NCBI GenBank assembly: GCA_946617655.1 | Contig: CAMOKL010000004.1 | Location: forward strand, 7,086-71,085 | Reading direction: 5' to 3' | Length of the DNA stretch: 64,000 nt | From: an uncultured Bacillales bacterium | GTDB lineage: Bacteria; Bacillota_I; Bacilli_A; Acholeplasmatales; Anaeroplasmataceae | Part shown: piece after piece, positions 1 to 64,000 of the stretch | How positions within the stretch are numbered: the stretch's first letter is position 1 | Layout: the number at the start of each line of letters is the position of its first letter | Translations under genes and position numbers: made by a program | The notes under the pieces: model-generated | What the model was told of the DNA's origin: nothing | What the model saw: the letters and a program-made list of their open reading frames with translations, nothing else | Databases searched by the model: none

Positions 1-309
1 TTATACTCCCCTATCAATAAATTGATAAATGGCCATTATTTCCTTCCATTCATTTTTAAATTCATTGATCCTCTCAATTCCTTTTTCTGTAATATGATAA
101 TACTTCCTTACTCGTCCTTCATATAAAGTACTTTTTACTAAAAGCATTTTTGCTTCCTCTAATCTTTTAAGAATAGTGTAAAGCGTCGATTCTGATAATT
201 TTAACACTGGACTTACGTCCTTTATTATCTTATACCCATAAGAATCTTCATTCCTTATAGCTGCAAGCACACATACATCAAGGACACCTCTTTTTAATTG
301 TGCATCCAT
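1..309 (-). CDS. PadR-family transcriptional regulator
   Basis: Contains LKRGVLDVCVLA...SYGYKI...ESTLYTILKRLE...RKYYHITEKG, a PadR wHTH pattern. ATG at 309 follows a GAGGT RBS; the ORF track starts at GTG 321. Confidence 0.88.
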   Translation of the reverse strand: MDAQLKRGVLDVCVLAAIRNEDSYGYKIIKDVSPVLKLSESTLYTILKRLEEAKMLLVKSTLYEGRVRKYYHITEKGIERINEFKNEWKEIMAIYQFIDRGV

Positions 310-490
310 AACATACCTCACTTTACGCTATACATCATATCACGAGGTATAAAGAGTGTCAATACCTTTTTGAAAAACTTTTTTAATATAAATCTATGAT
401 TTATAAAAAACAAAAAGGTAGGAACAATCGAAACTATCCCTACCAAATTTTAAAAATTTTAGCGTTTTATTACTGCCCTATTAATTCATA

Positions 491-3400
491 TTATTCTTCT
501 TCATTAATTGGAATTAAGCTTAATTCTAGCTTATATGAATCATAATCAACACCAATTACATATACATGTACTAAATCACCTACATGTAATACATCATTAG
601 GATCATAAACTCTTTCTTTACTCATTCTTGAGATATGAATTAAACCATCATGCTTAATACCTAAATCAACGAACGCACCAAAAGGTTGAATTCTTCTTAC
701 AATACCATCAAATTCCATTCCTGATTTAATATCATTAAAGCTTATTATTGTTTTAGGGTCTACTAATGATAATTGAATCTTTTTCTTTTGGATATCTATT
801 TCTTTTATATAGCATTCAATATCTTGATTTAATTTAACAATAGTATTAGGATCATCAACACCAAATTTAGACATATTTGATTTATGAAGTAATCCATCAA
901 GTCCATATCCTAAGTCTAAGAATGCACCATAAGCTTCAATTTGCCTTACGTGACCTAAAATCTTATCTCCTACCTTAAGGTCTTCAATTCTTATTACATC
1001 CTTAGGGTTAATCAATGATAAATCAATTTTCTTTTTCTTATAATCAACATCTAAGATATAGCAATGTACTTTATCACCAATCTTAATGAATTTATTAATA
1101 TCTAAAATTCTATCTTTAGATAAATTTTCTATAAATATTAATCCTTGTTCATCAATTCCTAAGTCTACAAATGCACCATAATTTGTTACATTTGAAATAA
1201 CACCATCAACTTCTTCACCCTTTTTAAAATCATTAATTGTTTTGAATAAAGAAGGTAATACAAGTGATAAATCAATTTTTTCATTCTTCTTATCAATAGA
1301 TAAAATATAGCATTCAACCATTTGATTTGGCTTTAATAATTCTTCTGCAGTACCCTTTCTATCAACATTTAAGCATGAATTATGTACAAATCCATCCTTA
1401 GATACTCCAAGGTCAATAAATGCGCCATAAGGTGCAATATTATGTACTTTTCCTAAAACCTTATCGCCAACATTTAAATCAGTAATCTTAATTCTTTTTT
1501 TAGGATCTACTAATGATAATTCAATCTTTTCATTTTCTTTATCAATAGATAAAATATATACTTCTAGCTTATCATTTAGCTTAACAAAGTTATTTGGATC
1601 ATATACACTATAATAATCCATATCCTTCATATGAAGTAATGCTTGTTTCTTTAAGCCTAAGTCTATAAAAGCTCCATAATTTGTAATGTTTTTAACAATA
1701 CCAAATACCTTATCTCCAACCTTTAAGTCAGAAATTTCTTTGATATTTTCGTTTATTACTTCTTTTTCAGGAACAACTGGCTTAACCTTAGGATCAATCA
1801 TAGAAAGCTCCATTTTATGCTTATCATAATCAATTCCAATAACCCATACATGAACATTATCACCAACTGATACTAAATCTGTTGGATGTTCAATTCTTTT
1901 CTTAGACATATTAGAAATATGTACTAATCCATCATATTTAACATAGCAATCAACGAAGCAACCAAAATCAACAACGTTTCTTACAACACCATCAAGTTCA
2001 TCTCCAACCTTAATATCTTCAAAGTGCATAATATCACTTCTTAGCTTTGGACCTGGATAAGATTCACGAATATCTCTTGTTGGTGCAACAAATGAATCTA
2101 AGATATCATTAAATGTGTATGAATCAATATTAAGATTCTTTTCCATTTCTTCTCTATTGATTGCCGAAACCTTATCTTTTAATTCTTTTGTACCAAGCAT
2201 ATCTGGTGTTGCGTTAATAGATGATAAAATCATTTGAGCCTTATCATAAGATTCTGGATGAATAGATGTTTGGTCAAATGGATTTGAACCATCTAATATT
2301 CTTAAGAAACCAACACATTGTTCATATGTTTTAGGTCCCATTTTAGCAACCTTCATTAATTCTTCTCTTGTATAGAATCTCTTGTTTACTTCACGATATT
2401 TTACAATATTCTTAGCTATAGCCTTAGAAAGTCCTGATACATATTGTAATAATGATACTGATGCAGTATTTAGGTTAACACCTACTCTATTTACAGCATC
2501 AACTACAACATTATCAAGTGATTCAGATAACTTCTTTGGTGTAACATCATGCTGATATTGACCAACACCAATAGATTTAGGATCAATTTTTACAAGCTCA
2601 GCTAGCGGATCTTGAATACGTCTTGCGATAGAAATAGCACTACGCTTTTCAACTGTTAAATCAGGGAATTCTTCAATTGCAAGTTCAGATGCACTATAAA
2701 CTGATGCACCAGCCTCTGATACAATTACATACTTACATGGTAAGTTATTCTTATTAATAACATCAGCAATAAATGCTTCAGTTTCTCTTGATGCAGTACC
2801 ATTACCTATTGCGATAATATCAACATTATATTTCTTGCATAAAGAAACAACAGTTTTTTCACTTTGTTCTAAATCTTCAAGTGATACTTCTTTACCCTTT
2901 GCTCTTTCTGTTGGATAAATAACACCAATTTCTTCCATATTTGATGATGGAGATACAACTGCAAGCTTGCATCCTGTTCTAAACGCAGGGTCAACACCTA
3001 ATACAGTTTTACCTTTAATAGGTGCTTCTAATAATAATGCTTTTAGGTTTAACGCAAAAATTTTAATTGCTTGTTCTTCAGCATTATCAGTTAAAATACC
3101 TCTAATTTCTCTTTCAACAGATGGTTCAATTGACTTTTCATAGCTTAGCTTACAAGCCTGTTCAACTTCTAATCTAAATAAAGAATCTTTATCTAAAGTA
3201 TATTTAGATACTAAATAATTAACGTTATTTTGATCATCTAAATCCATAGATACATTAATAACATCTTCATTTTCAGCACGATTTATTGCAAGTACTCTAT
3301 GAGGTTTAATCTTAGATACTTGTTCATTTGAATCATAATATAATTGATACTTTTCTTCAGGGTCATTATCATTCTTCTTTTTCTTACAGAAAAGAATACC

Positions 3401-3961
3401 ATTTTGTAATCCTTTTGTTCTAATATATTCTCTTACAGTTGCATCATCACTAATACGTTCTGCAATAATATATTGTGCACCCTTAATTGCATCTTCATGT
3501 GTTAATACATTCTCATTTAAATAGCTATCTAATATTTCATTTCTATTTCCATCAGTATGTAATTCAAGCATGTAATCAGCTAATGGTGATAGACCATTAT
3601 TAATTGCATCTGTAGCCTTTGTTTTCTTCTTTTCCTTATAAGGACGATATAAATCTTCAACAGTAATTAATTTAGTTGCAGACATAATTTGTTCTTTTAA
3701 TTCAGGTGTTAACATACCCTTTTCTTCAATTAATCTGCATACATCATCTTTTCTCTTAGAAAGATTTACTTCGTATTGATATCTATCGTTAATCTTTCTA
3801 ATTTCTTCTTCGTCTAATCCTCCTGTTGCTTCTTTACGATATCTTGCGATAAAAGCAACAGTTTTATCTTCAGCAAGTAAATCTAATACTTGCTTAATAG
3901 CTTTTTCTCCTACGTTTAATTCTAAAGATATTTCCTTTAATACTTTTTCATTTAATTCCAT
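491..3961 (-). CDS. tex: Tex-family RNA-binding protein with six C-terminal S1 domains
   Basis: Tex N-terminus (FIARYRKEATGGLDE), YqgF-like domain (LGVDPAFRTGCKLA, IAIGNGTASRE), HhH motif (GVNLNTAS), then six G-x-V...(Y/F)G(A/C)F(V/I/L)D...LS repeats. Confidence 0.92.
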   Translation of the reverse strand: MELNEKVLKEISLELNVGEKAIKQVLDLLAEDKTVAFIARYRKEATGGLDEEEIRKINDRYQYEVNLSKRKDDVCRLIEEKGMLTPELKEQIMSATKLITVEDLYRPYKEKKKTKATDAINNGLSPLADYMLELHTDGNRNEILDSYLNENVLTHEDAIKGAQYIIAERISDDATVREYIRTKGLQNGILFCKKKKNDNDPEEKYQLYYDSNEQVSKIKPHRVLAINRAENEDVINVSMDLDDQNNVNYLVSKYTLDKDSLFRLEVEQACKLSYEKSIEPSVEREIRGILTDNAEEQAIKIFALNLKALLLEAPIKGKTVLGVDPAFRTGCKLAVVSPSSNMEEIGVIYPTERAKGKEVSLEDLEQSEKTVVSLCKKYNVDIIAIGNGTASRETEAFIADVINKNNLPCKYVIVSEAGASVYSASELAIEEFPDLTVEKRSAISIARRIQDPLAELVKIDPKSIGVGQYQHDVTPKKLSESLDNVVVDAVNRVGVNLNTASVSLLQYVSGLSKAIAKNIVKYREVNKRFYTREELMKVAKMGPKTYEQCVGFLRILDGSNPFDQTSIHPESYDKAQMILSSINATPDMLGTKELKDKVSAINREEMEKNLNIDSYTFNDILDSFVAPTRDIRESYPGPKLRSDIMHFEDIKVGDELDGVVRNVVDFGCFVDCYVKYDGLVHISNMSKKRIEHPTDLVSVGDNVHVWVIGIDYDKHKMELSMIDPKVKPVVPEKEVINENIKEISDLKVGDKVFGIVKNITNYGAFIDLGLKKQALLHMKDMDYYSVYDPNNFVKLNDKLEVYILSIDKENEKIELSLVDPKKRIKITDLNVGDKVLGKVHNIAPYGAFIDLGVSKDGFVHNSCLNVDRKGTAEELLKPNQMVECYILSIDKKNEKIDLSLVLPSLFKTINDFKKGEEVDGVISNVTNYGAFVDLGIDEQGLIFIENLSKDRILDINKFIKIGDKVHCYILDVDYKKKKIDLSLINPKDVIRIEDLKVGDKILGHVRQIEAYGAFLDLGYGLDGLLHKSNMSKFGVDDPNTIVKLNQDIECYIKEIDIQKKKIQLSLVDPKTIISFNDIKSGMEFDGIVRRIQPFGAFVDLGIKHDGLIHISRMSKERVYDPNDVLHVGDLVHVYVIGVDYDSYKLELSLIPINEEE

Positions 3962-3987
3962 TTTTAATTCTCCTAATTTTATTAAAA

Positions 3988-4011
3988 ATAGAGGTCTTTC
4001 TGGACCTCTAT
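3988..4011 (-). terminator. Intrinsic terminator hairpin
   Basis: ATAGAGGTC-6nt-GACCTCTAT inverted repeat with A/T tracts on both sides. Confidence 0.65.
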
Positions 4012-4035
4012 ATTTTTACAACTTATATTCTTTTA

Positions 4036-5259
4036 TTAGTATGTAACAGTTATAGATTTAAGTGTATCTTCGCCAGTGAAATTTAATACAATTGTTGTCT
4101 TAACAGATAATTCTAATTCAACTTTTTTAGAACCTGTAACGCCTGTCTTAGTTGCGTTATATTTGAAATTACCATTTTCTGTTTCAATAACTACCTTAGC
4201 ACCACGTACTACAACAAATCTAACTTCTATGCCAGCTGTTACAGCATGACCTGTTTCATTTGATTTAAATGAAGAACCATCAGCTAATGCAGTAATTGTT
4301 ATACCATTATTCTTATAGCTTTGATCACCATATTCTAATGATACTTCGCCATAATCACCATTATTACCAAATTCAAATGTATAATCTTCATCAACTACAT
4401 TTTCAGTTTCATTTTCGAATCCTAAATTAATATACTTAGCTGAATTTGAAATAGGTGTTATTAATTCATTATAATCATTAACTCCATATAAAGATAAACC
4501 AACCTTGCTTGAATTATCCTTATCATATTCAATATATTCTTCACCCTTATAGCCTGAGAATGCTCTAATTAAGCCTTCACTTGCATTATGATAACTAAAT
4601 AAAGGACCTGTAATAGTCTCTTCATCTTCATCATCAGATGATGAAATATAAACAAATGATGAGTCAGAATAGATTAATGAGTTGTTATTAGCAAAATTTT
4701 TATTATGACCGTTGCCAGTCTTATTTTCTTGTGTATTACCAGTATCTACAATATATAATGCAGCTTTCTTATCAGTTGCATTCTTATTATATGCATCAAT
4801 AATAGCTTGTAATTCGATTAATGAATTAAATACTGTTTCATGAGTTTTAACCTTTAAATCATCATCATAATCTCCATCGCCATCAGTATCATCCATTAAT
4901 TCCTTTGGATAAAATGTTGATAAGTCTGCAGCAAATACGAAAATATGTTCAACTACAATTTCTGCATCTTGGTATGTATGTAGCTTTACTTGTGCATAAC
5001 TTGCCTTAGTGAATGTTACATCTTCACCATCTTTAGATTTATAAGTTTGTGCGAAATAATCTTCAACATAAACTTCCTTAGTTTTATTTAAATTATTATA
5101 TATTATTATTCCTGCTGTAATTCCTGCTGCAACAAGTAATACTGCTGCAACAATTATCCAGAATAATTTTTTACGTAAGAATCCAAAGCTGCTCTTTAAT
5201 CTTCTTTTACGGCCGCCTTTAGTTTCGACTTTTCTTACAACTCTAGCCAAGAAAATCAT
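4036..5259 (-). CDS. Membrane-anchored extracellular hypothetical protein
   Basis: Basic N-terminus, one hydrophobic helix (FWIIVAAVLLVAAGITAGIIIY), then a polar beta-rich ectodomain containing DDTDGDGDYDDD. Confidence 0.7.
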   Translation of the reverse strand: MIFLARVVRKVETKGGRKRRLKSSFGFLRKKLFWIIVAAVLLVAAGITAGIIIYNNLNKTKEVYVEDYFAQTYKSKDGEDVTFTKASYAQVKLHTYQDAEIVVEHIFVFAADLSTFYPKELMDDTDGDGDYDDDLKVKTHETVFNSLIELQAIIDAYNKNATDKKAALYIVDTGNTQENKTGNGHNKNFANNNSLIYSDSSFVYISSSDDEDEETITGPLFSYHNASEGLIRAFSGYKGEEYIEYDKDNSSKVGLSLYGVNDYNELITPISNSAKYINLGFENETENVVDEDYTFEFGNNGDYGEVSLEYGDQSYKNNGITITALADGSSFKSNETGHAVTAGIEVRFVVVRGAKVVIETENGNFKYNATKTGVTGSKKVELELSVKTTIVLNFTGEDTLKSITVTY

Positions 5260-5347
5260 CTCCTGTTAAATAAATATCGTTGTTATTTTACCATAAAAAC
5301 GCTATTTGTACAATAAATTTATTGTGTTTATTTCAAATGAAAAATAA

Positions 5348-5370
5348 TAAGGAGCATTTGACGCTCCTTA
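5348..5370 (-). terminator. Intrinsic terminator after whiA
   Basis: TAAGGAGC-7nt-GCTCCTTA inverted repeat followed by a T-rich tract on the minus strand. Confidence 0.7.
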
Positions 5371-5374
5371 CTAG

Positions 5375-6304
5375 TTAATCTTGATTATTTCCCATAAATT
5401 CAATCGCAATTTCTTTTAATCTTTTTAGTCTATGATTCAAACCTGATTTAGATAAATTTGGTTCGTATTCATCATGAATAATATCTAATAATTCTTGCAA
5501 TGAATCTTCTTGATGTTCAAGTCTTACTTTCATTACCATTAAAAGCTTATTATCAAGTTCTCCTAATGGATAATTCATGTATAAATAATTCAAATATTTT
5601 ATTTGTTCTTTTGCTGCATTATTTGTTTTATTTTGATTTGCAATATCTAAATTAATAGTTCTTTTAGCGGTTGCTTTAATTTCTTTTGTAATTAACGCAT
5701 CCTCATAATATGTCATCTTTTCTTGAGCACCTATATGATATAAGAAATCACCTATAGCTTGTTCCTTTTTAATATATGCTAAATAATAAAGCTTTCTTTT
5801 AGAAATTCTTGCATCCAATTCAAAATCATTCATTAGCTTTTGAATAAATAATATTTCATTATCATTAGTAGAAGAAATTTCTAAATGAGATGATTTAGAA
5901 TAGGGATCATTAACACTACCTCTTACTAAGAATGCACCACGTAAGTATGCTTCTTTCATTTCCTGTGTTAAATCAACTCTATATTTAGATTCCTTATTTA
6001 ATAAAGATAAGTCATCTATTATTTCTCTTACACCATCTTTTATTGTTATTGTATATACCTTTTTAGAATCAAATCGTTTAATAACACGTTCTATTAATTC
6101 ATATTCAAATTTATAAAACTTTTTTAATAATTGTATAAATCTTCTTACTGCGCCAATAGAATTGAAGCTTACTAGTAAAGACAAAGGGATAATTGATATT
6201 TCACCTGCAAGTCTAATCATTGCTTCGATTTCTAATCGATTTGCATTATCATCTTTTATATCAACATTTAATAAATCATCCTTTAAATCTGTACTAAAGC
6301 TCAT
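5375..6304 (-). CDS. whiA: DNA-binding protein WhiA
   Basis: AYLRGAFLVRGSVNDP LAGLIDADG-like core, N-x-DIAN-xx-K motif and C-terminal HTH (LSKSGLNHRLKRL). Confidence 0.9.
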   Translation of the reverse strand: MSFSTDLKDDLLNVDIKDDNANRLEIEAMIRLAGEISIIPLSLLVSFNSIGAVRRFIQLLKKFYKFEYELIERVIKRFDSKKVYTITIKDGVREIIDDLSLLNKESKYRVDLTQEMKEAYLRGAFLVRGSVNDPYSKSSHLEISSTNDNEILFIQKLMNDFELDARISKRKLYYLAYIKKEQAIGDFLYHIGAQEKMTYYEDALITKEIKATAKRTINLDIANQNKTNNAAKEQIKYLNYLYMNYPLGELDNKLLMVMKVRLEHQEDSLQELLDIIHDEYEPNLSKSGLNHRLKRLKEIAIEFMGNNQD

Positions 6305-6306
6305 TA

Positions 6307-7953
6307 TTATTCACCAACTATATTAATTATTTCAGTAAGCTTATTAATTACATAATCAGGCTTAGCTTCAAGCATTATACTTGGATCTTTTATATATAAT
6401 ACACCACACGCCTTAATATTTGCGTTATGTGCGGCTTTTATATCATTTAGAGTATCTCCAACATATATTGCATGATAATCTTCTTTTTTGATTAATTTAT
6501 CATCATTTGAAGATTCACTATTTTCTTCCTCTTTATTATTTTCATCATTTGAAGTATCCTCTTCAACTTCATTATTAGTATCTAAATCTGCTTCTAAAGA
6601 TGCTTTTATTGCTTCATTTTTAGCATCAATTAATTGATCAATTGCACTAAAAATACCTTCTGGTGATGGTTTAGGTTCAGTTATTTCTTCTTCACCAATA
6701 ATGACATCAACATATTGTAATAATTTAAAATATTCTAATCCATGAGATACCATATCGCTTTTCTTTGATGATACAATCGCAATATCATATCCCTTTTGCT
6801 TTAATTGCTTTAATGTTTCCTTTGCACCAGGGAACACCTTTGCATATTCATCATGATGCTCTTTATTATATTCTCTATAATATGCAATCATTTCAGTTAT
6901 TTCTTCTTCACTTTCACTATATCTAGAAAAAGTTTCTTTTAATGTTGGTCCAAAGAATGAATCAACCTCACTGTCACTTAAAATATATCCTGGACGGAAT
7001 TTTTCAAATGTATGAACAAATGTTTTAGTAATTAATTCCTTTGTATCAAGTAATGTACCATCTAAATCAAATATAACTGCATCAAAATGATTCTTTTTTG
7101 TTGCTTTAACATCTTCAATATAATAATCCTGTGGACCAAAGAATCTTTTTGCAACTAAGAATGCTATACCAGATATTATAAACAATACTGATAAAGCTAA
7201 AGATACAGGGATAGGTCCTAACATTAAAGGATCACCCTTTGCACCATATAATCTTAATGATTCAGTTAAGCATCTAACAAGACCATACCAAATTAGGTAT
7301 AAGCCTATCATATCTCCTCTTCTTAGCTTCTTAAACTTTCTTCTTAAAACCATCATTAATCCTGCACCAAGTAAGCATAATGATGATTCATATAAGAATA
7401 CAGGATGATGATATGCACCATCAATCCACATATTATCAGCAAGGAATGGGAACCATTTAATTGCATCTGCTGCAATTACAGGTCCATATAATTCATGGTT
7501 GAAGAAATTACCCCATCTACCAAATGCTTGTGCAACTAAAATACCAGGCATTGTAATATCAAATACCTTATAAATACTAATACCTTTAAATCTAGATAAT
7601 CCAATTAAAGTTGCAACAGCACCGATAATACCACCTTGTATTGCAAGGCCAGATAATCCTGTGAATTCTCCATTCTTAAATCCTAATACCTCTCCAAAAT
7701 TAGAGAAACTTGATATATTAAATAATACATACCAAATTCTTGCACATACTATCGCAACAGGTATTGTTATTACTGCAAAAAAGTAAACATCATCTGATGA
7801 TATTCCAACTCTTTTTGCTTCTCTTAATACTAAATACATACCAACAACAATACCAGTTAAAATACATAATGCGTAAAACGCAATAGTAAATGGACCGATA
7901 TTAAATGTAGATGGTACTACTAAATTAGAATTTAATAGTTCTTGTAAAAACAT
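6307..7953 (-). CDS. lgt: Prolipoprotein diacylglyceryl transferase fused to a HAD-family (PpaX-like) phosphatase
   Basis: Lgt motifs (GLAIQGG, QAFGRWGNFFNHELYG, HPVFLYES) followed in frame by HAD motifs FDLDGTL, VSSK, KPSP and YVGDTLNDIKAA. Confidence 0.92.
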   Translation of the reverse strand: MFLQELLNSNLVVPSTFNIGPFTIAFYALCILTGIVVGMYLVLREAKRVGISSDDVYFFAVITIPVAIVCARIWYVLFNISSFSNFGEVLGFKNGEFTGLSGLAIQGGIIGAVATLIGLSRFKGISIYKVFDITMPGILVAQAFGRWGNFFNHELYGPVIAADAIKWFPFLADNMWIDGAYHHPVFLYESSLCLLGAGLMMVLRRKFKKLRRGDMIGLYLIWYGLVRCLTESLRLYGAKGDPLMLGPIPVSLALSVLFIISGIAFLVAKRFFGPQDYYIEDVKATKKNHFDAVIFDLDGTLLDTKELITKTFVHTFEKFRPGYILSDSEVDSFFGPTLKETFSRYSESEEEITEMIAYYREYNKEHHDEYAKVFPGAKETLKQLKQKGYDIAIVSSKKSDMVSHGLEYFKLLQYVDVIIGEEEITEPKPSPEGIFSAIDQLIDAKNEAIKASLEADLDTNNEVEEDTSNDENNKEEENSESSNDDKLIKKEDYHAIYVGDTLNDIKAAHNANIKACGVLYIKDPSIMLEAKPDYVINKLTEIINIVGE

Positions 7954-7959
7954 ATAATA

Positions 7960-8892
7960 CTACTCCTTATTTGAAGCCTTAACATTAACCTTGTTAACAA
8001 ATTCTAAGGCTGAATTATAACCCATTAGCTTTAATTTTTCATTCATTGCGGCAGACTCTACTAACAATGAAACACTACGTCCTGCAAGAACTGGAATAGT
8101 AACTTTTGCGATTTCAGTATTAAAATATTTAACTTTTTCTGAATCTAGACCTAATCTATCGTAATATTTGCTTTCATCCCATTTTTGTAATTCAACAACA
8201 AGCTTAATTGCCTTTTTACTACGATAAGCACCAGCACCAAACATTTTAACAACATCAACAATACCGATACCTCTAATCTCCATATAACGCTTTAATATTT
8301 CAGGAGATTCACCAACAAGGTTACCTGGTTCTTTTTCTAATATTTCAACTAAATCATCTGCAATTAACTGATGACCTCTTTTAATTAAATCTAAGGCAGT
8401 TTCAGACTTACCAATACCACTCTTACCTATAATTAATGTACCCATACCATTAATATCCAATAATGTACCATGAACTGATAATCTTTCAGATAACTTATCT
8501 TGTAAATATGAGAATAGCTTTGATGAAGTTTGAGTTGTTCTTAATCTTGAACGGAAAACTGCAATATGATACTTTTCTGCCATATCAATAAATATCTGAT
8601 TAATCTTAACGTTAATAGAAAAAACTAAGCATGGAGGATTTAAAGAAAATATCTTTTCCACATTCTTTTCTATAACATCTTTTGGTTCACTTTCTAAAAA
8701 TGATGCATCCTTAGAACCAATCAAACAGATTCTTGTGTTTTCAAAATAATCAAAGAATCCTGCAAACTCTAAGCCTGGTCTTGATACTTGATCTGATGTG
8801 ATTTTTGCATCAATACCTTCCTTACCTGCAATAAGCTCTAAGCTATTATCCTTAGCAAACTTATTGACTGATACATATAATTGTTCTGCCAT
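7960..8892 (-). CDS. hprK: HPr(Ser) kinase/phosphorylase
   Basis: VSRPGLE, HGTLLDINGMGTLIIGKSGIGKSETALDLIKRGHQLIADD and MEIRGIGI motifs. Confidence 0.97.
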   Translation of the reverse strand: MAEQLYVSVNKFAKDNSLELIAGKEGIDAKITSDQVSRPGLEFAGFFDYFENTRICLIGSKDASFLESEPKDVIEKNVEKIFSLNPPCLVFSINVKINQIFIDMAEKYHIAVFRSRLRTTQTSSKLFSYLQDKLSERLSVHGTLLDINGMGTLIIGKSGIGKSETALDLIKRGHQLIADDLVEILEKEPGNLVGESPEILKRYMEIRGIGIVDVVKMFGAGAYRSKKAIKLVVELQKWDESKYYDRLGLDSEKVKYFNTEIAKVTIPVLAGRSVSLLVESAAMNEKLKLMGYNSALEFVNKVNVKASNKE

Positions 8893-8901
8893 ATTAACCT
8901 C

Positions 8902-9471
8902 CTAAATATAATCAGATATTATATATTCTATAATTTCAGATAAAACATATCCAAAAATTAAATACAAAACACACGAGCTTGTTGTACTAAACACCTTAAA
9001 TACTGTTGCATTAATTAACGCAAACAATGTCATAATAAGTGCTAATACAATAAACTTTTTTATAATAAAAAGCATTATTCTTCCACGCATTTTAAAATAA
9101 ATATGCTTATATAAGAAAAATGTAGTGCTAATAACTAAGGATACTAAAAATAGCATAAATATATTATCTATAATTAAATCCAATGAGAAAAAGCCGAATA
9201 TTACAGTAGTTGATACATAAATTATAAAGAAAGAAAACATTTCCTTTAGTAATTCATTAAAATACCATCTCATATTTCTTTTAGGCTTACCTTTAGCTGA
9301 TGCTTGATAAAGCATTTCTACTAAATCATCTTGCATGTCTTTTGACATGTTTGGGTCTAAATCTAATAATGATTTTCTGATATTTTCTTTTTCACGCATT
9401 ATATCTTCAGGTGTCTTTTCTTTTTTCTTTCTTTTCTGTTTTGCATTTGGCTTTATGTCCTTTTGAGGCAT
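8902..9471 (-). CDS. Four-TM membrane hypothetical protein (position of YvlD-like holin-family gene)
   Basis: Charged N-terminus plus about four hydrophobic segments. Lies between uvrA and hprK, as YvlD does in the Bacillus gene order; the family call is uncertain. Confidence 0.55.
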   Translation of the reverse strand: MPQKDIKPNAKQKRKKKEKTPEDIMREKENIRKSLLDLDPNMSKDMQDDLVEMLYQASAKGKPKRNMRWYFNELLKEMFSFFIIYVSTTVIFGFFSLDLIIDNIFMLFLVSLVISTTFFLYKHIYFKMRGRIMLFIIKKFIVLALIMTLFALINATVFKVFSTTSSCVLYLIFGYVLSEIIEYIISDYI

Positions 9472-9541
9472 AATATCACCACTTTCAAAATACTTTATTA
9501 TTATATAATAATATTTTTAATAATACAAATTAATATGAAAA

Positions 9542-9560
9542 AAGCGAGTTAAACTCGCTT
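9542..9560 (-). terminator. Terminator after uvrA
   Basis: AAGCGAGT-3nt-ACTCGCTT inverted repeat with a T tract on the minus strand. Confidence 0.6.
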
Positions 9561-9566
9561 AATTAA

Positions 9567-12383
9567 CTATTTATTTTCAAGTAATGGCTTTAAATATTTT
9601 GCAGTATATGATTCCTCACATTTAATTAAATCCTCAGGTCTACCGCTAAATAATACCCTACCACCACGTTCTCCACCATCAGGTCCCATATCAATAATAT
9701 AATCTGCAAGCTTAATAACATCTAAGTTATGCTCAATAATTAATACTGTTGCACCTTGATCTGCTATTCTATTAATTACATTCATAAGCTTTTTAATATC
9801 ATCAGTATGTAATCCTGTTGTAGGTTCATCCATAATATATAGAGTTTGTGGAGTTATTTTTGCGTTTAATTCTGTCGCAAGCTTTATACGCTGTGCCTCA
9901 CCACCAGATAATGTAGTTGATGATTGACCAAGCTTAATATATCCTAAACCTACATCAAATAGAGTTTGTAGCTTATTTCTAATTTTTGGGAATGCACTAA
10001 AGAATTCTAATGCTTCTTCAACTCTCATATTTAAAACATCTGAAATACTCTTATTTTTAAATTTAATCTCTAAAGTTTCAGATTGGTATCTTGTACCATG
10101 ACAAACCTCACATGGTACATAAACATCTGGTAAGAATTGCATTGAAATTCTTTTAACACCATCTCCCCAGCATGCTTCACATCTACCACCCTTTACATTG
10201 AATGAGAAATGAGCTTTTGTGTATCCTTTTGCTTTCGCATCTGTTGTTTTTGCAAATAATTCTCTTATATCATCAAATACTTTTGTATATGTTGCTGGAT
10301 TTGATCTTGGTGTACGACCAATTGGCTGTTGAGAAATATGAATAATTCTTTCGATATTTTCAACGCCCTTAATTGAATCAATTTTACCAGGTATTAAGGT
10401 TCTTGCCTTATATATCTTTTTATAAACATTTTTATATAAGCATTCATTTACAAGACTAGACTTACCAGAACCTGATACACCTGTTACAAGTGTAATAACA
10501 CCTAAAGGGATTTTAACATTAACATTCTTTAAATTGTTTTCCTTTGCACCCTTTATTTCAATCCATTTACCAGTAAGCTTTCTTCTCTTTTCAGGTAACT
10601 CAATTTTTAACTTACCAGTTAAATATTTACCTGTTAAGGAATTAGGGTTTGCCATAACCTCTTCTGGTGTACCTTGGGCAACAATTTCACCACCATGTAT
10701 ACCAGCACCAGGTCCAACATCTACTAAATAATCACTTTGAAGCATTGTATCTGTATCATGTTCAACAACGATTAATGTATTACCTAAATCACGCATTTGC
10801 TTTAAGGTATCAATTAAACGTTGATTATCTTTTTGATGTAAGCCAATTGATGGTTCATCTAATACATATAAAACTCCTGTAAGCTGACTTCCTATTTGTG
10901 TTGCAAGTCTAATACGCTGTGCTTCTCCACCTGATAGTGTATCAGCACTACGAGATAATGTTAAATATTCTAATCCTACATCAATTAAGAATTTTAATCT
11001 ATCAGTTACTTCTTTAATTGCCTGCTTTGCAATTTGAGCTTTTTCTTCACCTAAATTAAGATTTTTAAACCATTCATATGACCTATCAATTGACATTTCA
11101 CATACATCCGCAATTGATTCATCGCCAATTTTAATGTTTAATACTGATTCATTTAATCTTCTACCATTACATTTAGGACATAAAGTTTCTGTCATGTATT
11201 GCTGTAACCAATCTCTTATCCAATCAGAATCTGTTTCATTATATCTTCTTTGAAACATTGGTACAATTCCTTCAAATCTTTCAGTCTTATCATGGTTTCT
11301 ACCTGATGTTGACTTCATCTTAAAACTAATTACATCTGGTGAACCAAAAAGGATAATATCTTGATTTTTCTTAGATAGATCCTTAAATGGAATTGTCGTA
11401 TCAATTTTATAATATTCACATACTTGATATAATTCAGCATTTGATAAATTACCTGAATCTTGATTCTTATAAGGTAGGATACATTTATCATCAATTGATT
11501 TTTCCCAATCAATTACTAATGCTGGATCAATATTTAAGTTAGCACCTAATCCATTACAGTTAGGACATGCACCAAGTGGTGAATTAAATGAGAATAGACG
11601 TGGTTCTAGTGTTGCAAGTGAGAATCCACAATAAGGACATGCGTGAACTGTTGAATAAAAATATTCTTTATCATCTGCATATACAACAACATATCCATCC
11701 GCTTCCTTTATCGCAGTTTCAACTGCTTCAAACACTCTAGAACGTATTCCTTCTTTCATCTTTAATCTTTCAATCACAATATAAATATTATGCTTCTTTG
11801 TACGTTCAAGTTTTATCTCTTCTGATAGCTCATGCATTTCACCATCTACCATTGCACGAACATATCCTTTTTTAAGGTATGTTTCAAATACCTTAACATG
11901 TTCTCCTTTTTCACGGAATATAACAGGAGATGTTATATATAATTTAGTGCCCTCACTAAATTCCATAATCTTATCTACTATTTGATCAATTGAAAATGAT
12001 GAAATAGGAATATTATGATTAGGACAATATGGAGTACCTACTCTTGAGAATATTACTCTTAAATAATCATATATTTCAGTTACAGTACCAACAGTTGATC
12101 TTGGGTTATGAGATGCTGATTTTTGGTCAATTGATATTGCAGGTGATAAACCTTCAATAGAATCAACATCTGGTTTTTCATTAGAACCAATAAATTGTCT
12201 TGCAAAAGAAGATAATGATTCAACAAATCTTCTTTCTCCTTCTTGGAAAATAGTATCGAAGGCAAGAGATGATTTACCAGACCCTGATACACCTGTCATT
12301 ACTATAAGCTTATCCTTTGGTAATGTAATATCTACATTTTTTAAATTGTTCTCCCTAGCTCCCTTTACTATTATCTTATCCAT
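9567..12383 (-). CDS. uvrA: Excinuclease ABC subunit A
   Basis: Two Walker A motifs (GVSGSGKSS), LSGGEAQRI signatures and CxxC zinc fingers. Confidence 0.98.
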   Translation of the reverse strand: MDKIIVKGARENNLKNVDITLPKDKLIVMTGVSGSGKSSLAFDTIFQEGERRFVESLSSFARQFIGSNEKPDVDSIEGLSPAISIDQKSASHNPRSTVGTVTEIYDYLRVIFSRVGTPYCPNHNIPISSFSIDQIVDKIMEFSEGTKLYITSPVIFREKGEHVKVFETYLKKGYVRAMVDGEMHELSEEIKLERTKKHNIYIVIERLKMKEGIRSRVFEAVETAIKEADGYVVVYADDKEYFYSTVHACPYCGFSLATLEPRLFSFNSPLGACPNCNGLGANLNIDPALVIDWEKSIDDKCILPYKNQDSGNLSNAELYQVCEYYKIDTTIPFKDLSKKNQDIILFGSPDVISFKMKSTSGRNHDKTERFEGIVPMFQRRYNETDSDWIRDWLQQYMTETLCPKCNGRRLNESVLNIKIGDESIADVCEMSIDRSYEWFKNLNLGEEKAQIAKQAIKEVTDRLKFLIDVGLEYLTLSRSADTLSGGEAQRIRLATQIGSQLTGVLYVLDEPSIGLHQKDNQRLIDTLKQMRDLGNTLIVVEHDTDTMLQSDYLVDVGPGAGIHGGEIVAQGTPEEVMANPNSLTGKYLTGKLKIELPEKRRKLTGKWIEIKGAKENNLKNVNVKIPLGVITLVTGVSGSGKSSLVNECLYKNVYKKIYKARTLIPGKIDSIKGVENIERIIHISQQPIGRTPRSNPATYTKVFDDIRELFAKTTDAKAKGYTKAHFSFNVKGGRCEACWGDGVKRISMQFLPDVYVPCEVCHGTRYQSETLEIKFKNKSISDVLNMRVEEALEFFSAFPKIRNKLQTLFDVGLGYIKLGQSSTTLSGGEAQRIKLATELNAKITPQTLYIMDEPTTGLHTDDIKKLMNVINRIADQGATVLIIEHNLDVIKLADYIIDMGPDGGERGGRVLFSGRPEDLIKCEESYTAKYLKPLLENK

Positions 12384-12385
12384 AA

Positions 12386-14398
<2,013 letters not shown>

Positions 14399-14421
14399 TT
14401 AAATCTTATTTATGTATTAAA

Positions 14422-14442
14422 ATGACAGGTAGCACCTGTCAT
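14422..14442 (-). terminator. Hairpin after pcrA
   Basis: ATGACAGGT-AGC-ACCTGTCAT perfect inverted repeat. Confidence 0.55.
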
Positions 14443-14447
14443 AATAA

Positions 14448-16571
14448 TTAATTTATTTTAGTTAATGATGGGTGAGTTGATAACATCTTTTTAATACCTG
14501 TAGGTAACGCAAACGCAATCTCTGCGATTTTACCATTAATGCTTATAACCTTACCATCGCCAAATGTCTTATGGTTAACCTTATCTCCAACCTTAAGATT
14601 TGAAGTTACGGCATCCTTTGCGCTTAAAACATTAGGTATTGCCTTAGATTCTATATCCTTCTTAGGTGTTTTATATTCACCATATAAATTATAGAATTCT
14701 CTTTTCATTTCACCTAAGAAGCAAGAAGGCATCATTTGTTGAGTAAATCCAAATAAGAATCTTCTTCCTACATGAGATATAAATAATCTATCCTTTGCAC
14801 GAGTAATACCTACGTAACAAATTCTTCTTTCTTCTTCTACATCTTCTTTAGTTACCGAATTTTGTGATGGGAATATTCCATCCTCCATCGCAACCATAAA
14901 TACATTCTTAAATTCCAATCCTTTAGCCTGATGATATGTTGTAAGAATTACTGAATCAGATTCTTTCGCATCATCATTCTCACTTCTTAAGGCTAAATCT
15001 GATAAAAGAATATCTAATATTTCTTCATTAGTTAACCCTTCATCCTCATGGTCTAATTCTGTTTCTTTTAAAACAGATTTAAATTCCTTAATGTTTGATA
15101 TTCTATCTTGATATTCATCAGAATCACCTTTTTTAAGCATATCTTCATATGAGGTTTCCTTTAATAAGATATCAATAATATCAGGAAGCTTACAATTAGC
15201 AAGAGATTCTTTAATTGATGTCATCATAATTTTAAATTTCTTTAATTCTATAGAACCAGAACCACTATATAAATCTATTGATTCAAAAAGTGATTTGTTA
15301 TATTCATTTGAAACACTAGTAAGTGATTCTATTACCTTATCACCAATTTTTCTTTTTGGTTCATTTACAATTCTTAAGAAAGAAAAATTATCATCAGGAT
15401 GAACTAATACTCTTAAGTATGCAGTCATATCCTTTATTTCTTTTCTTGCAAAGAATGATAATCCTCCAAAAATTCTATATGGAATATGTTCTCTTAATAA
15501 AACATCTTCAAATCCTCTTGATATGTAATTAGCACGATACATTATCGCAAAATCACTATAGCTATCACCCTTATCGTGAAGTTTCTTTATTTGTTCTACA
15601 ACAAATGAAGCCTCACCAAACGCTGTATCTGCGTCATATAAAATAGGCTTATCTCCTGTTTTACCATGAGAATACATAACCTTTTTAATTTGGTTAGGGT
15701 TTTTATCAATAATACAGTTTGCTAAATTTAGGATTTCATTAGTAGAACGATAATTTTCTTCTAATAGAATCATTTTGTGATCCTTATAATCACGTCTAAA
15801 TTTATGGATATTTTCGATTTTTGCACCACGGAATGAATAAATACTTTGGAAGTCATCACCAACAACAAATATGTTATTATGTAATGCCGCAAGCATTCTT
15901 ATTAATACATATTGTAATGCGTTAGTGTCTTGGAATTCATCTACTAATATATATTCGAATTTGTATTGATATCTATATAATACTTCAGGTGCTTCTTTAA
16001 ATAATTCAATAGTTTTAATAATTAAGTCATCAAAATCTAATAAATTATTCTTTATCTTATATTCTTCATATAATCTTGATACTGTATCATAATCTTGGTT
16101 TAAAAATGGATCATCTATAGAAAATGCTTCAAAGTTTTTAGATTTAGAAATTAAATGTCTTAATTCTTTTGGTTTAGAATCAATACATTCATTTTTACAT
16201 ATATCTTTAACTATTTTTTGTGCGTCTTCTTCATCAATTATATTAAAAGAATTTGTATAATTTTCTAAATGGCCAATTTCTTTTCTTAATATTCTTACAC
16301 AAAATGAATGGAATGTAGAAACCCACATATTTTTAGTATCAATACCACCTAAAATATTAGAAATTCTAACCTTCATTTCATTTGCAGCCTTATTAGTAAA
16401 TGTTAAGGCTAAAATAGAATCCTTTGATACACCAAGCTCATCTATTATATATGCTATTCTTGTCGTTAAAACCTTAGTTTTTCCAGATCCAGCACCAGCC
16501 ATAACCATAACTGCACCACTAGTTTGAGTTACTGCGGCCTTTTGTGGTTCATTTAATCCACTTAAATCCAT
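14448..16571 (-). CDS. pcrA: UvrD/PcrA SF1 DNA helicase
   Basis: AGAGSGKT, VDEFQDTN, VGDDFQSIYSFRGA, HQAKGLEF and EEERRICYVGITRA motifs, plus a C-terminal Tudor-like domain. Confidence 0.96.
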   Translation of the reverse strand: MDLSGLNEPQKAAVTQTSGAVMVMAGAGSGKTKVLTTRIAYIIDELGVSKDSILALTFTNKAANEMKVRISNILGGIDTKNMWVSTFHSFCVRILRKEIGHLENYTNSFNIIDEEDAQKIVKDICKNECIDSKPKELRHLISKSKNFEAFSIDDPFLNQDYDTVSRLYEEYKIKNNLLDFDDLIIKTIELFKEAPEVLYRYQYKFEYILVDEFQDTNALQYVLIRMLAALHNNIFVVGDDFQSIYSFRGAKIENIHKFRRDYKDHKMILLEENYRSTNEILNLANCIIDKNPNQIKKVMYSHGKTGDKPILYDADTAFGEASFVVEQIKKLHDKGDSYSDFAIMYRANYISRGFEDVLLREHIPYRIFGGLSFFARKEIKDMTAYLRVLVHPDDNFSFLRIVNEPKRKIGDKVIESLTSVSNEYNKSLFESIDLYSGSGSIELKKFKIMMTSIKESLANCKLPDIIDILLKETSYEDMLKKGDSDEYQDRISNIKEFKSVLKETELDHEDEGLTNEEILDILLSDLALRSENDDAKESDSVILTTYHQAKGLEFKNVFMVAMEDGIFPSQNSVTKEDVEEERRICYVGITRAKDRLFISHVGRRFLFGFTQQMMPSCFLGEMKREFYNLYGEYKTPKKDIESKAIPNVLSAKDAVTSNLKVGDKVNHKTFGDGKVISINGKIAEIAFALPTGIKKMLSTHPSLTKIN

Positions 16572-16573
16572 TA

Positions 16574-18154
16574 TTATTTTGCTTCCTTTTCCATAAAATC
16601 ATCATAATTAGATAGTCTATCTTCCCATGTACCATCTAAATTAAATTTAATAATTCTATTTGCAACAGTAGATAATAATTCTCTATCGTGTGATGAATAT
16701 AAAATATTTCCCTTAAAATTAGTCATACCTTCATTAAGTGATGTAATTGATTCCAAATCAAGATGGTTTGTTGGGTCTTCGAATACTAAAACGTTAGGAC
16801 ATTCAACCATAAGCTTAGCTAAAATACATCTAACCTTTTCTCCACCTGATAATACAGTACATGACTTAGTTGCTTCTTCACCTGCAAATAAAACTCTTCC
16901 TAAATATTGACGTATAAATGTTTCTGTTTGATCTTCTTTAGAATATTGTCTTAACCAATCAATTAAAGTCATTTCCTTTGTGAAATATTCTTTATTATCT
17001 TGCATTAAGAATCCTTGAGATGTTGTAATACCCCATTTGAATTTACCAGTAAAATCTTTATCCTTACCTGATAAAATATTAAATAACGCAGTAATTTGTA
17101 ATGTATTTTCTGCAAGGAATGCGATCTTATCATTCTTATTTACAGAGAATGATAAATCATTAAATAGACCTGGCTTTGTTAAATGCTCAACAAATAAAAT
17201 ATCATTACCAACTTCTCTATTAGGCTTAAAACCTAAGTATGGATATCTTCTTGATGATGGTTCAATATCTGTTATTTCAATCTTTTCAAGTAACTTCTTT
17301 CTTGATGTTGCTTGCTTAGATTTAGATTTATTAGCACTGAATCTTGCAATGAATTCCTTTAATTCCTTAACCTTTTGTTCACTCTTCTTATTTTCATCTT
17401 GAGCTTGCTTTAAAGCTAATTGTGAAGATTCATACCAGAATTCATAGTTACCAACATAAAGCTTAATATGTCCTCTATCAACATCACAAATATGTGTACA
17501 TACATTATTTAAGAAGTGACGGTCGTGAGATACTATTAATACTGTATTTTCAAAATCTAATAAGAAATTTTCTAACCATTGTGTAGACTTATAATCTAAG
17601 TTGTTTGTAGGTTCATCTAATAATAATACATCAGGATTTCCGAATAATGCTTGTGCAAGTAAAACCTTAATTTTAATCTTTGCATCTAAATCAAGCATTT
17701 TTTCATAGAATACTTCTTCAGGTACTCCTAAGCCTGCAAGTAATGTTTCAGCATCAGATTCAGCTTCCCATCCACCAAGCTCTGCAAATTCACCTTCAAG
17801 TTCAGCAGCTCTTATACCATCAGCATCAGTAAAATCTGCTTTTTCATATAATGCATCCTTTTCTTTTCTTATATCCATAAGCTTCTTATGGCCTAATAAA
17901 ACTGTATCTAATACTGTTTCATTATCGTATTTATGTTGATCCTGTGCTAAGACAGACATTCTTTCCTTAGGATCTAATTCAACATGTCCTGTTGTTGATT
18001 CGATTTCTCCAGATAAAAGCTTTAAGAATGTTGATTTACCAGCACCATTTGCGCCGATAATTCCATAACAATTACCTTTTGTAAAAGAAATAGTTACATT
18101 ATCATATAATTTTCTTGTACCATATTGTAAGCTAAGATTTGTTACCTTTAACAT
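16574..18154 (-). CDS. ABC-F family ATPase (YbiT/YkpA-like)
   Basis: Tandem ABC domains (GANGAGKST, LLLDEPTN, LSGGEKVR, EDPTNHLD) with no TM segments. Confidence 0.93.
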   Translation of the reverse strand: MLKVTNLSLQYGTRKLYDNVTISFTKGNCYGIIGANGAGKSTFLKLLSGEIESTTGHVELDPKERMSVLAQDQHKYDNETVLDTVLLGHKKLMDIRKEKDALYEKADFTDADGIRAAELEGEFAELGGWEAESDAETLLAGLGVPEEVFYEKMLDLDAKIKIKVLLAQALFGNPDVLLLDEPTNNLDYKSTQWLENFLLDFENTVLIVSHDRHFLNNVCTHICDVDRGHIKLYVGNYEFWYESSQLALKQAQDENKKSEQKVKELKEFIARFSANKSKSKQATSRKKLLEKIEITDIEPSSRRYPYLGFKPNREVGNDILFVEHLTKPGLFNDLSFSVNKNDKIAFLAENTLQITALFNILSGKDKDFTGKFKWGITTSQGFLMQDNKEYFTKEMTLIDWLRQYSKEDQTETFIRQYLGRVLFAGEEATKSCTVLSGGEKVRCILAKLMVECPNVLVFEDPTNHLDLESITSLNEGMTNFKGNILYSSHDRELLSTVANRIIKFNLDGTWEDRLSNYDDFMEKEAK

Positions 18155-18180
18155 AAAATAATCTCCTTTATTGCGTGAAT

Positions 18181-18207
18181 AAGGGCTGAGGCTAATCCTC
18201 AGTCCTT
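18181..18207 (-). terminator. Terminator after glnS
   Basis: AAGGGCTGAGG-5nt-CCTCAGTCCTT inverted repeat. Confidence 0.7.
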
Positions 18208-18228
18208 ACTATTTTTTCTTTAATTATA

Positions 18229-19893
18229 TTATAGTTTGAAGCCACTCTTTAGGCCACATGTTTCATTAAATACTAATCTTTCTTCATTTGAATCTTGATC
18301 AGTTACATAATAACCATTTCTAATGAATTGGAAATGATCTAATGGTTTAGTATCCTTTAAAGATGATTCAACATAACCATAAGTTATATTCATAGAATTT
18401 GGATTTAACTTTTCCATAAAATCTAAATCCTTATTCTCTTCTGTTTCAATTAATAATGGTTCAAAATGTCTAAATTCAGCCTTAATTGCAGTAGTCTTTT
18501 CAACGAAATGAATATTACCATTAGGCTTTCTTTCGTTAAATCCTGAATCACTTTTTGTCATAGGATCATATGTTGCATGAATTAATGTAATATTACCATC
18601 CTTATCCTTTTCAACTGATGTTGCAGTAATAAAGTATGCTCTCATTAATCTAACTTCAACACCTAAAGCAAGTCTCTTCCACTTCTTGTTAGGCTTTTCT
18701 TCAATGAAGTCTTCTCTTTCAATATATACATGACGAGAGAATGCAATTTTTCTTGAACCAGCTTCTTCATTTTCTTGATTGTTTGGTGCATCAAGCCATT
18801 CAACTTGTCCTTCAGGATAATTATCAATTACAACCTCAACTGGATTAATAATTGCGTTAGGTCTTATAGCCTTAAGCTTTAAATCATCTCTTAAAGCTTC
18901 TTCTAATGCTTCTTCAGGTACTGTAGAATTAATTCTTGATAAACCTGTTGATAAGATGAAATTTCTAATAGAATCAGGTGTATAACCTCTTCTTCTTAAT
19001 CCACATAAAGTAGGCATTCTTGGATCATCATATCCAGATACCTTCTTAGAATCAACTAAAGCTCTTAAATAACGCTTTGACATAATTGTATTTGTGATAT
19101 TTAATCTACCAAATTCAATCTGATGAGGACGTGATTTATATTCAGCTTCAATCTCACAGTTTTCAACAACCCAATCATATAATACTCTATGGTTATCATA
19201 TTCTAGTGAGCATAATGAATGCGTAATTCCTTCAAATGAATCCTGTAATGGGTGTGCAAAATCATACATAGGGAAAATACACCACTTAGTACCCTGTCTA
19301 TGATGATTTATATGTAGGATTCTATACATTACTGGGTCACGCATGTTAATGTTTGGAGATGACATATCAATTTTAGCACGTAAAGTCTTTTCTCCATCTT
19401 TATATTTTCCTTCTCTCATTTCTTCAAATAAACGAAGGTTTTCTTCAACAGTTCTATCTCTATATGGAGAATTCTTACCAGGTTCACTTAATGTACCACG
19501 ATATTTAGAAATTTCTTCTTGAGATAAATCATCAACATATGCAAGTCCCTTCTTAATTAAAAGTACTGCCTTTTCATATGTTTTTTCGAAATAATCAGAA
19601 CCATAAAAAATATTCTTTGGAGTATATCCTAACCAAGCTAAATCCTCAATTATACCAGAAACGAATTCCTTATCCTCTTTAGCTGGGTTTGTATCATCAA
19701 ATCTTAAATTTGTATATCCACCAAAAGATTTAGCAAGTTCAAAATTTGTAACGATTGCTCTCGCATGACCAATGTGTAGATATGCATTTGGTTCAGGTGG
19801 GAATCTTGTAATTATTTCCTTTACTAAACCATTATCTAGGTCTTCTTGCATTTTAGTTTTAATAAAATTATTAATCTCTGCCATAATAATCAC
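18229..19893 (-). CDS. glnS: Glutaminyl-tRNA synthetase
   Basis: TRFPPEPNAYLHIGH, LRFDDTNP, PMYDFAH, ITHSLCSLEY and MSKR motifs, plus the GlnRS anticodon beta-barrel (FQFIRNGY). Confidence 0.95.
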   Translation of the reverse strand: MIIMAEINNFIKTKMQEDLDNGLVKEIITRFPPEPNAYLHIGHARAIVTNFELAKSFGGYTNLRFDDTNPAKEDKEFVSGIIEDLAWLGYTPKNIFYGSDYFEKTYEKAVLLIKKGLAYVDDLSQEEISKYRGTLSEPGKNSPYRDRTVEENLRLFEEMREGKYKDGEKTLRAKIDMSSPNINMRDPVMYRILHINHHRQGTKWCIFPMYDFAHPLQDSFEGITHSLCSLEYDNHRVLYDWVVENCEIEAEYKSRPHQIEFGRLNITNTIMSKRYLRALVDSKKVSGYDDPRMPTLCGLRRRGYTPDSIRNFILSTGLSRINSTVPEEALEEALRDDLKLKAIRPNAIINPVEVVIDNYPEGQVEWLDAPNNQENEEAGSRKIAFSRHVYIEREDFIEEKPNKKWKRLALGVEVRLMRAYFITATSVEKDKDGNITLIHATYDPMTKSDSGFNERKPNGNIHFVEKTTAIKAEFRHFEPLLIETEENKDLDFMEKLNPNSMNITYGYVESSLKDTKPLDHFQFIRNGYYVTDQDSNEERLVFNETCGLKSGFKL

Positions 19894-20143
19894 CCTTTTT
19901 AAAATATATGCTAGTATTATACTACAAATATAGTAAAAACTCCACTAAATCAAAAATAAAATTGTTTTCAATAATATATTAAACTTTTATGTTGATGAGT
20001 ATAAAAAAAATTTAAAAATTTTTAATTTGCATTTTTTAAGCATTTTTTCGAAAAAAGAAGCTATTTTTACCTGTTATTTTAAGTTAAAGTTCTATTTATA
20101 AAATGATTTTGGAAAATCAGTCAATAGTCCATTTTTACCTCAT

Positions 20144-20172
20144 TTGACAACGATTTTTTTTAGGTATAAAAT
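20144..20172 (+). promoter_or_regulatory. Sigma70/SigA promoter of the small hydrophobic ORF
   Basis: TTGACA (20144-49), 17-bp spacer, TAAAAT (20167-72). Confidence 0.75.
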
Positions 20173-20265
20173 CACCTTGTCAGAGTAAAATCTGCAATCA
20201 TTTTTAAGGAGACAATGTTATGATCCGAGGTCTGGAGGAAACGATGGGCTAACAGGAGGTATACT

Positions 20266-20337
20266 ATGGATTATTATATAATCCTAGTTATTATATTAAT
20301 CATTTTAATGGTTATTATAATGACTGTTAAAAAATAG
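20266..20337 (+). CDS. 23-aa hydrophobic peptide, candidate type I TA toxin (MDYYIILVIILIILMVIIMTVKK)
   Basis: Strong AGGAGGT RBS 5 nt upstream; a single TM-length hydrophobic stretch ending in KK; tandem TAG-TAA stops. Too short to appear in the ORF track. Confidence 0.7.
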   Translation: MDYYIILVIILIILMVIIMTVKK

Positions 20338-20369
20338 TAACACCTCTTAGTCTTCATTGTTTCCAAGAA

Positions 20370-20437
20370 ATGAGAAAAGAGCAAGGTTGCAGCCTTGCTC
20401 TTTTCGTTTAATTAGTAACTTCTTAGCCTTCATTGGC
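20370..20437 (-). ncRNA. Candidate ~65-nt convergent antisense RNA (type I antitoxin)
   Basis: Bounded by the minus-strand promoter at 20444-20472 and the bidirectional terminator. Its 5' part is complementary to the 3' UTR of the peptide mRNA through a direct repeat. Confidence 0.5.
20374..20405. terminator. Bidirectional intrinsic terminator
   Basis: GAAAAGAGCAAGG-TTGCAG-CCTTGCTCTTTTC, a perfect 13-bp inverted repeat with a T tract in both directions. Confidence 0.85.
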
Positions 20438-20443
20438 ATAATC

Positions 20444-20472
20444 ATTATAACATCTTTTATACAATTAATCAA
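20444..20472 (-). promoter_or_regulatory. Promoter for the convergent small RNA
   Basis: Minus strand reads TTGATT, 17-bp spacer, TATAAT with an extended TG motif. Confidence 0.65.
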
Positions 20473-20498
20473 ACTCTAAAATTTTCTAAAAATTCGTA

Positions 20499-21263
20499 TT
20501 AATTATTCTTTTTATAGATATAATATAATCCTTTTAATAAAATATTTGGATCATATGTTATTTCATGCTTTGAATATGGAATAATTAATTTAGCAAGACC
20601 ACCTGTTGAAATAACACTTGTATCTTCACCTAATTCTTCTTTTATTCTATCAATCAAACCATCTATCATAGATGCAGTACCATAAATCATACCAGACTGC
20701 ATACATTCAACTGTATTTTTACCAATTAAATGCTTAGGAGCCTCAAGTGATATAAATGGTAATTGAGATGCATGAGATGATAATGAATCAAGTGATGTTT
20801 TAATACCAGGTATTATCATACCACCAATATGATTATTGTCCTTATCAATAACTGATAATGTTGTTGCAGTACCCATATCAATAATTATTGCAGGTGTCTT
20901 ATATTCTTCAATAACACATACTGCATCACAAACTCTATCTGCACCAAGTGTCTTTTGATTATCAATTTTAATATTTAATCCTGTTTTTATGCCATGTCCG
21001 ATAATAAATGGCTTTTTCTTTAATAAAAGCTCTAAGGCTTGTGATACTTCATGAGTTATTTCAGGTACAACAGATGATAATATTGCACCTTCAATATCTT
21101 TAATATTAATACCATATACTTGAATCATTAATCTGAAATTAATTAAGAAATCCATTTCTGTTTTTCTTTTATCTGTACCTATTCTTCCTTGAGCTATAAT
21201 ATTAGTTTTATCTAAAAAGCCTACAACTATATTTGTATTTCCAATATCAACTGCAAGTATCAT
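20499..21263 (-). CDS. coaX: Type III pantothenate kinase
   Basis: AVDIGNTNI, LGADR and IIIDMGTATT motifs. Confidence 0.95.
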   Translation of the reverse strand: MILAVDIGNTNIVVGFLDKTNIIAQGRIGTDKRKTEMDFLINFRLMIQVYGINIKDIEGAILSSVVPEITHEVSQALELLLKKKPFIIGHGIKTGLNIKIDNQKTLGADRVCDAVCVIEEYKTPAIIIDMGTATTLSVIDKDNNHIGGMIIPGIKTSLDSLSSHASQLPFISLEAPKHLIGKNTVECMQSGMIYGTASMIDGLIDRIKEELGEDTSVISTGGLAKLIIPYSKHEITYDPNILLKGLYYIYKKNN

Positions 21264-21264
21264 A

Positions 21265-22449
21265 TTATAGTCTTCCTACCTTATCTAATATATTTTTGGC
21301 TAATTCTTCTTTTGTTTTTAATTCAGATATTTCAATTTCATCCTTAGTTATAAAAGTGATTTGATTTGTATCAACACCAAATCCAGTATTTGGATTTGAT
21401 AATGAATTTGCACAAATCATATCACAATTCTTTTTAATAAGCTTTTTCTTAGAATTTTCAAGCATATCTTCTGTTTCCATTGAAAAACCAATTAACTTTT
21501 GTGTTGTTTTATTTTCACCAACAAATGCTAATATATCTTTTGTTCTTTTTAGCTTTATAGACATATCATCATCTGATTTTTTAATTTTGTTTGATGCAAC
21601 AACCATAGGAGTATAATCAGCAACTGCGGCAGACATAATTATATAATCCATATCCTTATAATTATCTTTTACTTGATTAAACATATCTTCTGCAGATATT
21701 GTATTAATAACTTTAATTCCCGGGAATGGCTTTAATGATGTAGGTCCAGATATTAATAATACATCTGCACCTCTTAAATATGCATTCTTTGCAATTGCAT
21801 AACCCATCTTACCAGTTGAATGGTTAGTTATATATCTAACTGGGTCAATTGCTTCAACTGTAGGTCCTGCAGTAATTAAGATTTTCTTTCCTTCTAAATC
21901 ATGTGGATATGCTATATGTCTTAATATTGCAGAAACTAATATTTCCTCATCAGGTAATTTACCTTTTCCTATATCATCACATGCTAAAAGTCCTGATGAT
22001 GGTTCAATTATTTCATATCCATATTTTTTAAGCTTTTCTAAGTTATCTTGTAATATTGGATTTTCATACATATTTGTATTCATTGCAGGTGAAATAATCT
22101 TTTTTCCCTTGAATGCAAATAATGTAGTTGTAAGCATATCATCACATATACCTGATGCAATTTTACCAATGATATTCGCTGTTGCAGGTGCAACCATAAA
22201 TATATCAGCTTTTTTTGCAAGTGATACATGTTCAACATTAAATTGGAAATTTCTATCAAATGTATCAACTAAGCATTTATTACCTGTTAGGGTTTCAAAT
22301 GTAATTGGATTAATAATGTTTAATGCATTTTTAGTCATTATTACATGACAATCTGCACCCATCTTTTTTAAAGTATGTACAACTCCTGCCATTTTATATG
22401 CAGCAATAGATGCAGTAACTCCAATTATAACTGTCTTTCCTTTTAGCAT
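21265..22449 (-). CDS. coaBC: Bifunctional phosphopantothenoylcysteine decarboxylase/ligase
   Basis: GVTASIAAYK, APATAN, PAMNTNMY, ITAGPTVEAIDPVRYITNHSTGKMG and SAAVADY motifs. Confidence 0.96.
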   Translation of the reverse strand: MLKGKTVIIGVTASIAAYKMAGVVHTLKKMGADCHVIMTKNALNIINPITFETLTGNKCLVDTFDRNFQFNVEHVSLAKKADIFMVAPATANIIGKIASGICDDMLTTTLFAFKGKKIISPAMNTNMYENPILQDNLEKLKKYGYEIIEPSSGLLACDDIGKGKLPDEEILVSAILRHIAYPHDLEGKKILITAGPTVEAIDPVRYITNHSTGKMGYAIAKNAYLRGADVLLISGPTSLKPFPGIKVINTISAEDMFNQVKDNYKDMDYIIMSAAVADYTPMVVASNKIKKSDDDMSIKLKRTKDILAFVGENKTTQKLIGFSMETEDMLENSKKKLIKKNCDMICANSLSNPNTGFGVDTNQITFITKDEIEISELKTKEELAKNILDKVGRL

Positions 22450-22460
22450 AAGATCACATC

Positions 22461-22853
22461 CTATTCTTGGTCTTCTAATCTTCCATATTTCTCGTAATTT
22501 GCAATACGTGAAATCTTATTATCATTATCAACAAAAACAACTGTTGGTTTTAATTCCTTTGCTTCTTCAGGTGTTACATCACAATAAGACATAATAATAA
22601 CCTTATCATCCTTTTTTCCACACCATGCAGCTGCACCATTTAAGCAAATAACACCAGATCCAGCCTCGCCTTTTATTGTATATGTTTCAAATCTTTTTCC
22701 ATTTGCAATGTTTACTACTTGAACCTTTTCGTATTCATATATTCCAGCTTCTTCCATAAGTTTTGAATCAATTGTTATTGAGCCAACATAATCAAGCTTA
22801 GCTTCAGTAACAGTCGCTCTATGGATTTTTGCTTTAAGCATTGTAATTGTCAT
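22461..22853 (-). CDS. panD: Aspartate 1-decarboxylase
   Basis: [18 protein letters not shown] self-cleavage site and ICLNGAAA. Confidence 0.96.
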
Positions 22854-23704
22854 TAGTCATTTACCTCAATAATAAAGTTATCAATTTCTCTTGTTGTACC
22901 AATATATACTGCTATTGCAACTAAAACCTCACCTTTAATCTTAGATATAGGTTGAATATTTGTGTTATCAACTATAGATACATAATCTACTCTTGCTAAA
23001 GGTTCAGTATATAAAACCTTAGTAATTGCATCAATTACCTTAGCTGAATCTCTTTCACCATTTAAAATTAAATCCTTACCAACCTTTAAAGACTTAGATA
23101 AAATTACTGCAGCCTTTCTTTCTTCAGGTGATAGATATGTATTTCTTGATGATTTTGCAAGACCATCATCTTCTCTTACAATTGGGCAACCAATTATTTC
23201 AATATCAAAATTTAAGTCACGAACAAATCTCTTTACAACCGCAAGCTGTTGTGCATCCTTTTGACCAAAGTATGCTCTATCTGGTGAAACAATATTAAAT
23301 AACTTAGTTAATACTGTACAAACACCACCAAAATGAACAGGGCGCTTTGCACCACATAAGTATTCAGTAACTTCAGTTGTATTAACTGAAGTTGTAAAAT
23401 GTTCTGGATACATTTCTTTTGGTTCTGGATTAAAAATTAAATCAGCACCAGCATCACTTACAAGCTTAGTATCTCTTTCTAAATCTCTTGGATATTTATC
23501 TAAATCTTCATTCTTACCAAATTGAATTGGGTTTACGAATACAGATACAACAGTCTTATCGTTCATAGATACTGACTTTGTAATAAGACTCTTATGACCT
23601 TCATGTAAATATCCCATTGTAGGTACTAAACCAACACTTAAGCCTTCTTTTCTCCAGCCTTTTACTATTTCTCTTACTTCCTTAATTGTATGTACTACTT
23701 TCAT
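22853..23704 (-). CDS. panC: Pantoate-beta-alanine ligase
   Basis: [31 protein letters not shown] and GLAKSSRN motifs. Confidence 0.97.
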
Positions 23705-24546
23705 TATTTTTCTTCCTCGATTCTTTTTATTGCTTCTTCTAAATCATTTTCTTCAATCTTATATGTTTGTTCTAAGGTAGGGAATTTAGAATTTACTACC
23801 TCATCCTTATATTCCTTAAATGCATCAACTATAACATCATGTAGGTTTGCATATTTCTTAACAAATTTTGCAACCTTACCTGATGAGGAACCAAGCATAT
23901 CTTGGTTAACTAATACTTGCGCATCACATGCGCTAGATGCACCAATACCAATTGTTGAAATATGTAACATATTAGTTACTTTTGCTGCTAACTTTTCAGG
24001 TACACATTCAAGTGTTACTGCAAATGCGCCAGCTTCTTGTACAGCTAGACAATCCTTAATTAAATTATATGCTTGATCACTTGACTTACCTTGTACCTTA
24101 TATCCACCAAATGCGTTAACTGATTGTGGTGTTAATCCAACATGGGCAACAACAGGAATACCTGCATCAGTAATTGCTTTAATTCTTGATGCGTATTTCA
24201 TACCACCCTCAAGCTTAACAGCTTGACATCCAGTTTCTTTAATTAATCTTCCTGCATTCATTAATGCTTGTTCATCAGATAGCTGATATGACATAAAAGG
24301 CATATCTACTACAACAAATGTATTAGGAGCTCCTCTTACAACACTTGAACCATAAGTAATCATATCTTCCATCTTAACAGGTAATGTATTAGGATATCCC
24401 ATCATTACCATACCTAAAGAATCACCAACTAAAATAAAGTCAATTCCTGCTTCTTCTACAAGCTTTGCAGTTGTGTAATCATAACATGTAACTTGTGCAA
24501 GCTTCTTTTGTCCCTTATATTCCTTAAATGTATTTACTGTAATCAT
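23704..24546 (-). CDS. panB: 3-methyl-2-oxobutanoate hydroxymethyltransferase
   Basis: LVGDSLGMV, DMPFMSY, AVKLEGG and HVGLTPQSV motifs. Confidence 0.97.
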   Translation of the reverse strand: MITVNTFKEYKGQKKLAQVTCYDYTTAKLVEEAGIDFILVGDSLGMVMMGYPNTLPVKMEDMITYGSSVVRGAPNTFVVVDMPFMSYQLSDEQALMNAGRLIKETGCQAVKLEGGMKYASRIKAITDAGIPVVAHVGLTPQSVNAFGGYKVQGKSSDQAYNLIKDCLAVQEAGAFAVTLECVPEKLAAKVTNMLHISTIGIGASSACDAQVLVNQDMLGSSSGKVAKFVKKYANLHDVIVDAFKEYKDEVVNSKFPTLEQTYKIEENDLEEAIKRIEEEK

Positions 24547-25373
24547 TTCAATTCTCCTTTTAGTAAATCATATATTTTAGAATAATCACTATTATTCAAT
24601 TCCTTTGAAATATCTACAAGCTTTAAAGAAAGCCTAATATATATTTCTTTTTCTTCATCCGTTAAGACATCTAAATGCTTTTTAACAGTTTCTATATCAC
24701 ATCTTCTTATAGGACCTGTTAAGGCATCCTTTGTACCAACATTTAATATATTATCTATATTATTCTTTATTAATGGATTAAATATACTTAAATCATTTAT
24801 ACCAATGCTTTTAAACAAATCATATCCAATATCTACTAAAGAACAAACTAAATTAGAAATCATAACACAACCTGCATGATATCTACTTTTATTACAAGAA
24901 TCTATTAATACTACCTTTCTATCAAATAGATCCTTTATTTCATCTACTTTATTCAAATTATTACCTTCAAGTGTTAAATATGCATTTGAAAAATCCTTAT
25001 ATGAATTATATTTATCATTAAACGCATATATAGGATGTAGTGAATAACAAGAATTATTATCTAATAGCCCCATAAATACTTCACTAGATATAGAACCTGA
25101 TGTATGAATTAATATCTTATTATTGCATTTAATATCAATAAGTTCTTTTACTACATATTTAATTTGATCATCATTTACAGTTAAAAAAAGAGTATCACAG
25201 CTATCTACTATTTCTTTAAGACTACTGTAATACTCACTAATACTAAACTTTGCACAGTCTTTCGCATCTTCTATATTCTTAGAATAAATACCACATACAT
25301 TATGATATTTATCATTAATATATTTAGCTAATGTGAATCCCACATTACCTGCGCCTATAAATCCAATTCTCAT
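24543..25373 (-). CDS. Rossmann-fold/DUF2520 protein, PanG-type ketopantoate reductase candidate
   Basis: GFIGAGNVG, HTSGS, HP, YHAGCV and ALTGPIRR motifs; first gene of the pan operon. Confidence 0.8.
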   Translation of the reverse strand: MRIGFIGAGNVGFTLAKYINDKYHNVCGIYSKNIEDAKDCAKFSISEYYSSLKEIVDSCDTLFLTVNDDQIKYVVKELIDIKCNNKILIHTSGSISSEVFMGLLDNNSCYSLHPIYAFNDKYNSYKDFSNAYLTLEGNNLNKVDEIKDLFDRKVVLIDSCNKSRYHAGCVMISNLVCSLVDIGYDLFKSIGINDLSIFNPLIKNNIDNILNVGTKDALTGPIRRCDIETVKKHLDVLTDEEKEIYIRLSLKLVDISKELNNSDYSKIYDLLKGELK

Positions 25374-25606
25374 TTCATCACCTCACTAATATAATTTATT
25401 TCTAATATCATTTAGTTTTAAGAAATGCTTGATTTATATATATTTAAATTAAAGTTTTTTATTAGTAAAGTTTTACAATACATAAATACTTTCTAACCAA
25501 AATGATTATACTACTTATTTTTGTATTTGTAAAATAAATTAATAAATATACGTTTTCATAAAAAAATGGTTATTACTAATTTTAAACTAATAATAACCAT
25601 TAAATA

Positions 25607-26608
25607 CTATTCAGATTCAATTTCTAATGATGCATATGCATTTAAATGTAGGTCTGCAAGAGTAGGATTACATTTATATTGATAATATCCTGCACAAGCA
25701 ATCATTGCAGCATTATCAGTACAATACTTAATTGATGGAATCATGATATTAAAATCCTTGCCTTCTTCCATAAATCTTTCTTTTAATCCTTTGTTTGCAG
25801 AAACTCCACCTGCAACAATAATATTAGAAACACCTTTCTCTTTTGCTAATCTTAATGTTTTTCTTACTAAAACCTCAGTAACTGAGTTTTGGAATGAACA
25901 ACATAAATCATTAATATTAATCTCTTCTCCTCTTTGCATTGCATTATGATGAAGATTAATAACTGCAGATTTTAATCCAGAAAAAGAGAAATTATAACTA
26001 CCATCCTCTAAATAAACTCTAGGTAGGTTATATGTATCCTTACCTAAATGTGCAAGCTTATCAACCTTAGGTCCACCAGGATATGTTAAGCCACATACTC
26101 TTGCAACCTTATCATATGCTTCACCAACCGCGTCATCTAATGTTTCACCAATAAGCTCAAAATTAAAATGATCCTTCATATAAATAAGCTCTGTATTACC
26201 ACCAGATACTAATAATGCAATTGCAGGGAATGTCATTTCATGCTCAATTGAATTTGCATAAATATGTCCAACTAAATGGTGTACTGCAATGATTGGCTTA
26301 TGATACATCATCGCAAATGTTTTTGCGGCATTAACACCAATAAGTAAAGAGCCTATTAAACCAGGCCCATATGTTACTGCAACTAAATCAATATCCTCAG
26401 GCTTAACATTTGCTTCTTCAAATGCTTGCTTAAAAACCATAGATACTTGATATACATGGTTTCTTGATGCAACCTCAGGTACTACACCACCAAATTTTTC
26501 ATGAATATTAATTTGAGAATTTATTACGCATGATAATACTTCTTTTCCATCTCTTACTATAGATGCAGAAGTTTCATCACAGCTTGATTCAACTCCTAAT
26601 ACTAGCAT
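25607..26608 (-). CDS. tsaD: t6A tRNA threonylcarbamoyltransferase TsaD
   Basis: GVESSCDETS, GGVVPEVASRNH, HHLVGH, DDAVGEAYDK and CTDNAAMI motifs. Confidence 0.97.
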   Translation of the reverse strand: MLVLGVESSCDETSASIVRDGKEVLSCVINSQINIHEKFGGVVPEVASRNHVYQVSMVFKQAFEEANVKPEDIDLVAVTYGPGLIGSLLIGVNAAKTFAMMYHKPIIAVHHLVGHIYANSIEHEMTFPAIALLVSGGNTELIYMKDHFNFELIGETLDDAVGEAYDKVARVCGLTYPGGPKVDKLAHLGKDTYNLPRVYLEDGSYNFSFSGLKSAVINLHHNAMQRGEEININDLCCSFQNSVTEVLVRKTLRLAKEKGVSNIIVAGGVSANKGLKERFMEEGKDFNIMIPSIKYCTDNAAMIACAGYYQYKCNPTLADLHLNAYASLEIESE

Positions 26609-26612
26609 AAAC

Positions 26613-27086
26613 CTACTCCTTTATATCCTTAAATTCAATACGGATAAGCTTAGATAGCTCATTTGGATCCATTTTAATTTGTAATCCTATCTTTCCACCA
26701 GAAAATAAAACATATGGAAAATCTAATGCAGTTATATCCATAACTGTTACAAAGCTTTTCTTCATTCCAATAGGAGAACATCCACCTCTTACATATCCTG
26801 TTAAAGGTAAAAGCTCTTTTACCTGTATCATCTCAACTGATTTACAATTAACTGTCTTAGCACATTTCTTTAAATCCAATTCAGAAGATACTGGAACACA
26901 AAATACATAATTTTTCTTATCAGCGCCCTTAGTTACTAATGTTTTAAAAACCTGATTAGGATCTTCATTTGTAGCCATTGCAACACCAATACCATCTACT
27001 GCTTCACCTTCCTTATGAGCATATTCTATTACCTCATATTTAATTTTCTTTTGGTCAAGCTGTCTCATCGCATTTGTCTTTTCCAT
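26613..27086 (-). CDS. ybaK: Cys-tRNA(Pro) deacylase YbaK
   Basis: KTNAMRQLD, VFKTLV and TGYVRGGCSPIGMKK motifs. ATG at 27086 follows a GAGG RBS; the ORF-track start overlaps rimI. Confidence 0.9.
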   Translation of the reverse strand: MEKTNAMRQLDQKKIKYEVIEYAHKEGEAVDGIGVAMATNEDPNQVFKTLVTKGADKKNYVFCVPVSSELDLKKCAKTVNCKSVEMIQVKELLPLTGYVRGGCSPIGMKKSFVTVMDITALDFPYVLFSGGKIGLQIKMDPNELSKLIRIEFKDIKE

Positions 27087-27097
27087 AAAAAACCTCA

Positions 27098-27529
27098 CTA
27101 AAATATTAACTGCAACACTTGTGCATCGCATCCATCACTATAATATTGTTTTCTTACATTAATCTTTCTATATCCAAGCTTACTATATAAGCTTATTGCT
27201 GCAACATTATCATCTCTAACCTCAAGAAATGATGATTTAGCACCATATTCCTTTAATTCACTAAATACGTGATTTAAAAGATTTTCTCCTAAATGACATC
27301 TTCTTCTTTTAGGTGATATACAAAAGTTTAAAATTTCAATGATTTCACCATCAAATACAGTAGATACATATCCAATAATATCATTATTATCATCTATTAC
27401 ATAAATATATGCCATCATATTAGATAAATATGATTCTAAAAAATCATAACCTAAACTATGTCCTAGCGATTCTTCTTCTAATGATACTATTTTATTAATA
27501 TCTTCTTTAGTATATTTTCTTATAATCAT
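27098..27529 (-). CDS. rimI: RimI-like GNAT acetyltransferase
   Basis: LEVRDDNVAAISLYSKLGY...RKQYYSDG motif; located in the tsaEB-rimI-tsaD context. Confidence 0.88.
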   Translation of the reverse strand: MIIRKYTKEDINKIVSLEEESLGHSLGYDFLESYLSNMMAYIYVIDDNNDIIGYVSTVFDGEIIEILNFCISPKRRRCHLGENLLNHVFSELKEYGAKSSFLEVRDDNVAAISLYSKLGYRKINVRKQYYSDGCDAQVLQLIF

Positions 27530-28104
27530 TATTTTAAATTTCTTTCAGCTTCAGTATCTCTTAAATAATTAGGTACTAAAAGATCTGGATTACTAACTAA
27601 TTCTGAATTTGATATTACATAGAATGGATCTACTATAAATTCAGATTCATTAGAAACAAATTCATAATTAGATTCTAATAATGTATTATTATCATACATT
27701 CCCTCATCTAATACATATTTATCCTTATTAGTATCTATTATTGCAGCAAAAGATTGATTATGTCTTGCATCAACCATAGATAAAACTATACCCTTATTTC
27801 CTGATGCAATAAGCTTTAATGTAGATATTTTATATAATGGAACATTCTTAAATGATGCCATCATTTTAGAAACTGTAACACCCATTCTAACACCAGTATA
27901 AGACCCAGGTCCTATACCAACTATAATCTTTGATAATTGATCTACTTCTATTTTTGCAGTTTTTAAGGCTTCATCAACTAAATAAACAATGTTTTTAGCA
28001 TGATCATGTTCGCCTTTCATATATACTTCTTTTACTATTTTATTATCGCAAACTAAGGCAATATATAAAACTTTAGTTGCTGAATCAATAATTAATGAAT
28101 ACAT
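27529..28104 (-). CDS. tsaB: t6A pathway protein TsaB
   Basis: IDSAT, VGIGPGSYTGVRMG and DAR motifs. Confidence 0.93.
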   Translation of the reverse strand: MYSLIIDSATKVLYIALVCDNKIVKEVYMKGEHDHAKNIVYLVDEALKTAKIEVDQLSKIIVGIGPGSYTGVRMGVTVSKMMASFKNVPLYKISTLKLIASGNKGIVLSMVDARHNQSFAAIIDTNKDKYVLDEGMYDNNTLLESNYEFVSNESEFIVDPFYVISNSELVSNPDLLVPNYLRDTEAERNLK

Positions 28105-28565
28105 TATAATGCCTCAACTTTCTTAATATATTTATCTCCTATTGCCTTAATTTCAATAGTACGCTTTTCTGAATAAGTTCTTATAATATTAACTAAAATA
28201 TATTCCTTAGGTAATAACTCTTCTACTTGATATGGCCATTCAATTACACATACACCATCAGTTTCAATATATTCATATAAATCAAAATCATTATTTAGGC
28301 CATCTAATCTATATAAATCTAAGTGATACAATGTAGCCTTTGTACCCTTATATGATTTTACTATCGTAAATGTAGGTGAATTAATAATTCTTGTTACACC
28401 TAATGCCTTACCTATTCCCTTAGTAAATGTAGTTTTTCCTGCAGATAAGTCACCTAAGAGTAAAACAACATCTCCATTTTCTAACACATTACCAAGCTTT
28501 TCTCCAAGCATTATTGTTTCTTCTGGATTATTAATATTAAATGTTTTTACCATAATATCATCCAC
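28104..28565 (-). CDS. tsaE: t6A pathway ATPase TsaE
   Basis: GDLSAGKTTF, SPTFTI, YHLDLYRL and IEWP motifs. Confidence 0.95.
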   Translation of the reverse strand: MDDIMVKTFNINNPEETIMLGEKLGNVLENGDVVLLLGDLSAGKTTFTKGIGKALGVTRIINSPTFTIVKSYKGTKATLYHLDLYRLDGLNNDFDLYEYIETDGVCVIEWPYQVEELLPKEYILVNIIRTYSEKRTIEIKAIGDKYIKKVEAL

Positions 28566-28649
28566 TTCCTAAAAAATTTACTCTAATATTATAAGTTAAA
28601 TAATAAAAATAATAAAGACTCCAAGAACACTTTCTTGAAGTCTTTTATA

Positions 28650-29588
28650 CTAATTCATACCTAATACTTCTTCTTTATGCTTAGGCATTACTACAACACT
28701 TGATGCGTGAAGCATTATAACTTCTTCTTTTGCAAGCTTTGAGTATTCTCTTGAAACTGTACAAGTTAAATATACATAATCTCCATCTTTAACCTTAACA
28801 TCAGTTTCATTTTTTACCTCATATCCTAAGAATTGGATATCTTGTGCACAACAAGTCATAACCTGTCTTCCTACAACAAAATCACCATTCTTTAATGACT
28901 TACGAACAAATACAGGGAATTTAAATGTCTTGTTCTCATATTTCTCAAAATTATCAAAAACCTCAACATACCAAATAGGATAAATATCTTCTTCAAAGAT
29001 AATTTCATCCTTTGATAAATCATAAGGTAGGTCTTCATCTAATCTTGTAGTTAGGGAACCATCAGCTTGTTCAAAGGCAATTTGACATTGCTGATTCATA
29101 GCACGGATTTGTCTTCTAAATGATGCAAGCTCATTAATACCATCACATCTATTAAATATAACAAGGCTTGAATCCTTTAACATACTTTGATATATCTTTT
29201 TCATGTTATTAAACATAACCTTAAATGTAGATGCATCAATTAAAGATATTTGTTGATATATAAGCATATAATCTGGGAATTCTTGATTATCCCAATTAAA
29301 GAATGTGTTATATTCAATAACATATCTATCAGCCATATATTTCTTATCTATTGCTTCCATATATTCAGGAGTAAAATCTGTATCCTTTTCTACATATTCA
29401 ATAGATACCTTGTATTTATCTAGCCATTCCTTATCGTATTCAATTTCGCCTTCCTCGCAACAAATAATAACTGTTGTATTATTTTGATATTCAGGATTAT
29501 TCTCAATAATTTCTTTAATTAATGATGTTTTACCTGATTCAAGGAATCCATTTAATAAGAATAGTGGAACCTCTTTAGTCTTTGGCAT
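28650..29588 (-). CDS. Degenerate CobW-like P-loop domain fused to a TIGR03943/DUF1980-like C-terminal domain
   Basis: N-terminal GFLESGKT and CCEEGE, then IFNRCD; C-terminal GRQVMTCCAQDIQFLG. Confidence 0.75.
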   Translation of the reverse strand: MPKTKEVPLFLLNGFLESGKTSLIKEIIENNPEYQNNTTVIICCEEGEIEYDKEWLDKYKVSIEYVEKDTDFTPEYMEAIDKKYMADRYVIEYNTFFNWDNQEFPDYMLIYQQISLIDASTFKVMFNNMKKIYQSMLKDSSLVIFNRCDGINELASFRRQIRAMNQQCQIAFEQADGSLTTRLDEDLPYDLSKDEIIFEEDIYPIWYVEVFDNFEKYENKTFKFPVFVRKSLKNGDFVVGRQVMTCCAQDIQFLGYEVKNETDVKVKDGDYVYLTCTVSREYSKLAKEEVIMLHASSVVVMPKHKEEVLGMN

Positions 29589-29607
29589 AATAAAACCTCT
29601 TTATAAA

Positions 29608-30744
29608 TTAAAATAATTTTTTAATATCTTCTTCTTTAATCTTAGAACCAATTACAACAATCTTAGCCATAGGGATTGAATGAGTAGGCTCAAATGATAC
29701 TTCTTCTGGTGTTAATTGGAATAAATACCAATTAGAATCTGTTGCCTCAATTATACCTTTAGCACGTACAATTACACCATACTTACCATTTGCCATATCA
29801 TTAATTAATGACTTAAATTGTTCAATATCATATTTCTTTACTGTTTCAATTCCAACTGATTGGAATACTTCATCTGCGTGATGGTGGTGATGATGATGTT
29901 CTTCATCTTCATCATCGTGATGGTGGTGACAGCTACAGTTTGGATCATCACACTCATCTTCGTCATGGTCGTGGTGATGGTGATGTTCATGTTCTTCATC
30001 TTCATCATCTTCGTCATGGTCATGGTGATGATGGTGATGCTCTTCATCCTCATCATCATGATGGTGGTGGTGACAGCTACAGTTTGGATCATCACATTCA
30101 TCATGATCATGTCCTAACGCATCCTTAATTGCTTCATTATCTAATAATTCTGTATCAAAACCTTCATAAGCCTTAACTAATTCATCATCAGAAAGCTTAG
30201 AAATAGGTGTTGTTACAACTACAGCCTTAGAATTAATTTCTCTTATTACCTCTAATGCTTCTTTTACCTTATCTTCATTTGCAATATCAGTTCTTGATAA
30301 AATTATTGTATGTGCATTAGAAATTTGGTCATTAAAGAATTCACCAAAGTTCTTTGCATACATCTTTGCTTTCTTAGCATCTACTAAACAAACAAGAGAA
30401 TTAATATTCTTACCAAGACCAGCCTTTGTTACTGCCGCAACAATATCAGAAAGCTTACCAACACCTGATGGTTCAATTAAAATACGATCAGGATTTTCTT
30501 GCTTAACTAATTCTCCTAAAGCCTTAGTAAAATCACCAACAAGTGAACAACAAATACATCCTTGGCTTAATTCCTTCATTTCAATTTTTGTATCCTTTAG
30601 GATATCAGTATCAACTGATACTTCACCATACTCATTTTCTACTAATACTACTTTTTCATTTTTAATTTCTGTTTTTAATAATCTTTCAATGAATGTAGTC
30701 TTACCAGCTCCTAAGAAGCCTGAAATAATATCAATTTTTAACAT
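29608..30744 (-). CDS. COG0523/CobW-family metal-chaperone GTPase with a long His-rich insert
   Basis: SGFLGAGKTT, ENEYGE, GCICC, IEPSG and C-terminal RAKG motifs. Probable start ATG at 30744 (MLKIDIIS). Confidence 0.92.
   Translation of the reverse strand: MLKIDIISGFLGAGKTTFIERLLKTEIKNEKVVLVENEYGEVSVDTDILKDTKIEMKELSQGCICCSLVGDFTKALGELVKQENPDRILIEPSGVGKLSDIVAAVTKAGLGKNINSLVCLVDAKKAKMYAKNFGEFFNDQISNAHTIILSRTDIANEDKVKEALEVIREINSKAVVVTTPISKLSDDELVKAYEGFDTELLDNEAIKDALGHDHDECDDPNCSCHHHHHDDEDEEHHHHHHDHDEDDEDEEHEHHHHHDHDEDECDDPNCSCHHHHDDEDEEHHHHHHHADEVFQSVGIETVKKYDIEQFKSLINDMANGKYGVIVRAKGIIEATDSNWYLFQLTPEEVSFEPTHSIPMAKIVVIGSKIKEEDIKKLF
29880..30110 (-). repeat. His/Asp/Glu-coding low-complexity repeat with an internal duplication
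   Basis: An identical 32-bp unit at 29921-29952 and 30065-30096 (144-bp period) encodes CDDPNCSCHHH. Confidence 0.9.
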
Positions 30745-31010
30745 ATTATTACCAACCTTTCGAATACATATTATAGCATTAATATAGATTGTATGCAATA
30801 AAATTAAACCGTTATTACGAAAATAATTGACAGTTAGTTATATAGAGTGCCAAAAAAGAGATAAGTCATTGACTTACCTCTTATGTATATTCTTCTTAAC
30901 TTTATATTTTGTAACCAATAAAAAAGTATACCATTTTTATAGATATACTTTCCTAATTTTTCCGCAGTTTATTCTGCAATGGGACAGTTTTATAATCTCT
31001 AATCCAACTA

Positions 31011-31663
31011 TTATTTAAAAATAAATTGACTCTTAATACAATCATCAATTTTTTCTTCTAGTTCACTCGGTAATTTATTATTCTCTGAATATAAAATATT
31101 AGAATACTTTTTATCATTAGAATCCTTTACAAAAACATTTGTTACTAAAAAGTAACCTGATGCTTTATCAAAGCAATCTTCATCTCTTAATGACTTAACT
31201 ATATAGCATTCACTTTTTGCATTACCAGCAGTATCATATTCATGTTCCATTAATAATGTAAAATATAAATCAGTTGTACCAAACTTAAATGTTGTTGTAC
31301 CAGTCTTAATATCTTCTAGCATAACACTTTGACTTTTAGCCAATTTTGAAATGTCTTGAATATGCTTTACTTTCTTTTCATATAATGCATATGGATGTTC
31401 TGACGAAAAGAAAATATGTGTTTTCTTTAAAGTTCCTCTTACAGCATATTTATAAAAATCATTAGCAGATAATTTAGTATCTACACCAGTTAGATGTTTA
31501 AAGTTTCCTTTTTTAAAAGAAACTTCAATATATCTATTATCAAAACATATAGAAACTTTTTACCAACAACATTATTTTTGAACTCAACTGCTGCTAGATG
31601 AATTTCATTAATTGCATTTGCTTTATTTAGTTCTTTTTGAGTTTGAGTTAAGCTTTTAGCCAT
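31011..31663 (-). pseudogene. PBECR4-like (BECR-fold) nuclease gene with a 1-bp frameshift
   Basis: ATG at 31663 follows an AAGGA RBS and gives MAKSLTQ...KKFLYV. Adding one base to the A4 run at 31542-45 restores FDNRYIEVSFKKGNFKHLTGVD..., which joins the 31011-31343 ORF (217 aa total). NFxHLxG is the PBECR4-type motif. Confidence 0.7.
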
Positions 31664-31677
31664 TATTTTATTTCCTT

Positions 31678-31925
31678 AAAAAAGTTAGGGCTATTTTTCA
31701 AGCCCTAACCAAATCTTTTATATTACTGTGGTTGTAAGCTGGCTGTCAGCTTCAATGTATTTCCATACATTATATGTCGCCAATAATTTAAGTCCTTGGC
31801 GTGGACTACAGTTATGACCAAACTGCAAGGTTCTATATTCTTCCGAATATAACAAGTCTTAGTAATTAACCTGCCTAAGTGCAGTACAGCTTTTACGTGC
31901 CACAACACGGGATATCTCTATCCAC
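31678..31925 (-). ncRNA. Structured ~250-nt RNA upstream of the PBECR4-like gene, ending in a terminator
   Basis: GNRA-capped hairpins at 31910-23, 31834-51 and 31754-71; further stems at 31858-79, 31807-27 and 31736-52; H-type pseudoknot at 31778-31807; terminator at 31678-31709. Confidence 0.7.
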
Positions 31926-31929
31926 TTAT

Positions 31930-31958
31930 AATATAGCAAAAAAAGGAAAAATTGTAAA
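31930..31958 (-). promoter_or_regulatory. Promoter of the ncRNA-PBECR4 unit
   Basis: Minus strand reads TTTACA, 17-bp spacer, TATATT. Confidence 0.7.
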
Positions 31959-32083
31959 GTAAATTTAAAACTAATTTATATTTTTTACATATTGTAAAGT
32001 ATATTGTATAGTTAAACTATAAACTTCCATTTGAGGTTATGCGTACTAAAATACACCTAAATAGTATTTCCTAATACATAAAA

Positions 32084-32111
32084 AAATGAGACAATGTACA
32101 TTGTCTCATTT
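32084..32111 (-). terminator. Terminator (perfect 28-bp palindrome)
   Basis: AAATGAGACAATGTACATTGTCTCATTT, followed by a T tract on the minus strand. Confidence 0.75.
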
Positions 32112-32115
32112 AATA

Positions 32116-33504
32116 TTATTCTTCATCTTCTAATGCAGGATGAGCAGTATCATCAGCTACATCAGTAGTTTCTTTATTTGCTTCTTCTACTGTAGGAGTC
32201 TTTGTAACTTCTTCAACAGGAGCATCAGCAACTTTTGTCTCTTCTACTTTAGCTTCTTCATAAGGAGCCTTTGCAGTTTCAACCTTTTCAACTTGTACTT
32301 CAGCTGGTTTAATTGTTGGCTTTTCTTCTACCTTAGCTTCTACTTGAGGAGTAGGACGCTTAATAACCTTTGCCTTAGGTACTTCATTAACCTTTGGTTC
32401 AGCCTTTGCAACTGGCTTCTTAACTTGTGCAGTTTCTCCACCAGTCTTTTGACGACGCTTTCTTTCTTCATATAAAGCACGAATTCTCTTAATATTTCTT
32501 AAGCATTCTGCTGCCTTAGCACCATCGCCAATAGCCATATAATATGTCTTTGCAGCTGCATAATTCTTTCTTCTTAATAGACGGTCTGCAGCTCTCTTTA
32601 ACTTTTCAGTTGCTCTTTGCTTAGAACCTTCAGAAGTATACTTTTCTGTTAATACCTTACAGTAAATATCATATCCTTCTTTTGTTCTTCTCTTCTTAGA
32701 ATCATATCCCCAGCAAGATTCATATAGATAACCTAAATTGAATAATGCATCTGGGTTCTTTAATTCAATTGCCTTCTTTAAATATTTTTCTGCAAATTCT
32801 AGGTTCTTAGTTTGAGTATATAAGTAACCTAAGTTATTGTAGATGATACCTCTTGATTCATCATCTGATACACCTCTTGATTCCTTTAAGTCAAGTGGTA
32901 AGCAGATTGAATAATAGTTAATTGCTTTATCATTATCTTGTAATGTTTGATAAGCATCAGCAATTCTTTCCTTAACTTCAAGATCATGAATCTTAAATAA
33001 TTTAATTAAATAGCATAATGCCCATACATAGCTTTCTTGTGAGAATAAGCTGAATGCAAGATTACGATATTTCTTTCTATTAAATCCATTAATCTTAATC
33101 TTATTAAATCCACCAACAATAATCTGACAGATATCGTTAGCTAAGTTTTCAATTGGGTAACCATCAACTAGCTGAATTTCATTTACAGGATATTTACAGC
33201 TTTCTTGTTCATTATCCTTTTCAGCATAACAGCATGTAACTTGAACATGTGCTTGATGAGCTTTTTTAATTTCTGGTAGATATTCAGTGAATCCAAACGC
33301 ATCACTAATATGTAAAATAATTAATCCACTAGAGTCCTTAACATCTCTTGCGATTTCAGCATCTGAAGCCTCACCTTTTTCATATGAGTGTACTTCTACC
33401 TTTTTATCTGTTAATATGTCCTCAAGATAGTTAGCTGTTTCTTCATCTTCTGATAAATAAACAACTGTTACATAATTATTCTTTTGCATAATACCGACCT
33501 CCAA
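32116..33504 (-). CDS. TIR-like N-terminal domain + TPR/SEL1 repeats + acidic Pro/Glu/Lys-rich tail
   Basis: TPR/SEL1 patterns (IIYNNLGYLY...AEKYLKKA, DALFNLGYLYE). The N-terminal ~125 aa has a TIR-like beta/alpha pattern (weaker call). Confidence 0.6.
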   Translation of the reverse strand: MEVGIMQKNNYVTVVYLSEDEETANYLEDILTDKKVEVHSYEKGEASDAEIARDVKDSSGLIILHISDAFGFTEYLPEIKKAHQAHVQVTCCYAEKDNEQESCKYPVNEIQLVDGYPIENLANDICQIIVGGFNKIKINGFNRKKYRNLAFSLFSQESYVWALCYLIKLFKIHDLEVKERIADAYQTLQDNDKAINYYSICLPLDLKESRGVSDDESRGIIYNNLGYLYTQTKNLEFAEKYLKKAIELKNPDALFNLGYLYESCWGYDSKKRRTKEGYDIYCKVLTEKYTSEGSKQRATEKLKRAADRLLRRKNYAAAKTYYMAIGDGAKAAECLRNIKRIRALYEERKRRQKTGGETAQVKKPVAKAEPKVNEVPKAKVIKRPTPQVEAKVEEKPTIKPAEVQVEKVETAKAPYEEAKVEETKVADAPVEEVTKTPTVEEANKETTDVADDTAHPALEDEE

Positions 33505-33751
33505 TTATACAATGTCACATAAAACGTATATTTTTTCTTTTTAATTATATCATAGATATTCAAAAATATGCAATCGTTTTCAAGTATTTTTAACGTTTTC
33601 AATAACAAAAAACGCTATTTTAATTAAAAAAAAGACATATAAAACTTAAAAAATAAGATTTTTTTATATCTCTAGTATCATTTTAACACTTTTATTTAAT
33701 AAATAAAAGATTTAAGTAATACAAAAAAGATAGACAAAAGCGCTGTCTATC

Positions 33752-34249
33752 TTAATTCTTTTCATAATATTTTTTACCAAATATCTTTTCATAATCTATA
33801 ATAGCTCTATTATCATAGACTAAAACTGGTATATTTTTACCTACAGTGTAATGATCATATAACATAGGATCTATTTGTTCTTCCATTATAAAATCCTTAC
33901 CCTGACATCTATATTGATATCTATAAATATAGCTCTTCTTTAAACCAGCTACTCTATCCTTATATAAAAGCTTTGCGACATCCTTAACACCAAATTTTCT
34001 TAATGTCTTAAAATAACTACCATTATAAATATCTTTAATACCTAAATAAAGTAAGAATATTCCAATACCTAAAAATAATCCAGCAAATATTATTACTAAC
34101 GCAAAATATGAAGGATTACCAAGTGTATATAATATCGCAAATAATATTGCTAAAACAATTATAGTAATTGATAATATTAATTCAATAATACCACTCTTTA
34201 AAGATCCAGATTTATATACTTTAATCTTTGGTTTTGCATCCATAATCAA
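33752..34249 (-). CDS. Two-TM membrane protein (DUF3592-like)
   Basis: Two TM helices followed by YIYRYQY...GKNIPVLVYD, a beta-rich domain. Confidence 0.55.
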   Translation of the reverse strand: MIMDAKPKIKVYKSGSLKSGIIELILSITIIVLAILFAILYTLGNPSYFALVIIFAGLFLGIGIFLLYLGIKDIYNGSYFKTLRKFGVKDVAKLLYKDRVAGLKKSYIYRYQYRCQGKDFIMEEQIDPMLYDHYTVGKNIPVLVYDNRAIIDYEKIFGKKYYEKN

Positions 34250-35036
34250 AAAACCTCTTTTTCGCTCTTTCCTTACTTATTTTACCATAAATTAATGCCA
34301 ACACAAGAGGAATAAGTTCTAATATTACAGATACAATAATAAGTATTAATATATATGCATATAACATTTCAAACCCATATCCATTTCTAACCTCACCTTG
34401 TATTAAATAGCCTAATGTTTCTCTCATACCTAATATAAATTCACATGATAATGCTATTTTAATACCTAAGCCTAAGGCATTTAATAAAGAGCCTTTAATA
34501 GAATTAAATACTAAAGGCATATATACCTTATATACTATAAATGGTGTAGTATTTGAATATATTTTATATGCATCAATATATATCTTATCAATAGATTTTA
34601 ACCCCTGATATATTGTTTCATATATCATAGGGAATAACATAGAAAATACTGATAAATATAATACATAATCCTTATGCTTCATCGCAAGTATAAACCATAT
34701 TATATTTATTAATATAATAATTGGAATAAAGCGTAATATCATCATCATAGGATGTAGTATCTTATGTATAATATTAAATCTATATGCTATTACTGCAAAT
34801 ATTAAAGCAATACTAAAAGATATAAATACTGATATCAATACATTCTTTATTGTATTTAATACACCTTTATATGTGTTTATATCACCTAACAAGTTAAAGA
34901 AGCTTTTAAATATATCATCAAATTGTGGAGTAAAATTAATATCATTTTTTATTAAAACTATAATCTCATATATTACCCCTAACAATATAATACCTAAGAT
35001 ATAGTATAATAAATTAATTAAATATTTTTTATACAT
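34221..35036 (-). CDS. ABC transporter permease (NitT/TauT/SsuC type)
   Basis: Multiple TM helices, RFIP motif, EAA-like loop (YIDAYKIY) and EFILG. Confidence 0.8.
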   Translation of the reverse strand: MYKKYLINLLYYILGIILLGVIYEIIVLIKNDINFTPQFDDIFKSFFNLLGDINTYKGVLNTIKNVLISVFISFSIALIFAVIAYRFNIIHKILHPMMMILRFIPIIILINIIWFILAMKHKDYVLYLSVFSMLFPMIYETIYQGLKSIDKIYIDAYKIYSNTTPFIVYKVYMPLVFNSIKGSLLNALGLGIKIALSCEFILGMRETLGYLIQGEVRNGYGFEMLYAYILILIIVSVILELIPLVLALIYGKISKERAKKRFFDYGCKTKD

Positions 35037-36007
35037 TAAATATTATAATAGAAATTATCATTAGGAGCTTTTGTAAAGAATGTTTTAGATATAATTCCTT
35101 CTTCTTCATATCTTAAAGATTCTTCTACCATAAATTCTAAGTCATCCTTAGAATCAGATGCACTTATAAATTCTACCTTTGAGTTAGGGATTGCAGTTTC
35201 AATAACTGCATCAGGTAGATTTAAACCTAAAGTTTTTGCATCTTTTTGCACCTTAGTTACGTTAGTTTTTGTTAATTCATCCTTTGTTGAAACATCAGTT
35301 AAGAATTGATTAACTAAAGACTTATGTTCTTGTATTGTCTTTGGATTTACAAATATTGCAGCTTGAATTAGAGTATGGCTAGATACTTCATTATATAAAT
35401 CCGCAATTGATTTAGAATATAATGTTTCATTTGATTGACTTAAACTATTTTTAGCAACTGATAATGTAGGTTCTGCAGTCATATAAATATTATTGCCTGA
35501 ATATGATACATTAGCATTTGCTGTATAATCTAATGACTTTGGAGTAATATCATTTTCATTTAATACATATAATGCACCAAATGATGTAATACTACCATTA
35601 CCAAATAAATATAAATCTCTTTCTTTTATATCATCAAGCACAAATTCTTCTTTTGATGCAAAATATGTATTACCTGCAGTAATAACACCTGCAAACTTAA
35701 AAGTAGACTTACCTGCATTATATAAATTGCATCCCATATTAATTGGGGCAATAACTATATCTGATGCTTCTTCATTAAAGAATCCAGATAATGCAGTTGC
35801 ATCAACACCAATATTTGATGTATCAATACTAGATTTGAAATCACATACTGCAGATGCAATACCTAAAATAGGTGCACCTGATGGACATGCAACCTTTAAT
35901 TCATAATCATCTTTTACATTGGTTTTATTAGTAGTCTCATTTGAATTACATGAAGCTAATGCTAAAATGCCAAAACCTATTCCTAAAATACTTACTAATC
36001 TTTTCAT
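35036..36007 (-). CDS. Lipoprotein ABC substrate-binding protein (NMT1/SsuA-like)
   Basis: Lipobox LASC, PSGAP motif and DIVIAPIN; translationally coupled to the permease. Confidence 0.75.
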   Translation of the reverse strand: MKRLVSILGIGFGILALASCNSNETTNKTNVKDDYELKVACPSGAPILGIASAVCDFKSSIDTSNIGVDATALSGFFNEEASDIVIAPINMGCNLYNAGKSTFKFAGVITAGNTYFASKEEFVLDDIKERDLYLFGNGSITSFGALYVLNENDITPKSLDYTANANVSYSGNNIYMTAEPTLSVAKNSLSQSNETLYSKSIADLYNEVSSHTLIQAAIFVNPKTIQEHKSLVNQFLTDVSTKDELTKTNVTKVQKDAKTLGLNLPDAVIETAIPNSKVEFISASDSKDDLEFMVEESLRYEEEGIISKTFFTKAPNDNFYYNI

Positions 36008-36128
36008 AATAAAAACACCTCTTATTAAATTATAACACTTTATTAAAAATAAATACGTAATAATTAATACACAAATAAAAATAATATATATTTTTTATTT
36101 ATGGTATAATATTTTTTGGTGATAAATT

Positions 36129-36908
36129 ATGATTATTTCTAAATCAAATGAGATATTTAAGGAATTTAAAGATTATATTAAAAATACTAATAAAGATTTT
36201 AGATATACTGTATCAGATGATTTAAGTGTATTAGAAATTGCATTAGATAATAATTTAGAAATTCCTCTACTTTTATATACAACTGAATTAATTAATAAAG
36301 ATGAAACTAAAGAATTACTTAATAAATTAATTGATCATGCAAAAGAAGCGTATGAGATTAGTGAAGCAACTTATAATATTATTAAACTTAAAGAAAATCA
36401 TGCAGGTATTATTGCAAAGATTAAATTAAATGATATATCTACTATAGATTTTTTTAAGAAGAATCAATTTGTTGTAGTATTAGATCATTTAGAGATTCCT
36501 GGTAATGTTGGTACTATTTTAAGAACACTTGAATCTATTAATGCAGCATGCATATTAGTTGATTCTATTACTAAGCTTAATAATCCAAAAATAACTGCAG
36601 CATCAAGAGGATGTAATTTAATTGTTGATACATTACAATTAAATTATAATGATGCGCAAAAGCTATTACTTGATAATGGTTATGATATTTTCTTAGGAGA
36701 GCCTAAGCTAGGACTCGATTATAAGAGCTATGATTATAATGGTAAGATTGCGATAGTTGTTGGAAATGAAAGATATGGAATTAATAACGATTGGTATTTA
36801 AATCAACATAAGAAAGTATATATACCAATGGAAGGAAGACAGAATTCTATTAATGTTTCTGTTGCAGCATGTATATTAGCTTATGAAGCTTATATGAGAA
36901 GAAGATAA
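36129..36908 (+). CDS. TrmH/SpoU-family RNA methyltransferase
   Basis: LDHLEIPGNVGTILRT, VVGNERYGI and IPMEGRQNSINVSVAA motifs. Confidence 0.92.
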   Translation: MIISKSNEIFKEFKDYIKNTNKDFRYTVSDDLSVLEIALDNNLEIPLLLYTTELINKDETKELLNKLIDHAKEAYEISEATYNIIKLKENHAGIIAKIKLNDISTIDFFKKNQFVVVLDHLEIPGNVGTILRTLESINAACILVDSITKLNNPKITAASRGCNLIVDTLQLNYNDAQKLLLDNGYDIFLGEPKLGLDYKSYDYNGKIAIVVGNERYGINNDWYLNQHKKVYIPMEGRQNSINVSVAACILAYEAYMRRR

Positions 36909-36941
36909 TTCTTCTCTTTTTTTATGCGTAAAAAAAGAGAT

Positions 36942-37706
36942 CTAGTCAGATCTCTTTACAATTTGTTTCAATGCTAAACCCATATCTAAGAATGCATCCT
37001 CTTTTAATGATGCTGACCCTACTAATGCACCATCAACGTCGGGTTGAGAAACATATTCTCTTATGTTCATTGCCGTAACAGAACCACCGTATAATACACG
37101 GATTTCTTCTGCAATCTTAGGTGTGAATATTTTAGCAAGTATACTTCTAATATAAGCACATGCCTCTTCTGCAATATAAGAATCCGCACTCTTTCCAGTA
37201 CCGATTGCCCAAATTGGTTCATAGGCTACTACTATATCACTTGGCTTTTCTAAAACAACTCCGTCAAAAGCTTTTGACACTTGACGTTCTAATACTTCAT
37301 TAGTTTTTCCTGCGTCTCTTTCTGATAAATATTCTCCGACGCATAATATTGGTTTTAAACCAAATTCTAATGCTTTCTTTATTTTAGCGTTTACCTTTTC
37401 ATCTGTTTCGCTAAATAAAGCTCTTCTTTCACTATGTCCTAAAATGACGTATTCTACTCCTGTATCTTTAAGCATTACAGGAGATATTTCTCCTGTGAAT
37501 GCACCAGATTCGCACTCATGCATATTTTGAGCTCCAATATGTAACGTAGTTGCTCTTTTAACCATGTCTCTTAGAATGATGGCTGGAGCACATACAACTG
37601 ATTCAATAGTCTTTGGTAATTGTTCCTGGACTGCTAACATGAATTGTATTGCTTCATCCCTTGTTTTATTCATTTTCCAGTTACCGGCTAACATTGGTTT
37701 TCTCAT
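36942..37706 (-). CDS. tpiA: Triosephosphate isomerase
   Basis: AGNWKMNK, GAFTGE, LGHSERR, AYEPIWAIGTG and YGGSV motifs. Confidence 0.98.
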   Translation of the reverse strand: MRKPMLAGNWKMNKTRDEAIQFMLAVQEQLPKTIESVVCAPAIILRDMVKRATTLHIGAQNMHECESGAFTGEISPVMLKDTGVEYVILGHSERRALFSETDEKVNAKIKKALEFGLKPILCVGEYLSERDAGKTNEVLERQVSKAFDGVVLEKPSDIVVAYEPIWAIGTGKSADSYIAEEACAYIRSILAKIFTPKIAEEIRVLYGGSVTAMNIREYVSQPDVDGALVGSASLKEDAFLDMGLALKQIVKRSD

Positions 37707-37772
37707 ATGCCCTACTACCTCTACTCTCTTTTAAATTTGAAGCAAATTAATACTAAACTCTCAATATATTAA

Positions 37773-38021
37773 TTATTTTTCAAGAATAGATGCAATATCT
37801 TCAATAGCGGCTTCAGCCTGATCACCGTTTGCCTCAATAACAACATTTTCACCTGATGGGATTGCTAATGACATTAAACCTAAGATTGATTTAACATCAA
37901 TAGTTTCATTCTTATAATGTAAGAATATATCAACAGAATAATTTGATGCTGCTTGTACTACCTTAGCTGCAAGTTGAGCATGTAGACCAACTGTGCTCTT
38001 TACAACGATTTCCTTTTTCAT
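37773..38021 (-). CDS. ptsH: HPr-family phosphocarrier protein (non-canonical active site)
   Basis: GLHAQLAA at the His15 site and DVKSILGLMSL at the Ser46 site. Confidence 0.88.
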   Translation of the reverse strand: MKKEIVVKSTVGLHAQLAAKVVQAASNYSVDIFLHYKNETIDVKSILGLMSLAIPSGENVVIEANGDQAEAAIEDIASILEK

Positions 38022-38059
38022 TTTAGATTTCTCCTCCATTTTATTATTATTTTTTAATA

Positions 38060-39280
38060 TTACTTATCTGAAAGACAAGCAATTCCTGGTAAAGTCTTTC
38101 CTTCAAGATATTCTAATGAAGCTCCACCACCAGTTGAAATATGAGATACCTTAGATGCATAACCTAATTGTTCAGCTGCTGCTGCAGAGTCACCACCACC
38201 AATAATAGTAGATGCTCCTTCCTTAGTTAAACCTGCAAGTAAATCACAAACACCAATTGTACCAGCTGCATAATTCTTCATTTCGAATACACCCATAGGT
38301 CCATTCCATACAACTGTCTTAGCGCCCTTTAATTCCTTAGCAAATAATTCTAATGTCTTAGGTCCGATATCTAAGCCCATATCATCTTGATTGAAGTTGT
38401 CTACTGACTTTGCAGTACCCTTAGTATCTTCAAACTTTGTATTAACTACTGCATCAACTGGTAATATAATCTTACCATTAGCCTTTGCAAGTAAGTTCTT
38501 TGCTAAATCAACAAATTCTTGATCTTCACAACGAGATGCACCAATGTTCTTACCTTCACTCTTTAAGAATGTGAACATCATTGCACCACCAACTAAAACC
38601 TTATCAGCCTTAGAAATTAATGCTTCAATTACACCGATCTTATCTGAAACCTTAGAACCACCTAAAATTGCAACATATGGTCTTTTTGGTTCATCAACAG
38701 CTCCACCAATGAACTTAATTTCCTTTTCTAGTAAGAAACCAGCTGCAGTTTGCTTTGAGTTTGCTGCAATACCAACATTAGATGCTGCTGCTCTATGTGC
38801 TGTACCGAACGCATCATTAACGAAGATTCCATCTCCTAAAGATGCCCAATACTTTCCTAATTCTGCATCATTTTTAGATTCCTTCTTTACTTCCTTACCA
38901 GAAGCTAAATCGAAATCTTCATAACGAGTGTTTTGGAACATTAAGATTTCGCCATCTTTTAAAGATGCTGCTGCATCTTCTAATTCCTTACCTCTTGTTT
39001 GATTAACAAACTTAACTGGCTTACCAATTAATTCAGCTAATCTTACTGATACTGGTTTAATATCATTTTTTGCAAAATCATCAGCACTCTTAATTCTTCC
39101 TAAATGTGAAAATACGATAGCCTTTCCACCATTATCAATTACATACTTAATTGTAGGTAATGCTGCTTTAATACGAGTTTCATCAGTAATCTTACCATCC
39201 TTCATAGGAACGTTGAAATCAACACGAATTAAAACCTTCTTACCTTTAACATTTAAATCATTTAAAGCTAACTTTGCCAT
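38060..39280 (-). CDS. pgk: Phosphoglycerate kinase
   Basis: [34 protein letters not shown] and STGGGASLE motifs. Confidence 0.98.
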
Positions 39281-39490
39281 TTAAAATCCCTCCTGAATGA
39301 CCTTATTCATTTTATCATTATGATTATAGCACAAAACTTCAAAAATATACAAGCGTACAAATGGATTTATATGTATTTATGGCGATTTTAACGTTTACAT
39401 TTTTATGGAAATGTTTTCTTTTTAAACTAATAAATATTATTAGTATTGAAAAATCGAGTAGAGTAGAAAAAATATTTTTATCATATAAAA

Positions 39491-39529
39491 CAAATCAACT
39501 TGTTGCTTTTTCCATTATATAAAAAAGAG
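39491..39529. repeat. Copy 1 of a 39-bp imperfect direct repeat (copy 2 at 46145-46183)
   Basis: CAAATCAACTTGTTGCTTTTTCCATTATATAAAAAAGAG vs CAAATCAACTTATTGCTTTCATCTTTATATAAAAAAGAG (34/39 identical). Confidence 0.75.
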
Positions 39530-39674
39530 TACCAATACGAAATTATATCTTTGTGGCACTCTCAAGTTTATTTAATTATTTATTTGCTTAATAACAATCA
39601 CCTAAAGTGATGAAAGTTATATGAGCTATTTGATTACTTTTATTTTACTATCTACAAATTTAAAGTAAATATTA

Positions 39675-40567
39675 TTATTTGAATTTTTCAATAATATCAG
39701 TTAAAGAATCTTTTACAGTCTTATAATCTACTATTTCAAATAATAAGTTACATGTAATATCTTCATAATCAGATTTATAATAATCTTTTTCTACTATTTC
39801 CTTTAACACTTCAGCTAATGAAATATTGTCCATAGCTGATAAACATTTTTCATGAGTCTTTCTTTCGTTTTTAACATCATTAAAAAGTTCATAAAAATTA
39901 TTATCAAAAATAATATTATTCTTTATTTTATATAAATCATATAAATGTCTAGAATGTTCTGATTTTTCATTTACAAGATAATAATCGGCTATAGCAAATA
40001 ATTTATCAATAAATGTTCTTTCTAATGATTGAACTCTAATTTTAAAAGGGGCAAGGTTACATTCGGCAATAATTTTATCATAGCCTCTTAATTTCATATA
40101 TTCATAAATATATGATGAAACTTCTTTTTCTACGCATGGAAATGATCTAATAAAAACTGCTGTCTCAATTATTAAATTTGATTTTAAACTATCACTTTTA
40201 AATACCGAATTATAATCAATTATAAATCTATTAAAATCTCTTCTACTTCTTATATTATCAGAATTTAATAATTCAAAGTTTAATTCAGTAATTGAGTCTT
40301 TAATTGAATTACATAATTTTTTTCTTTCTGAATCAGTAGGGTGTTTCATAGTTTCAATATTTAAATCAATATCTTCAGAAAATCTTTCAATTAAATGGTA
40401 ACATTTAGAAAGTGATGTTCCACCTTTAAATATCATATTATCAATTCTTTTTGATAACTCTTTTAGCATTATTGTTACATAATAATCTTTTTCACATCTA
40501 TATTATAATAATTTGCTGTTTGAATAATTATTTCTTCAAATGATTTTCTATCATTATGCAATATCAT
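39675..40567 (-). pseudogene. AbiEii-family nucleotidyltransferase toxin, frameshifted near the N-terminus
   Basis: FKGGTSLSK, RFSEDIDL and SRHLYDL motifs. The natural start ATG at 40567 (MILHNDRK...) is out of frame with EKDYYVT from about 40496; a restart at ATG 40469 is possible. Confidence 0.75.
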
Positions 40568-41162
40568 AAATAATCTCACTTTCAACTAAATTTCTCATAA
40601 CCTTATCAGGGAAAAAAGGTGAATATTTTGTAATTTCTTTTCTATTGATGCCTTTTTCTTTGATATACTTAATAATTAATTCTTTTCTTTCAGCATTAAA
40701 ATAATCAATTGAAAAAGAATTCATTAATTCTAAAAAAGATAAAACATAAATATTATCATTTGTAATATTAACTCTACTTTTTCTTAATATCACTTTTAAA
40801 TTATTAATTGTAATTTCCCTTACTCTACTCTTTTCATTATTTGTATATATTTCTATAACATTAGGCATTTGTGTAGTTATACCAACCTTATTAGCAAAAG
40901 ATAAGCCAGAATAATATCCAGAATTATTAGATAAATATTTCTTTTCTATTATCTTTTGAGGATTTAATGAACTATTACCAAAAATAGTTTTTTCAGGGAT
41001 ATAATATATACCTCTTTCATATCTAATAATAAAATTAGAATTGACAAGTTTATTTAATTCTTTTTTTATCCACGGTAATGAATAATTATTAAATTTTATT
41101 TCTTCAAATGAAAATGGATTACTATACCCATATTTGTTTATTAACGCATCATAAAGAGTCAT
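40554..41162 (-). CDS. AbiEi/DUF6088-type antitoxin
   Basis: N-terminal wHTH (RYERGIYYIP) and GYYSG...N.GITTQMP motif; overlaps the abiEii start. Confidence 0.82.
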   Translation of the reverse strand: MTLYDALINKYGYSNPFSFEEIKFNNYSLPWIKKELNKLVNSNFIIRYERGIYYIPEKTIFGNSSLNPQKIIEKKYLSNNSGYYSGLSFANKVGITTQMPNVIEIYTNNEKSRVREITINNLKVILRKSRVNITNDNIYVLSFLELMNSFSIDYFNAERKELIIKYIKEKGINRKEITKYSPFFPDKVMRNLVESEIIYDIA

Positions 41163-41310
41163 ACTTATACCTCCTATCCAATAAAATTATACTTAGTTTT
41201 ACATATTATGTCAAACGAAAGATATAATATCATGTTTTATTAAAAAAAGACACCTTTACTTTTTTATGGTTAAAATGCCTGTTTTTTAAGTCATTTATTT
41301 GGTAGACTTG

Positions 41311-41355
41311 TCATTTTTGTGGCTTGCTGACCATCAGAGTGACCGTTTCTACGTG
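41311..41355 (-). other. Orphan rumA/rlmD-like 3'-end remnant (HVETVTLMVSK)
   Basis: The minus frame reads THVETVTLMVSKPQK*, resembling the HVETV C-terminal motif of RlmD/RumA. Confidence 0.45.
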
Positions 41356-41417
41356 TGTCTTTGAAAACCACAGAAAAGATATCCCATTAAAAAAGAATCA
41401 AGTAAAACACCTGATTC

Positions 41418-41716
41418 TTATAAAAGTGTATTTTGCTTTGAGTATTTAAATCTTAAAAATATTATCTTATTATCATAAATTTTAAAAACAAGAATATAAT
41501 TTTTAATTACTGCATGTCTAATAGAATCATCTTTAATTAAATAATGTTTACAATTTGGATAAAATAAAGGAAATGTACATATATTATTTATGCAAGCCTC
41601 TATGCTATTCATCAGGTCAATCGCAGCTTTTTATTGCATAATTTATTAGAAATATAGTTTAAAGTATCATCTATATCTTTTATTACTAAGTCAGTTAATT
41701 CATAACTATAAATCAT
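41418..41716 (-). pseudogene. RelE/ParE-family toxin with a 1-bp frameshift
   Basis: ATG at 41716 overlaps the antitoxin stop and gives MIYSYELTDLVIKDIDDTLNYI. Adding one base to the T5 run at 41628-32 restores a 99-aa protein ending RHAVIKNYILVFKI...LRFKYSKQN. Confidence 0.78.
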
Positions 41717-41963
41717 ATTTCTTCTTTAACTCTTCAATGGCAGAAGGTTCATTTTTAATTTTACCATCATTGACATTTTGAAGTCCTTCAATTATAGCTT
41801 CATACATTTCAATTTTTTCTAATTTTTCTTCATATGTTTTAATACTCATTATAACCATATCACCATAACCATTTTTAGTTATAAATATAGGTTCATTAGT
41901 CTCATTACATAAATCAGATATTTTATTAGTATCCCTTAAATCCTTAATAGGTAATATTCGCAT
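41706..41963 (-). CDS. Phd/YefM-family antitoxin
   Basis: ILPIKDLRDTNKISDLC...PIFITKNGYGDMVIMSI pattern. Confidence 0.88.
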   Translation of the reverse strand: MRILPIKDLRDTNKISDLCNETNEPIFITKNGYGDMVIMSIKTYEEKLEKIEMYEAIIEGLQNVNDGKIKNEPSAIEELKKKYDL

Positions 41964-42262
41964 AAAAGCACCTACTTTCTAACATAATTGCAGCATAATT
42001 ATGACATAACTACAACAGTTATTTTATGTTTATAATTTAAAACCTATGGGTGAAAGAATTACTTTCTATCATTCCAAGTATCACTTTTCAAAAGTTTTAA
42101 CGATAAAATTAATAAATTCCTTAGTTCGACTTGTTTTAATAATATTCGTAGAATAATAATATCAAGACGATTTCAACAGACCGTCTCAACATAGGTGCAG
42201 TTATAATAAATGCTGATATACCCTCATTTTTTAGAGTGTTCGACTGTTTATATGCTGATACT

Positions 42263-43303
42263 TTATTTTACTAATTCAACATAACCTAAATATTTCTCTC
42301 CACCATGTCCAATAAGCTCTTTATTTGGGTTTTTAAACCCTAATTCATATAGAGCATTTTCTCTTTCGATATCGTCCTCAAATAATTTTGTGACTATCTT
42401 ATCACAATTAAATAAAGTAAATGATGATGGAATTATTAATTTTAAAATACTATAGATAAATTCTTTTTTCTCATAGTCACTTCTCAAATCTAATCTAAGC
42501 AATGAACAATTAGTGAAATAATCATTTGAGTCACGATGAAATTGCTCAATGGTACCTATAATAGAATTATTACATTTATCTAGTATTGCCCACCTTACAA
42601 AATATCTATTTTTATAAGAATATTCCCAAAAATCGATTGCTTCTTTCATACGCTTAATTGTACTGTAATAAAAATTATCTCCATTACAATTATCACTATT
42701 GAAAAAAGGAACTGATTTCTCATCAGAATATATTTGTAATAGATCTTTAGCATCACTTTCTTCGATTTTTCTTAAAAGAAATCTTTCATTTCCGAAAACT
42801 GGAAATTTTTGATATGGATCATCAACATTTCTTATTACTCTAAGAATATCTACTCCTCTTCTCAAAATATCTTCTTCTTTAAAAGAAATCTTTTTCGCTT
42901 CTAGTAATCTTTCAATAGCTTGAGAAACATCTAAAGAATGATATGAAATAAATGTAGATGCAACATATTTTAAAGGCAAGTATTTATATGCTTGCTTTGA
43001 AGAAACATCATATGTATAGCAAAAATATCTATATAAATAACCAACCCAATACATTATATCCTTATTGTATTTTAAAGACCCATATGTAGTTTTACCATAT
43101 TGTAAATCTAAGTCAGCAAATATATCATTAATTGTCTTACTATCATCTAAAAAAGCTTTACTATCTAATTCAATAGCGATCTTTGAATTCATAAATCTTC
43201 TAACAAACACCTCAGAACTCATATCTTGAGTAAAAACTGATTTTTCAAACAATTCTGCTTGAATATCACATAATCTTTTCCCATCCCTATCAATTTTAAT
43301 CAT
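42263..43303 (-). CDS. Fusion of a DUF3990-partner-type helical protein and a RimJ-like GNAT domain
   Basis: N-terminal LCDIQAELFE...FMNS...YWVGYLYRY...YHSLD; C-terminal FLLRKIEESDAKDLLQIYSD...VPFFNSDNC, a GNAT pattern. Confidence 0.62.
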   Translation of the reverse strand: MIKIDRDGKRLCDIQAELFEKSVFTQDMSSEVFVRRFMNSKIAIELDSKAFLDDSKTINDIFADLDLQYGKTTYGSLKYNKDIMYWVGYLYRYFCYTYDVSSKQAYKYLPLKYVASTFISYHSLDVSQAIERLLEAKKISFKEEDILRRGVDILRVIRNVDDPYQKFPVFGNERFLLRKIEESDAKDLLQIYSDEKSVPFFNSDNCNGDNFYYSTIKRMKEAIDFWEYSYKNRYFVRWAILDKCNNSIIGTIEQFHRDSNDYFTNCSLLRLDLRSDYEKKEFIYSILKLIIPSSFTLFNCDKIVTKLFEDDIERENALYELGFKNPNKELIGHGGEKYLGYVELVK

Positions 43304-44160
43304 GCTAATATCTCCTCTATGTACTTACCTTGATTTTTATATTTAATCATAGCAAGTTTTACTTTATTATCGCCATCATTAATATCTGACTGTTTTATAT
43401 TTTGGTAATATTCCCTTTCTGCATTAGAAAGATAGCACCTCTCAATTATTTCTAGATTTGATGTTGCTTTTTCAGTCAAAAAAACAAATTGTTTACCTAG
43501 ATTTGTAGCTGCTAAGCAATGTTTGCATTGCTCATCAGTTATTAATCCATCGATAAATTGCTCAATTATACGATACATTCTATTATCTGCTATTGGAGCA
43601 TAAATATAGTCAGCCTTTTTAACCTTATCAATTATTTTCTTTATAAGCGGATGCTCTTTATATGAATCAAGTGTTCCTCGATAATATGCTATAGCTAACA
43701 TCCATTCCTGATTCACATCAAAATTTACTTTTTTTAAATCTTTATCATTAAATTTAATCATATAAATACATGATGAAGGAAATCTTGAAACAAAGGAAGA
43801 TGCTTGTTCACTTGTCTCTCCACAATAGAATCCTCTACCAAAATCATTATTTTCTCTGCCACAAAATGGTGAAATAGTACCTTCTATTGTAGTTCTTGCA
43901 CCATGAAATATGATTTTTTCATTTGAAATTTCTTCCTTATACAACATTTCTTTTATGGTATTAAGTTTTATTCCTTTTTTATATGCTAAATCATATATTT
44001 TTTCTATTGTATTATCAGATGGATAGTTTTCACCATTTTCTATTCTAATTATTGTTCTTTTTTGAACACTGATACTGTTAGCAATGTCCTCTTGTGACAT
44101 ATCTAGCATCTCACGTATAAACTTTAAATCCTCGTTTATTCTATAATTCATACTATTCAT
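43300..44160 (-). CDS. XRE-HTH fused to a DUF3990 (ADP-ribosyltransferase-like) domain
   Basis: LKFIREMLDMSQEDIA...RIENGENYP (HTH); FHGA...DFGRGFYCG...QA and LGKQFVF (DUF3990). Confidence 0.78.
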   Translation of the reverse strand: MNSMNYRINEDLKFIREMLDMSQEDIANSISVQKRTIIRIENGENYPSDNTIEKIYDLAYKKGIKLNTIKEMLYKEEISNEKIIFHGARTTIEGTISPFCGRENNDFGRGFYCGETSEQASSFVSRFPSSCIYMIKFNDKDLKKVNFDVNQEWMLAIAYYRGTLDSYKEHPLIKKIIDKVKKADYIYAPIADNRMYRIIEQFIDGLITDEQCKHCLAATNLGKQFVFLTEKATSNLEIIERCYLSNAEREYYQNIKQSDINDGDNKVKLAMIKYKNQGKYIEEILA

Positions 44161-44184
44161 CTCCTATCAACTATATTGTAACAC

Positions 44185-44238
44185 ATGTCACCAACAAGTT
44201 CAATAATTATTACTGGTGCTATATGTCACCAACAAGTT
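44185..44238. promoter_or_regulatory. Perfect 16-bp direct repeat (candidate operator)
   Basis: ATGTCACCAACAAGTT at 44185-44200 and 44223-44238, upstream of the HTH-DUF3990 gene. Confidence 0.6.
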
Positions 44239-44379
44239 TAAAGGTTACAAAAAAAAGATTTATCAGAAAAACTCTTAAAATCCTTTATTATGTTTATAAA
44301 CACATTATCCTTGTCTCAATAAAAACAAATGTTTAGTGCTGACAAATGACTAAAATATGTTTCCTAAAACATCTCGTTT

Positions 44380-44466
44380 TTACGTTACACATTTATCTTC
44401 CTTGTGTAGAAATAGATAAAGTTCTAGTATTTGATTCAAATCTTCTTTTAACGGTTCTCTAACCAT
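44380..44466 (-). pseudogene. Truncated GNAT acetyltransferase N-terminal remnant
   Basis: An RBS precedes MVREPLKEDLNQILELYLFLHKEDKCVT*, which resembles a common GNAT N-terminus; the rest is lost. Confidence 0.45.
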
Positions 44467-44497
44467 TTATTATTTTCCTCATTTATCTTATCATTTA

Positions 44498-45499
44498 TTA
44501 TTTCAAATTATTAATTTCATTTTCTAATTTTTTTATATAAGTTAACAAATCATCAAAGCTATTAATTAAATCGTCATTAATCATTTCTTTCATATTAGAA
44601 AAATCAACTCTTAATTCTTTAATACGTTCTTCGCTTGGAACTAATATGAATGATCCTGGTAATGCTAGGTCATAATTAGCCCAACTTGATGGATAAAACT
44701 TCTTTTTGAATTCTCTTACTTCTGTTAATAGTTCAAGATTATTATATGCAATATTCTTATATTTAGTTAATGATAATCTATATACATCATAATAATGCCT
44801 TGAATATCTTGATGGCATTTTTCTATCTACTGGTCTATGTGCCTCTTGATTAAGTATCAAGATTTTCTCCCAAAATGTTCTTTCAGGAGATACTGTTTTA
44901 ATTATTGTTTCATTATTATCCATTATTTTTAAATTTAATTTAGAAATTAATGGTGATATTGTAACATCTTCTGTTGGAGTAAGTGCGGCAAGAGGTCCTA
45001 TTTCCAATCTAACATATTTCAAAATACCAGCATCATCATTATATAATCTTGGATAATTAAAATTTTAAACTTGTTGATCTTTTGCATCAATTTGAAAATC
45101 TGCTTTTTGGCCTAAAAAGCCATTAAAATCTTTTGTTATTTCAGGTAATAGTTTTTCTTTAATAAAATTTGCTGCTAATAGATTAATATTTTTATTATAA
45201 ATATCTTGTTGCCTCTTGCTCCTTTCTTTATTTGGATCATCATCAGTTAATAAATCCCATCTCAATATTAAGTCTATATCTTCAGAAAAACGTTCAATGA
45301 TATTAAAGCATTTAGATAGGCTTGTTCCACCTTTGAAAATAAAATAATCTTTATATTTACATCTATGAAATAAATAATCTAAGATTAATGTTACCCAAAA
45401 ATCTTTTTCTACAATAGCCTTACTAACACCATTTTCAAAAGCATATTTTGTGAAAACAATATCTCTATCATTATTACTTAACTTTGCAATATTATACAT
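44498..45499 (-). pseudogene. Second AbiEii nucleotidyltransferase toxin with an in-frame nonsense codon
   Basis: EKDFWVT, FKGGTSLSK and RFSEDIDL motifs. TAA at 45065-67 is followed in the same frame by NFNYPRLY...VRLEIG...ERTFWEK...SRHYYDV. Confidence 0.85.
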
Positions 45500-45509
45500 A
45501 TTTTTCTCC

Positions 45510-46100
45510 TTATACAGACTTTAAAATATCATGAATCCATGATGTAATCTTATAATTCTTTGTCTTTAGATTGTTTTTGTCAATATCATCTAAAAAACAA
45601 CTTATTTTTTTAATTACATTCTCATCAATATTATTTTTACCAATTGTTTTTAAAGCTTGAATACATATTAATATTTTATAAGATAAATCATTTATTTCTC
45701 TTGATGTTGAATGCTTAAAATATATTGTGTTATTACCAACTTCATATTCATTGTATGCACCATTTGTTATGTAAACATATTTTATTGGAACTTGGGTTGA
45801 TAATCCAATTAAATTTAATGCATAATTACCTGATGGAATAATAATTAAATTATATTGTCTTGCTATTGCCTTAGCTATTTCGTTAATACTTGGTGCTTCT
45901 TCGATGCCTAATAATTCATTATATTTAGGAATATAGTATATTCCTCTTCTAGCTCTTTTAATAATTCCCTTATCATCCAATGTTTCTAATGTTTTACTAA
46001 TCATTTTATAATTATCTATATCAGAAAAATCAGATGAAGTAAAAGCACCATACTTTTCACTATTTATTCGTTCTAAAATTCGTTCACTAGTATTGGACAT
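45510..46100 (-). CDS. AbiEi/DUF6088-type antitoxin
   Basis: RARRGIYYIP wHTH and PSGNYALNLIGLSTQVP motif. Probable start ATG at 46100 after AAAGGTG. Confidence 0.85.
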   Translation of the reverse strand: MSNTSERILERINSEKYGAFTSSDFSDIDNYKMISKTLETLDDKGIIKRARRGIYYIPKYNELLGIEEAPSINEIAKAIARQYNLIIIPSGNYALNLIGLSTQVPIKYVYITNGAYNEYEVGNNTIYFKHSTSREINDLSYKILICIQALKTIGKNNIDENVIKKISCFLDDIDKNNLKTKNYKITSWIHDILKSV

Positions 46101-46112
46101 TGTTACCATCAC

Positions 46113-46144
46113 CTTTCGCAAATATTATACAACTTTTGCGAAAG
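46113..46144. promoter_or_regulatory. Inverted repeat flanking the -10 box of the abiE promoter (candidate operator)
   Basis: CTTTCGCAAA-12nt-TTTGCGAAAG; the spacer contains a minus-strand TATAAT at 46124-29. Confidence 0.6.
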
Positions 46145-46183
46145 CAAATCAACTTATTGCTTTCATCTTTATATAAAAAAGAG
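46145..46183. repeat. Copy 2 of the 39-bp direct repeat
   Basis: Matches 39491-39529; abuts the guaB terminator tail. Confidence 0.75.
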
Positions 46184-46236
46184 ATTGGAAGCATTACTGC
46201 AACCAATCTTTCATTTATTATAAATTTACGAATGGA

Positions 46237-47739
46237 TTAATTATTAGTATTTGTATCCTTAACTAATACGTCGTGAGCACCACCCTCAACGATAGATACA
46301 CTTGATACTAATGTTAATTTAGCCTTTTGCTGTAATTCTAAGATTGAATTAGCACCACAGTTAGACATTGTATGCTTAATCTTTGATAATGTTAATGCAA
46401 CGTTATCATGTAATGAACCAGCATATGGTACATAAGAATCTACACCTTCAACGAATGATAACTTCTTATCTCCGCCTAAGTCATATCTAGCCCAGTTACG
46501 AGCTCTTGCAGAACCTTCGCCCCAATATTCCTTCATATAAGTACCCTTAACTAATACTTTATTTGTAGGAGATTCATCAAATCTAGCGAAATATCTACCA
46601 AGCATACAGAAATCAGCACCCATAGCTAATGCTAATGTAACATGATAATCATATACGATACCACCATCTGAGCAAATAGGAATATAGATACCCTTTTCTT
46701 TATAATATTCATCACGTGCCTTTGCAACATCAATAACTGCAGTTGCTTGTCCACGTCCAATACCCTTAGTTTCACGAGTGATACAAATAGAACCACCACC
46801 AATACCAATCTTAATAAAGTCAGCACCAGCATCTGCTAAGAAACGGAAGCCTTCACCATCAACGACATTACCAGCTCCAACCTTAACAGTATCTCCATAC
46901 TTATTTCTGATCCACTTAATAGCATCTGCTTGCCAGCAAGAATAACCTTCACTTGAATCAATACATAATACATCAGCACCAGCTTCAACTAATGCAGGAA
47001 CTCTTTCTGCATAATCTCTTGAGTTAATACCAGCACCAACGATATATCTCTTATGAGAATCTAATAATTCATTTGGATTTTCCTTATGTTGAGAATAATC
47101 CTTTCTAAATACGAATGCAACAAGCTTACCATCCTTATCAACTATAGGTAAGTTATTAAGCTTATGATCCCAAATAATATCATTTGCAACCTTTAAAGAT
47201 GTTCCTTCAGGTGCAGTAACCATCTTATCTAATGGTGTCATGAATGTATTAACCTTTGTATCTAATGACATTCTAGATACTCTATAGTCTCTAGATGAAA
47301 TAATACCAACAAGCTTACCATTAGCAGTACCATCTGATGTAACTGCGCAAGTAGAATGTCCTGTCTTTTCTTTTAAGTCTAATACATCCTTTAATGTAGA
47401 ATCTGGTGATAAGTTAGAATCAGATACAACAAATCCTGCCTTATAATTCTTAACTCTTCTAACCATTTGAGCTTCATCCTCAATAGATTGAGAACCATAA
47501 ATAAATGAAACTCCACCTTCTTTTGCTAAAGCAATTGCTAATGTATCATTAGATACAGACTGCATAATTGCTGAAACAAGTGGAATGTTCATAGTAATTG
47601 CAGCTTCTTCACCTTTCTTATATTTAACAAGTGGTGTCTTTAAGCTTACATTTGCAGGAATATTATTTGGACCTGTGTATCCTGGTACTAATAAATATTC
47701 ACTAAATGTATGCGATGGTTCATCATAAAAATATGCCAT
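46237..47739 (-). CDS. guaB: IMP dehydrogenase
   Basis: [13 protein letters not shown] pair, [23 protein letters not shown] and EYWGEGS motifs. Confidence 0.96.
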
Positions 47740-47898
47740 ATAATCCTCCGTAAAATAAATATTTTTGATTTTACTTATTTTAACACTTTAACACAACAAT
47801 TTCAATAGAATTAAAGTGTGTTTTTCATAAAATGTTTTCATATTTTTTCATTAAGTAACCTTGAATAAAAAAATCAAATAATATATCATTAATTTGAG

Positions 47899-48246
47899 GT
47901 GATTAAATTGACTTTAGCAGTATGCTATAACAATGGTTTAGTATTCCAACATTATGGAAAAACAAGATTATTTAAATTATATAATATTGAAGATGGTAAA
48001 ATAATATCTACTTCTTTCTTAGATGCAGGAGATTACTCTCATGAAAGTCTTGCAACATTACTTAAGAATAATAATGTTTCAAAATTAATATGTGGTAATT
48101 TAGGAGATCATGCAGTAAAGACATTAAGTGATGCAAATATAGAGATACTTAATGGTAATAAAGGTTCTGTAGAAGATAGAGTAAAAGATTTCTTAGATGG
48201 CAAATTAAAATTTGATCCTAAATTTACACATAAATGTAATCACTAA
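47899..48246 (+). CDS. NifB/NifX-like (FeMo-cofactor domain) small protein
   Basis: VFQHYGKTRLF and LICGNLG motifs. Confidence 0.8.
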   Translation: MIKLTLAVCYNNGLVFQHYGKTRLFKLYNIEDGKIISTSFLDAGDYSHESLATLLKNNNVSKLICGNLGDHAVKTLSDANIEILNGNKGSVEDRVKDFLDGKLKFDPKFTHKCNH

Positions 48247-48381
48247 CAAAAAAGCCTTTAACTATTTTTGAGTATAACTCATTAATAATTAAATGGCTTT
48301 TTTATTAAGAAAATATGATATGATATATCCAAAGTAGACAATAAAATAAAAAATGGTACTAAGATAATTTCATAAGATTTA

Positions 48382-48981
48382 TTATTTATGAGATGCTTCC
48401 CATTCATCACATTTTTGTTGCAATAATAAATAATCTAACCAATATTTAGAATAATTAATTTCATTTTCAGTTAATCCTTTTATTTGATTAGATAATACTT
48501 TAATTTTTGTATCATATAAATATGAGCATCTATTCATTATAGATTGTGTATTTTTCAATTTGTTACACCAATTCATTAAATCTGTAAAGTCACGCTTAAC
48601 TTTTGGATTTGGTTCAGTATTAATATCATAGTTAATTATCGCACATGATGGAACTGGTATCATATAAGCAGCCTTTAAAATAGATGTTAATTTTTCATTA
48701 CCTGAAGAGTCAGTTTCAATAAATTCAACATCAAACTTAGAACGTTTTATCTTTTTAATGCCATTAGAATCAGAATATGATTTTCCTTTTTTTAGCATTT
48801 CTTTGCTTCCCTTATGGATAGGAACATAATAATTATAATTATTAACAGTGATACAAACGCCAATATATTTTCTACCACCATTTGTACTAAGAGCAATTTT
48901 GGAATCCATAACATTTTTTAATCTAGAATCTTGTTTTAAAAATTCAATATAATTTGGGTCAACATTAATTAAAGATAGCAT
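48382..48981 (-). CDS. toxN: Type III TA toxin, ToxN/AbiQ family
   Basis: RKYIGV...NYYVPI, YMIPVP and LDYLLLQQKCDEW patterns; lies downstream of a toxI-like array and terminator. Confidence 0.82.
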   Translation of the reverse strand: MLSLINVDPNYIEFLKQDSRLKNVMDSKIALSTNGGRKYIGVCITVNNYNYYVPIHKGSKEMLKKGKSYSDSNGIKKIKRSKFDVEFIETDSSGNEKLTSILKAAYMIPVPSCAIINYDINTEPNPKVKRDFTDLMNWCNKLKNTQSIMNRCSYLYDTKIKVLSNQIKGLTENEINYSKYWLDYLLLQQKCDEWEASHK

Positions 48982-49004
48982 TGGTACTTCTTTATAAAGT
49001 ATTT

Positions 49005-49028
49005 AAGGTCAGGCATAAGCCCGACCTT
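49005..49028 (-). terminator. Terminator between toxI and toxN
   Basis: Minus strand AAGGTCGGGC-TTAT-GCCTGACCTT. Confidence 0.75.
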
Positions 49029-49029
49029 T

Positions 49030-49167
49030 CCTCACACTTATGGTAGTGAATCACCGTTTGTATGTAACCTCACACTTATGGTAGTGAATCACCGTTTGTA
49101 TGTAACCTCACACTTATGGTAGTGAATCACCGTTTGTATTACTTCTTACGAAGATACTTCTATCTTC
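49030..49167 (-). ncRNA. toxI: ToxI-like antitoxin RNA: 2.9 identical 38-nt repeats plus a 5' hairpin
   Basis: Unit AUACAAACGGUGAUUCACUACCAUAAGUGUGAGGUUAC has copies starting at 49030, 49068 and 49106 with no spacers. Its GGUGAUU..CUACC..AAGUG core resembles ToxI pseudoknots. Confidence 0.85.
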
Positions 49168-49173
49168 ACCTAT

Positions 49174-49202
49174 AATATAGCAAAAATCACAAAAAATGTA
49201 AA
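49174..49202 (-). promoter_or_regulatory. toxIN promoter
   Basis: TTTACA, 17-bp spacer, TATATT. Confidence 0.7.
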
Positions 49203-49214
49203 GTATTTCTTTAA

Positions 49215-49742
49215 CTATTCACTGGTTTTATCTGATAGCATTATATCTAATACTTCTATTTCTTTGGATTCTTTTCCTATCATTTTATTCTTAGGAATAT
49301 TCATTATTATTCCAAACCATTTATTTGTGTTTGGATTTCTAAATACTCCAAAGCCTGGATCTGTATTCCATAGATATTCAGGATATACATTATATTTTTC
49401 TTTTATTATATTAGATAATCTATTTGATTGAGGATAGATAAAATCTTCTTTGTAAAAACAATTATTCCTTATATCAATTAATATTTGTTCACATTCTTTT
49501 TTTAATTCACTTATGAATGTACCTTCTGACATGATATTTATTTGATCATATTCATCATTAAAGTCTTTATCTATTAGCTTTCCTTCTATTATTTTATTCG
49601 TTATTGTTATTTGTAATTCAAAGGAATTATTATAAATAGATTTATTATATGAATAAATATTATTATTTAATATGAATCCATATTTTATTAATGTTTCTTC
49701 TTTTAATGTATATTTTTTAAATATTTCATTAATTAGCCTCAA
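49215..49742 (-). pseudogene. MmcQ/YjbR-family protein, C-terminally truncated
   Basis: PEYLW...GVFRNPNTNKWFGIIM...EVLDI pattern; stops before the usual (P)AYHMNK C-terminal motif. Confidence 0.6.
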
Positions 49743-49783
49743 TTTATATCTACTTCCTCTATTATATAATGTTAATTATCAAT

Positions 49784-50830
49784 TTATTTTAATCTTGCGT
49801 ATTTATTATCTTTTCCATTACCTTCACGTTTTATTTCTCCAAGTTCTACTAATTTTCTTAATGAACCTTCTATAGAACTAATGCTAAGTGATGGACATAA
49901 TTCTCTTATATCTTGCTTTGTAAACCAACCAATTTTCTCGTTGATTGCTTTTCTTACCATATCGATAGCTGGTAATTTCTTTTCTACAATTTTAAATCTA
50001 TCTTCAAAATCTTTATAAGCTGCAAGTATTGTACTTAATAAATATTTAATAAATGGTACTGGATCATCATTACCTTCAATCCATCCATGTTGTGATGCTC
50101 CAAGTGCATCATAATATAAATCTTTATGTTTTGCTATCTTAGCTTCAAGTGATATATATTTACCAACATAAAAACCATTTCTATATAATAATAATGTTGT
50201 TAATAATCTAGACATTCTTCCATTTCCATCATTAAATGGATGAATGCATAAGAAATCATGAATAAATACAGGAATTGCTATCAATGGTTCTAATTCATTA
50301 TTACCTATTACTCTATTATATTCTTCACATATCCTATCTAATGCTTCTGGCGTATCAAATGGATCAAGAGGTGTAAATAATACTTCTACCTTACCATCGG
50401 GATATGTTGCTGATATATAATTTTGAACATTTTTTGTTCTTCCTGCCATAGGATTATTTAAATGATTATACATAATTTTATGAAGCTGTAATATAAAGTT
50501 TTGTGTTAATGGAATTGCATCAAAGCTTTCATGTATTATATTTAATACATCACGATATCCTGCTATTTCTTCTTCAGCTCTGTTTTTAGGTGTTGTTTTT
50601 TCTTCTACTAATTGCTTAATTCTTGAATTTGTTGTTACAATACCTTCAATAGCATTTGATGCTTCTGTACTTTGAATCTTAGCTATTTCAACTAGTTTTT
50701 CTAATTCTTCTGGTCTTTGCTTTAAATATAGTTCTTGTTTTCCTGCTTCTTTATATATAGCTGCTATATATCCTAAGATTTCAGAATCCCATGTTCTTTT
50801 ACTTATATCAGAATAATTGAATTTTCTCAT
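49784..50830 (-). CDS. Fic-family protein with a C-terminal wHTH
   Basis: Canonical HPFNDGNGRMSR motif; STEASNAIEG N-terminal motif. Confidence 0.92.
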   Translation of the reverse strand: MRKFNYSDISKRTWDSEILGYIAAIYKEAGKQELYLKQRPEELEKLVEIAKIQSTEASNAIEGIVTTNSRIKQLVEEKTTPKNRAEEEIAGYRDVLNIIHESFDAIPLTQNFILQLHKIMYNHLNNPMAGRTKNVQNYISATYPDGKVEVLFTPLDPFDTPEALDRICEEYNRVIGNNELEPLIAIPVFIHDFLCIHPFNDGNGRMSRLLTTLLLYRNGFYVGKYISLEAKIAKHKDLYYDALGASQHGWIEGNDDPVPFIKYLLSTILAAYKDFEDRFKIVEKKLPAIDMVRKAINEKIGWFTKQDIRELCPSLSISSIEGSLRKLVELGEIKREGNGKDNKYARLK

Positions 50831-51062
50831 TATTTCACCTTATTTCTTATATTTTCCCTTAAATAATACCGTATTTTAAGGTTAAATTCAATAATTAAGG
50901 GGATTTTATTCATTTAATAATAGTTTCTTATTAATAAATAAAAACAATTATAAAATAAACTAGTAGACTTCTCCTTTAAAAAATAAGAATTACAGTGACA
51001 CAAAAGTCACAGATAATGTCACAGAAATCACAAAGCTTCAAACGAACATTATTTCAATATTA

Positions 51063-51297
51063 AAGGTAAATGACAAGGTAAACGACAAGGTAAATGACTA
51101 GGTAAAACCAAGTGATAATGCAACCAAAAGAATTGAACTTATCTTAAAGACCCTAAAATTACTCGTATAAAAATAGCTGAGGCAATAAGTAAATCTGAAG
51201 CTACAGTTAATAGAACAATAGAGAACTAAAAGATAATAATTTGTTAGATGAAAAGGAATCATAAAATGGTTCTTGGGTAATTAAAGTCAAGAAGTAA
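51063..51297 (+). pseudogene. Decayed wHTH C-terminal remnant with KVND 12-bp repeats
   Basis: (AAGGTAAAYGAC)x3, then KDPKITRIKIAEAISKSEATVNRT..ELKDNNLL...NGSWVIK across stops and frameshifts. Confidence 0.55.
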
Positions 51298-51328
51298 AAA
51301 GCCGATTGCATATTTACAATCGGTTTTT
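51296..51328. terminator. Bidirectional terminator ending the sipW operon
   Basis: AAAAAGCCGATTG-8nt-CAATCGGTTTTT. Confidence 0.72.
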
Positions 51329-51332
51329 GTTA

Positions 51333-52181
51333 TTATTTCTTATCAATTTCATCAGTCGATATATGAACTTCAGGTTTTTGATTTGTCTCTACTTTTTCAA
51401 TAGTATCATTTAGATTTGGATTTTCTTTTCTTAATTCCTCAAGCATTTCTTTTCTCAAATCTTCACGCATCTTATTTAAGTCTTTTTCTTTTAATTCATT
51501 TTCTTTTTTCATCTTTTCAGTCTTTTGTTTTATGAATACATTCCATACTTGAAGACCAATCATTAAAACGAAAATAATTATTAAAATAAAGAATATAAGA
51601 TTTTTATTAATGCCACCTGATAAAAAGCTCATAATACCTACCACCATTATAAATTTACCATAAAACATATCACCTGTTATAGGTTCACTATCTAGTGATA
51701 TATTATTATCTCCTAATGTGATTAAATAATTTTGACATTCAGGAGTAGTTTTAACTGAATAATAATAATTTATTTCATCAATCATATCATCATAAGATAG
51801 ACCTGTAACTGATGGATCATAAGATATTTTATCTTTTAATTCACCATTAGATACCTTACCTACTACTCTATGAATAATAAATTTTTCATTAGATTCTGAA
51901 TAATATATTATTATATCTCCTACTTTAGCATCATCATATTTAGCACCATGATATAGTACATAATCACCTGGGTCTATAGTAGGTTTCATAGATTCAGTTG
52001 GTACATATGATATAGATAGATTAAATATGCTTGGTGGTTGATTATTTACATTACCAATTATTACTTTAATGGTAATGTAAATACAAAGGACTAACATTAA
52101 TATACCAAGAATTGTACCTATAATCATAGATTTAGAATTCTTTTTTCCTTTAACTTTGTTGTCCTTAATTTCATTGTTCAT
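51333..52181 (-). CDS. sipW: Signal peptidase I, SipW/ER-type (S26B)
   Basis: N-terminal TM, VPTESMKPTI (catalytic Ser), IIHRV (His base), TLGDNN and a C-terminal TM. Confidence 0.8.
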   Translation of the reverse strand: MNNEIKDNKVKGKKNSKSMIIGTILGILMLVLCIYITIKVIIGNVNNQPPSIFNLSISYVPTESMKPTIDPGDYVLYHGAKYDDAKVGDIIIYYSESNEKFIIHRVVGKVSNGELKDKISYDPSVTGLSYDDMIDEINYYYSVKTTPECQNYLITLGDNNISLDSEPITGDMFYGKFIMVVGIMSFLSGGINKNLIFFILIIIFVLMIGLQVWNVFIKQKTEKMKKENELKEKDLNKMREDLRKEMLEELRKENPNLNDTIEKVETNQKPEVHISTDEIDKK

Positions 52182-52213
52182 AAAATCAACACCTTTAAAG
52201 TTCTAAATACAAA

Positions 52214-54694
52214 TTATTGCTTCTTCTTAATAGAAATTGTAGGCTTCTTCTTTGGTTTATCAGAAATATCTTCAGCATTTGAAGATTCTTCTTCATCAAA
52301 TAATCCATTTTCAGCCATTAGCTTATCTAATTCGTCATCACTTAAATCATCGATATCTGTATCTGAGATATTATCATGCTTATTAGACATAGCATCATCT
52401 ATTGCTTTAGATTGTGCCTGTTGTTCTTCTTCAGGAGTCATTTCCTTTGGAGCCTCTTCTGATTTAGGTTCTTCTTTAGATTCTGGTGTAGGAGTATCTT
52501 CTACTTTCTTTTTACCGAAGTTAGGGTTACCCTTCTTCTTTTCAGGCTTCTTTAATACAACATTAGATTTCTTTGGCTTATCTTCAACTAGAGGTTCAGT
52601 ATTAACTTCTTCAGGCTGTGCATCTTCTATAGGAGCTTCTTTTGTATCATTTGTTGTACTTTCAACTACATCAGCTGATGCCATATCACCTTCGAAGTTT
52701 TGGTTCATTAATGCTTCAAGCTCTTCATCAGTCATTTCATCTAAATCCTTAGATGTATCTACTTTAGCCTTAGCTTTCTTCTTTGGCTGTGCTTTCTTTG
52801 GCTTTTCTTCTGACTTATCATCAGATGCCTTATCTTCTGCCTTCTTCTTAGCTACAACTTTCTTCTTTGGCTTTTCTTCTACTTCAGGTTCAGCTTGAGC
52901 TTGTACTTCAGGAGCCTGGTTTTCCATATCATTTTGTTTCATTAATGCTTCTAGTTCTTCATCAGATAAATCATCATATTCATCCTTACGTCTTACTGGA
53001 GCATTATCTTGGTTAGCAGCTTCAATTTGAGCTTGTTCAGCCTTTATAGCATCTTCACGTAATTTCTTTAAATATTCACGATTAGATTCCATTAATGGCT
53101 TCATAATATCAATTTCAGCCTGCTTTTCAGGTGAAATAGAAGTTCTAGCATATTCTTGTTCGATACGCTCGCGTTCTAATTCCTTCTGACGTGCTAACGC
53201 AGCCTCTTCTAGACGACGCTTACGAGCTTCTCTCTTACGTTCACGTTCAAGTTCTGCAAGTCTCTTAGCTTCCATTCTTTGACGCTCACGTTCAAGTCTT
53301 TCTTGATCCTTCTGTTCTTTAACCTTAATCTTTTCTTGTAATTTCTCGATAATTCTATCGATATTCTTTTCTTCCTTACCCATTCTGGCAATGTTCATTT
53401 GCTTTGCCTGACGGACAATCTTAAAAACCATTAGTCTACGACGTGCGTATTCTAACTGTTCATATAAATCTTTTGATTCTAATTCTTCATCTGTTACACC
53501 AAATGCCTTTGGATAGATTTGGTCTAACATATCAAGCATTTGACGATAAACAACACGTACAGATTCATTATACTTAGTACCAGTACGCTGAATTGCGTCT
53601 AGTGATTGTTCGAAATACTCACTTGTTTGAGAAAGTAGTAATTCGTTCATTGTATAATCTTCTAGTGTCTTATTATCTGCTTCTAAGTTCATTTCAAGCT
53701 CTAAATCTTGATTTTCTTCAGGCTTTGGAGCTTTTACCTGTGGTAACTTCTTAGTAGCATAAATACCATCAATATTTCTATTTTTGATGAATGCAGTTAA
53801 GGCTAAAGCCATAACCTCATTAACATCCTTATTGAAAATCTGAGTGAATTTGTAATTCTTTTCTTTTACATCAACGTTAGTTGCAATACCATCAACACGG
53901 TCAAGATATAACCATAGACCATAACAAAGCTTGAAATCTGGGTTATGGATAATGATATTAGTCTTCATAATTGGAGGTAATACATCCTTAGCCTTAGCAA
54001 GAGCTCTCATGAATTCAGAATTCTTTAAGCCTTGGATATTTTGTCTTACCTGTAATAATCTTTGGTATTGTTCTTTTGTTGTCTCAACATCAGCAGTTAA
54101 GTCATTCTTAATTGCAACACCTAAATCAATAGTAACTTCTTGTCCTGATAACATGAATACGTTAGTTACTTGCATCTTTTCTGTTTCAAAAGATTCAAGT
54201 GAAACCTTCATTACTTCATATCTTCTTTCCAAGAATAATTCAATTCTTTTAACTAATGATTTAATGAATCTGTTTTCATAAATTGCTAATTCTTCTTCAG
54301 CGAATGTAGTTAATACCTTAGATGGAATAACATCACCATTCTTAGCAATTTCTTTTATTAATTCAGTATGTGAAGCTAAATGTCTTACAGTATCAGAATT
54401 AACTTTACGAGCTTTTTCTACCGCAACTACATCATTTTCATATCTAATTGACTTCTTAGGATCACGCATGATTTTAAGAAGAGCTGGATATACTGATTCA
54501 ATAGTATCAAGGAAGCTCATGTCAAAGTTTCTTATTTCTGATTGTGACTTATTAAATATTGTTTTTTGGCCTGCCTTAACTCTTTGGTAAATATAGTTAC
54601 CATAAGGGTCTGCTGTAGTTTCGTTTTCGATTTCAGCATATATTTTGGCATAATAATTTGTTAAATCGTCATTAGTATAATTAGATTTTGCCAT
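52214..54694 (-). CDS. DUF2357 (McrC-like N-terminal) protein with a coiled coil and acidic tail; no visible nuclease domain
   Basis: YENRFIKSL and NPDFKLCYGLW DUF2357-type motifs; long R/E/K coiled coil; acidic disordered C-terminus. Confidence 0.7.
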   Translation of the reverse strand: MAKSNYTNDDLTNYYAKIYAEIENETTADPYGNYIYQRVKAGQKTIFNKSQSEIRNFDMSFLDTIESVYPALLKIMRDPKKSIRYENDVVAVEKARKVNSDTVRHLASHTELIKEIAKNGDVIPSKVLTTFAEEELAIYENRFIKSLVKRIELFLERRYEVMKVSLESFETEKMQVTNVFMLSGQEVTIDLGVAIKNDLTADVETTKEQYQRLLQVRQNIQGLKNSEFMRALAKAKDVLPPIMKTNIIIHNPDFKLCYGLWLYLDRVDGIATNVDVKEKNYKFTQIFNKDVNEVMALALTAFIKNRNIDGIYATKKLPQVKAPKPEENQDLELEMNLEADNKTLEDYTMNELLLSQTSEYFEQSLDAIQRTGTKYNESVRVVYRQMLDMLDQIYPKAFGVTDEELESKDLYEQLEYARRRLMVFKIVRQAKQMNIARMGKEEKNIDRIIEKLQEKIKVKEQKDQERLERERQRMEAKRLAELERERKREARKRRLEEAALARQKELERERIEQEYARTSISPEKQAEIDIMKPLMESNREYLKKLREDAIKAEQAQIEAANQDNAPVRRKDEYDDLSDEELEALMKQNDMENQAPEVQAQAEPEVEEKPKKKVVAKKKAEDKASDDKSEEKPKKAQPKKKAKAKVDTSKDLDEMTDEELEALMNQNFEGDMASADVVESTTNDTKEAPIEDAQPEEVNTEPLVEDKPKKSNVVLKKPEKKKGNPNFGKKKVEDTPTPESKEEPKSEEAPKEMTPEEEQQAQSKAIDDAMSNKHDNISDTDIDDLSDDELDKLMAENGLFDEEESSNAEDISDKPKKKPTISIKKKQ

Positions 54695-54743
54695 GAAACC
54701 ACCCCAATTAGTAATGATTTTATAGTATTAAAGGCTACTATAA

Positions 54744-56288
54744 TTACTGCATCTTCTTTAAATCTTGAATGAAATCTTTAGATACCTTAAATTCTTCCTT
54801 ACCGAATAAACGGTCAAGTAATAATGTTAATTCATCTAATTCTGTCTTTAAGAAAGTTAAGTTTAACATTTCAAACTTTCTTAAAATCTTTGTTGTTAAC
54901 ATATAGTCAAGGGCTTCAAATTCACTGAATCCACATGCCATATAAACTGGTACGAATAATCTGATCTGCTTCATAATACGGTTACCGAATGCGATCTTGA
55001 ACTTATCTTGAATGAAGTTATCAAGTTCTTGGAATGCATTTGATGCGATTTCAGATAAATTGTATCCTGATTGAGTTCTCTTAAATAAATCATCTAAGTA
55101 TTCGAATGTCATTGAAATAGGCTCTGTATATGGAGCATCAATGAATTCTGCTTTTTTGTTAATTTGAATTGCAACAGCACGGTCGTAAACCTTATCTGTA
55201 ATAGTGAATGTAGAGTCATCCTTGTTGGCTGTACCAACGAACCAAATGTTTTGTGGTATTAATAATTTACCATTAATTAAGTTCTTAGGGTCAGTAGGTT
55301 CAGATACTGGAACTAAGTCAATCTTCCATTCATTAGCATCTGGCATTTCCATTACTGATAAGAATTCTGCGAAATAATACTCGATACGTGCTAGGTTCAT
55401 TTCATCTAGTACTGTGATATTAATTGTGTCTGAATAAGAAGCTTCATAAACACTTCTTAAGAAGTCTGTTTCATTGAATCTCTTTGTGAATTCGTTTAAG
55501 TAACCTAATAATTCAGCACGGTCACGCCATGAAGGCTGTACAGAAATAATCTTTGTATCATTTTGGAAGAACTTACCCATTGCATAAGGAAGGGAAGTCT
55601 TACCTGTACCTGAGATACCTTCTAGGATAGCTACTTTAGAAGTTGCCATACCAGCGATAAATCTAGCGATAATATCTCTTGAATAATACAAATGTAATTG
55701 TGATGCTGCGAAGTTAATGAATCTATCAACTAATTCTGATAATCCAATCATATCAGATTGATTCATAACTGTAATCTTTGGATTTTCTTCAGCTAATTGG
55801 TCAACTTGAATAAGCTTAGAGAATCTAGAGTTAACATCTACACCCTTCTTCTTAGCACCAGAACCATCATAATCTGCAGCACCTTGAGTACCAGCACCGA
55901 TTTGTGAAACTCTCATTGCTAAGATCTTATTCTTTTCATCGATTAGTTCAACAACCTTTTGGTTTAATAATGATACTTCTTCAACTAAAGCATCCTTATC
56001 AACTTCACGCTTTACGAACTTAACATATCTTCTTACTAACTGATATAATAATACAATTAATAATCCAATAAAACCGATATTAATAATTAATACTAGTATG
56101 AATGCAATATAGTCTAATGCATTCCAAGATCCAATGGCATCTCCAATTGCTGGAAAATAACCGTCTGCATTCCACCAGTCACCATAAAATACCTTTACGA
56201 TGATGGAAATGTGAGCAATGAACCACTCACAAATGTTATTCCATAGATCTCCTAAAAATTGTACATAATATTGTGCAAATCCGCTCAT
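54744..56288 (-). CDS. Membrane-anchored McrB-like AAA+ GTPase
   Basis: Walker A GISGTGKT, SVQPSW, Walker B LDEMNLAR and McrB-type GTANKDD signature; N-terminal hydrophobic helix plus a coiled coil. Confidence 0.82.
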   Translation of the reverse strand: MSGFAQYYVQFLGDLWNNICEWFIAHISIIVKVFYGDWWNADGYFPAIGDAIGSWNALDYIAFILVLIINIGFIGLLIVLLYQLVRRYVKFVKREVDKDALVEEVSLLNQKVVELIDEKNKILAMRVSQIGAGTQGAADYDGSGAKKKGVDVNSRFSKLIQVDQLAEENPKITVMNQSDMIGLSELVDRFINFAASQLHLYYSRDIIARFIAGMATSKVAILEGISGTGKTSLPYAMGKFFQNDTKIISVQPSWRDRAELLGYLNEFTKRFNETDFLRSVYEASYSDTINITVLDEMNLARIEYYFAEFLSVMEMPDANEWKIDLVPVSEPTDPKNLINGKLLIPQNIWFVGTANKDDSTFTITDKVYDRAVAIQINKKAEFIDAPYTEPISMTFEYLDDLFKRTQSGYNLSEIASNAFQELDNFIQDKFKIAFGNRIMKQIRLFVPVYMACGFSEFEALDYMLTTKILRKFEMLNLTFLKTELDELTLLLDRLFGKEEFKVSKDFIQDLKKMQ

Positions 56289-56356
56289 ATTATCGTTCCC
56301 CGTTTCTTTGAATATAAATACTAAGTTTGCCCCATACTATGTATGAGGCTTCTTAA

Positions 56357-57829
56357 TTATTCACTCTTTTTTGTAGTCTTTTTAGCTGTGCTCTTTTTAG
56401 CACCAGTCTTTGTAGAAGTTGTTTTCTTTTCAGTAGTTGACTTCTTTGTAGTACTTCTAGTCTTCTTAGGCTTTTCTTCTACAGGAGCCTCATCTTCTTC
56501 TAATGCAGGATGACTTGCATCATCTTCTTGCTTAGTTTCTTCTACTTCACTTTCTACTGGAGTTTCTTCAACTGAAGTCTCTTCAGTTTGAGTTTCTTCA
56601 TGTGTTTCTACTTCATCTTCTTGAGGTTTTGTAACATCTTCTACCTCATTAACATTATTATCTTCTTCTACTTCAGGTAAAACTTCTTCTTCAACAACTG
56701 TTTCTTCTTGATTATTTTCAGTTTCAACTGGAGCATCAAGAGTTTCGTTATTATCTTCTACAGGAGTATCTTCTTCTACTGTAGGAACAGTTTCTTCTTG
56801 AGTGTTTTCTTCTACTACTTCTTCATTTGCTAAAGAATTATTATCTTCTTTTATTTCTTCCTTAACATCATTTTCTACTTCTTTAATATCATCATTTGCA
56901 ACATCATTTGCAACAATTACTGGTGCAGTATCAACATTTGCTCTTGCAATTGATTCATCCTTAATTTGTTGAGCTCTTAATTCAGCAAGTAATTCTTGCT
57001 TCATTCTTTCACGCTCTGCTTCCATATCAATAGGTTGATTAGAAACTACCTTACCATCCTTTGTAATTCCTCTCTTTTCATTTCTATAATCCATGAAATT
57101 CTTAATTACAAAGAAAATTTCAATTATTAACAATACTGCTACTGGGAATACAAAATATAATAACCAGTTGTTACGGATATTATCAGCAACTTTACCGCCA
57201 CCATACCAAACATCATTAACTTTTCCATATATCGTATTTAAATTTGATTCACCAAACACCTGAATATCATCAGAAGCTTCTAAATCATATATCTGATCCT
57301 TAGTGTGGCTAGAAACCCATGCATCATCAAATACACCCTTATTTACAGCTATCATATCACCTTCAGTATATAATTTAACTATTTTATTATCAGCATTTTT
57401 TAAAATATATACTATTCTGTGGGTATTATAAATTTTTTGTCCATCTTTTTCATCTTGGAATGTAACAACATCACCAACTTGTAATTCTTGTCTTTTAGAA
57501 TCGTTTAAGATGTTTACAATTACTAAATCACCAATACTAAATTGTTTAATTTTATAATCATTATAATCAGATTTAACCGAAATAATAGCCGATGATGAAG
57601 CTTCCATTGAGTTAGATTGTACAGATAAGAATCCTGTACCAAATATATTTGGAATACCATTCTTACCAGCACCTGCATTTATATTCGCAATAGAAAGTAA
57701 GAATAAAAATACTAGTACTGAATAAAATACTATATTACCAGCTATCTTTAAACCCAAGAACACTTTTTGCTTAGGTGTCTTCTTAGGCTTTTCTTTTTTA
57801 ATATCATTTTGAATATTAGTTTCTTGCAT
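56357..57829 (-). CDS. sipW: Second SipW-type signal peptidase with a long acidic cytoplasmic tail
   Basis: TM, SVQSNSME, NTHRIV, TEGD, second TM, then an E/T/V-rich tail ending in a K/T-rich segment. Confidence 0.72.
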   Translation of the reverse strand: MQETNIQNDIKKEKPKKTPKQKVFLGLKIAGNIVFYSVLVFLFLLSIANINAGAGKNGIPNIFGTGFLSVQSNSMEASSSAIISVKSDYNDYKIKQFSIGDLVIVNILNDSKRQELQVGDVVTFQDEKDGQKIYNTHRIVYILKNADNKIVKLYTEGDMIAVNKGVFDDAWVSSHTKDQIYDLEASDDIQVFGESNLNTIYGKVNDVWYGGGKVADNIRNNWLLYFVFPVAVLLIIEIFFVIKNFMDYRNEKRGITKDGKVVSNQPIDMEAERERMKQELLAELRAQQIKDESIARANVDTAPVIVANDVANDDIKEVENDVKEEIKEDNNSLANEEVVEENTQEETVPTVEEDTPVEDNNETLDAPVETENNQEETVVEEEVLPEVEEDNNVNEVEDVTKPQEDEVETHEETQTEETSVEETPVESEVEETKQEDDASHPALEEDEAPVEEKPKKTRSTTKKSTTEKKTTSTKTGAKKSTAKKTTKKSE

Positions 57830-57982
57830 AAAATCACTAATCCTTTCCCAAACGACAAACCATAGTATATTAATATTTTACCATAATCCCAATTAAAATA
57901 ACAAATTTTTTTTATAGTATAACCATATTGTTATTTTATTTAATAAAGCGAACTAATAGTTTTTCGTTTTATTAAATAAAAT

Positions 57983-58012
57983 AAAAGCCATAAAGTCTCC
58001 CTTATGGCTTTT
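57983..58012 (-). terminator. Terminator after the secreted-protein cluster
   Basis: AAAAGCCATAA-8nt-TTATGGCTTTT. Confidence 0.72.
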
Positions 58013-58029
58013 AAGTCATAATTTATGAG

Positions 58030-59190
58030 TTAAATATCTTCATCAGCGGTAAATGTCAAGTTAAGTGTTGTTGGTTTTTGATCAATACCAAATAAACAAT
58101 CAGAATCCCAACCCTCAGCCCAAAAGTAAACTGTTACTTTAACTTTAGTTTGTACTCCTGAATGAACACCTAAGAAATTACCTGATTCTAACTCTGAATT
58201 ACTAGCTTTCGCTCTAATTTCTCGGTTTTCGTTTGTAATTTCTAAATCATTTACGCCTCTGTTGACTGCGTTTGAAAGACATTCTTCAAAATATTCTTTT
58301 TTTCCTGTGTAAATACTATTTTTTAAATATGGACGAATAACTAGAAGTTCTTTTAAAGCTGTATTTCTTTCTTCTTCTAATATGCCACCTAAACTATATG
58401 AACCGTCTTCACTTAATGCTGGTTCTTGTGTACCACCTTGATAGATTTTCAAATCATTAGGTTCAGCATTATCGTTGTATTCAGCATTTATGTCAAGTGG
58501 ACTAAAAATTTCAAAAGCAAACCTCATTGCATTAGCTGAATTTACAGTATAAACATTAGGTAAACTCTTTAATATAGTATTTTTAGGGTTGTCTTCTAAC
58601 CCTATAAATGGATTACCATTAGAAAAGTTGAAATCAGCTAAAGTACCAACTAAAGTATTCTCCAATTCTGTCATTAAAATTGGTGCATTAATCTCAGTTG
58701 TTTCAAGATTAATACCTTCTTTAGTATCTACAGAAAAATATAAATCAAATTTATAGTAACCAATAGTATCAATCATACTAAGATAATCTCTTTGTTTGTA
58801 ATCAATAGCCTGGAAAGATGTAAGCTTATTATCGCTTACTGTAGTAGTTAAAGGTGTTAAAGTTAGTTTAGAGAATATCGTCTCTATTGAATTATCATCC
58901 TGGCCATCAATATATGAAGAATATTCACTAGAGTTTTTTCTATTCTTAAGAATTTGTCTTTCTATTTCAATTGTATCAACAGCTTCACCAAATGTGCCAT
59001 TTTTGCCACTGCCTGAAATTGTTAAATAATAATTAGCTTTAGTTTCTTGTATTTTAAGATTCATCTCAAAATTAGAAACACTAGCATAAGTGAAGATACC
59101 AACCCATGCGAAAGTAGTGGCAATCATAGTAATCAAAACTACTACGCTAGTTAGTAAGCTAATTATTATTTTTTTGCTTAAACCTCGCAC
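58030..59190 (-). CDS. Secreted paralog 5 with a SipW-type signal peptide (TasA/CalY-like export)
   Basis: Signal ends ATTFAW; YYKFDLYF, NAMRF and C-terminal FWAEGWDSDC...LNLTF motifs. Confidence 0.7.
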   Translation of the reverse strand: MRGLSKKIIISLLTSVVVLITMIATTFAWVGIFTYASVSNFEMNLKIQETKANYYLTISGSGKNGTFGEAVDTIEIERQILKNRKNSSEYSSYIDGQDDNSIETIFSKLTLTPLTTTVSDNKLTSFQAIDYKQRDYLSMIDTIGYYKFDLYFSVDTKEGINLETTEINAPILMTELENTLVGTLADFNFSNGNPFIGLEDNPKNTILKSLPNVYTVNSANAMRFAFEIFSPLDINAEYNDNAEPNDLKIYQGGTQEPALSEDGSYSLGGILEEERNTALKELLVIRPYLKNSIYTGKKEYFEECLSNAVNRGVNDLEITNENREIRAKASNSELESGNFLGVHSGVQTKVKVTVYFWAEGWDSDCLFGIDQKPTTLNLTFTADEDI

Positions 59191-59236
59191 GGGTTGTTTT
59201 CCTCCTTCTTAATAAAATATAAAGTTACTTTATATT

Positions 59237-60244
59237 TTAGCCGTTATTATTAGCCTTCTTTTCGATACCTTGGAATTCCATATCTAATGCAAATGTTTGT
59301 TGACGACATGCATCGAAACACATCTTATCCCAACCATCAAGATAAATATCGAATCTTACCATTAAGATACTATCTAATCCGCCAGCGTTAGCACCAGCTC
59401 CTGTAGAAAGACTAAATACATAATCACCCTTTGCGAATGTAGCAATATCAGTTACAGAATCTTCTGAAGATAAAAGTGTTTCACTAATTTTTGTATTTTT
59501 AACATTATTATAATATGTATGTGCATTAGCATCAGCACCTGTATTTGTACCCTTACCTGGAGCATTTTGACCATCTGTCTTTGCAGCAATTGAATCACAA
59601 GAATAAGCTGTTCTAGTTGCTTCATCATCAGTTGCTAATAATGGTGATGCTGTAGCACTTGCAGCAACTTCTGTGCCATTACCAATTGTTACAACAACAT
59701 TTGTTGCGTATAACATATCTACATAGTAAGTGTTACCACCAGCTCCTGTACCTTCAGCTAAAACTGACTTAGTAGGTAAAGATGCGCCAGTAGTTGTATT
59801 TCTTAAATCAAACTTCTTTACTTGAACATTTAAATCTGCTGAAGAACCTGACTTGAAATATACATAGAATGAAATATATCCATCAGAAGCTGTAGTACCA
59901 CCAGTAACTGCACCACCTTCCTTATTTTCATTTGGACTCCAAGTATAATACTTACCAGCCTCTAAAGCTGAGTTATTAGTCTTAACTTTTGTACCAGCAT
60001 ATGCAACTGGATCTAAAGTTACTGCTGATGTATCTACATCAATTTGAGCACCCCAATGACCAACCTTTGCAGAATCAGAGATTAGTAATAATGTTGCATC
60101 TTTTTCATTTGTCTTACCTGTAATACCTTCAGCCTTAACTGTATCGTTTGAAGTATACCAAGCGAATGTTGTTGAAACTAATGTTGTTGCACAAGCTGCT
60201 AAAGCTGCGCATGATAAACCTAATTTTAAACCTAATTTTCTCAT
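59237..60244 (-). CDS. Secreted paralog 4, small-residue-rich (possible major subunit)
   Basis: Signal ends STTFAW; YISFYVYF, HTYYNN and YLDGWDKMC motifs; A/T/G-rich composition. Confidence 0.7.
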   Translation of the reverse strand: MRKLGLKLGLSCAALAACATTLVSTTFAWYTSNDTVKAEGITGKTNEKDATLLLISDSAKVGHWGAQIDVDTSAVTLDPVAYAGTKVKTNNSALEAGKYYTWSPNENKEGGAVTGGTTASDGYISFYVYFKSGSSADLNVQVKKFDLRNTTTGASLPTKSVLAEGTGAGGNTYYVDMLYATNVVVTIGNGTEVAASATASPLLATDDEATRTAYSCDSIAAKTDGQNAPGKGTNTGADANAHTYYNNVKNTKISETLLSSEDSVTDIATFAKGDYVFSLSTGAGANAGGLDSILMVRFDIYLDGWDKMCFDACRQQTFALDMEFQGIEKKANNNG

Positions 60245-60298
60245 AATTTTTTCTCCTTTTATTTTTTTTATTTTTTTAGATTTTTTTGACTAATTTTT

Positions 60299-61624
60299 TT
60301 ATTCTCCACTATAAACCTTAGTCGAGTTAAATAGTAGATGTACATTAATAGAACTTGACAGACCATCGAAGCAGTCGGCATCCCAACCCTCCAGCCAAAA
60401 TCTACATGTTACCTGTTTTACTGCACCGCCTGACTCAACTGTAGTAATTACATGTTTGTTTCCATTACCATTTGTTATGTCAGCGTACTTTAATGTATTA
60501 AGACGAACGTCATCTTCATTGTAATCAATTAATTTCTCTGTTAATTTTGCGTTCTTCTTAATGTTGTTATAGTAAGTGTACATTGCATTGATGTTAGCAC
60601 AATATGCTTTTTCAAGCTCAGTTACTTCATCTCCGTCTGCAAACACTTTACTATTTTCATAAGTTGTAGCAAAGCTACCTAAGTTAGTGACTTCAACATC
60701 TTCACCAGCGATATTTTCTGTACCTTCTTGATTTAACTCATATATTAGAGTTTTTTCAATTTCAGTAACTACTTCTTCATTTTCTGGTTCAGTTACAACT
60801 GGTTCTGTAACTATAGGTCCTACTGGATCAGTTACATCAGTTTGTGCTGTAGATGTTGTTAATGGTTCATCTTCATCTACTGATGTTTCTTGTACATATG
60901 TACTTGAAGTCATACTAAATCTCATCGCATTTGAGGAATAAACATTTACATAGTCAAAATTATCTTGTGATAATGATTTAACTACATTATCCTTTGTTAC
61001 AAGTCTCATATCATCTAATAATTCGACATGATCTACTTCATTAGATTTGATATAAGTACCAGCTACTGTTTTATCAGTAGTGTTATCTTCACTTGCAATT
61101 TGTCCTTCGTTCATACCAGAACTTATTACTTTATCTCCAGTTAAATATATTGCATATTTTTGATTTTCAGTATCTTTATCAGAAACTGCTTTAAAATATA
61201 AATTTAACTGAACATATCTTCCATCTTTTGGACTTACTGTTGAACCAGATAGATTCTTTAAGACTCTACCATCTTCACTTGTTACTGGATATAACAATAT
61301 ATCATTTGCGATAATCTTATTGATTGTTGCATCAGTAACTTGTTGTCCTGCATATTCTAATGAATTGCCATCCTTAGAGAACTTATAGTTCTTGTTATAA
61401 CCATGAACCATAGCCATTCTCATTTGAGATGATGATAAGTTATGATAATAATGAGTACCATCTACAGAAACCTGAAATCCAAGTCCACCTGTTACATCGA
61501 AATCAAATCCACTTACAACTGCTGTAGAGTTGATTTGGAACCATGCATAAGTAGTTGAAAATAAGCTTAAACCAGTTAATGCCACTGTTGAAATGCCTAC
61601 TATCAGTTTTCTTAAGTGTTTCAT
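60299..61624 (-). CDS. Secreted paralog 3 with a SipW-type signal peptide
   Basis: STTYAWF; YVQLNLYF, NAMRF, MYTYYNN and FWLEGWDADC motifs. Confidence 0.7.
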   Translation of the reverse strand: MKHLRKLIVGISTVALTGLSLFSTTYAWFQINSTAVVSGFDFDVTGGLGFQVSVDGTHYYHNLSSSQMRMAMVHGYNKNYKFSKDGNSLEYAGQQVTDATINKIIANDILLYPVTSEDGRVLKNLSGSTVSPKDGRYVQLNLYFKAVSDKDTENQKYAIYLTGDKVISSGMNEGQIASEDNTTDKTVAGTYIKSNEVDHVELLDDMRLVTKDNVVKSLSQDNFDYVNVYSSNAMRFSMTSSTYVQETSVDEDEPLTTSTAQTDVTDPVGPIVTEPVVTEPENEEVVTEIEKTLIYELNQEGTENIAGEDVEVTNLGSFATTYENSKVFADGDEVTELEKAYCANINAMYTYYNNIKKNAKLTEKLIDYNEDDVRLNTLKYADITNGNGNKHVITTVESGGAVKQVTCRFWLEGWDADCFDGLSSSINVHLLFNSTKVYSGE

Positions 61625-61696
61625 GAATACCCCCCTTGCTATAAATTTTTACTGCTATATATCAATACTTTCTAGAGTATTAATACCAAATAATTG

Positions 61697-62770
61697 CTAA
61701 TCCCCGTTATCTTCGTTAGGATTATTTACGGTAAATGCTAGATTTACCTTGAAGCTTGAAGCTTCATTAGGTGTTCCAATAATATAGTCAGCATCCCAGC
61801 CTTCCATAAATACAGTTATTACTAAATGTATATCTCTGAAATTTAATTTTGATACTGGATTTTCATATTCACTATCATATTTAAATGTAGAGATTGGATT
61901 TTTCTGGAATGATTCTTCTGTATTTAGATATGCGTTACCATCATGTGCAGCGCGAGTGAATTTTGAATCACCATGGATGCTATTCCAATAAGTATACATT
62001 GCATTCTTATCCTTATTATGGATATCATCTGTTGCGCCTTCAACTGCTGCAGAGCCTAAACCTAGGCTAGGTTCATATAAAACTACATTAGAATTATCTA
62101 CATTAGTAACTAACACTCTCATAGCATCAGCTGGATCATACGATACTGTATCACCTGAATCAAGCTCTGTGCCATCAACTAGTGTTAACTTATTGTCTAA
62201 CGCTTTAATATATTTTTCTTCTTTATTAGTATAAGCACTAGAAATTGTTGTATCAATATCGAAATATAGATCACAATCTTCTAAAGCCTTAGCTGTATTT
62301 TCGTATCTTAACCATAAATCGAATGATAAATAATCAGTATGCGAAGCATCAGCCATTACCATTTCATAAACGTTATCATAATCGTAATTGTCTTTTTCAT
62401 CTTCTGGAATCTCAATTTCAGAAGGTGTTACAGTATACATCTTAGGATAACCATTTTCATCAATAGTAATATCTCCACTTTCGTATGTACCAAGTGTTGA
62501 TTGACCATATTTTAATTCACTATAATTTGCATCTTCTCCAGCCCATGCTTCAATTACCTTTTTTATTTCAGATTTAGAAACATTTTGAGTAAAATGTGTT
62601 CCATCTGTTGAAATTAAAACTCCCGCTGAAGATTTTACATTATAATCATATTCATCAATCCACGCTACATTGTTTCTTGCGAACCAAGCGTATGTTACAG
62701 TGACGGCACATGCAGCAGTTAATACTAATGCTCCGCCAGCTAAAATGATTTTTCTAGACATAGACTTCAT
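61697..62770 (-). CDS. Secreted paralog 2 with a SipW-type signal peptide
   Basis: Start ATG at 62770 after AAGGAG; VTYAWF, YLSFDLWL, DAMRV, MYTYWN and FMEGWDAD motifs. Confidence 0.7.
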   Translation of the reverse strand: MKSMSRKIILAGGALVLTAACAVTVTYAWFARNNVAWIDEYDYNVKSSAGVLISTDGTHFTQNVSKSEIKKVIEAWAGEDANYSELKYGQSTLGTYESGDITIDENGYPKMYTVTPSEIEIPEDEKDNYDYDNVYEMVMADASHTDYLSFDLWLRYENTAKALEDCDLYFDIDTTISSAYTNKEEKYIKALDNKLTLVDGTELDSGDTVSYDPADAMRVLVTNVDNSNVVLYEPSLGLGSAAVEGATDDIHNKDKNAMYTYWNSIHGDSKFTRAAHDGNAYLNTEESFQKNPISTFKYDSEYENPVSKLNFRDIHLVITVFMEGWDADYIIGTPNEASSFKVNLAFTVNNPNEDNGD

Positions 62771-62844
62771 GTGCTCATCTCCTTTTCTAGTAATCATTAT
62801 AATTTTATTTCGTAGACAAATGTAGGACAATTACTAATAAATAA

Positions 62845-63873
62845 TTATACTGTCATATCTACTGATAATGTTAAACCAAATTTAATTGTACCAGAATATA
62901 TATTATCACCGAAATATCCTTCATCAGGGTCTTCACCCTCAAGCCAGAATAGAACTGTGAACTTCATATATCCACCAGCTTCAATTCTATAAGGATCATC
63001 GTTAAATACTGTACCAGCTTGATTACCAACGCTTTGGAAGCTTGTTAATGGAGCTAAGTCATCATTATAACCATGGTTTAAATAATATTCTCTTGAATCT
63101 TCATAACTTCTAAAGTCTGTATCATTTTCATCATATTCTCTTGACATATCCTCAGGCTTATAATAAATTCTTGCTTTAGTAGAATTTTCTTCTGTACCTT
63201 GAGTGAATACCATGATTCTAGATATTTCATCACAGTAATGAGATACATTACTATATGTCATTGTTGCTTTAAACTGAACTGATGTATTATCTGTTGAAGT
63301 ATTTACAACATAGAATGAATATGCATAAAGTGATCTACCTGTTACACCTAAATCAAGTAATGTTGTATAGTATGTAATATTTGGATCATATTTTTCATCT
63401 TCTGAAACCTTAACGAAGATGTAATCTAATTCATTTCCAACTGAATCGTATGATACAACTTCTTTTCTATAAATTTTATCAATATGTTCATTAAAATCAG
63501 CTTCATCAGTAACTTGAGCATCTACATAATCTGCTGAGTCACCTAACCATCTACCCATATGAGATGAGATTGATGTTAAAGTTGAATATTTATTGTTATC
63601 TAAGAAATATTGAGGATTATAGTCAGACATGTTATTTGCGCCTTCTGCAGTAAGCTTAGACTGTAGACTTGGTGCAACGCCATTCGGATTGTCTAATGTT
63701 ATTGATATTGACTTATCTAGGTTACCATCTTGAACCTGGATAACGAATGTTCCTGCTTCTTGACCTAATAACATAGCAATAATGATTATTGCAGATGCTA
63801 AGAATAATAAGAAGCATAAAGCTATTTTAACCCATTTGTTTCTAAATAAAGATACGAACTTGTTAACTAGCAT
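62845..63873 (-). CDS. Paralog 1: N-terminally membrane-anchored member of the same family
   Basis: Start ATG at 63873 after GGAGGTG; TM helix without the T(F/Y)AW motif; YAYSFYVVN and FWLEGEDPD motifs. Confidence 0.65.
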   Translation of the reverse strand: MLVNKFVSLFRNKWVKIALCFLLFLASAIIIIAMLLGQEAGTFVIQVQDGNLDKSISITLDNPNGVAPSLQSKLTAEGANNMSDYNPQYFLDNNKYSTLTSISSHMGRWLGDSADYVDAQVTDEADFNEHIDKIYRKEVVSYDSVGNELDYIFVKVSEDEKYDPNITYYTTLLDLGVTGRSLYAYSFYVVNTSTDNTSVQFKATMTYSNVSHYCDEISRIMVFTQGTEENSTKARIYYKPEDMSREYDENDTDFRSYEDSREYYLNHGYNDDLAPLTSFQSVGNQAGTVFNDDPYRIEAGGYMKFTVLFWLEGEDPDEGYFGDNIYSGTIKFGLTLSVDMTV

Positions 63874-63933
63874 CAAATCCACCTCCTGTCTATTATATTT
63901 CCCCCAAGGGTTAATTTGATTGTTATAGAAAAC

Positions 63934-64000
63934 AAAAAAGTTGCCCCTCTTTGTAGTAAAACACATTCCTACGAGTTGGCAACTGGCTGTCCGATTAGGG
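63934..64000 (-). promoter_or_regulatory. 3' part of a probable c-di-GMP-I (GEMM) riboswitch plus overlapping terminator (truncated by window edge)
   Basis: Minus strand CCUAA..GACAGCCAGUUGCC matches the GEMM 3' end. GUUGCC (63978-83) pairs with GGCAAC (63940-45), which is followed by a U6 tract. Confidence 0.5.

What the first reader, a model, noticed from the sequence alone, without database searches (positions are those of the whole stretch)
20144..20472. Unannotated candidate type I toxin-antitoxin locus with fold-back RBS sequestration and a repeat-guided antisense RNA
Seen: (i) a TTGACA-17-TAAAAT promoter; (ii) an AGGAGGT-led 23-aa TM peptide ending in KK; (iii) the 5' UTR GGAAACGATG-GGCTAA..GAGGT (about 20237-60) is complementary to the 3' UTR ACCTC-TTAGTC..CATTGTTTCC (20342-64), so the mRNA can bury its own RBS; (iv) a bidirectional terminator; (v) a convergent TTGATT-17-TGnTATAAT promoter; (vi) a direct repeat at 20335-59 and 20413-35 that makes the small RNA 5' end complementary to the anti-RBS element; (vii) two further RBS-ATG mini-ORFs in the leader. 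Known: convergent RNAs, a shared terminator and direct repeats describe the pAD1 par/Fst locus, and 5'-3' fold-back describes hok and aapA mRNAs. The peptide lacks the Fst APxxxG motif and the repeat is in the 3' UTR, so this may be a new family.
Basis: partly seen in the sequence, partly recalled or inferred. Interest (0 to 1): 0.72.

Follow-up and report, generated by a model that had tools for sequence, protein, structure and literature searches.

The report
Candidate new type I toxin-antitoxin module
A 330-base gap between two housekeeping genes of an uncultured rumen mollicute looks like a previously undescribed RNA-controlled toxin-antitoxin pair: a 23-residue membrane peptide whose mRNA hides its own ribosome site, plus a facing small RNA. 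Toxicity and the small RNA itself are still unproven.

Summary
The pairings are far better than chance:
- The mRNA fold has z = -7.8.
- The 5'UTR x 3'UTR duplex is -30 kcal/mol.
- The sRNA 5' domain x the same 3'UTR element is -28.6 kcal/mol, and none of 500 shuffles did as well.

The host is a rumen Acholeplasmatales/Anaeroplasmataceae bacterium. The module lies at a synteny breakpoint between coaX and glnS and was found in only two sister species. There it is 95-100% identical, while four-fold degenerate sites of the flanking genes differ by 26-46%.

Contigs from four metatranscriptome runs all lie inside the predicted toxin transcript, but their strand is unknown. A natural deletion allele has lost the toxin's 5' half and kept the sRNA gene.

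The peptide matches no Pfam, NCBIfam or PADLOC family. The RNAs match no Rfam family. No relative was found in phage, plasmid, viral or metagenome collections.

Best reading, about 0.55: a new type I toxin-antitoxin variant. It combines par-like convergent RNAs, a shared terminator and a direct repeat with a hok/aapA-like 5'-3' lock.

The repeat targets the anti-RBS element rather than the RBS, so the direction of the sRNA's effect is unresolved. sRNA expression, toxicity and covariation are unproven.

The parts
20144..20172 (+). Predicted toxin-mRNA promoter, TTGACA-17-TAAAAT. The inferred start site is about 20179.
   Evidence: 11 of 12 matches. Identical in sister species L007. Contigs from RNA runs begin at 20189-20230, none upstream.
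20179..20412 (+). Predicted toxin mRNA of about 234 nt, folded back on itself.
   Evidence: MFE -81 kcal/mol, z = -7.84. RNA-run contigs cover 20189-20366, 20192-20381, 20218-20379 and 20230-20385.
20179..20195 (+). Hairpin at the extreme 5' end of the mRNA. A role in protecting the 5' end is inferred.
20206..20252 (+). Leader region. SD1 (AAGGAG) is followed by mini-ORFs: ATG 20215 (M-L-stop), ATG 20220 (MIRGLEETMG) and ATG 20244 (M-G-stop). The stop TAA at 20250-52 lies 1 nt before the toxin SD.
   Evidence: Read directly. Opening SD1 costs only 1.8 kcal/mol. Translational coupling to the toxin ORF is inferred.
20237..20260 (+). SD-side arm, GGAAACGATGGGCTAACAGGAGGT. It includes the toxin SD at 20254-20260.
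20266..20337 (+). ORF for the 23-aa hydrophobic peptide MDYYIILVIILIILMVIIMTVKK, the putative toxin.
   Evidence: Variants Y4F, V8A and K23N keep the frame open. No Pfam, NCBIfam or PADLOC family.
20335..20364 (+). 3'UTR element that is both repeat copy DR1 and the anti-SD arm: TAG TAAC ACCTC TTAGTC TTCATTG TTTCC. It pairs in cis with the SD arm and in trans with the sRNA 5' domain.
   Evidence: -30.3 kcal/mol in cis, -28.6 in trans.
20365..20373 (+). AAGAAATGA, the 3' half of the outer clamp. It pairs with ATCATTTT at 20197-20204.
20374..20405 (.). Bidirectional intrinsic terminator. It is shared by the toxin mRNA, the predicted sRNA and the pan-coa operon.
   Evidence: U.G becomes U-A in L007. 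A loop-flip polymorphism is seen.
20413..20435 (-). Repeat copy DR2, which forms the single-stranded 5' domain of the predicted sRNA.
   Evidence: The 15-nt core is identical in L007.
20366..20437 (-). Predicted antisense sRNA of about 72 nt: an open 5' domain of 31 nt followed by the terminator hairpin.
   Evidence: Fold (z = -4.5). No direct evidence that it is expressed as a separate RNA.
20444..20472 (-). Predicted sRNA promoter, TTGATT-17-TGnTATAAT.
   Evidence: The -10 box and the TG are invariant in all variants. The -35 box varies (TTGATT, TTGATA, TTGAAT, TGGATT).

Best explanation
This is a chromosomal type I toxin-antitoxin-like module of a new family.

**Toxin mRNA.** A + strand mRNA of about 234 nt (20179-20412) encodes a 23-residue single-helix membrane peptide. 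Once the mRNA is complete, its 3'UTR (20338-20373) folds back onto the 5'UTR (20197-20260). This buries the toxin SD and start codon, leaving the message stable but translationally inert.

**Antisense sRNA.** A convergent sRNA of about 72 nt (20437 to about 20366, - strand) shares the bidirectional terminator. Through a DNA direct repeat, it has an open 5' domain complementary to the same 3'UTR element, including the stop codon.

**Proposed control (inferred).** That 3'UTR element becomes single-stranded only when the lock opens, for example when a ribosome translates the 10-codon leader ORF that ends 1 nt before the toxin SD. The sRNA then captures the opened mRNA and marks it for duplex-dependent decay. 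Binding at the terminator and tail alone tightens the lock.

**Shown versus inferred.** Shown: the anatomy, the pairing energies, the conservation, and the presence of an RNA with the predicted mRNA boundaries. Inferred: peptide toxicity, the sRNA as a separate transcript, and the direction and mechanism of sRNA action.
For: **Anatomy**
- Strong SD, hydrophobic 23-aa ORF, facing promoters and a bidirectional terminator are all in the right places.

**Folding and pairing energies**
- The mRNA fold has z = -7.84.
- Opening the toxin SD and start costs 13.4 kcal/mol in the free mRNA, 15.0 when the sRNA holds only the terminator and tail, and 8.4-9.5 when the 3' element is removed or held.
- The cis duplex (-30.3) and trans duplex (-28.6) compete for one element. 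Both beat all 500 shuffles.

**Conservation**
- 20100-20275 is 100% identical and the whole module about 96% identical to sister species L007. Four-fold degenerate sites differ by 46% in coaX and 26% in glnS.
- None of the 21 unchanged codons of the ORF carries a synonymous change. In the flanking genes 17-33% of such codons do.
- Six of the seven substitutions in the mRNA fall in unpaired positions of the consensus fold. The seventh turns U.G into U-A.

**Transcription**
- Contigs from four metatranscriptome runs lie wholly inside 20189-20385. Contigs from DNA runs cross both boundaries.
- In X23 the AT-rich spacer next to the module has about zero depth, while the module and its neighbours have 2-10x.

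**Natural variation and distribution**
- The natural deletion allele loses the toxin's 5' half and keeps the sRNA gene. This is the tolerated direction of decay for a toxin-antitoxin pair.
- The module sits at a synteny breakpoint and is absent from relatives, as expected for an accessory module.

**Fit to known organisation**
- The layout matches the Gram-positive pattern of a 3'-side asRNA that interacts outside the overlap (PMC8594479; PMC7472228).
Against: - No strand information exists for any RNA evidence, because all of it comes from Logan contigs.
- No RNA contig corresponds to a separate sRNA. The two RNA-run contigs over that region (20359-20509, 20382-20551) cross its promoter.
- Toxin-region depth in metatranscriptomes is similar to that of the neighbours, not higher. 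DNA carry-over cannot be excluded.
- One contig from an ambiguous 'RNA?' library spans the toxin promoter (20066-20236).
- There is no covariation: 0 of 82 pairs changed on both sides.
- Only two species carry the module. High identity could therefore reflect a recent recombination tract, since the functionless-looking spacer 19900-20140 is just as conserved.
- All three peptide changes are non-synonymous, so selection on the protein as such is not demonstrated.
- sRNA pairing to the anti-SD arm would, by thermodynamics alone, loosen rather than tighten the RBS block.
Confidence: 0.55

Rival explanations
1. The locus encodes a regulated small membrane protein rather than a toxin, and the sRNA, or the coaX operon 3'UTR that carries the same sequence, activates it. 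By mimicking the SD-side arm, the RNA would titrate the anti-SD arm and unlock translation. This is an anti-antisense mechanism of the DsrA/rpoS type.
For: - The sRNA 5' domain has the same sense as the SD arm (GGCUAAGAAG versus GGCUAACAGGAGG) and pairs with the anti-SD arm.
- Holding DR1 lowers the cost of opening the SD from 13.4 to 8.6-9.5 kcal/mol.
- RNA-run contigs cross from coaX into the sRNA region, so pan-coa read-through would carry the element.
- Many small hydrophobic proteins are not toxic (general knowledge).
Against: - Even when unlocked, the translation initiation region still costs about 8.5 kcal/mol to open.
- The combination of facing promoters, a shared terminator, a direct repeat and a 20-30 aa helix ending in a KK tail is the signature of Gram-positive type I TA loci (PMC7472228, PMC8594479).
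- The module is accessory: it occurs in two species, sits at a breakpoint and has a deletion allele.
- In the folded mRNA, DR1 is buried and not readily available to a trans RNA.
Confidence: 0.2
2. A toxin-like or small-protein mRNA with a self-locking 3'UTR exists, but there is no dedicated sRNA. On this view the terminator merely ends the pan-coa operon, the - strand 'promoter' is a chance AT-rich match, and DR2 is a relic duplication.
For: - Promoter-like sites are not enriched over shuffles.
- No RNA contig is confined to 20366-20437. Contigs there extend into coaX.
- The outer part of the repeat (TAGTAAC) has drifted out of register in L007.
Against: - The sRNA 5' domain x DR1 duplex of -28.6 kcal/mol beats all 500 shuffles, whose best was -21.6.
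- The 15-nt core is identical in both species, and in L007 it extends to 16 bp (-24.9 kcal/mol).
- TGnTATAAT is invariant across all variants seen.
- RNAs of about 70 nt are usually lost in standard RNA-seq libraries, so their absence says little.
Confidence: 0.12
3. There is no functional gene here. On this view the intergenic DNA is conserved because a recent recombination tract covers it, and the ORF and pairings are by-products of AT-rich sequence plus the operon terminator and the glnS promoter.
For: - The neighbouring spacer 19900-20140 is equally conserved although nothing in it is recognisable.
- Only two species carry the module, and there is no covariation.
- RNA depth is no higher than that of the neighbours.
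Against: - The fold has z = -7.84, and two independent duplexes each beat all 500 shuffles.
- This is the only ORF of its kind in 64 kb.
- A consensus SD sits at the ideal spacing from the start codon.
- RNA-run contigs respect the predicted transcript boundaries, while DNA-run contigs do not.
Confidence: 0.08

Closest known systems
par (Fst / RNA I-RNA II) of Enterococcus faecalis pAD1 and its Fst/RNAII family
   Same: - Convergent promoters.
- One bidirectional intrinsic terminator, which gives the two RNAs complementary 3' hairpins.
- A DNA direct repeat transcribed in opposite directions, which gives a second region of complementarity outside the overlap.
- An intramolecular structure that hides the SD.
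- A structured extreme 5' end.
- The asRNA does not overlap the ORF (PMC7472228; PMC8594479).
   Different: - There is one repeat pair rather than DRa plus DRb.
- The mRNA copy lies just after the stop codon, not over the translation initiation region. The sRNA therefore pairs with the anti-SD arm rather than with the SD and start.
- The SD is hidden by a long-range 3'UTR fold-back, not by a local 5' stem-loop.
- The peptide has 23 aa, lacks the PXXXG motif and the acidic tail, and does not match PF13955, whereas an Fst control sequence does.
- The RNAs match no Rfam family.
hok/sok (plasmid R1) and aapA1/isoA1 (Helicobacter pylori)
   Same: Long-distance 5'-3' pairing locks the full-length toxin mRNA in an inert form. 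A short leader reading frame ends at the toxin's translation initiation region, which resembles the mok-hok coupling (established knowledge; references in PMC8594479 and PMC6733600).
   Different: - In those systems the antisense RNA is encoded opposite the 5' leader or ORF and acts on a 3'-processed, activated mRNA.
- Here the sRNA gene lies beyond the 3' end, and its target would be lost by 3' trimming.
- The peptides are unrelated.
- The host lineage is Gram-positive rather than Gram-negative.
SprA1/SprA1AS (Staphylococcus aureus) and bsrG/SR4 (Bacillus subtilis)
   Same: - The antitoxin RNA overlaps the 3' end of the toxin mRNA.
- SprA1AS acts through a non-overlapping 5' domain.
- SR4 binding at the 3' end both promotes decay and tightens the structure around the RBS (established knowledge; the organisation is summarised in PMC8594479). 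In the model here, sRNA binding at the terminator and tail raises the SD opening cost from 13.4 to 15.0 kcal/mol.
   Different: - The SprA1AS 5' domain pairs with the toxin's translation initiation region, not with an anti-SD element.
- SR4 overlaps the toxin ORF region and involves no direct repeat.
- The peptides are unrelated.

Membership tests
Type I toxin-antitoxin system (generic) | A short mRNA (150-400 nt) encodes a small hydrophobic peptide. | tested here: met
   The predicted mRNA is 234 nt and the peptide is a 23-aa transmembrane-like sequence. RNA-run contigs lie within the predicted boundaries.
Type I toxin-antitoxin system (generic) | The peptide is toxic when it is expressed. 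| not testable with these tools
   This needs an expression assay. The natural deletion of the toxin's 5' half with the sRNA gene retained is only circumstantial.
Type I toxin-antitoxin system (generic) | A cis- or trans-encoded antisense RNA is expressed and base-pairs with the toxin mRNA. | tested here: inconclusive
   Complementarity is strong: a 47-nt overlap plus a -28.6 kcal/mol repeat duplex. No transcript confined to the sRNA was seen, and no strand data exist.
Fst/RNAII (par) family | Convergent promoters and a shared bidirectional terminator. | tested here: met
   Both are conserved in L007.
Fst/RNAII (par) family | Direct repeats (DRa, DRb) are transcribed in opposite directions, and their pairing covers the toxin's translation initiation site. 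| tested here: not met
   One repeat pair exists, but the mRNA copy is at 20335-59, after the stop codon. It pairs with the anti-SD arm, not with the initiation region.
Fst/RNAII (par) family | An Fst-type toxin: hydrophobic helix with a PXXXG motif and a charged C-terminal tail (Pfam PF13955). | tested here: not met
   The peptide has no P or G and no PF13955 hit at E <= 10.
Fst/RNAII (par) family | A local 5' stem-loop sequesters the SD, and an upstream helix protects the 5' end. | tested here: inconclusive
   The SD is sequestered, but by the 3'UTR. A 5'-terminal hairpin at 20179-95 is predicted.
Hok/Sok-type (also Ldr/Rdl and AapA/IsoA) | A 5'-3' fold-back locks the full-length mRNA. | tested here: met
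   In silico only: z = -7.84 and an SD opening cost of 13.4 kcal/mol.
Hok/Sok-type (also Ldr/Rdl and AapA/IsoA) | [quoted passage not shown] | tested here: not met
   The only well-placed - strand promoter lies 3' of the ORF, at 20472-20444.
Hok/Sok-type (also Ldr/Rdl and AapA/IsoA) | The toxin belongs to the Hok/Gef, Ldr or AapA peptide families. | tested here: not met
   No Pfam or NCBIfam match.
Any Rfam antitoxin or sRNA family | The covariance model matches at the family's gathering score. | tested here: not met
   There are no matches at gathering score in the window. Only chance-level hits of 14-22 bits occur locally.

The most novel reading that the evidence does not exclude
The antitoxin RNA reads the conformation of the toxin mRNA rather than its ribosome site. 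One 3'UTR element serves both as the cis lock on the RBS and as the only landing pad for the sRNA. The sRNA can therefore engage only messages whose lock has just opened.

Depending on what happens next, it either destroys exactly the translating sub-population or acts as the key that opens the lock. Because read-through from the pan-coa operon carries the same sequence in its 3'UTR, coenzyme A biosynthesis transcription could feed into the switch.

This would be a regulatory logic not described for any of the type I families catalogued so far, and the first type I system described in a mollicute lineage.
Probability: 0.2. Interest if true: 0.75.

Novelty: new variant of a known kind. Interest (0 to 1): 0.55.

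Why it matters
**Reach of current annotation.** Type I toxin-antitoxin systems are under-annotated because their peptides are too short for gene callers. This peptide is absent from a collection of 15 billion proteins. In a full-text search of the T1TAdb paper (24 families, 218 species), the words Mollicutes, Tenericutes and Firmicutes do not occur, and three literature searches returned no report of a type I system in Mollicutes or Acholeplasma. If this module is real, it extends such systems to wall-less rumen bacteria.

**Mechanism.** The module combines, in about 330 nt, two control principles that have so far been described in separate families:
- the par-type shared terminator and repeat-guided antisense RNA;
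- the hok/aapA-type 5'-3' self-lock.

A single 3'UTR element would arbitrate between the two. That makes it a compact test bed for how the folding of an mRNA and its antisense RNA are coordinated.

**Testability.** The whole module can be synthesised and tested in standard laboratory hosts.

**Limits.** It is known from only two uncultured species, and every functional claim is still inferential.

Tried and rejected
**Known families**
- Rfam found nothing at gathering score in the whole window, and only chance-level hits in a permissive local scan.
- Pfam, NCBIfam and PADLOC gave no hit for the peptide.
- Exact look-up of the peptide, its variant and four antisense ORFs in the 15-billion protein collection found none of them.

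**Search for relatives**
- Genome collection, by CoaX: only L007 shares the module. L008-L010 have a different gene after coaX.
- GlnRS relatives at 82-86% identity, including Anaeroplasma bactoclasticum, have rimI/tsaD or unrelated ORFs upstream of glnS.
- nhmmer of the module against all 1.67 Mb of fetched loci and against the window found only orthologues.
- In viral contigs, the 15-mer repeat core gave only random hits, and the double hit in L156 is a coding repeat. Two more specific patterns gave no hits.
- Plasmid and phage blastn found no match.
- The metagenome scan with SD + MDY[YF]II returned 70 stretches. Three are orthologues, and the rest are unrelated proteins, chiefly an 80-aa family starting MDYFII. 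L259's 26-aa ORF was inspected and set aside as a different context.

**Covariation**
- A test was not possible. Only seven substitutions separate the two species, and population variants are few.

**RNA evidence**
- No raw-read, strand-aware RNA run holds the locus.
- Depth comparisons show the toxin RNA is not enriched over its neighbours. The idea of an unusually abundant stable toxin mRNA was therefore dropped.

**Alternative readings rejected**
- A T-box or other leader for glnS: the terminator lies 480 nt from the glnS start, there is no Rfam hit, and the spacer is not covered in RNA runs.
- An antisense RNA from the promoter-like site inside the ORF (20330-20302): RNA contigs extend to its right, and the spacer to its left is uncovered.
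Full report
**Context**

The window has 29% G+C. Its closest database relatives are metagenome-assembled genomes labelled Acholeplasmatales or Anaeroplasmataceae. The locus occurs in sheep and bovine gut metagenomes.

The finding lies in a 605-nt gap. On one side is glnS (18229-19893, - strand). On the other is coaX (20499-21263, - strand), the last gene of a panB-panC-panD-coaBC-coaX operon. Nothing in the gap is called as a gene in any public assembly that carries it.

**Observation**

- The + strand promoter TTGACA-17-TAAAAT (20144-20172) is the best promoter match in the region. The - strand promoter TTGATT-17-TATAAT (20472-20444), which also carries an extended -10 TG, is joint second.
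- A single hairpin at 20374-20405 is scored as a terminator on both strands, against 0.2 expected.
- AGGAGGT (20254-60) precedes ATG 20266 by a 5-nt spacer. The ORF encodes MDYYIILVIILIILMVIIMTVKK. In a scan of the whole window for SD-led ORFs of 15-60 aa, it is by far the most hydrophobic.
- The leader holds three further ATGs behind AAGGAG and GGAGG. The longest frame, 20220-20252 (MIRGLEETMG), stops 1 nt before the toxin SD.

Promoter-like hexamers as such are not enriched in this AT-rich DNA (10 found, 6.1 +/- 2.8 expected). The promoters therefore rest on their position and their conservation, not on the motif match alone.

**Pairings**

The predicted mRNA 20179-20412 folds at -81 kcal/mol. 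Shuffles average -44.6 +/- 4.6, giving z = -7.84.

In this fold the 3'UTR 20338-20373 zips onto the 5'UTR 20197-20260:
- ACCUCU pairs with AGGAGGU.
- UUAGUC pairs with GGCUAA.
- CAUUGUUUCC pairs with GGAGACAAUG. An alternative partner is GGAAACGAUG.
- AAGAAAUGA pairs with AUCAUUUU.

The energies are as follows.

| Pairing or state | Energy (kcal/mol) | Control or note |
|---|---|---|
| 5'UTR arm (20230-68) x 3'UTR | -30.3 | arm only |
| Whole 5'UTR x 3'UTR | -32.5 | 500 shuffles: best -28.9 |
| sRNA 5' domain x 20333-20359 | -28.6 | 500 shuffles: mean -12.6, best -21.6 |
| Cost of opening SD + start, free mRNA | 13.4 | |
| Same, sRNA held at terminator and tail only | 15.0 | |
| Same, 3' element held or removed | 8.4-9.5 | |
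| Cost of opening the leader SD | 1.8 | |

The predicted sRNA (20437 to 20366, - strand) has a 31-nt open 5' domain followed by the terminator hairpin. Its target, 20333-20359, is the same 3'UTR element that locks the RBS.

One element therefore has two nearly iso-energetic partners. The sRNA 5' domain is in effect a copy of the SD-side arm. The repeat does make the sRNA complementary to the anti-RBS element, but that pairing by itself unmasks the RBS rather than masking it.

**Comparative evidence**

Only one other species representative, L007, has the module. Its CoaX is 91% and its GlnRS about 95% identical in protein sequence, and the module sits at the same place.
- Identity is 100% over 20100-20275 and 95-100% over 19900-20400. 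The flanking genes show 73-93%.
- Four-fold degenerate sites of the flanking genes differ by 46.5% (coaX) and 26.1% (glnS).
- The ORF carries Y4F and V8A. A third haplotype carries K23N. None of the 21 unchanged codons has a synonymous change.
- Six of the seven substitutions in the mRNA lie in unpaired positions of the consensus fold. The seventh changes U.G to U-A in the terminator. No pair changed on both sides.
- C20341T in L007 lengthens the SD helix. The repeat core of 15 nt stays identical and gains a sixteenth pair, while the outer TAGTAAC part drifts.

More distant relatives lack the module and have different neighbours on both sides, so it sits at a synteny breakpoint.

Searches of viral contigs, plasmids, phages and 241 million metagenome records found only orthologues. 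Exact-pattern scans cannot reach paralogues below roughly 90% identity, so absence of a wider family is not established.

The equally high conservation of the featureless spacer 19900-20140 means a recent recombination tract is an alternative to selection.

**Transcription**

Four metatranscriptome runs each hold one contig that lies wholly inside the predicted mRNA.

| Run | Contig coordinates |
|---|---|
| X23 | 20189-20366 |
| X24 | 20192-20381 |
| X21 | 20218-20379 |
| X26 | 20230-20385 |

None of these contigs crosses the predicted start site (about 20179), and none goes past the left arm of the terminator. Contigs from DNA runs cross both limits freely, for example 20082-20449, 20230-20493 and 20318-20520.

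In X23, laid on L007, the operon and glnS have depth 2-10, the module 3-5 and the adjacent spacer about 0.

This supports a discrete transcript with the predicted boundaries, at ordinary abundance. The strand is unknown because only assembled contigs are available.

No contig is confined to the sRNA. Two RNA-run contigs (20359-20509, 20382-20551) run from coaX through the sRNA promoter to the terminator. Pan-coa read-through would therefore carry the full sRNA sequence in its 3'UTR.

One contig from a library of uncertain type spans the toxin promoter (20066-20236).

**Natural deletion**

One contig joins 19974 to 20292 across an 8-bp repeat (TATATTAA). The deletion removes the toxin promoter, leader, SD and first nine codons. 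It leaves DR1, the terminator and the sRNA gene in place. An intact allele occurs in another run of the same study. Loss of the toxin with the antitoxin retained is the tolerated route of decay for a toxin-antitoxin pair. This is circumstantial support only.

**Mechanism**

Shown in silico:
- a self-locking mRNA;
- an sRNA with a terminator overlap of 47 nt;
- a repeat-guided second contact on the lock element.

Inferred sequence of events:
1. The finished mRNA is inert.
2. The lock opens transiently, most plausibly when the accessible leader ORF is translated up to the toxin SD.
3. The freed 3' element is then captured by the sRNA 5' domain.
4. The resulting duplex, together with the terminator overlap, leads to cleavage and 3' decay. 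This is what happens in the 3'-overlapping Gram-positive systems (established knowledge on txpA/RatA and bsrG/SR4).

The rival reading is that the same pairing activates translation. The sequence alone cannot decide between them.

**Comparison with known systems**

The layout matches the Gram-positive group in which the asRNA lies on the 3' side, does not cover the ORF and interacts outside the overlap, namely Fst/RNAII and SprA1/SprA1as (PMC8594479).

Against the par definition (PMC7472228):
- Met: convergent promoters, a bidirectional terminator and the direct-repeat principle.
- Not met: repeat pairing over the translation initiation site, a local 5' stem-loop and an Fst-type PXXXG toxin.

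The 5'-3' lock and the leader ORF resemble hok and aapA1. However, the antisense gene is in the wrong place for those families.

The module therefore works like a hybrid of the two designs and is a member of neither. In a full-text search of the T1TAdb paper the words Mollicutes, Tenericutes and Firmicutes do not occur, and three literature searches returned no report of a type I system in Mollicutes or Acholeplasma.

**Verdict**

- Observation: confirmed.
- Interpretation: partly supported.
- Best explanation: a new variant of type I toxin-antitoxin system, confidence about 0.55.
- Interest: 0.55. The architecture is unusual and directly testable. It is currently known from two uncultured species, with no strand-specific RNA data, no covariation and no functional data.

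Noticed in passing
window 19975-20291: A natural 317-bp deletion allele, seen in one public run (X32), joins two TATATTAA copies at 19975-82 and 20292-99. It removes the toxin promoter, leader, SD and first nine codons, and keeps the 3'UTR element, the terminator and the sRNA gene.
   Followed up: partly
window 20387-20392: A polymorphism in the terminator loop (T20387C together with G20392A) turns the loop into its own reverse complement. This is a hairpin-loop flip. It is seen in several runs.
   Followed up: no
window 19900-20140: The AT-rich spacer between the glnS promoter region and the module is 95-99% identical between two species whose four-fold sites differ by 26-46%. It shows no recognisable feature and almost no RNA coverage. 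Either it is under constraint or it is part of a recent recombination tract.
   Followed up: partly
window 20359-20551: Contigs from RNA runs X25 and X27 run from the 3' end of coaX across the sRNA promoter to the shared terminator. The 3'UTR of the pan-coa operon would therefore contain the whole antitoxin sequence.
   Followed up: no
window 20302-20330 (- strand): A promoter-like site, TTAACA-17-TAAAAT, lies inside the toxin ORF on the opposite strand. RNA contig boundaries and the uncovered spacer argue against a transcript from it.
   Followed up: partly
L008-L010 and L203-L208: The junction of coaX and glnS is specific to this lineage. Relatives have a radical-SAM (hemN-like) gene or radC after coaX, and rimI-tsaD before glnS. 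The module therefore marks a rearrangement breakpoint.
   Followed up: yes
L010 (CAVFNL010000032.1): This contig is labelled Parabacteroides distasonis but carries an Anaeroplasmataceae-type panBCD-coaBC-coaX operon, with CoaX 76% identical to the window's. It is probably a mis-binned contig.
   Followed up: no
L259 6736-6816 (- strand): A 26-aa hydrophobic ORF, MDYFIIIPWIISIVLIWIFFKGKLKK, lies directly behind a terminator-like hairpin and GGAGG in an unrelated metagenome contig. The shared N-terminus comes from the search pattern, and the context is different.
   Followed up: partly

Follow-up and report, generated by a model that had tools for sequence, protein, structure and literature searches.

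Organization of the PBECR4 locus

The window analyzed here, a stretch of 64,000 nucleotides from an uncultured Bacillales bacterium, carries on its minus strand a promoter, a structured RNA, an intrinsic terminator, a ribosome-binding site (RBS) and a PBECR4 open reading frame (ORF), in this order. The sigma-70-type promoter of the RNA (31930-31958, minus strand, as are all features below unless indicated; 10 of 12 matches) is composed of the -35 box TTTACA (31958-31953) and the -10 box TATATT (31935-31930), separated by a 17-nt spacer with a TG extension, and transcription is predicted to start near 31923. The whole non-coding RNA, from the P1 hairpin through the T run of the terminator, is about 245 nt long (31678-31923). 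The terminator (31678-31710) is formed by the stem GGUUAGGGCU-UGAAAAAU-AGCCCUAACU (31710-31683) and a U run, and about 20 nt separate it from the PBECR4 start, with the RBS AAGGAAA (31671-31677) in between, 7 nt 5' of the ATG at 31663. The ORF (31011-31663) would encode 217 amino acids if read through, and it is presently divided into a frame at 31663-31490 and a second one reaching 31011. A search with the family core (nhmmer) located one copy only of the RNA in the window, at 31910-31728 (E=1.7e-36). A previous sequence-only reading of this DNA had listed these elements and had likened their layout to that of type III toxin-antitoxin (TA) systems; inspection of the sequence located each of them on the minus strand where that reading had placed it, and the layout is conserved in about 130 distinct loci and occurs in well over a hundred gut bacteria.

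The same signals were present in the homologous loci. Of the 110 distinct upstream regions compared among homologues, 85 have a promoter with at least 9 of 12 matches at the conserved distance, the -10 box ending 17-23 nt before the P2 hairpin. A terminator was found in 58 of 59 distinct homologous loci, and since the median distance from the end of its stem to the start codon is only 20 nt, there is no space for a second promoter. Expression of the RNA was observed in a Collinsella homologue, in which an RNA-run contig of 257 nt, the only contig on 6.5 kb of the locus, covers the RNA and has its 5' end at the base equivalent to the predicted transcription start; this contig is of low depth and runs about 25 nt beyond the terminator. 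In the metatranscriptome runs X31-X33, the contigs were tens of kilobases long and their depth was flat.

Once its frame is repaired, the 217-residue ORF matches the Pfam family PBECR4 (PF18813) with 72.5 bits (cut-off 27; E=7.5e-20; profile positions 2-187 of 188), and PF18813 was present in all 95+95 homologues. PBECR4 was the sole Pfam family of the toxin ORF, which matched neither ToxN/AbiQ nor CptN or TenpN. These values bear out the PBECR4-like ORF proposed by the sequence-only reading; the nuclease of that reading is a predicted one, the prediction coming from the name of the Pfam family and from the conservation of His, Lys and Thr residues. The residues invariant in 39 sequences include H57, H90, K98, T121, T131, S158, R160 and D163, and H57, H90, K98, T121, T131, S158 and R160 are compatible with the BECR catalytic pattern and may form the active site. 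The AF2 model of the protein has a pLDDT of 93. A Foldseek search of this model against the PDB, in which small remodelled BECR cores are easily missed, gave no match at E<=1e-3, and no match was obtained either with hmmsearch against PDB sequences or with PADLOC and NCBIfam. The only matches in BFVD and PHROGs were uncharacterised viral proteins, and tblastn against phage GenBank records returned no PBECR4 relative.

PBECR domains have been described as injected offensive effectors that are fused in giant proteins or occur solo in phages, and no RNA partner or immunity factor has been described for them (Iyer et al. 2017, PMC5512222). Like these domains (Iyer et al. 2017, PMC5512222), the PF18813 member studied here is a predicted metal-independent RNase, with a conserved His that would lie in a helix and Thr/Ser residues that would lie in the C-terminal strands. 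Unlike the PBECR domains of polyvalent proteins, it is encoded by a stand-alone chromosomal or plasmid gene that always has a dedicated RNA at its 5' side.

Fold and covariation of the RNA

In its fold, the RNA combines three H-type pseudoknots with two capped hairpins, and loops at long range take part in two further pairings. Its 5' end is the P1 hairpin GGAUA-GAGA-UAUCC (31910-31923), variable in sequence but present as a hairpin in every homologue, and it is followed by the P2 hairpin CGUG-UUGUGG-CACG (31896-31909), which shows CG/UA covariation. The first H-type pseudoknot, PK1 (31858-31884), has two stems: CUGC (31884-31881) pairs with GCAG (31874-31871), with a change from GC to CG in 6 sequences, and CUUAG (31879-31875) pairs with CUAAG (31862-31858), with compensatory changes at four of five pairs. 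Hairpin H1, UAUAUUC-GGAA-GAAUAUA (31834-31851; 5/7 pairs compensatory), precedes PK2 (31808-31831; 6/7 pairs compensatory), in which ACC pairs with GGU and CAGUU with AACUG; the CAGUU/AACUG stem lies at about 31824-31809, its register in the window having been read off the sequence itself. PK3, AGUCC-A-CGCCAA-GGACU-UAAAUUA-UUGGCG (31778-31807), is the H-type pseudoknot that the sequence-only reading had recognized; 99% of its aligned cells pair and 9 of its 11 pairs show compensatory changes. Hairpin H2, AAUGUAU-GGAA-AUACAUU (31754-31771), is the repeat partner of H1 and has compensatory changes at all seven pairs. The last hairpin, AAGCUG-ACAGC-CAGCUU (31752-31736), forms together with the tail ACAACCAC (31728-31752 for both) the most conserved stretch of the family, whose motif is GGCUGACAGCCAGCAKAAAAC, and its stem was invariant in 48 of 48 sequences.

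The two long-range pairings tie together the two units of the RNA that are described below. In PK-A, the UGUGG loop of P2 pairs with CCACA in the 3' tail (31732-31728). Among 127 distinct RNAs, loop position 2 and tail position 5 were A:U in 56, G:U in 31, G:C in 17, U:A in 2 and A:C in none, and loop position 4 was involved in C:G in 118, A:U in 3 and U:A in 2, so that this tertiary pairing shows covariation at two positions. In PK-B, a GCUGU strand (31886-31890) pairs with the ACAGC loop of the last hairpin (31746-31742); support for this pairing is moderate, with one fully compensated variant (GUUGU:ACAAC), a U-G wobble in 14 sequences and invariance in the remainder. The structural elements named by the sequence-only reading are all present. 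Its list lacked four further tertiary pairings, namely stem 1 of PK1 (CUGC/GCAG), stem 1 of PK2, PK-A (P2 loop and 3' tail) and PK-B (GCUGU and ACAGC loop).

The minimum free energy of the window RNA was -73 kcal/mol, as compared to -55 +/- 4.2 for shuffled sequences (z=-4.25; equalled by 0 of 200 shuffles). When 48 homologues were aligned, 96.7% of the cells were paired versus 36-45% with the partners slid, and compensatory changes were found at 36 of the 58 pairs, a count reached in 0 of 500 shuffles. Conservation of the structure across PBECR4 loci was thus upheld, with abundant covariation. The variable parts of the RNA are short linkers and the P1 stem, and its long single-stranded stretches are invariant. 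A small protein hidden within the RNA was ruled out, since core lengths are evenly distributed over the classes modulo 3 and the stem changes are compensatory; no conserved reading frame was found within the RNA of the homologues.

Contrary to the single non-repeated unit of the sequence-only reading, the RNA is a twofold, degenerate repeat with units of about 80 nt, and each unit has an H-type pseudoknot and a tetraloop-capped hairpin. TRF detected no repeat in the window RNA, and direct repeats of 22-46 nt with a spacing of 79-82 nt are evident in homologues. The identity between H1 and H2 was 0.77 within a genome versus 0.68 between genomes, a difference reached in 0 of 5000 permutations. 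H1 and H2, which are the same or almost the same inside one genome and differ between genomes, evolve in concert. A protein-binding site present in two copies would be expected to behave in this manner, like the two abiF motifs of the RCd22 RNA discussed below, although gene conversion alone could also be the source of this concerted evolution. Single-unit versions of the RNA arise by recombination.

An intrinsic terminator behind a large, conserved and structured 5' RNA, followed by an ORF, is also the arrangement of transcription-terminating riboswitches. We considered the RNA as a purely cis-acting leader, i.e. a riboswitch or an attenuator that senses a protein or a tRNA. Binding of a signal, e.g. 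a metabolite, an alarmone or a nucleotide induced by a phage, would then gate read-through into PBECR4, and the RNA would have no direct inhibitory effect on the protein. In agreement with such a role, the RNA always lies in cis, on the same strand and directly 5' of the ORF with the terminator in between; its size, its density of pseudoknots and its long invariant single-stranded stretches resemble those of large aptamers; and RCd22 likewise works in cis via termination. Nevertheless, no conserved antiterminator or alternative pairing of the terminator was found: the maximal helix that a terminator arm forms with the core was 6.9 nt versus 6.7-7.1 nt with shuffled arms, p<0.05 was reached in no sequence, and the position of the helix was inconsistent. 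The linker from the core to the terminator also varies, between 12 and 25 nt, and Rfam offered no riboswitch. With Rfam 15 at the gathering score there were 0 matches in the whole window, and at E<=10 the region of the RNA gave only chance-level matches, to the terminator. The same cmscan check for riboswitches, ribozymes and other Rfam families, which the sequence-only reading had put forward, returned no match to the RNA in 20 homologous clade-A loci or in 5 clade-B loci. The concerted evolution of the paired hairpins H1 and H2 and the nature of the regulated gene, a lone and predicted conflict-type nuclease instead of a metabolic or transport gene, likewise argue against a sensory leader. 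A cobalamin or other riboswitch serving the downstream CobW-like genes was rejected, because the CobW gene is set apart from PBECR4 by two terminators and a promoter distinct from that of the RNA, and because the RNA also accompanies PBECR4 in unrelated contexts.

Linkage of the RNA to PBECR4 and loss of the putative toxin gene

A genome scan with a single protein gave no match, and the homologous loci were found only when an alignment was used as the query. The RNA was located upstream of PBECR4, on the same strand, in 73 of 80 protein-seeded genome loci; the remaining 7 were contig ends or broken genes, and no intact PBECR4 without the RNA was present among the 80. The linked loci span Lachnospiraceae, Oscillospiraceae, Negativicutes and Collinsella/Eggerthellaceae, and a 21-mer of the last-hairpin motif retrieved 125 further loci. 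No third conserved gene, such as a protein antitoxin or an integrase, was found, and when the neighbouring ORFs were clustered, only PBECR4 was shared between loci; the flanks of the cassette are unrelated housekeeping genes. Some copies adjoin Abi_2, AAA_21/Toprim or other TA-like genes, or sit on IMG/VR contigs.

The RNA was 68-87% identical where the PBECR4 proteins were 40-55% identical, and such conservation of the RNA above that of the protein is a further point in favor of a cis-acting leader. In contrast, a second PBECR4 clade, of the B. proteoclasticus pCY360 type, has an identical layout with a different conserved structured RNA, built from a similar style of pseudoknot. Divergence of the RNA thus parallels that of the protein, a pattern that fits a partner of the protein and would be surprising in an RNA sensing one unchanging metabolite. 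The absence of a competing antiterminator and of an Rfam match, the variation of the RNA with the protein clade, and free-standing orphan copies that retain their own promoter and terminator all set this RNA apart from transcription-terminating riboswitches. Taken together, we consider it unlikely that the RNA acts as a leader only.

Loss of one partner was one-sided. PBECR4 was lost or truncated in 55 of the 114 informative RNA-seeded loci, many of which keep a full RNA with 55-58 of its 58 pairs. This order, in which the toxin is lost before the RNA, is the one expected if the toxin cannot survive without its antidote. The orphan RNAs are mostly recent deletions and came from a search requiring an intact 3' motif, and for these reasons their persistence as such is weak evidence. 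The window shows the pattern of one-sided decay too, with an intact RNA and a frameshifted toxin gene. The frameshift announced by the sequence-only reading was corroborated by sequence and alignment: one T has been lost from a T5 run at 31545-31542, which reads TTTT in the window and TTTTT in homologues and related strains. In three independent ruminant gut metagenomes (runs X1-X3), one A is inserted after 31541 (plus strand) and the frame is intact, and an intact 217-residue protein with 98% identity exists. This loss of a single base from a homopolymer may be strain-specific or an assembly error.

The frameshift raised a question about the present function of the cassette, which might be a dead remnant composed of a damaged gene and a leftover leader with no current role in the organism. 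In line with this possibility, the ORF is damaged or missing in about 10% of the protein-seeded loci and in about half of the RNA-seeded ones. Nevertheless, the window copy retains an intact promoter, an intact terminator and each of the 12 helices, with 54 of 58 pairs, and the three metagenome runs have the locus with its frame restored. Decay without function is in our opinion highly improbable, and it would concern the window copy alone and not the family.

A different RNA with a shared frame was found at locus L111, where it has other inner repeats and precedes an Abi_2 (HEPN) gene. Abi_2 genes at two other loci, L102 and L191, were discarded as users of the RNA, since a separate promoter follows the RNA there, and they were treated as neighbours. 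On a reading that we regard as doubtful, the RNA frame, which comprises P1, P2, the AAGCUG strand, the GGCUGACAGCCAGC hairpin and the tail that pairs with the loop of P2, would be a chassis open to reuse, whose inner repeat modules vary with the toxin served, i.e. PBECR4 here and the unrelated Abi_2/HEPN protein in L111.

The L111 locus, together with the strict linkage and the elaborate, highly conserved fold, would also be compatible with the RNA being a positive partner of PBECR4, i.e. a scaffold, sensor or guide within a ribonucleoprotein effector instead of an antidote. PBECR4 would then need the RNA to find its target or to be licensed, as in the case of Cas13, which may have arisen from AbiF and its RNA, and the literature offers AbiF-ncRNA complexes as ancestors of RNA-guided nucleases. 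However, the RNA contains no variable, guide-like segment of useful length, its variation being confined to the short linkers and the P1 stem. Moreover, termination would leave the RNA in large molar excess over the protein, as fits an inhibitor, and loss of the toxin gene is far commoner than loss of the RNA. A positive partner is thus very unlikely.

Comparison with RNA antitoxins and proposed mechanism

Chromosomes, plasmids and prophages carry the type III TA systems ToxIN, CptIN and TenpIN as small, autonomous cassettes, which frequently have defence genes around them. These systems consist of a promoter, a pseudoknot repeat RNA with 2-5.5 near-identical tandem repeats of 34-45 nt, a Rho-independent terminator that sets the RNA:toxin ratio, and the gene of an endoribonuclease, whose expression depends on read-through (Blower et al. 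2012, PMC3401426; PMC4627078). Like these systems, the PBECR4 cassette has an RNA gene directly 5' of the toxin gene, on one strand and under a single promoter, with a Rho-independent terminator separating the RNA from the toxin ORF, and its RNA units fold as pseudoknots, the three H-type ones being supported by covariation. Unlike them, its toxin is PBECR4, of predicted BECR fold, instead of ToxN/AbiQ, CptN or TenpN, and in place of an array its RNA has two degenerate units of about 80 nt that long-range pairings join into a body of about 190 nt.

A closer likeness in the order of elements is found in AbiF-RCd22 of Clostridioides difficile and in the Prevotellaceae AbiF-ncRNA, where a promoter, an ncRNA, a terminator, an RBS and the toxin gene follow each other without a second promoter (PMC12373285 / bioRxiv 2025.04.15.648962). 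AbiF is an Abi_2/HEPN toxin, and its RNA, of about 100-130 nt (RF03085), has two simple abiF hairpin motifs; in RCd22, a single RNA with two such motifs binds the AbiF homodimer RNase and thereby acts in trans, in addition to a cis effect through termination (PMC12373285 / bioRxiv 2025.04.15.648962). The order of elements in the PBECR4 cassette is identical, likewise lacking a second promoter, and a combined cis and trans mechanism is what we propose here. Unlike the AbiF RNA, the PBECR4 RNA has double the length and contains five pairings of the pseudoknot type, and RF03085 did not match it at the gathering score or at E<=10.

These observations lead us to favor, with somewhat better than even confidence, the interpretation of the cassette as a new type III-like module formed by an RNA antitoxin and a predicted RNase toxin, with both the toxin family and the RNA being new. 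On this interpretation the cassette would probably be, again with confidence only a little above even, a two-part and horizontally mobile TA or abortive-infection module. We infer from the layout and from the pattern of gene loss that PBECR4 would be toxic and would be neutralized by the RNA. According to the proposed model, in which RNase activity, direct RNA-protein binding, stoichiometry and trigger are all putative, a constitutive sigma-70 promoter would drive synthesis of the RNA of about 245 nt, with a compact body of two units of about 80 nt tied by the two long-range loop pairings. The intrinsic terminator would stop most transcripts and so keep the RNA in excess, and PBECR4, lacking a promoter of its own, would be expressed solely from read-through transcripts. 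The protein, a predicted metal-independent BECR-type endoribonuclease, would be held inactive by the RNA, possibly with one protomer per equivalent RNA unit. If the RNA supply dropped or the RNA were destroyed, e.g. by a phage-induced shut-off or by loss of the element, the freed nuclease would cut cellular or phage RNA and growth would stop.

Two features do not fit comfortably with a type III system. The repeats are degenerate and not tandem near-identical units, and the RNA by far exceeds the known type III antitoxins in size, intricacy and conservation, which suggests a constraint beyond the mere holding of a protein. A further possibility, which we regard as doubtful, is a new class of RNA-protein conflict module in which the RNA is both antidote and sensor: a phage product or a small signal would disrupt or cleave this riboswitch-sized, five-fold pseudoknotted RNA and release the two RNase protomers that its folded body had kept inactive. 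The reusable chassis mentioned above is part of this reading.

An RNA-antidote layout is not known to have been reported for the PBECR4 family: nothing in the papers that we searched ties PBECR4 to an RNA, in agreement with the sequence-only reading, which knew of no described RNA antitoxin for this family. In its size class (about 190 nt), the RNA ranks with the most intricate ones of bacteria; it is absent from Rfam and constitutes a good structural target. The RNA of the second clade and the Abi_2-linked RNA frame bear on the co-evolution of RNA and protein and on the origin of RNA-guided nucleases, and in practical terms the family is a candidate source of compact, orthogonal RNase/RNA-inhibitor pairs. 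Known type III toxins are ToxN-like, with the recent additions of AbiF and AvcD. If the type III-like interpretation is true, the few known systems with an RNA antitoxin would gain a new toxin fold, that of a BECR nuclease restrained by RNA, and a first functional context would be at hand for the stand-alone PBECR4 genes, which are common in Collinsella and in gut Firmicutes of humans and ruminants.

The cassette and its PBECR4 gene

Re-reading of the minus strand from 31958 to 31011 bore out the order promoter, RNA, terminator, ribosome-binding site and PBECR4-like ORF that the sequence-only reading had proposed, and each of the hairpins and the pseudoknot that it had described was present where it had been placed. 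By motif match, a sigma-70-type promoter (TTTACA and TATATT, separated by 17 nt including a TG extension; 31958-31930) stands in front of a non-coding RNA of ~245 nt that extends to the end of the terminator, lacks a conserved reading frame and folds with a minimum free energy of -73 kcal/mol vs -55 kcal/mol for its shuffles (z=-4.25). The terminator is a clear hairpin followed by a U run (GGUUAGGGCU-UGAAAAAU-AGCCCUAACU; 31710-31678), and after it an RBS (AAGGAAA) precedes the ATG at 31663; the PBECR4 ORF that starts there changes frame after 57 codons and extends to 31011.

The toxin copy had been called frameshifted, which is true of the window, where the run 31545-31542 is one T short. Adding this T yields a 217-aa protein that matches Pfam PF18813 (PBECR4) across the whole profile (72.5 bits, E=7.5e-20), which supports the family assignment made from the sequence; PADLOC and NCBIfam hold no model for the repaired protein. 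Homologues read ...LYVFDNRYIEV... over the frameshift site. Three independent runs, from sheep and gut metagenomes, gave contigs of the same locus with one extra A after 31541 (+ strand), which restores the frame, and an uninterrupted protein of 217 aa with 98% identity to the repaired ORF has been recorded; the window frameshift is therefore either a strain-specific one-base homopolymer loss or an assembly error, and the PBECR4 family is not generally broken. That the window copy, and this copy only, is a dead remnant would agree with its interrupted ORF; set beside the three runs with a whole frame, we consider it very unlikely. Contigs of two sequencing runs (X2 and X3) also show single-base insertions relative to the window after 31653 (ORF codon 4) and after 31937 (promoter spacer), so start-codon usage and promoter spacer length vary among strains.

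The PBECR4 family was defined by Iyer et al. 2017 (PMC5512222) as BECR-fold, metal-independent endoRNases with a helix His and a C-terminal Thr/Ser. The homologue alignment has H57, H90, K98, T121, T131, S158, R160 and D163 invariant, and on the basis of the Pfam family definition and these residues an RNase activity of PBECR4 is plausible but unproven. An AlphaFold2 model from a 39-sequence alignment (pLDDT 93, pTM 0.86) found no solved structure at E<=1e-3 in Foldseek, and a profile search gave no match among PDB sequences; the only matches were two uncharacterised viral proteins (BFVD) and one PHROG of unknown function.

On the same strand, a 462-aa TPR/Sel1-repeat protein (32116-33504) with a low-complexity, Lys/Glu/Ala/Pro/Val-rich C-terminal tail of ~100 aa lies upstream of the cassette, and its gene ends in a perfect 12-bp palindromic terminator (32111-32084). 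Downstream lie two adjacent minus-strand CobW/COG0523-type GTPase genes, the first (29608-30798) with a ~100-aa His/Asp/Glu-rich insert containing HHHHH runs and two CDDPNCSCHHHH motifs, the second (28650-29588) carrying a fused DUF1980 domain at its C-terminus; the pair, which is not linked to the RNA, resembles metal (zinc) chaperones under a promoter of their own.

Fold and repeat structure of the RNA

Whether the structure is conserved among PBECR4 loci, a point that the sequence-only reading had left to be checked, was assessed over twelve helices in a MAFFT alignment of 48 distinct RNAs. Standard pairs filled 96.7% of 2784 cells, vs 36-45% when the 3' partners were slid by 1-3 columns, both sides changed in 36 of 58 pairs, and 0 of 500 shuffles reached any of five measures; the structure is thus conserved. 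From the 5' end, the fold comprises a variable capped hairpin (P1), a second hairpin (P2) that contacts the extreme 3' tail through base pairs in its loop (PK-A), a GCUGU strand base-paired to the last hairpin's loop (PK-B), the H-type pseudoknot PK1, a hairpin with a usually GNRA-like loop (H1), the H-type pseudoknots PK2 and PK3, a further hairpin (H2) and, at the 3' end, the invariant GCUG-ACAGC-CAGC hairpin, after which come AKAAAAC and the tail. Among 127 distinct full-length RNAs, one PK-A position is A:U in 56, G:U in 31, G:C in 17, U:A in 2 and never A:C, and another is C:G in 118, A:U in 3 and U:A in 2, the window belonging to the U:A group (GUGG:CCAC); the predicted PK-A pairing is therefore well supported. 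Support for the predicted PK-B is moderate, with one fully compensated variant and 14 wobble variants, and given the zero-length connectors it may be an alternative pairing that does not form simultaneously with the last hairpin.

The earlier description of the RNA as a single non-repeated unit was wrong, an impression explained by a window repeat too diverged for TRF, which detected none in the AT-rich window. The homologues show H1 and H2, each taken with its 3' flank, as direct repeats 22-46 nt long (80-100% identity, spacing 79-82 nt), and PK2 and PK3 resemble one another; on these grounds the RNA consists of two degenerate ~80-nt units, in each of which a pseudoknot and a capped hairpin are accompanied by GCGSC and one more knot or hairpin. 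The similarity of H1 to H2 is 0.68 across genomes and rises to 0.77 within a genome, which 0 of 5000 permutations reached, and the loop types of the two hairpins change jointly (GGAA/GGAA, GACA/GACA, GGCA/GGCA, GAAA/GAAA, GCAA/GCAA). One-unit versions have arisen by H1/H2 recombination, with loss of ~80 nt, in at least two lineages (the groups of loci L097 and L183). The one-unit RNAs were seen in L097, L103, L109, L110 and related loci and in L183 and L185, and PBECR4 is truncated or absent in all.

A peptide encoded in the RNA region was ruled out by core lengths that spread evenly across the three classes mod 3. The known riboswitch or ribozyme that the sequence-only reading had advised looking for did not appear: Rfam 15 at gathering score gave no match in the whole 64-kb window, a search of the RNA region at E<=10 gave chance-level matches on the terminator only, and the homologous RNAs of 20 other loci matched no family. 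A full-text literature search found no paper linking PBECR4 or the PBECR family to RNA, in agreement with the earlier statement that no described RNA antitoxin for PBECR4 was known.

Association of RNA and PBECR4 across genomes

The repaired protein has 95 cluster-level homologues (38-98% identity), and a profile scan with one genome per species gave 119 loci, 80 of which were fetched. In 73 of these 80, including Lachnospiraceae, Oscillospiraceae, Negativicutes, Collinsella and Eggerthellaceae bins, a homologue of the window RNA lies on the same strand and ends ~80 nt before the ORF. Five of the seven exceptions meet a contig end <230 nt upstream of the ORF, one (L067) lacks the first 42 codons and one (L078) is damaged in both RNA and ORF; no intact PBECR4 of the window's clade without the RNA was found among the 80 fetched loci. 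All-against-all clustering of neighbouring ORFs gave no shared gene except PBECR4, and the flanks are unrelated housekeeping genes (e.g. Tex, TetR/acetolactate synthase, TRAP transporter; the TPR protein and CobW-like GTPases in the window), which argues that RNA and PBECR4 form a self-contained two-part cassette inserted at many sites.

Isolates of five Lachnospiraceae genera (Coprococcus, Dorea, Maccoyibacter, Gallintestinimicrobium and Blautia; L013, L016-L019, L080) carry identical or near-identical cassettes with common flanks, which points to recent movement of the cassette by a mobile element. In L025, a related locus of Blautia with a slightly different RNA, a group II intron domain match (L025:2147-2216) lies ~500 nt 5' of the RNA, and a Collinsella aerofaciens contig (L062) carries a second full RNA copy at 6315-6499, 3.4 kb downstream of the first and at the contig end.

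With the invariant 21-mer GGCTGACRGCCAGCADAAAAC as query, 5 IMG/VR and at least 120 metagenome contigs were retrieved. Among the matches listed, PBECR4 followed the 21-mer at 50-400 nt in 59 contigs and was absent in 55, and 11 were too short past the 21-mer to tell. Some of the 55 retain only the first ~11 codons of the ORF, some have the RNA joined to its last ~30 codons, some have an ORF cut off after ~30 residues and some carry other genes in its place. Many of these orphan RNAs are full-length and retain 55-58 of the 58 pairs; some do not differ at all from RNAs that still have their ORF. Some have Abi_2 proteins, an AAA_21/AAA_15 ATPase with a Toprim-like partner or DUF4869 as neighbours, the typical company of defence and toxin-antitoxin genes. 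Thus the toxin is never found without the RNA and the RNA is often found without the toxin, as in the window copy. Such one-sided decay is a prediction of an antidote-poison pair; since the orphans are recent and the search needed an intact 3' motif, it carries moderate weight. An RNA required for PBECR4 activity or sensing would likewise accompany every toxin; next to so many intact RNAs whose toxin is gone, we judge it quite improbable.

In L153 an orphan RNA adjoins a 156-aa ORF (MKKTGFYIIKDQFFEDMNDPYLKGNKSGNRPHYY...), 596-1066 nt downstream on the opposite strand, that is ToxN/AbiQ-like by eye only and has no Pfam match. In a human gut metagenome contig (L111:2950-3230), an Abi_2 (PF07751) gene is preceded by an RNA that has nothing but its frame in common with the PBECR4 RNA, namely P1, P2 (loop CAAG complementary to the tail CUUG), an AAGCUG strand and the terminal GGCUGACAGCCAGCAGAAAAC; its interior holds two different 76-nt direct repeats, 84% identical, and no abiF motif was detected in it even at E<=10. 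This locus is a hint of a broader RNA superfamily whose members serve unrelated toxins.

The only plasmid match, an annotated PBECR4 domain protein of B. proteoclasticus B316 pCY360 (NC_014389.1; 38.6% identity), belongs to a second PBECR4 clade of at least 95 protein clusters. Its locus has the layout of the window (promoter, RNA, terminator, RBS, PBECR4), with a strongly structured RNA of 200 nt (z=-3.99) that the profile of the first RNA family does not detect. This second RNA, RNA-B, ~200 nt long and closed by CACUGG/CCAGUG (L216:3772-3994 in pCY360; also L217, L219-L221 and L223), was found with covariation, terminator and RBS in 5 of 5 loci sampled over 52-68% identity, and has no match in Rfam. 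It contains two H-type pseudoknots, GUUGC-A-CACAGA-GCAAC-ACAAUAA-UCUGUG and AUCC-A-GUAUGA-GGAU-UAGG-UCAUAC, in the PK1/PK3 format (5 bp, 1 nt, 6 bp, 0 nt, 4-7 nt). Because the RNA changes with the protein clade while layout and pseudoknot module stay constant, these comparisons argue for the RNA as a protein-specific partner of PBECR4, whereas for a sensor of a fixed metabolite such a change between protein clades is not expected.

Expression signals and relation to known RNA antitoxins

In 85 of 110 distinct upstream regions, a promoter matching at 9 or more of 12 positions is found at a constant distance, with the -10 box ending 17-23 nt before P2. Of 59 distinct loci, 58 have a terminator hairpin and T run after the core, and the remaining one has a visible but imperfect hairpin. 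The terminator stem and the start codon are separated by a median of 20 nt, and as judged from this spacing PBECR4 could be transcribed only through read-through. A riboswitch-type antiterminator was looked for without success: complementarity of the terminator arms to the RNA core did not exceed that of shuffled arms, and the best partners of the arms were scattered. In one RNA-type run (X22), a 257-nt contig is the only one on 6.5 kb of a Collinsella aerofaciens locus; it starts at the first P1 base, 7 nt past a GATAAT box, crosses the RNA and the terminator and reaches 14 nt into the ORF. Coverage in two further RNA runs is best over the RNA, and these contig-level, low-depth data agree with an abundant short transcript. 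A leader acting only in cis would show the same terminator and read-through arrangement; with no antiterminator seen and a different RNA in front of the second PBECR4 clade, we regard it as unlikely.

Two precedents with an experimental basis come closest, the type III systems of the classical kind (ToxIN, CptIN, TenpIN) and AbiF-RCd22 of C. difficile. In the latter, a promoter-ncRNA-terminator-toxin unit yields an abundant short RNA with two motif copies that represses in cis by termination and neutralises the dimeric RNase in trans by binding (PMC12373285; bioRxiv 2025.04.15.648962). The PBECR4 cassette resembles both in every sequence-visible feature, but its toxin family differs from theirs, and its RNA matches neither the repeats of ToxIN, CptIN and TenpIN, lacking the repeats that classically define those systems, nor RF03085 of AbiF-RCd22. 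On balance, we lean toward the PBECR4 cassette, which lies outside those families, being of the RNA-antitoxin kind. We keep open that the RNA may be a sensor as well as an antidote, mainly because its size, knot density and sequence conservation are unexplained by simple sequestration.

Follow-up and report, generated by a model that had tools for sequence, protein, structure and literature searches.

A McrB-family GTPase with a predicted membrane anchor and its DUF2357 partner in a probable surface-fibre operon of Acholeplasmatales

McrBC is the standard example of a restriction enzyme driven by GTP. In this enzyme the DUF2357 domain of McrC fills the McrB ring and stimulates its GTPase by means of a Lys or Arg, and a rotation model has been proposed for the complex (PMC7680126). 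A McrB signature of the NxD(D/E) type has already been described, and the McrC homologues of CoCoNuT systems often have no active nuclease (PMC11090510). The same work named another class, CoCoPALM, and tied it to pilus assembly in two sentences (Bell et al., eLife 2024, PMC11090510), deferring details to a "forthcoming publication"; no follow-up was found in the literature searched. Among fibre subunits, TasA is reported to have a Phe at P2′ (PMC10269814). The locus analyzed here lies in a window of 64,000 nucleotides (the whole stretch of DNA analyzed) from an uncultured member of Acholeplasmatales, and encodes a McrB-family GTPase and a McrC-like DUF2357 protein between two signal peptidases, with five fibre-family paralogues upstream (Table 1). 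As a class this arrangement is not new, being that of CoCoPALM, named in 2024.

Table 1. Positions of the module's genes, protein regions and hairpins in the window.
Feature	Position (nt)	Residues (aa)	Strand	Basis or remarks
F1, membrane-anchored fibre-family member	62845..63966		(-)	
F2, secreted paralogue	61697..62830		(-)	signal peptide end VTYAWF; C-terminal FMEGWDADY
F3, secreted paralogue	60299..61624		(-)	TTYAWF; FWLEGWDADCFD
F4, secreted paralogue, rich in A/G/T/S	59237..60244		(-)	TTFAWY; YLDGWDKMCFD
F5, secreted paralogue	58030..59190		(-)	TTFAWV; FWAEGWDSDC
Terminator-like hairpin, F5/Sip1 gap	57982..58013		(-)	14-bp stem and T run
Sip1, divergent SipW-type signal peptidase	56357..57829		(-)	weak HMM, Ser/His boxes in orthologues
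McrB-family GTPase, NxD(D/E) clade	54744..56288	514 aa	(-)	ORF list, motifs, profile comparison
GTPase, N-terminal segment, acidic, aromatic-rich		1-60		
GTPase, TM helix	56034-56108	61-85		
GTPase, heptad stalk	55899-56006	~95-130		
GTPase, core	55179-55697	~198-370		
GTPase, C-terminal helical domain		after the core		
McrC-like DUF2357 protein, no nuclease detected	52214..54694	826 aa	(-)	ORF list, Pfam, AF2
Partner, DUF2357 domain	54200-54661	12-165		
Partner, conserved PPIMKTNIILHNPDF block		~240-254		
Partner, helical region	53288-53665	344-469		AF2 long helices
Partner, variable charged tail		471-826		three DDLSDEELEALM-type motifs
Sip2, archaeal/ER (SipW/Sec11)-type signal peptidase I	51333..52181		(-)	TIGR02228
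Terminator-like hairpin, end of unit	51302..51323		(-)	directly 3′ of Sip2

Both open reading frames of the pair are as originally predicted. In an hhalign comparison the family profile of the GTPase aligns with E. coli McrB (probability 97.4%, E 1.3e-11), and McrB is its best PDB sequence match (E 1.7e-4) and the sole AAA+ protein among matches at E <= 0.01. The Walker A motif (GISGTGKT, aa 224-231), which had been called intact together with Walker B (VLDEMNLA, D295/E296), is, like the latter and the sensor-1 loop (GTANKDDSTF; N355, D357, D358), invariant or almost invariant across 81 orthologues. The NxxD signature also claimed for this protein stands as a McrB-type motif but not in its classic form: all 61 diverse relatives have N355 and D357, followed by D or E at position 358, so the signature is the NxD(D/E) variant. 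PADLOC model PDC-M26A matches the GTPase core only (1.4e-39), over just profile positions 304-435 of 724. Residues 1-197 comprise the aromatic segment, the TM helix, the stalk and a linker, and give no domain match even at E <= 10, a DNA-binding domain included. The single strong TM helix (Kyte-Doolittle 19-residue mean of 3.13 at aa 63-81) is followed by RRYVKFVKRE and an invariant heptad-like stretch (aa ~98-130), and TM and stalk are retained even in orthologues of only 66% identity. The predicted topology is N-out/C-in, with the protein held in the membrane through one TM helix and a short stalk; a TM anchor replaces the DNA reader, as had been proposed. Judged by its sequence, the GTPase is a McrB-family protein with a full catalytic core and no DNA-binding domain, and it is predicted to hydrolyze GTP.

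The partner matches Pfam DUF2357 (PF09823) at aa 12-165 (1.1e-9; 38.3 bits, cut-off 23.3), as do 25 of 28 orthologues, and then continues as helices and a charged tail (17% E, 15% K and 10% D; net charge -24), where a coiled coil and an acidic tail had been predicted. A cryptic nuclease was looked for: none of the 28 orthologues matches a nuclease family, no PD-(D/E)xK motif is conserved among orthologues, and no nuclease fold appears in the AF2 model or its fold-search matches, the model itself being mediocre (pLDDT 71.6, pTM 0.41). McrC was not retrieved with the partner by Foldseek, using that mediocre model, or by hhalign, and direct comparison with EcMcrC gave no detectable similarity. 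The protein does hold a "PD...DVK" string (P252-D253 ... D275-V-K277), of which orthologues keep N251-P-D253, along with E278, but not D275 or K277, and there is no ExK; a vestigial, inactive nuclease remnant may lie at aa ~232-306. Strong purifying selection maintains motor and activator, with DNA reader and nuclease both missing.

The bracketing of the pair by two signal peptidases holds as well. Sip2 matches TIGR02228 (5e-19; 68.7 bits, cut-off 51.85), has SEC11 as its best PDB match, carries the motifs TESMKP, IIHRV and GDNN, and combines two TM helices with a charged cytoplasmic tail containing LRKEMLEELRKE. Sip1 gives a weak HMM match (SipW 2.9e-5), with a Ser box (SNSMEA) and a His box (NTHRIV) that orthologues keep as xSMx and THRI/V; Ser and His boxes are kept in both peptidases. 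Sip1 too has two TM helices, and a conserved cytoplasmic tail motif, EAERERMKQELLAELR (57 of 68 orthologues), precedes an acidic tail; when Sip1 and Sip2 are compared, this motif also gives the best local match. The hairpin in the F5/Sip1 gap divides the subunit genes from a four-gene machinery unit. Rumen metatranscriptome contigs cross the Sip1/GTPase, GTPase/DUF2357 and DUF2357/Sip2 junctions, and the GTPase and DUF2357 genes are co-transcribed with both SipW/Sec11-type peptidases.

Upstream of Sip1, one of the five fibre-family paralogues is membrane-anchored and the others are secreted. F1 has an uncleaved-looking TM (KD 3.05, aa 48-66), a C-terminal FWLEGEDPDE and no TFAWF motif, and its orthologue is the first cluster gene in every locus with flank long enough. 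The signal peptides of the secreted members end in a TasA/CalY-type T-(F/Y)-A-W-(F/Y) motif (TTFAWF type; F5: TTFAWV). In close relatives the F genes always end with F5 ahead of Sip1, and metatranscriptome contig depth peaks at the F3/F4 junction. No F protein has a Pfam or NCBIfam match, and no sequence-profile link to TasA/Peptidase_M73 was found, PDB profiles included. The AF2 model of F4 is a beta-sandwich (pLDDT 84.7, pTM 0.84) whose best PDB fold match is the TasA fibre 8AUR, a weak one (E 0.02, prob 0.66, TM-score 0.24-0.33; Foldseek), with chaperone-usher pilins ranking after TasA.

Of 80 Acholeplasmatales loci whose flanks are long enough, nearly all show the order F1-F(n)-Sip1-GTPase-DUF2357-Sip2; one of two Peloplasma copies has no DUF2357 gene and no Sip2, a reduced version is present on unrelated contigs of 43-57% GC, and a minimal version on contigs of 30-57% GC. 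Across Acholeplasmatales loci the GTPase is 53-98% identical and F4 orthologues are 27-92% identical, which points to conserved machinery alongside fast-evolving surface subunits. A small TA/defence islet (ToxN with repeats, split AbiEii, Fic and DUF3990) lies just downstream in the window; the sequences flanking the module vary between genomes, so the islet is not conserved. The module looks like vertically inherited surface-fibre machinery rather than a mobile restriction/defence island.

The explanation that we consider probable is a CoCoPALM-type system, in which a McrBC-derived GTPase module works for a surface-fibre operon instead of cutting DNA. The module would be a GTP-driven membrane device that links signal-peptide cleavage to fibre assembly. 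Acholeplasmatales have no cell wall that could hold a fibre; the F proteins would build a fibre of donor-strand type, with F1 as its root in the membrane. The GTPase would form a membrane-fixed hexamer whose pore holds the DUF2357 protein, and GTP turnover would move the TM and extracellular segments of the GTPase as well as the peptidases' cytoplasmic tails, whose contact with the pair we purely infer. This motion could couple or gate signal-peptide cleavage and the hand-over of subunits to the growing fibre, by a logic akin to FtsEX/MacB-like mechanotransmission. Several points count against this explanation. The TasA-like fold match of F4 is weak and no profile or family match backs it, and the mediocre partner model did not retrieve McrC. 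To our knowledge, TasA fibres assemble without any NTPase, which leaves the requirement for a motor here unexplained. In addition, the GTPase relatives CoCoNuT and PADLOC PDC-M26 are regarded as defence candidates. A further-reaching version, which we put forward tentatively, makes the pair the engine of a previously unrecognised pilus or fibre machine. Here the McrB hexamer might be a membrane-fixed stator in whose pore the nuclease-less DUF2357 protein steps or rotates, after the model proposed for McrBC, and GTP energy might cross the membrane to the two signal peptidases. Donor-strand insertion at the foot of a TasA-like fibre rooted in the membrane might then be coupled to cleavage at TFA|WF, so that a restriction motor would have become an assembly motor, possibly retractable, for wall-less bacteria.

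The original prediction, besides proposing a repurposed McrB/McrC-like pair acting as a non-restriction membrane GTPase motor, which the family match, conserved TM and stalk, missing nuclease and gene order bear out, had also allowed for a membrane-sensing defence variant that guards the fibre as a phage receptor. In such an envelope-linked defence or abortive-infection system, the pair would sense phage at the fibre or membrane and trigger a non-nuclease response. Its nearest characterised and candidate relatives (McrBC, CoCoNuT and PDC-M26A) are all defence-associated, the TA islet is close by, and fast-evolving fibres are plausible phage receptors. However, fixed synteny throughout the order, with apparently vertical inheritance of a well-conserved GTPase, is the opposite of defence-island behavior, the flanks and their islet change from genome to genome, no effector (nuclease, HEPN, pore-former or NADase) was found in the unit, and no PADLOC model matches the partner; we regard this account as unlikely, and that part of the prediction was not supported. 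The same low standing is given to a quality-control or extraction engine, an FtsH/Cdc48-like AAA+ ring that would pull cleaved signal peptides, uncleaved precursors or mis-assembled anchors from the membrane and would not drive assembly. A membrane-tethered ring between two signal peptidases, next to highly expressed F proteins that each free a hydrophobic signal peptide, would suit this role, but the DUF2357 domain is retained and no protease domain is attached, and in McrBC it is the McrC finger and not substrate that fills the pore (PMC7680126).

Two other accounts detach the pair from the fibre. The N-terminal domain was called FtsB-homologous by Bell et al. (PMC11090510), and an FtsB-like TM and coiled coil could bring the GTPase to the division site as a division or morphogenesis factor, its linkage to fibre genes being incidental. 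The linkage to peptidase and F genes is nevertheless found in nearly every locus examined, distant ones included, division genes are not adjacent, and there is no Pfam DivIC/FtsB match to the GTPase even at E <= 10. Mollicutes do have reduced divisomes, which speaks for such a factor, yet on balance the proposal is improbable. That the pair is still a restriction enzyme, cutting nucleic acid through a cryptic or trans-acting nuclease, is most improbable: the partially conserved "PD...DVK" string would be its trace, whereas D275 and K277 are not conserved, ExK is absent, no nuclease Pfam match was found in 28 partner orthologues and no nuclease fold for the partner, the GTPase is membrane-tethered with no DNA-binding domain, and the unit contains no other nuclease gene.

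The system is real, uncharacterised and a member of a named class. Acholeplasmatales are abundant rumen and gut bacteria, and a McrBC motor and activator are found here inside a secretion/fibre operon conserved across the order. If the motor acts on the signal peptidases or fibre subunits, as in the CoCoPALM-type explanation, it would open a new route to surface fibres, stand as a clear example of a defence motor co-opted for work at the cell envelope, and offer a handle on how filaments are anchored and built in wall-less bacteria. Cultured Paracholeplasma vituli and Peloplasma aerotolerans also carry the system, which makes it amenable to testing.

With McrBC of E. coli and Thermococcus the pair shares a McrB-type AAA+ core and a partner bearing the McrC N-terminal domain, whereas here a TM helix and stalk replace the N-terminal DNA-binding domain, the signature is shortened to NxD(D/E), no PD-(D/E)xK nuclease is detected, and the module is chromosomally fixed inside a secretion/fibre operon. 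CoCoNuT (CnuB/CnuC) belongs to the same NxD GTPase clade, and many top matches of the GTPase in a representative search are TM-less proteins of ~700-870 aa with the same motifs. CoCoNuT is characterized by long cytoplasmic coiled coils, no TM and adjoining HEPN or other nucleases; here, in contrast, there are a TM anchor, peptidases and secreted subunits, and no nuclease gene in the unit. The likeness to PADLOC candidate PDC-M26 is a shared GTPase core over the limited span given above, with the partner unmatched. In TapA-SipW-TasA of B. subtilis and CalY/SipW of B. cereus, as here, a dedicated SipW/Sec11-type peptidase adjoins secreted beta-sandwich subunits with T-(F/W/Y)-A-x-F at the end of their signal peptides; F1 takes the part of the accessory anchor TapA, and the top fold match of F4, although weak (E 0.02), is the TasA fibre. 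Unlike those systems, the module shows no sequence-level homology to TasA/Peptidase_M73, has two peptidases, both with long cytoplasmic tails, places its anchor in the membrane and not the wall, and includes an NTPase pair that they lack. CoCoPALM is closest: an NxD-clade McrB-like GTPase is fused to a TM and coiled-coil N-terminus, signal-peptidase genes flank the pair in nearly every locus with enough flank, and both proteins carry helical or coiled-coil extensions (GTPase aa ~95-130; partner predicted helices aa 344-469 and tail). The FtsB-like N-terminus of that class is matched in architecture alone, FtsB/DivIC homology being undetected by Pfam, and nothing here contradicts membership. 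To the description of CoCoPALM the present analysis adds subunit signal motifs of TasA type, a membrane anchor (F1), the bracketing of the pair by two peptidases, a conserved tail motif in Sip1 and synteny across Acholeplasmatales.

Among the best 80 loci, nearly every one with enough flanking sequence carries the McrB-family GTPase and its DUF2357 (McrC-like) partner together with two signal peptidases, Sip1 and Sip2, and with secreted subunits whose signal peptides are of the TasA class. Every gene between 51.3 and 64.0 kb lies on the minus strand, with one terminator-like hairpin between F5, one of five paralogous fibre-type proteins (F1 to F5), and Sip1, and another after Sip2. Sheep-gut metatranscriptome contigs cross the Sip1/GTPase, GTPase/DUF2357 and DUF2357/Sip2 junctions, which is consistent with a four-gene unit expressed in vivo, with DNA carry-over possible in such contigs. 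Contig depth, a poor measure of expression, reached approximately 850–1290 at 60114-60547 (F3 C-terminus/F4 N-terminus), compared with 12–130 over the GTPase pair; this peak fits fibre subunits being expressed very highly by several strains, with their variable parts falling below the 90% likeness cut-off.

Coordinates of the module genes and of the toxin-antitoxin/defence genes downstream of Sip2
Feature	Position	Strand	Remarks
Sip1	56357-57829	-	divergent paralogue of Sip2
GTPase	54744-56288	-	514 aa
DUF2357 partner	52214-54694	-	826 aa
Sip2	51333-52181	-	archaeal/ER-type signal peptidase I; TIGR02228 5e-19, above its cut-off
Fic-domain protein	49784-50830	-	
38-nt tandem repeat	49030-49139		2.9 perfect copies; precedes ToxN gene
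ToxN-family toxin	48382-48981	-	Pfam ToxN_toxin 1.1e-19
DUF6088 (AbiEi-like)	45510-46121	-	upstream of AbiEii
AbiEii nucleotidyltransferase toxin, N-terminal part	45065-45499	-	first of two ORFs
AbiEii nucleotidyltransferase toxin, C-terminal part	44498-45022	-	second of two ORFs
HTH+DUF3990 protein	43300-44160	-	

Both ORFs of the pair were confirmed, as were the Walker motifs and the membrane segment that the original prediction had assigned to the GTPase. Across 81 orthologues there is little or no variation in Walker A (GISGTGKT), Walker B (VLDEMNLA) or the GTANKDDSTF loop. The single GTPase sequence matched E. coli McrB weakly (phmmer E 0.018), and at E <= 10 its sole Pfam match was AAA_5 (0.043), with no match to DivIC/FtsB. 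A family profile built from 61 diverse relatives found McrB as its best match among PDB sequences (E 1.7e-4) and as the sole AAA+ protein at E <= 0.01, and aligned with residues 175-348 of E. coli McrB (probability 97.4%, E 1.3e-11). An McrB-type signature was upheld, N355 and D357 being invariant in the wider family; position 358 is D or E, so the motif is an NxD(D/E) variant and not the classic NxxD originally reported. The N-terminal region contains one very hydrophobic helix (aa 63-81; Kyte-Doolittle 19-residue mean 3.13), preceded by an acidic, aromatic-rich segment of 60 residues. After the helix come RRYVKFVKRE and a heptad-like stretch that is invariant (aa ~98-130), and the positive-inside rule predicts an N-out/C-in topology for the protein. 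The GTPase has an McrB catalytic core and a conserved membrane tether.

The partner matches Pfam DUF2357 above threshold at aa 12-165, as do 25 of 28 orthologues. The claim that it carries no nuclease held: a family search found no nuclease family in any of the 28 orthologues, and Foldseek retrieved no PDB structure at E <= 1e-3, whether McrC or nuclease; its best matches, TolC and topoisomerase, we regard as noise. The AlphaFold2 model used in that search (aa 1-470, pLDDT 71.6) consists of helices and long beta-hairpins, with a disordered linker (aa 307-343) leading into long helices (aa 344-469). A 'PD...DVK' string, a candidate for a cryptic nuclease motif, was rejected; D275 and K277 vary among orthologues, which argues against an active PD-(D/E)xK site, and the protein could still hold a vestigial nuclease remnant. 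A profile of the orthologues retrieved only low-complexity coiled-coil matches from PDB sequences, and hhalign gave 0.3% probability against E. coli McrC, which is too distant for this comparison, so the DUF2357 assignment comes from Pfam only. The conserved core stops near aa 480, beyond which an E/K/D-rich tail varies greatly in length, orthologues ranging from 478 to >900 aa. The disordered tail (aa 471-826; 52214-53284) contains a short acidic motif three times, as DDLSDEELEALM, DEMTDEELEALM and DDLSDDELDKLM; this motif occurs in 1–4 copies solely in the closest long-tailed relatives. This confinement led us to reject the DDLSDEELEALM repeat as a general docking motif, and it may be a lineage-specific one.

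The Ser box (xSMx) and the His box (xHR[IV]) are kept in orthologues of both Sip1 and Sip2, and the two peptidases are apparently active; the best PDB match of Sip2 is SEC11. In each peptidase a charged cytoplasmic tail comes after a second TM helix, and the best local BLASTP match between the two is a helix motif in this tail, at aa ~265-290 in Sip1 and aa ~234-253 in Sip2 (ERERMKQELLAELR and REDLRKEMLEELR). In the Sip1 tail this same motif, EAEKEKMRQELLAELR, is conserved in 57 of the 68 orthologues, which span Anaeroplasma to Peloplasma. F1 to F5, encoded upstream of Sip1, have no match in Pfam or NCBIfam. The signal peptides of F2 to F5 end in (T/S)T(F/Y)AW(F/Y/V), resembling those of TasA and CalY, the SipW-cognate class described as having Phe at P2' (PMC10269814). 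F1 has an uncleaved-looking TM anchor and retains the C-terminal (W/Y)xEGWDxDC motif common to F2-F5. The F4 model is a confident beta-sandwich (pLDDT 84.7, pTM 0.84), for which a PDB fold search ranked the TasA fibre 8AUR first and chaperone-usher pilins next, all weakly (E 0.02, TM-score 0.24-0.33). An F4-family profile did not retrieve TasA from PDB sequences. Given these scores, 'TasA-like' is a lead, not a result.

Homologues of the GTPase number in the thousands, with at least 281 encoding loci in GTDB species genomes. The best 80 of these, for which flanks were compared, all carry the label Acholeplasmatales, Anaeroplasmataceae, Acholeplasmataceae or a related name; Paracholeplasma vituli and Peloplasma aerotolerans, both cultured, are among them, as is one complete chromosome. 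Nearly all with enough flank have the order F1-F(n)-Sip1-GTPase-DUF2357-Sip2, while the genes flanking the module vary. The exception is in P. aerotolerans (NZ_JASCXW010000005.1; loci L084 and L075), where two tandem copies lie ~15 kb apart and the first is without DUF2357 and Sip2; after each copy come small, weakly F-like ORFs and one of giant size (2362 aa; >1695 aa). GTPase identity across loci is 53-98%, partner identity falls to 37-43% where that of the GTPase is still 66%, and F4 orthologues fall to 27%, a pattern of sequence divergence in which slowly evolving machinery sits beside fast-evolving subunits. Three loci of differing GC content (L088, 57%; L089, 43%; L091, 30%) carry a reduced module of F1, one F protein with an AAFAWF-type signal, one or two peptidases, GTPase and DUF2357, indicating that the system is not confined to Acholeplasmatales. 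The reduced module of L089 lies among GGDEF/EAL genes. More distant relatives have 2 or 4–6 TM helices, or long N-termini and no TM helix (CoCoNuT-like), and all are without peptidases; two such loci, L086 and L087, were rejected as the same system for this reason. L086, a metagenome contig of 26.6% GC, encodes, next to FtsY/Ffh, a 2-TM McrB-like GTPase paired with a DUF2357 protein twice in tandem, then an ORF of >3176 aa; its membrane-McrBC context is a different one, with a possible link to giant surface proteins.

Structures of McrBC show the McrC finger domain filling the McrB ring and placing a Lys or Arg beside the signature loop, and the finger has been proposed to step round the ring during GTP hydrolysis (PMC7680126). 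By extension, six TM helices could hold a GTPase hexamer in the membrane, its pore occupied by the DUF2357 protein; candidate activating residues would be K145 and R158, both invariant and on helix 133-163, or else K49. GTP turnover would then set in motion the TM and extracellular segments as well as the tails of the peptidases, and this movement could couple or gate cleavage between TFA and WF and delivery of the new N-terminal strand to an F1-rooted fibre. The F1 root would matter in these Mollicutes, which lack a wall that could hold a fibre.

We consider it probable that the pair is such a GTP-driven membrane module, coupling or gating signal-peptide cleavage and fibre hand-over. The McrB core, membrane tether, DUF2357 domain and absence of a nuclease support the non-restriction membrane GTPase motor of the original prediction, with motor activity predicted from sequence, and leave cryptic restriction highly improbable. 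An engine that extracts proteins for quality control is the foremost of the alternatives, though an unlikely one, and a division factor is distinctly less plausible. Ranked between these is an envelope-linked defence module, itself improbable. Relatives of the pair are defence-associated, and a small toxin-antitoxin/defence islet of HTH+DUF3990, Fic, ToxN and AbiE genes lies directly downstream of Sip2; against this, the module shows apparently vertical synteny across the whole order and has no effector, and the suggested defence variant guarding the fibre was therefore not supported. Within the islet, the ToxN gene and repeats are arranged, by sequence, like a type III (ToxIN-like) toxin-antitoxin system whose antitoxin is an RNA, and AbiEii, split into two ORFs, is probably frameshifted or a pseudogene. 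Other genomes lack the islet at this position and have different genes there (rplM/rpsI in L001, AAA_14/DUF4143 in L002).

The pair differs from canonical McrBC, having neither of its two defining features, the DNA reader and the nuclease, and from CoCoNuT systems, which are nuclease-associated. Its arrangement has already been named. Within the NxD clade of McrB GTPases, Bell, Koonin and colleagues describe 'another large clade', CoCoPALM, whose GTPase carries a fused FtsB-like TM and coiled coil, which is associated with signal-peptidase-family genes, and in which coiled coils are usual on both McrB and McrC homologues, with analysis deferred to a future paper (Bell et al., eLife 2024; PMC11090510). 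The supplements examined give no CoCoPALM details, and no later paper mentioning the name was found in the library searched. Each stated feature is present in the pair, with FtsB homology below detection by Pfam, and the pair is a further case of a wholly uncharacterised class. To this class the present analysis adds operon boundaries and in vivo transcription (from junction-spanning contigs, with DNA carry-over possible), a TasA-class signal motif on the subunits together with the F1 membrane anchor, a bracket of two peptidases sharing a cytoplasmic tail motif, and a module that is syntenic across Acholeplasmatales and also present beyond them.
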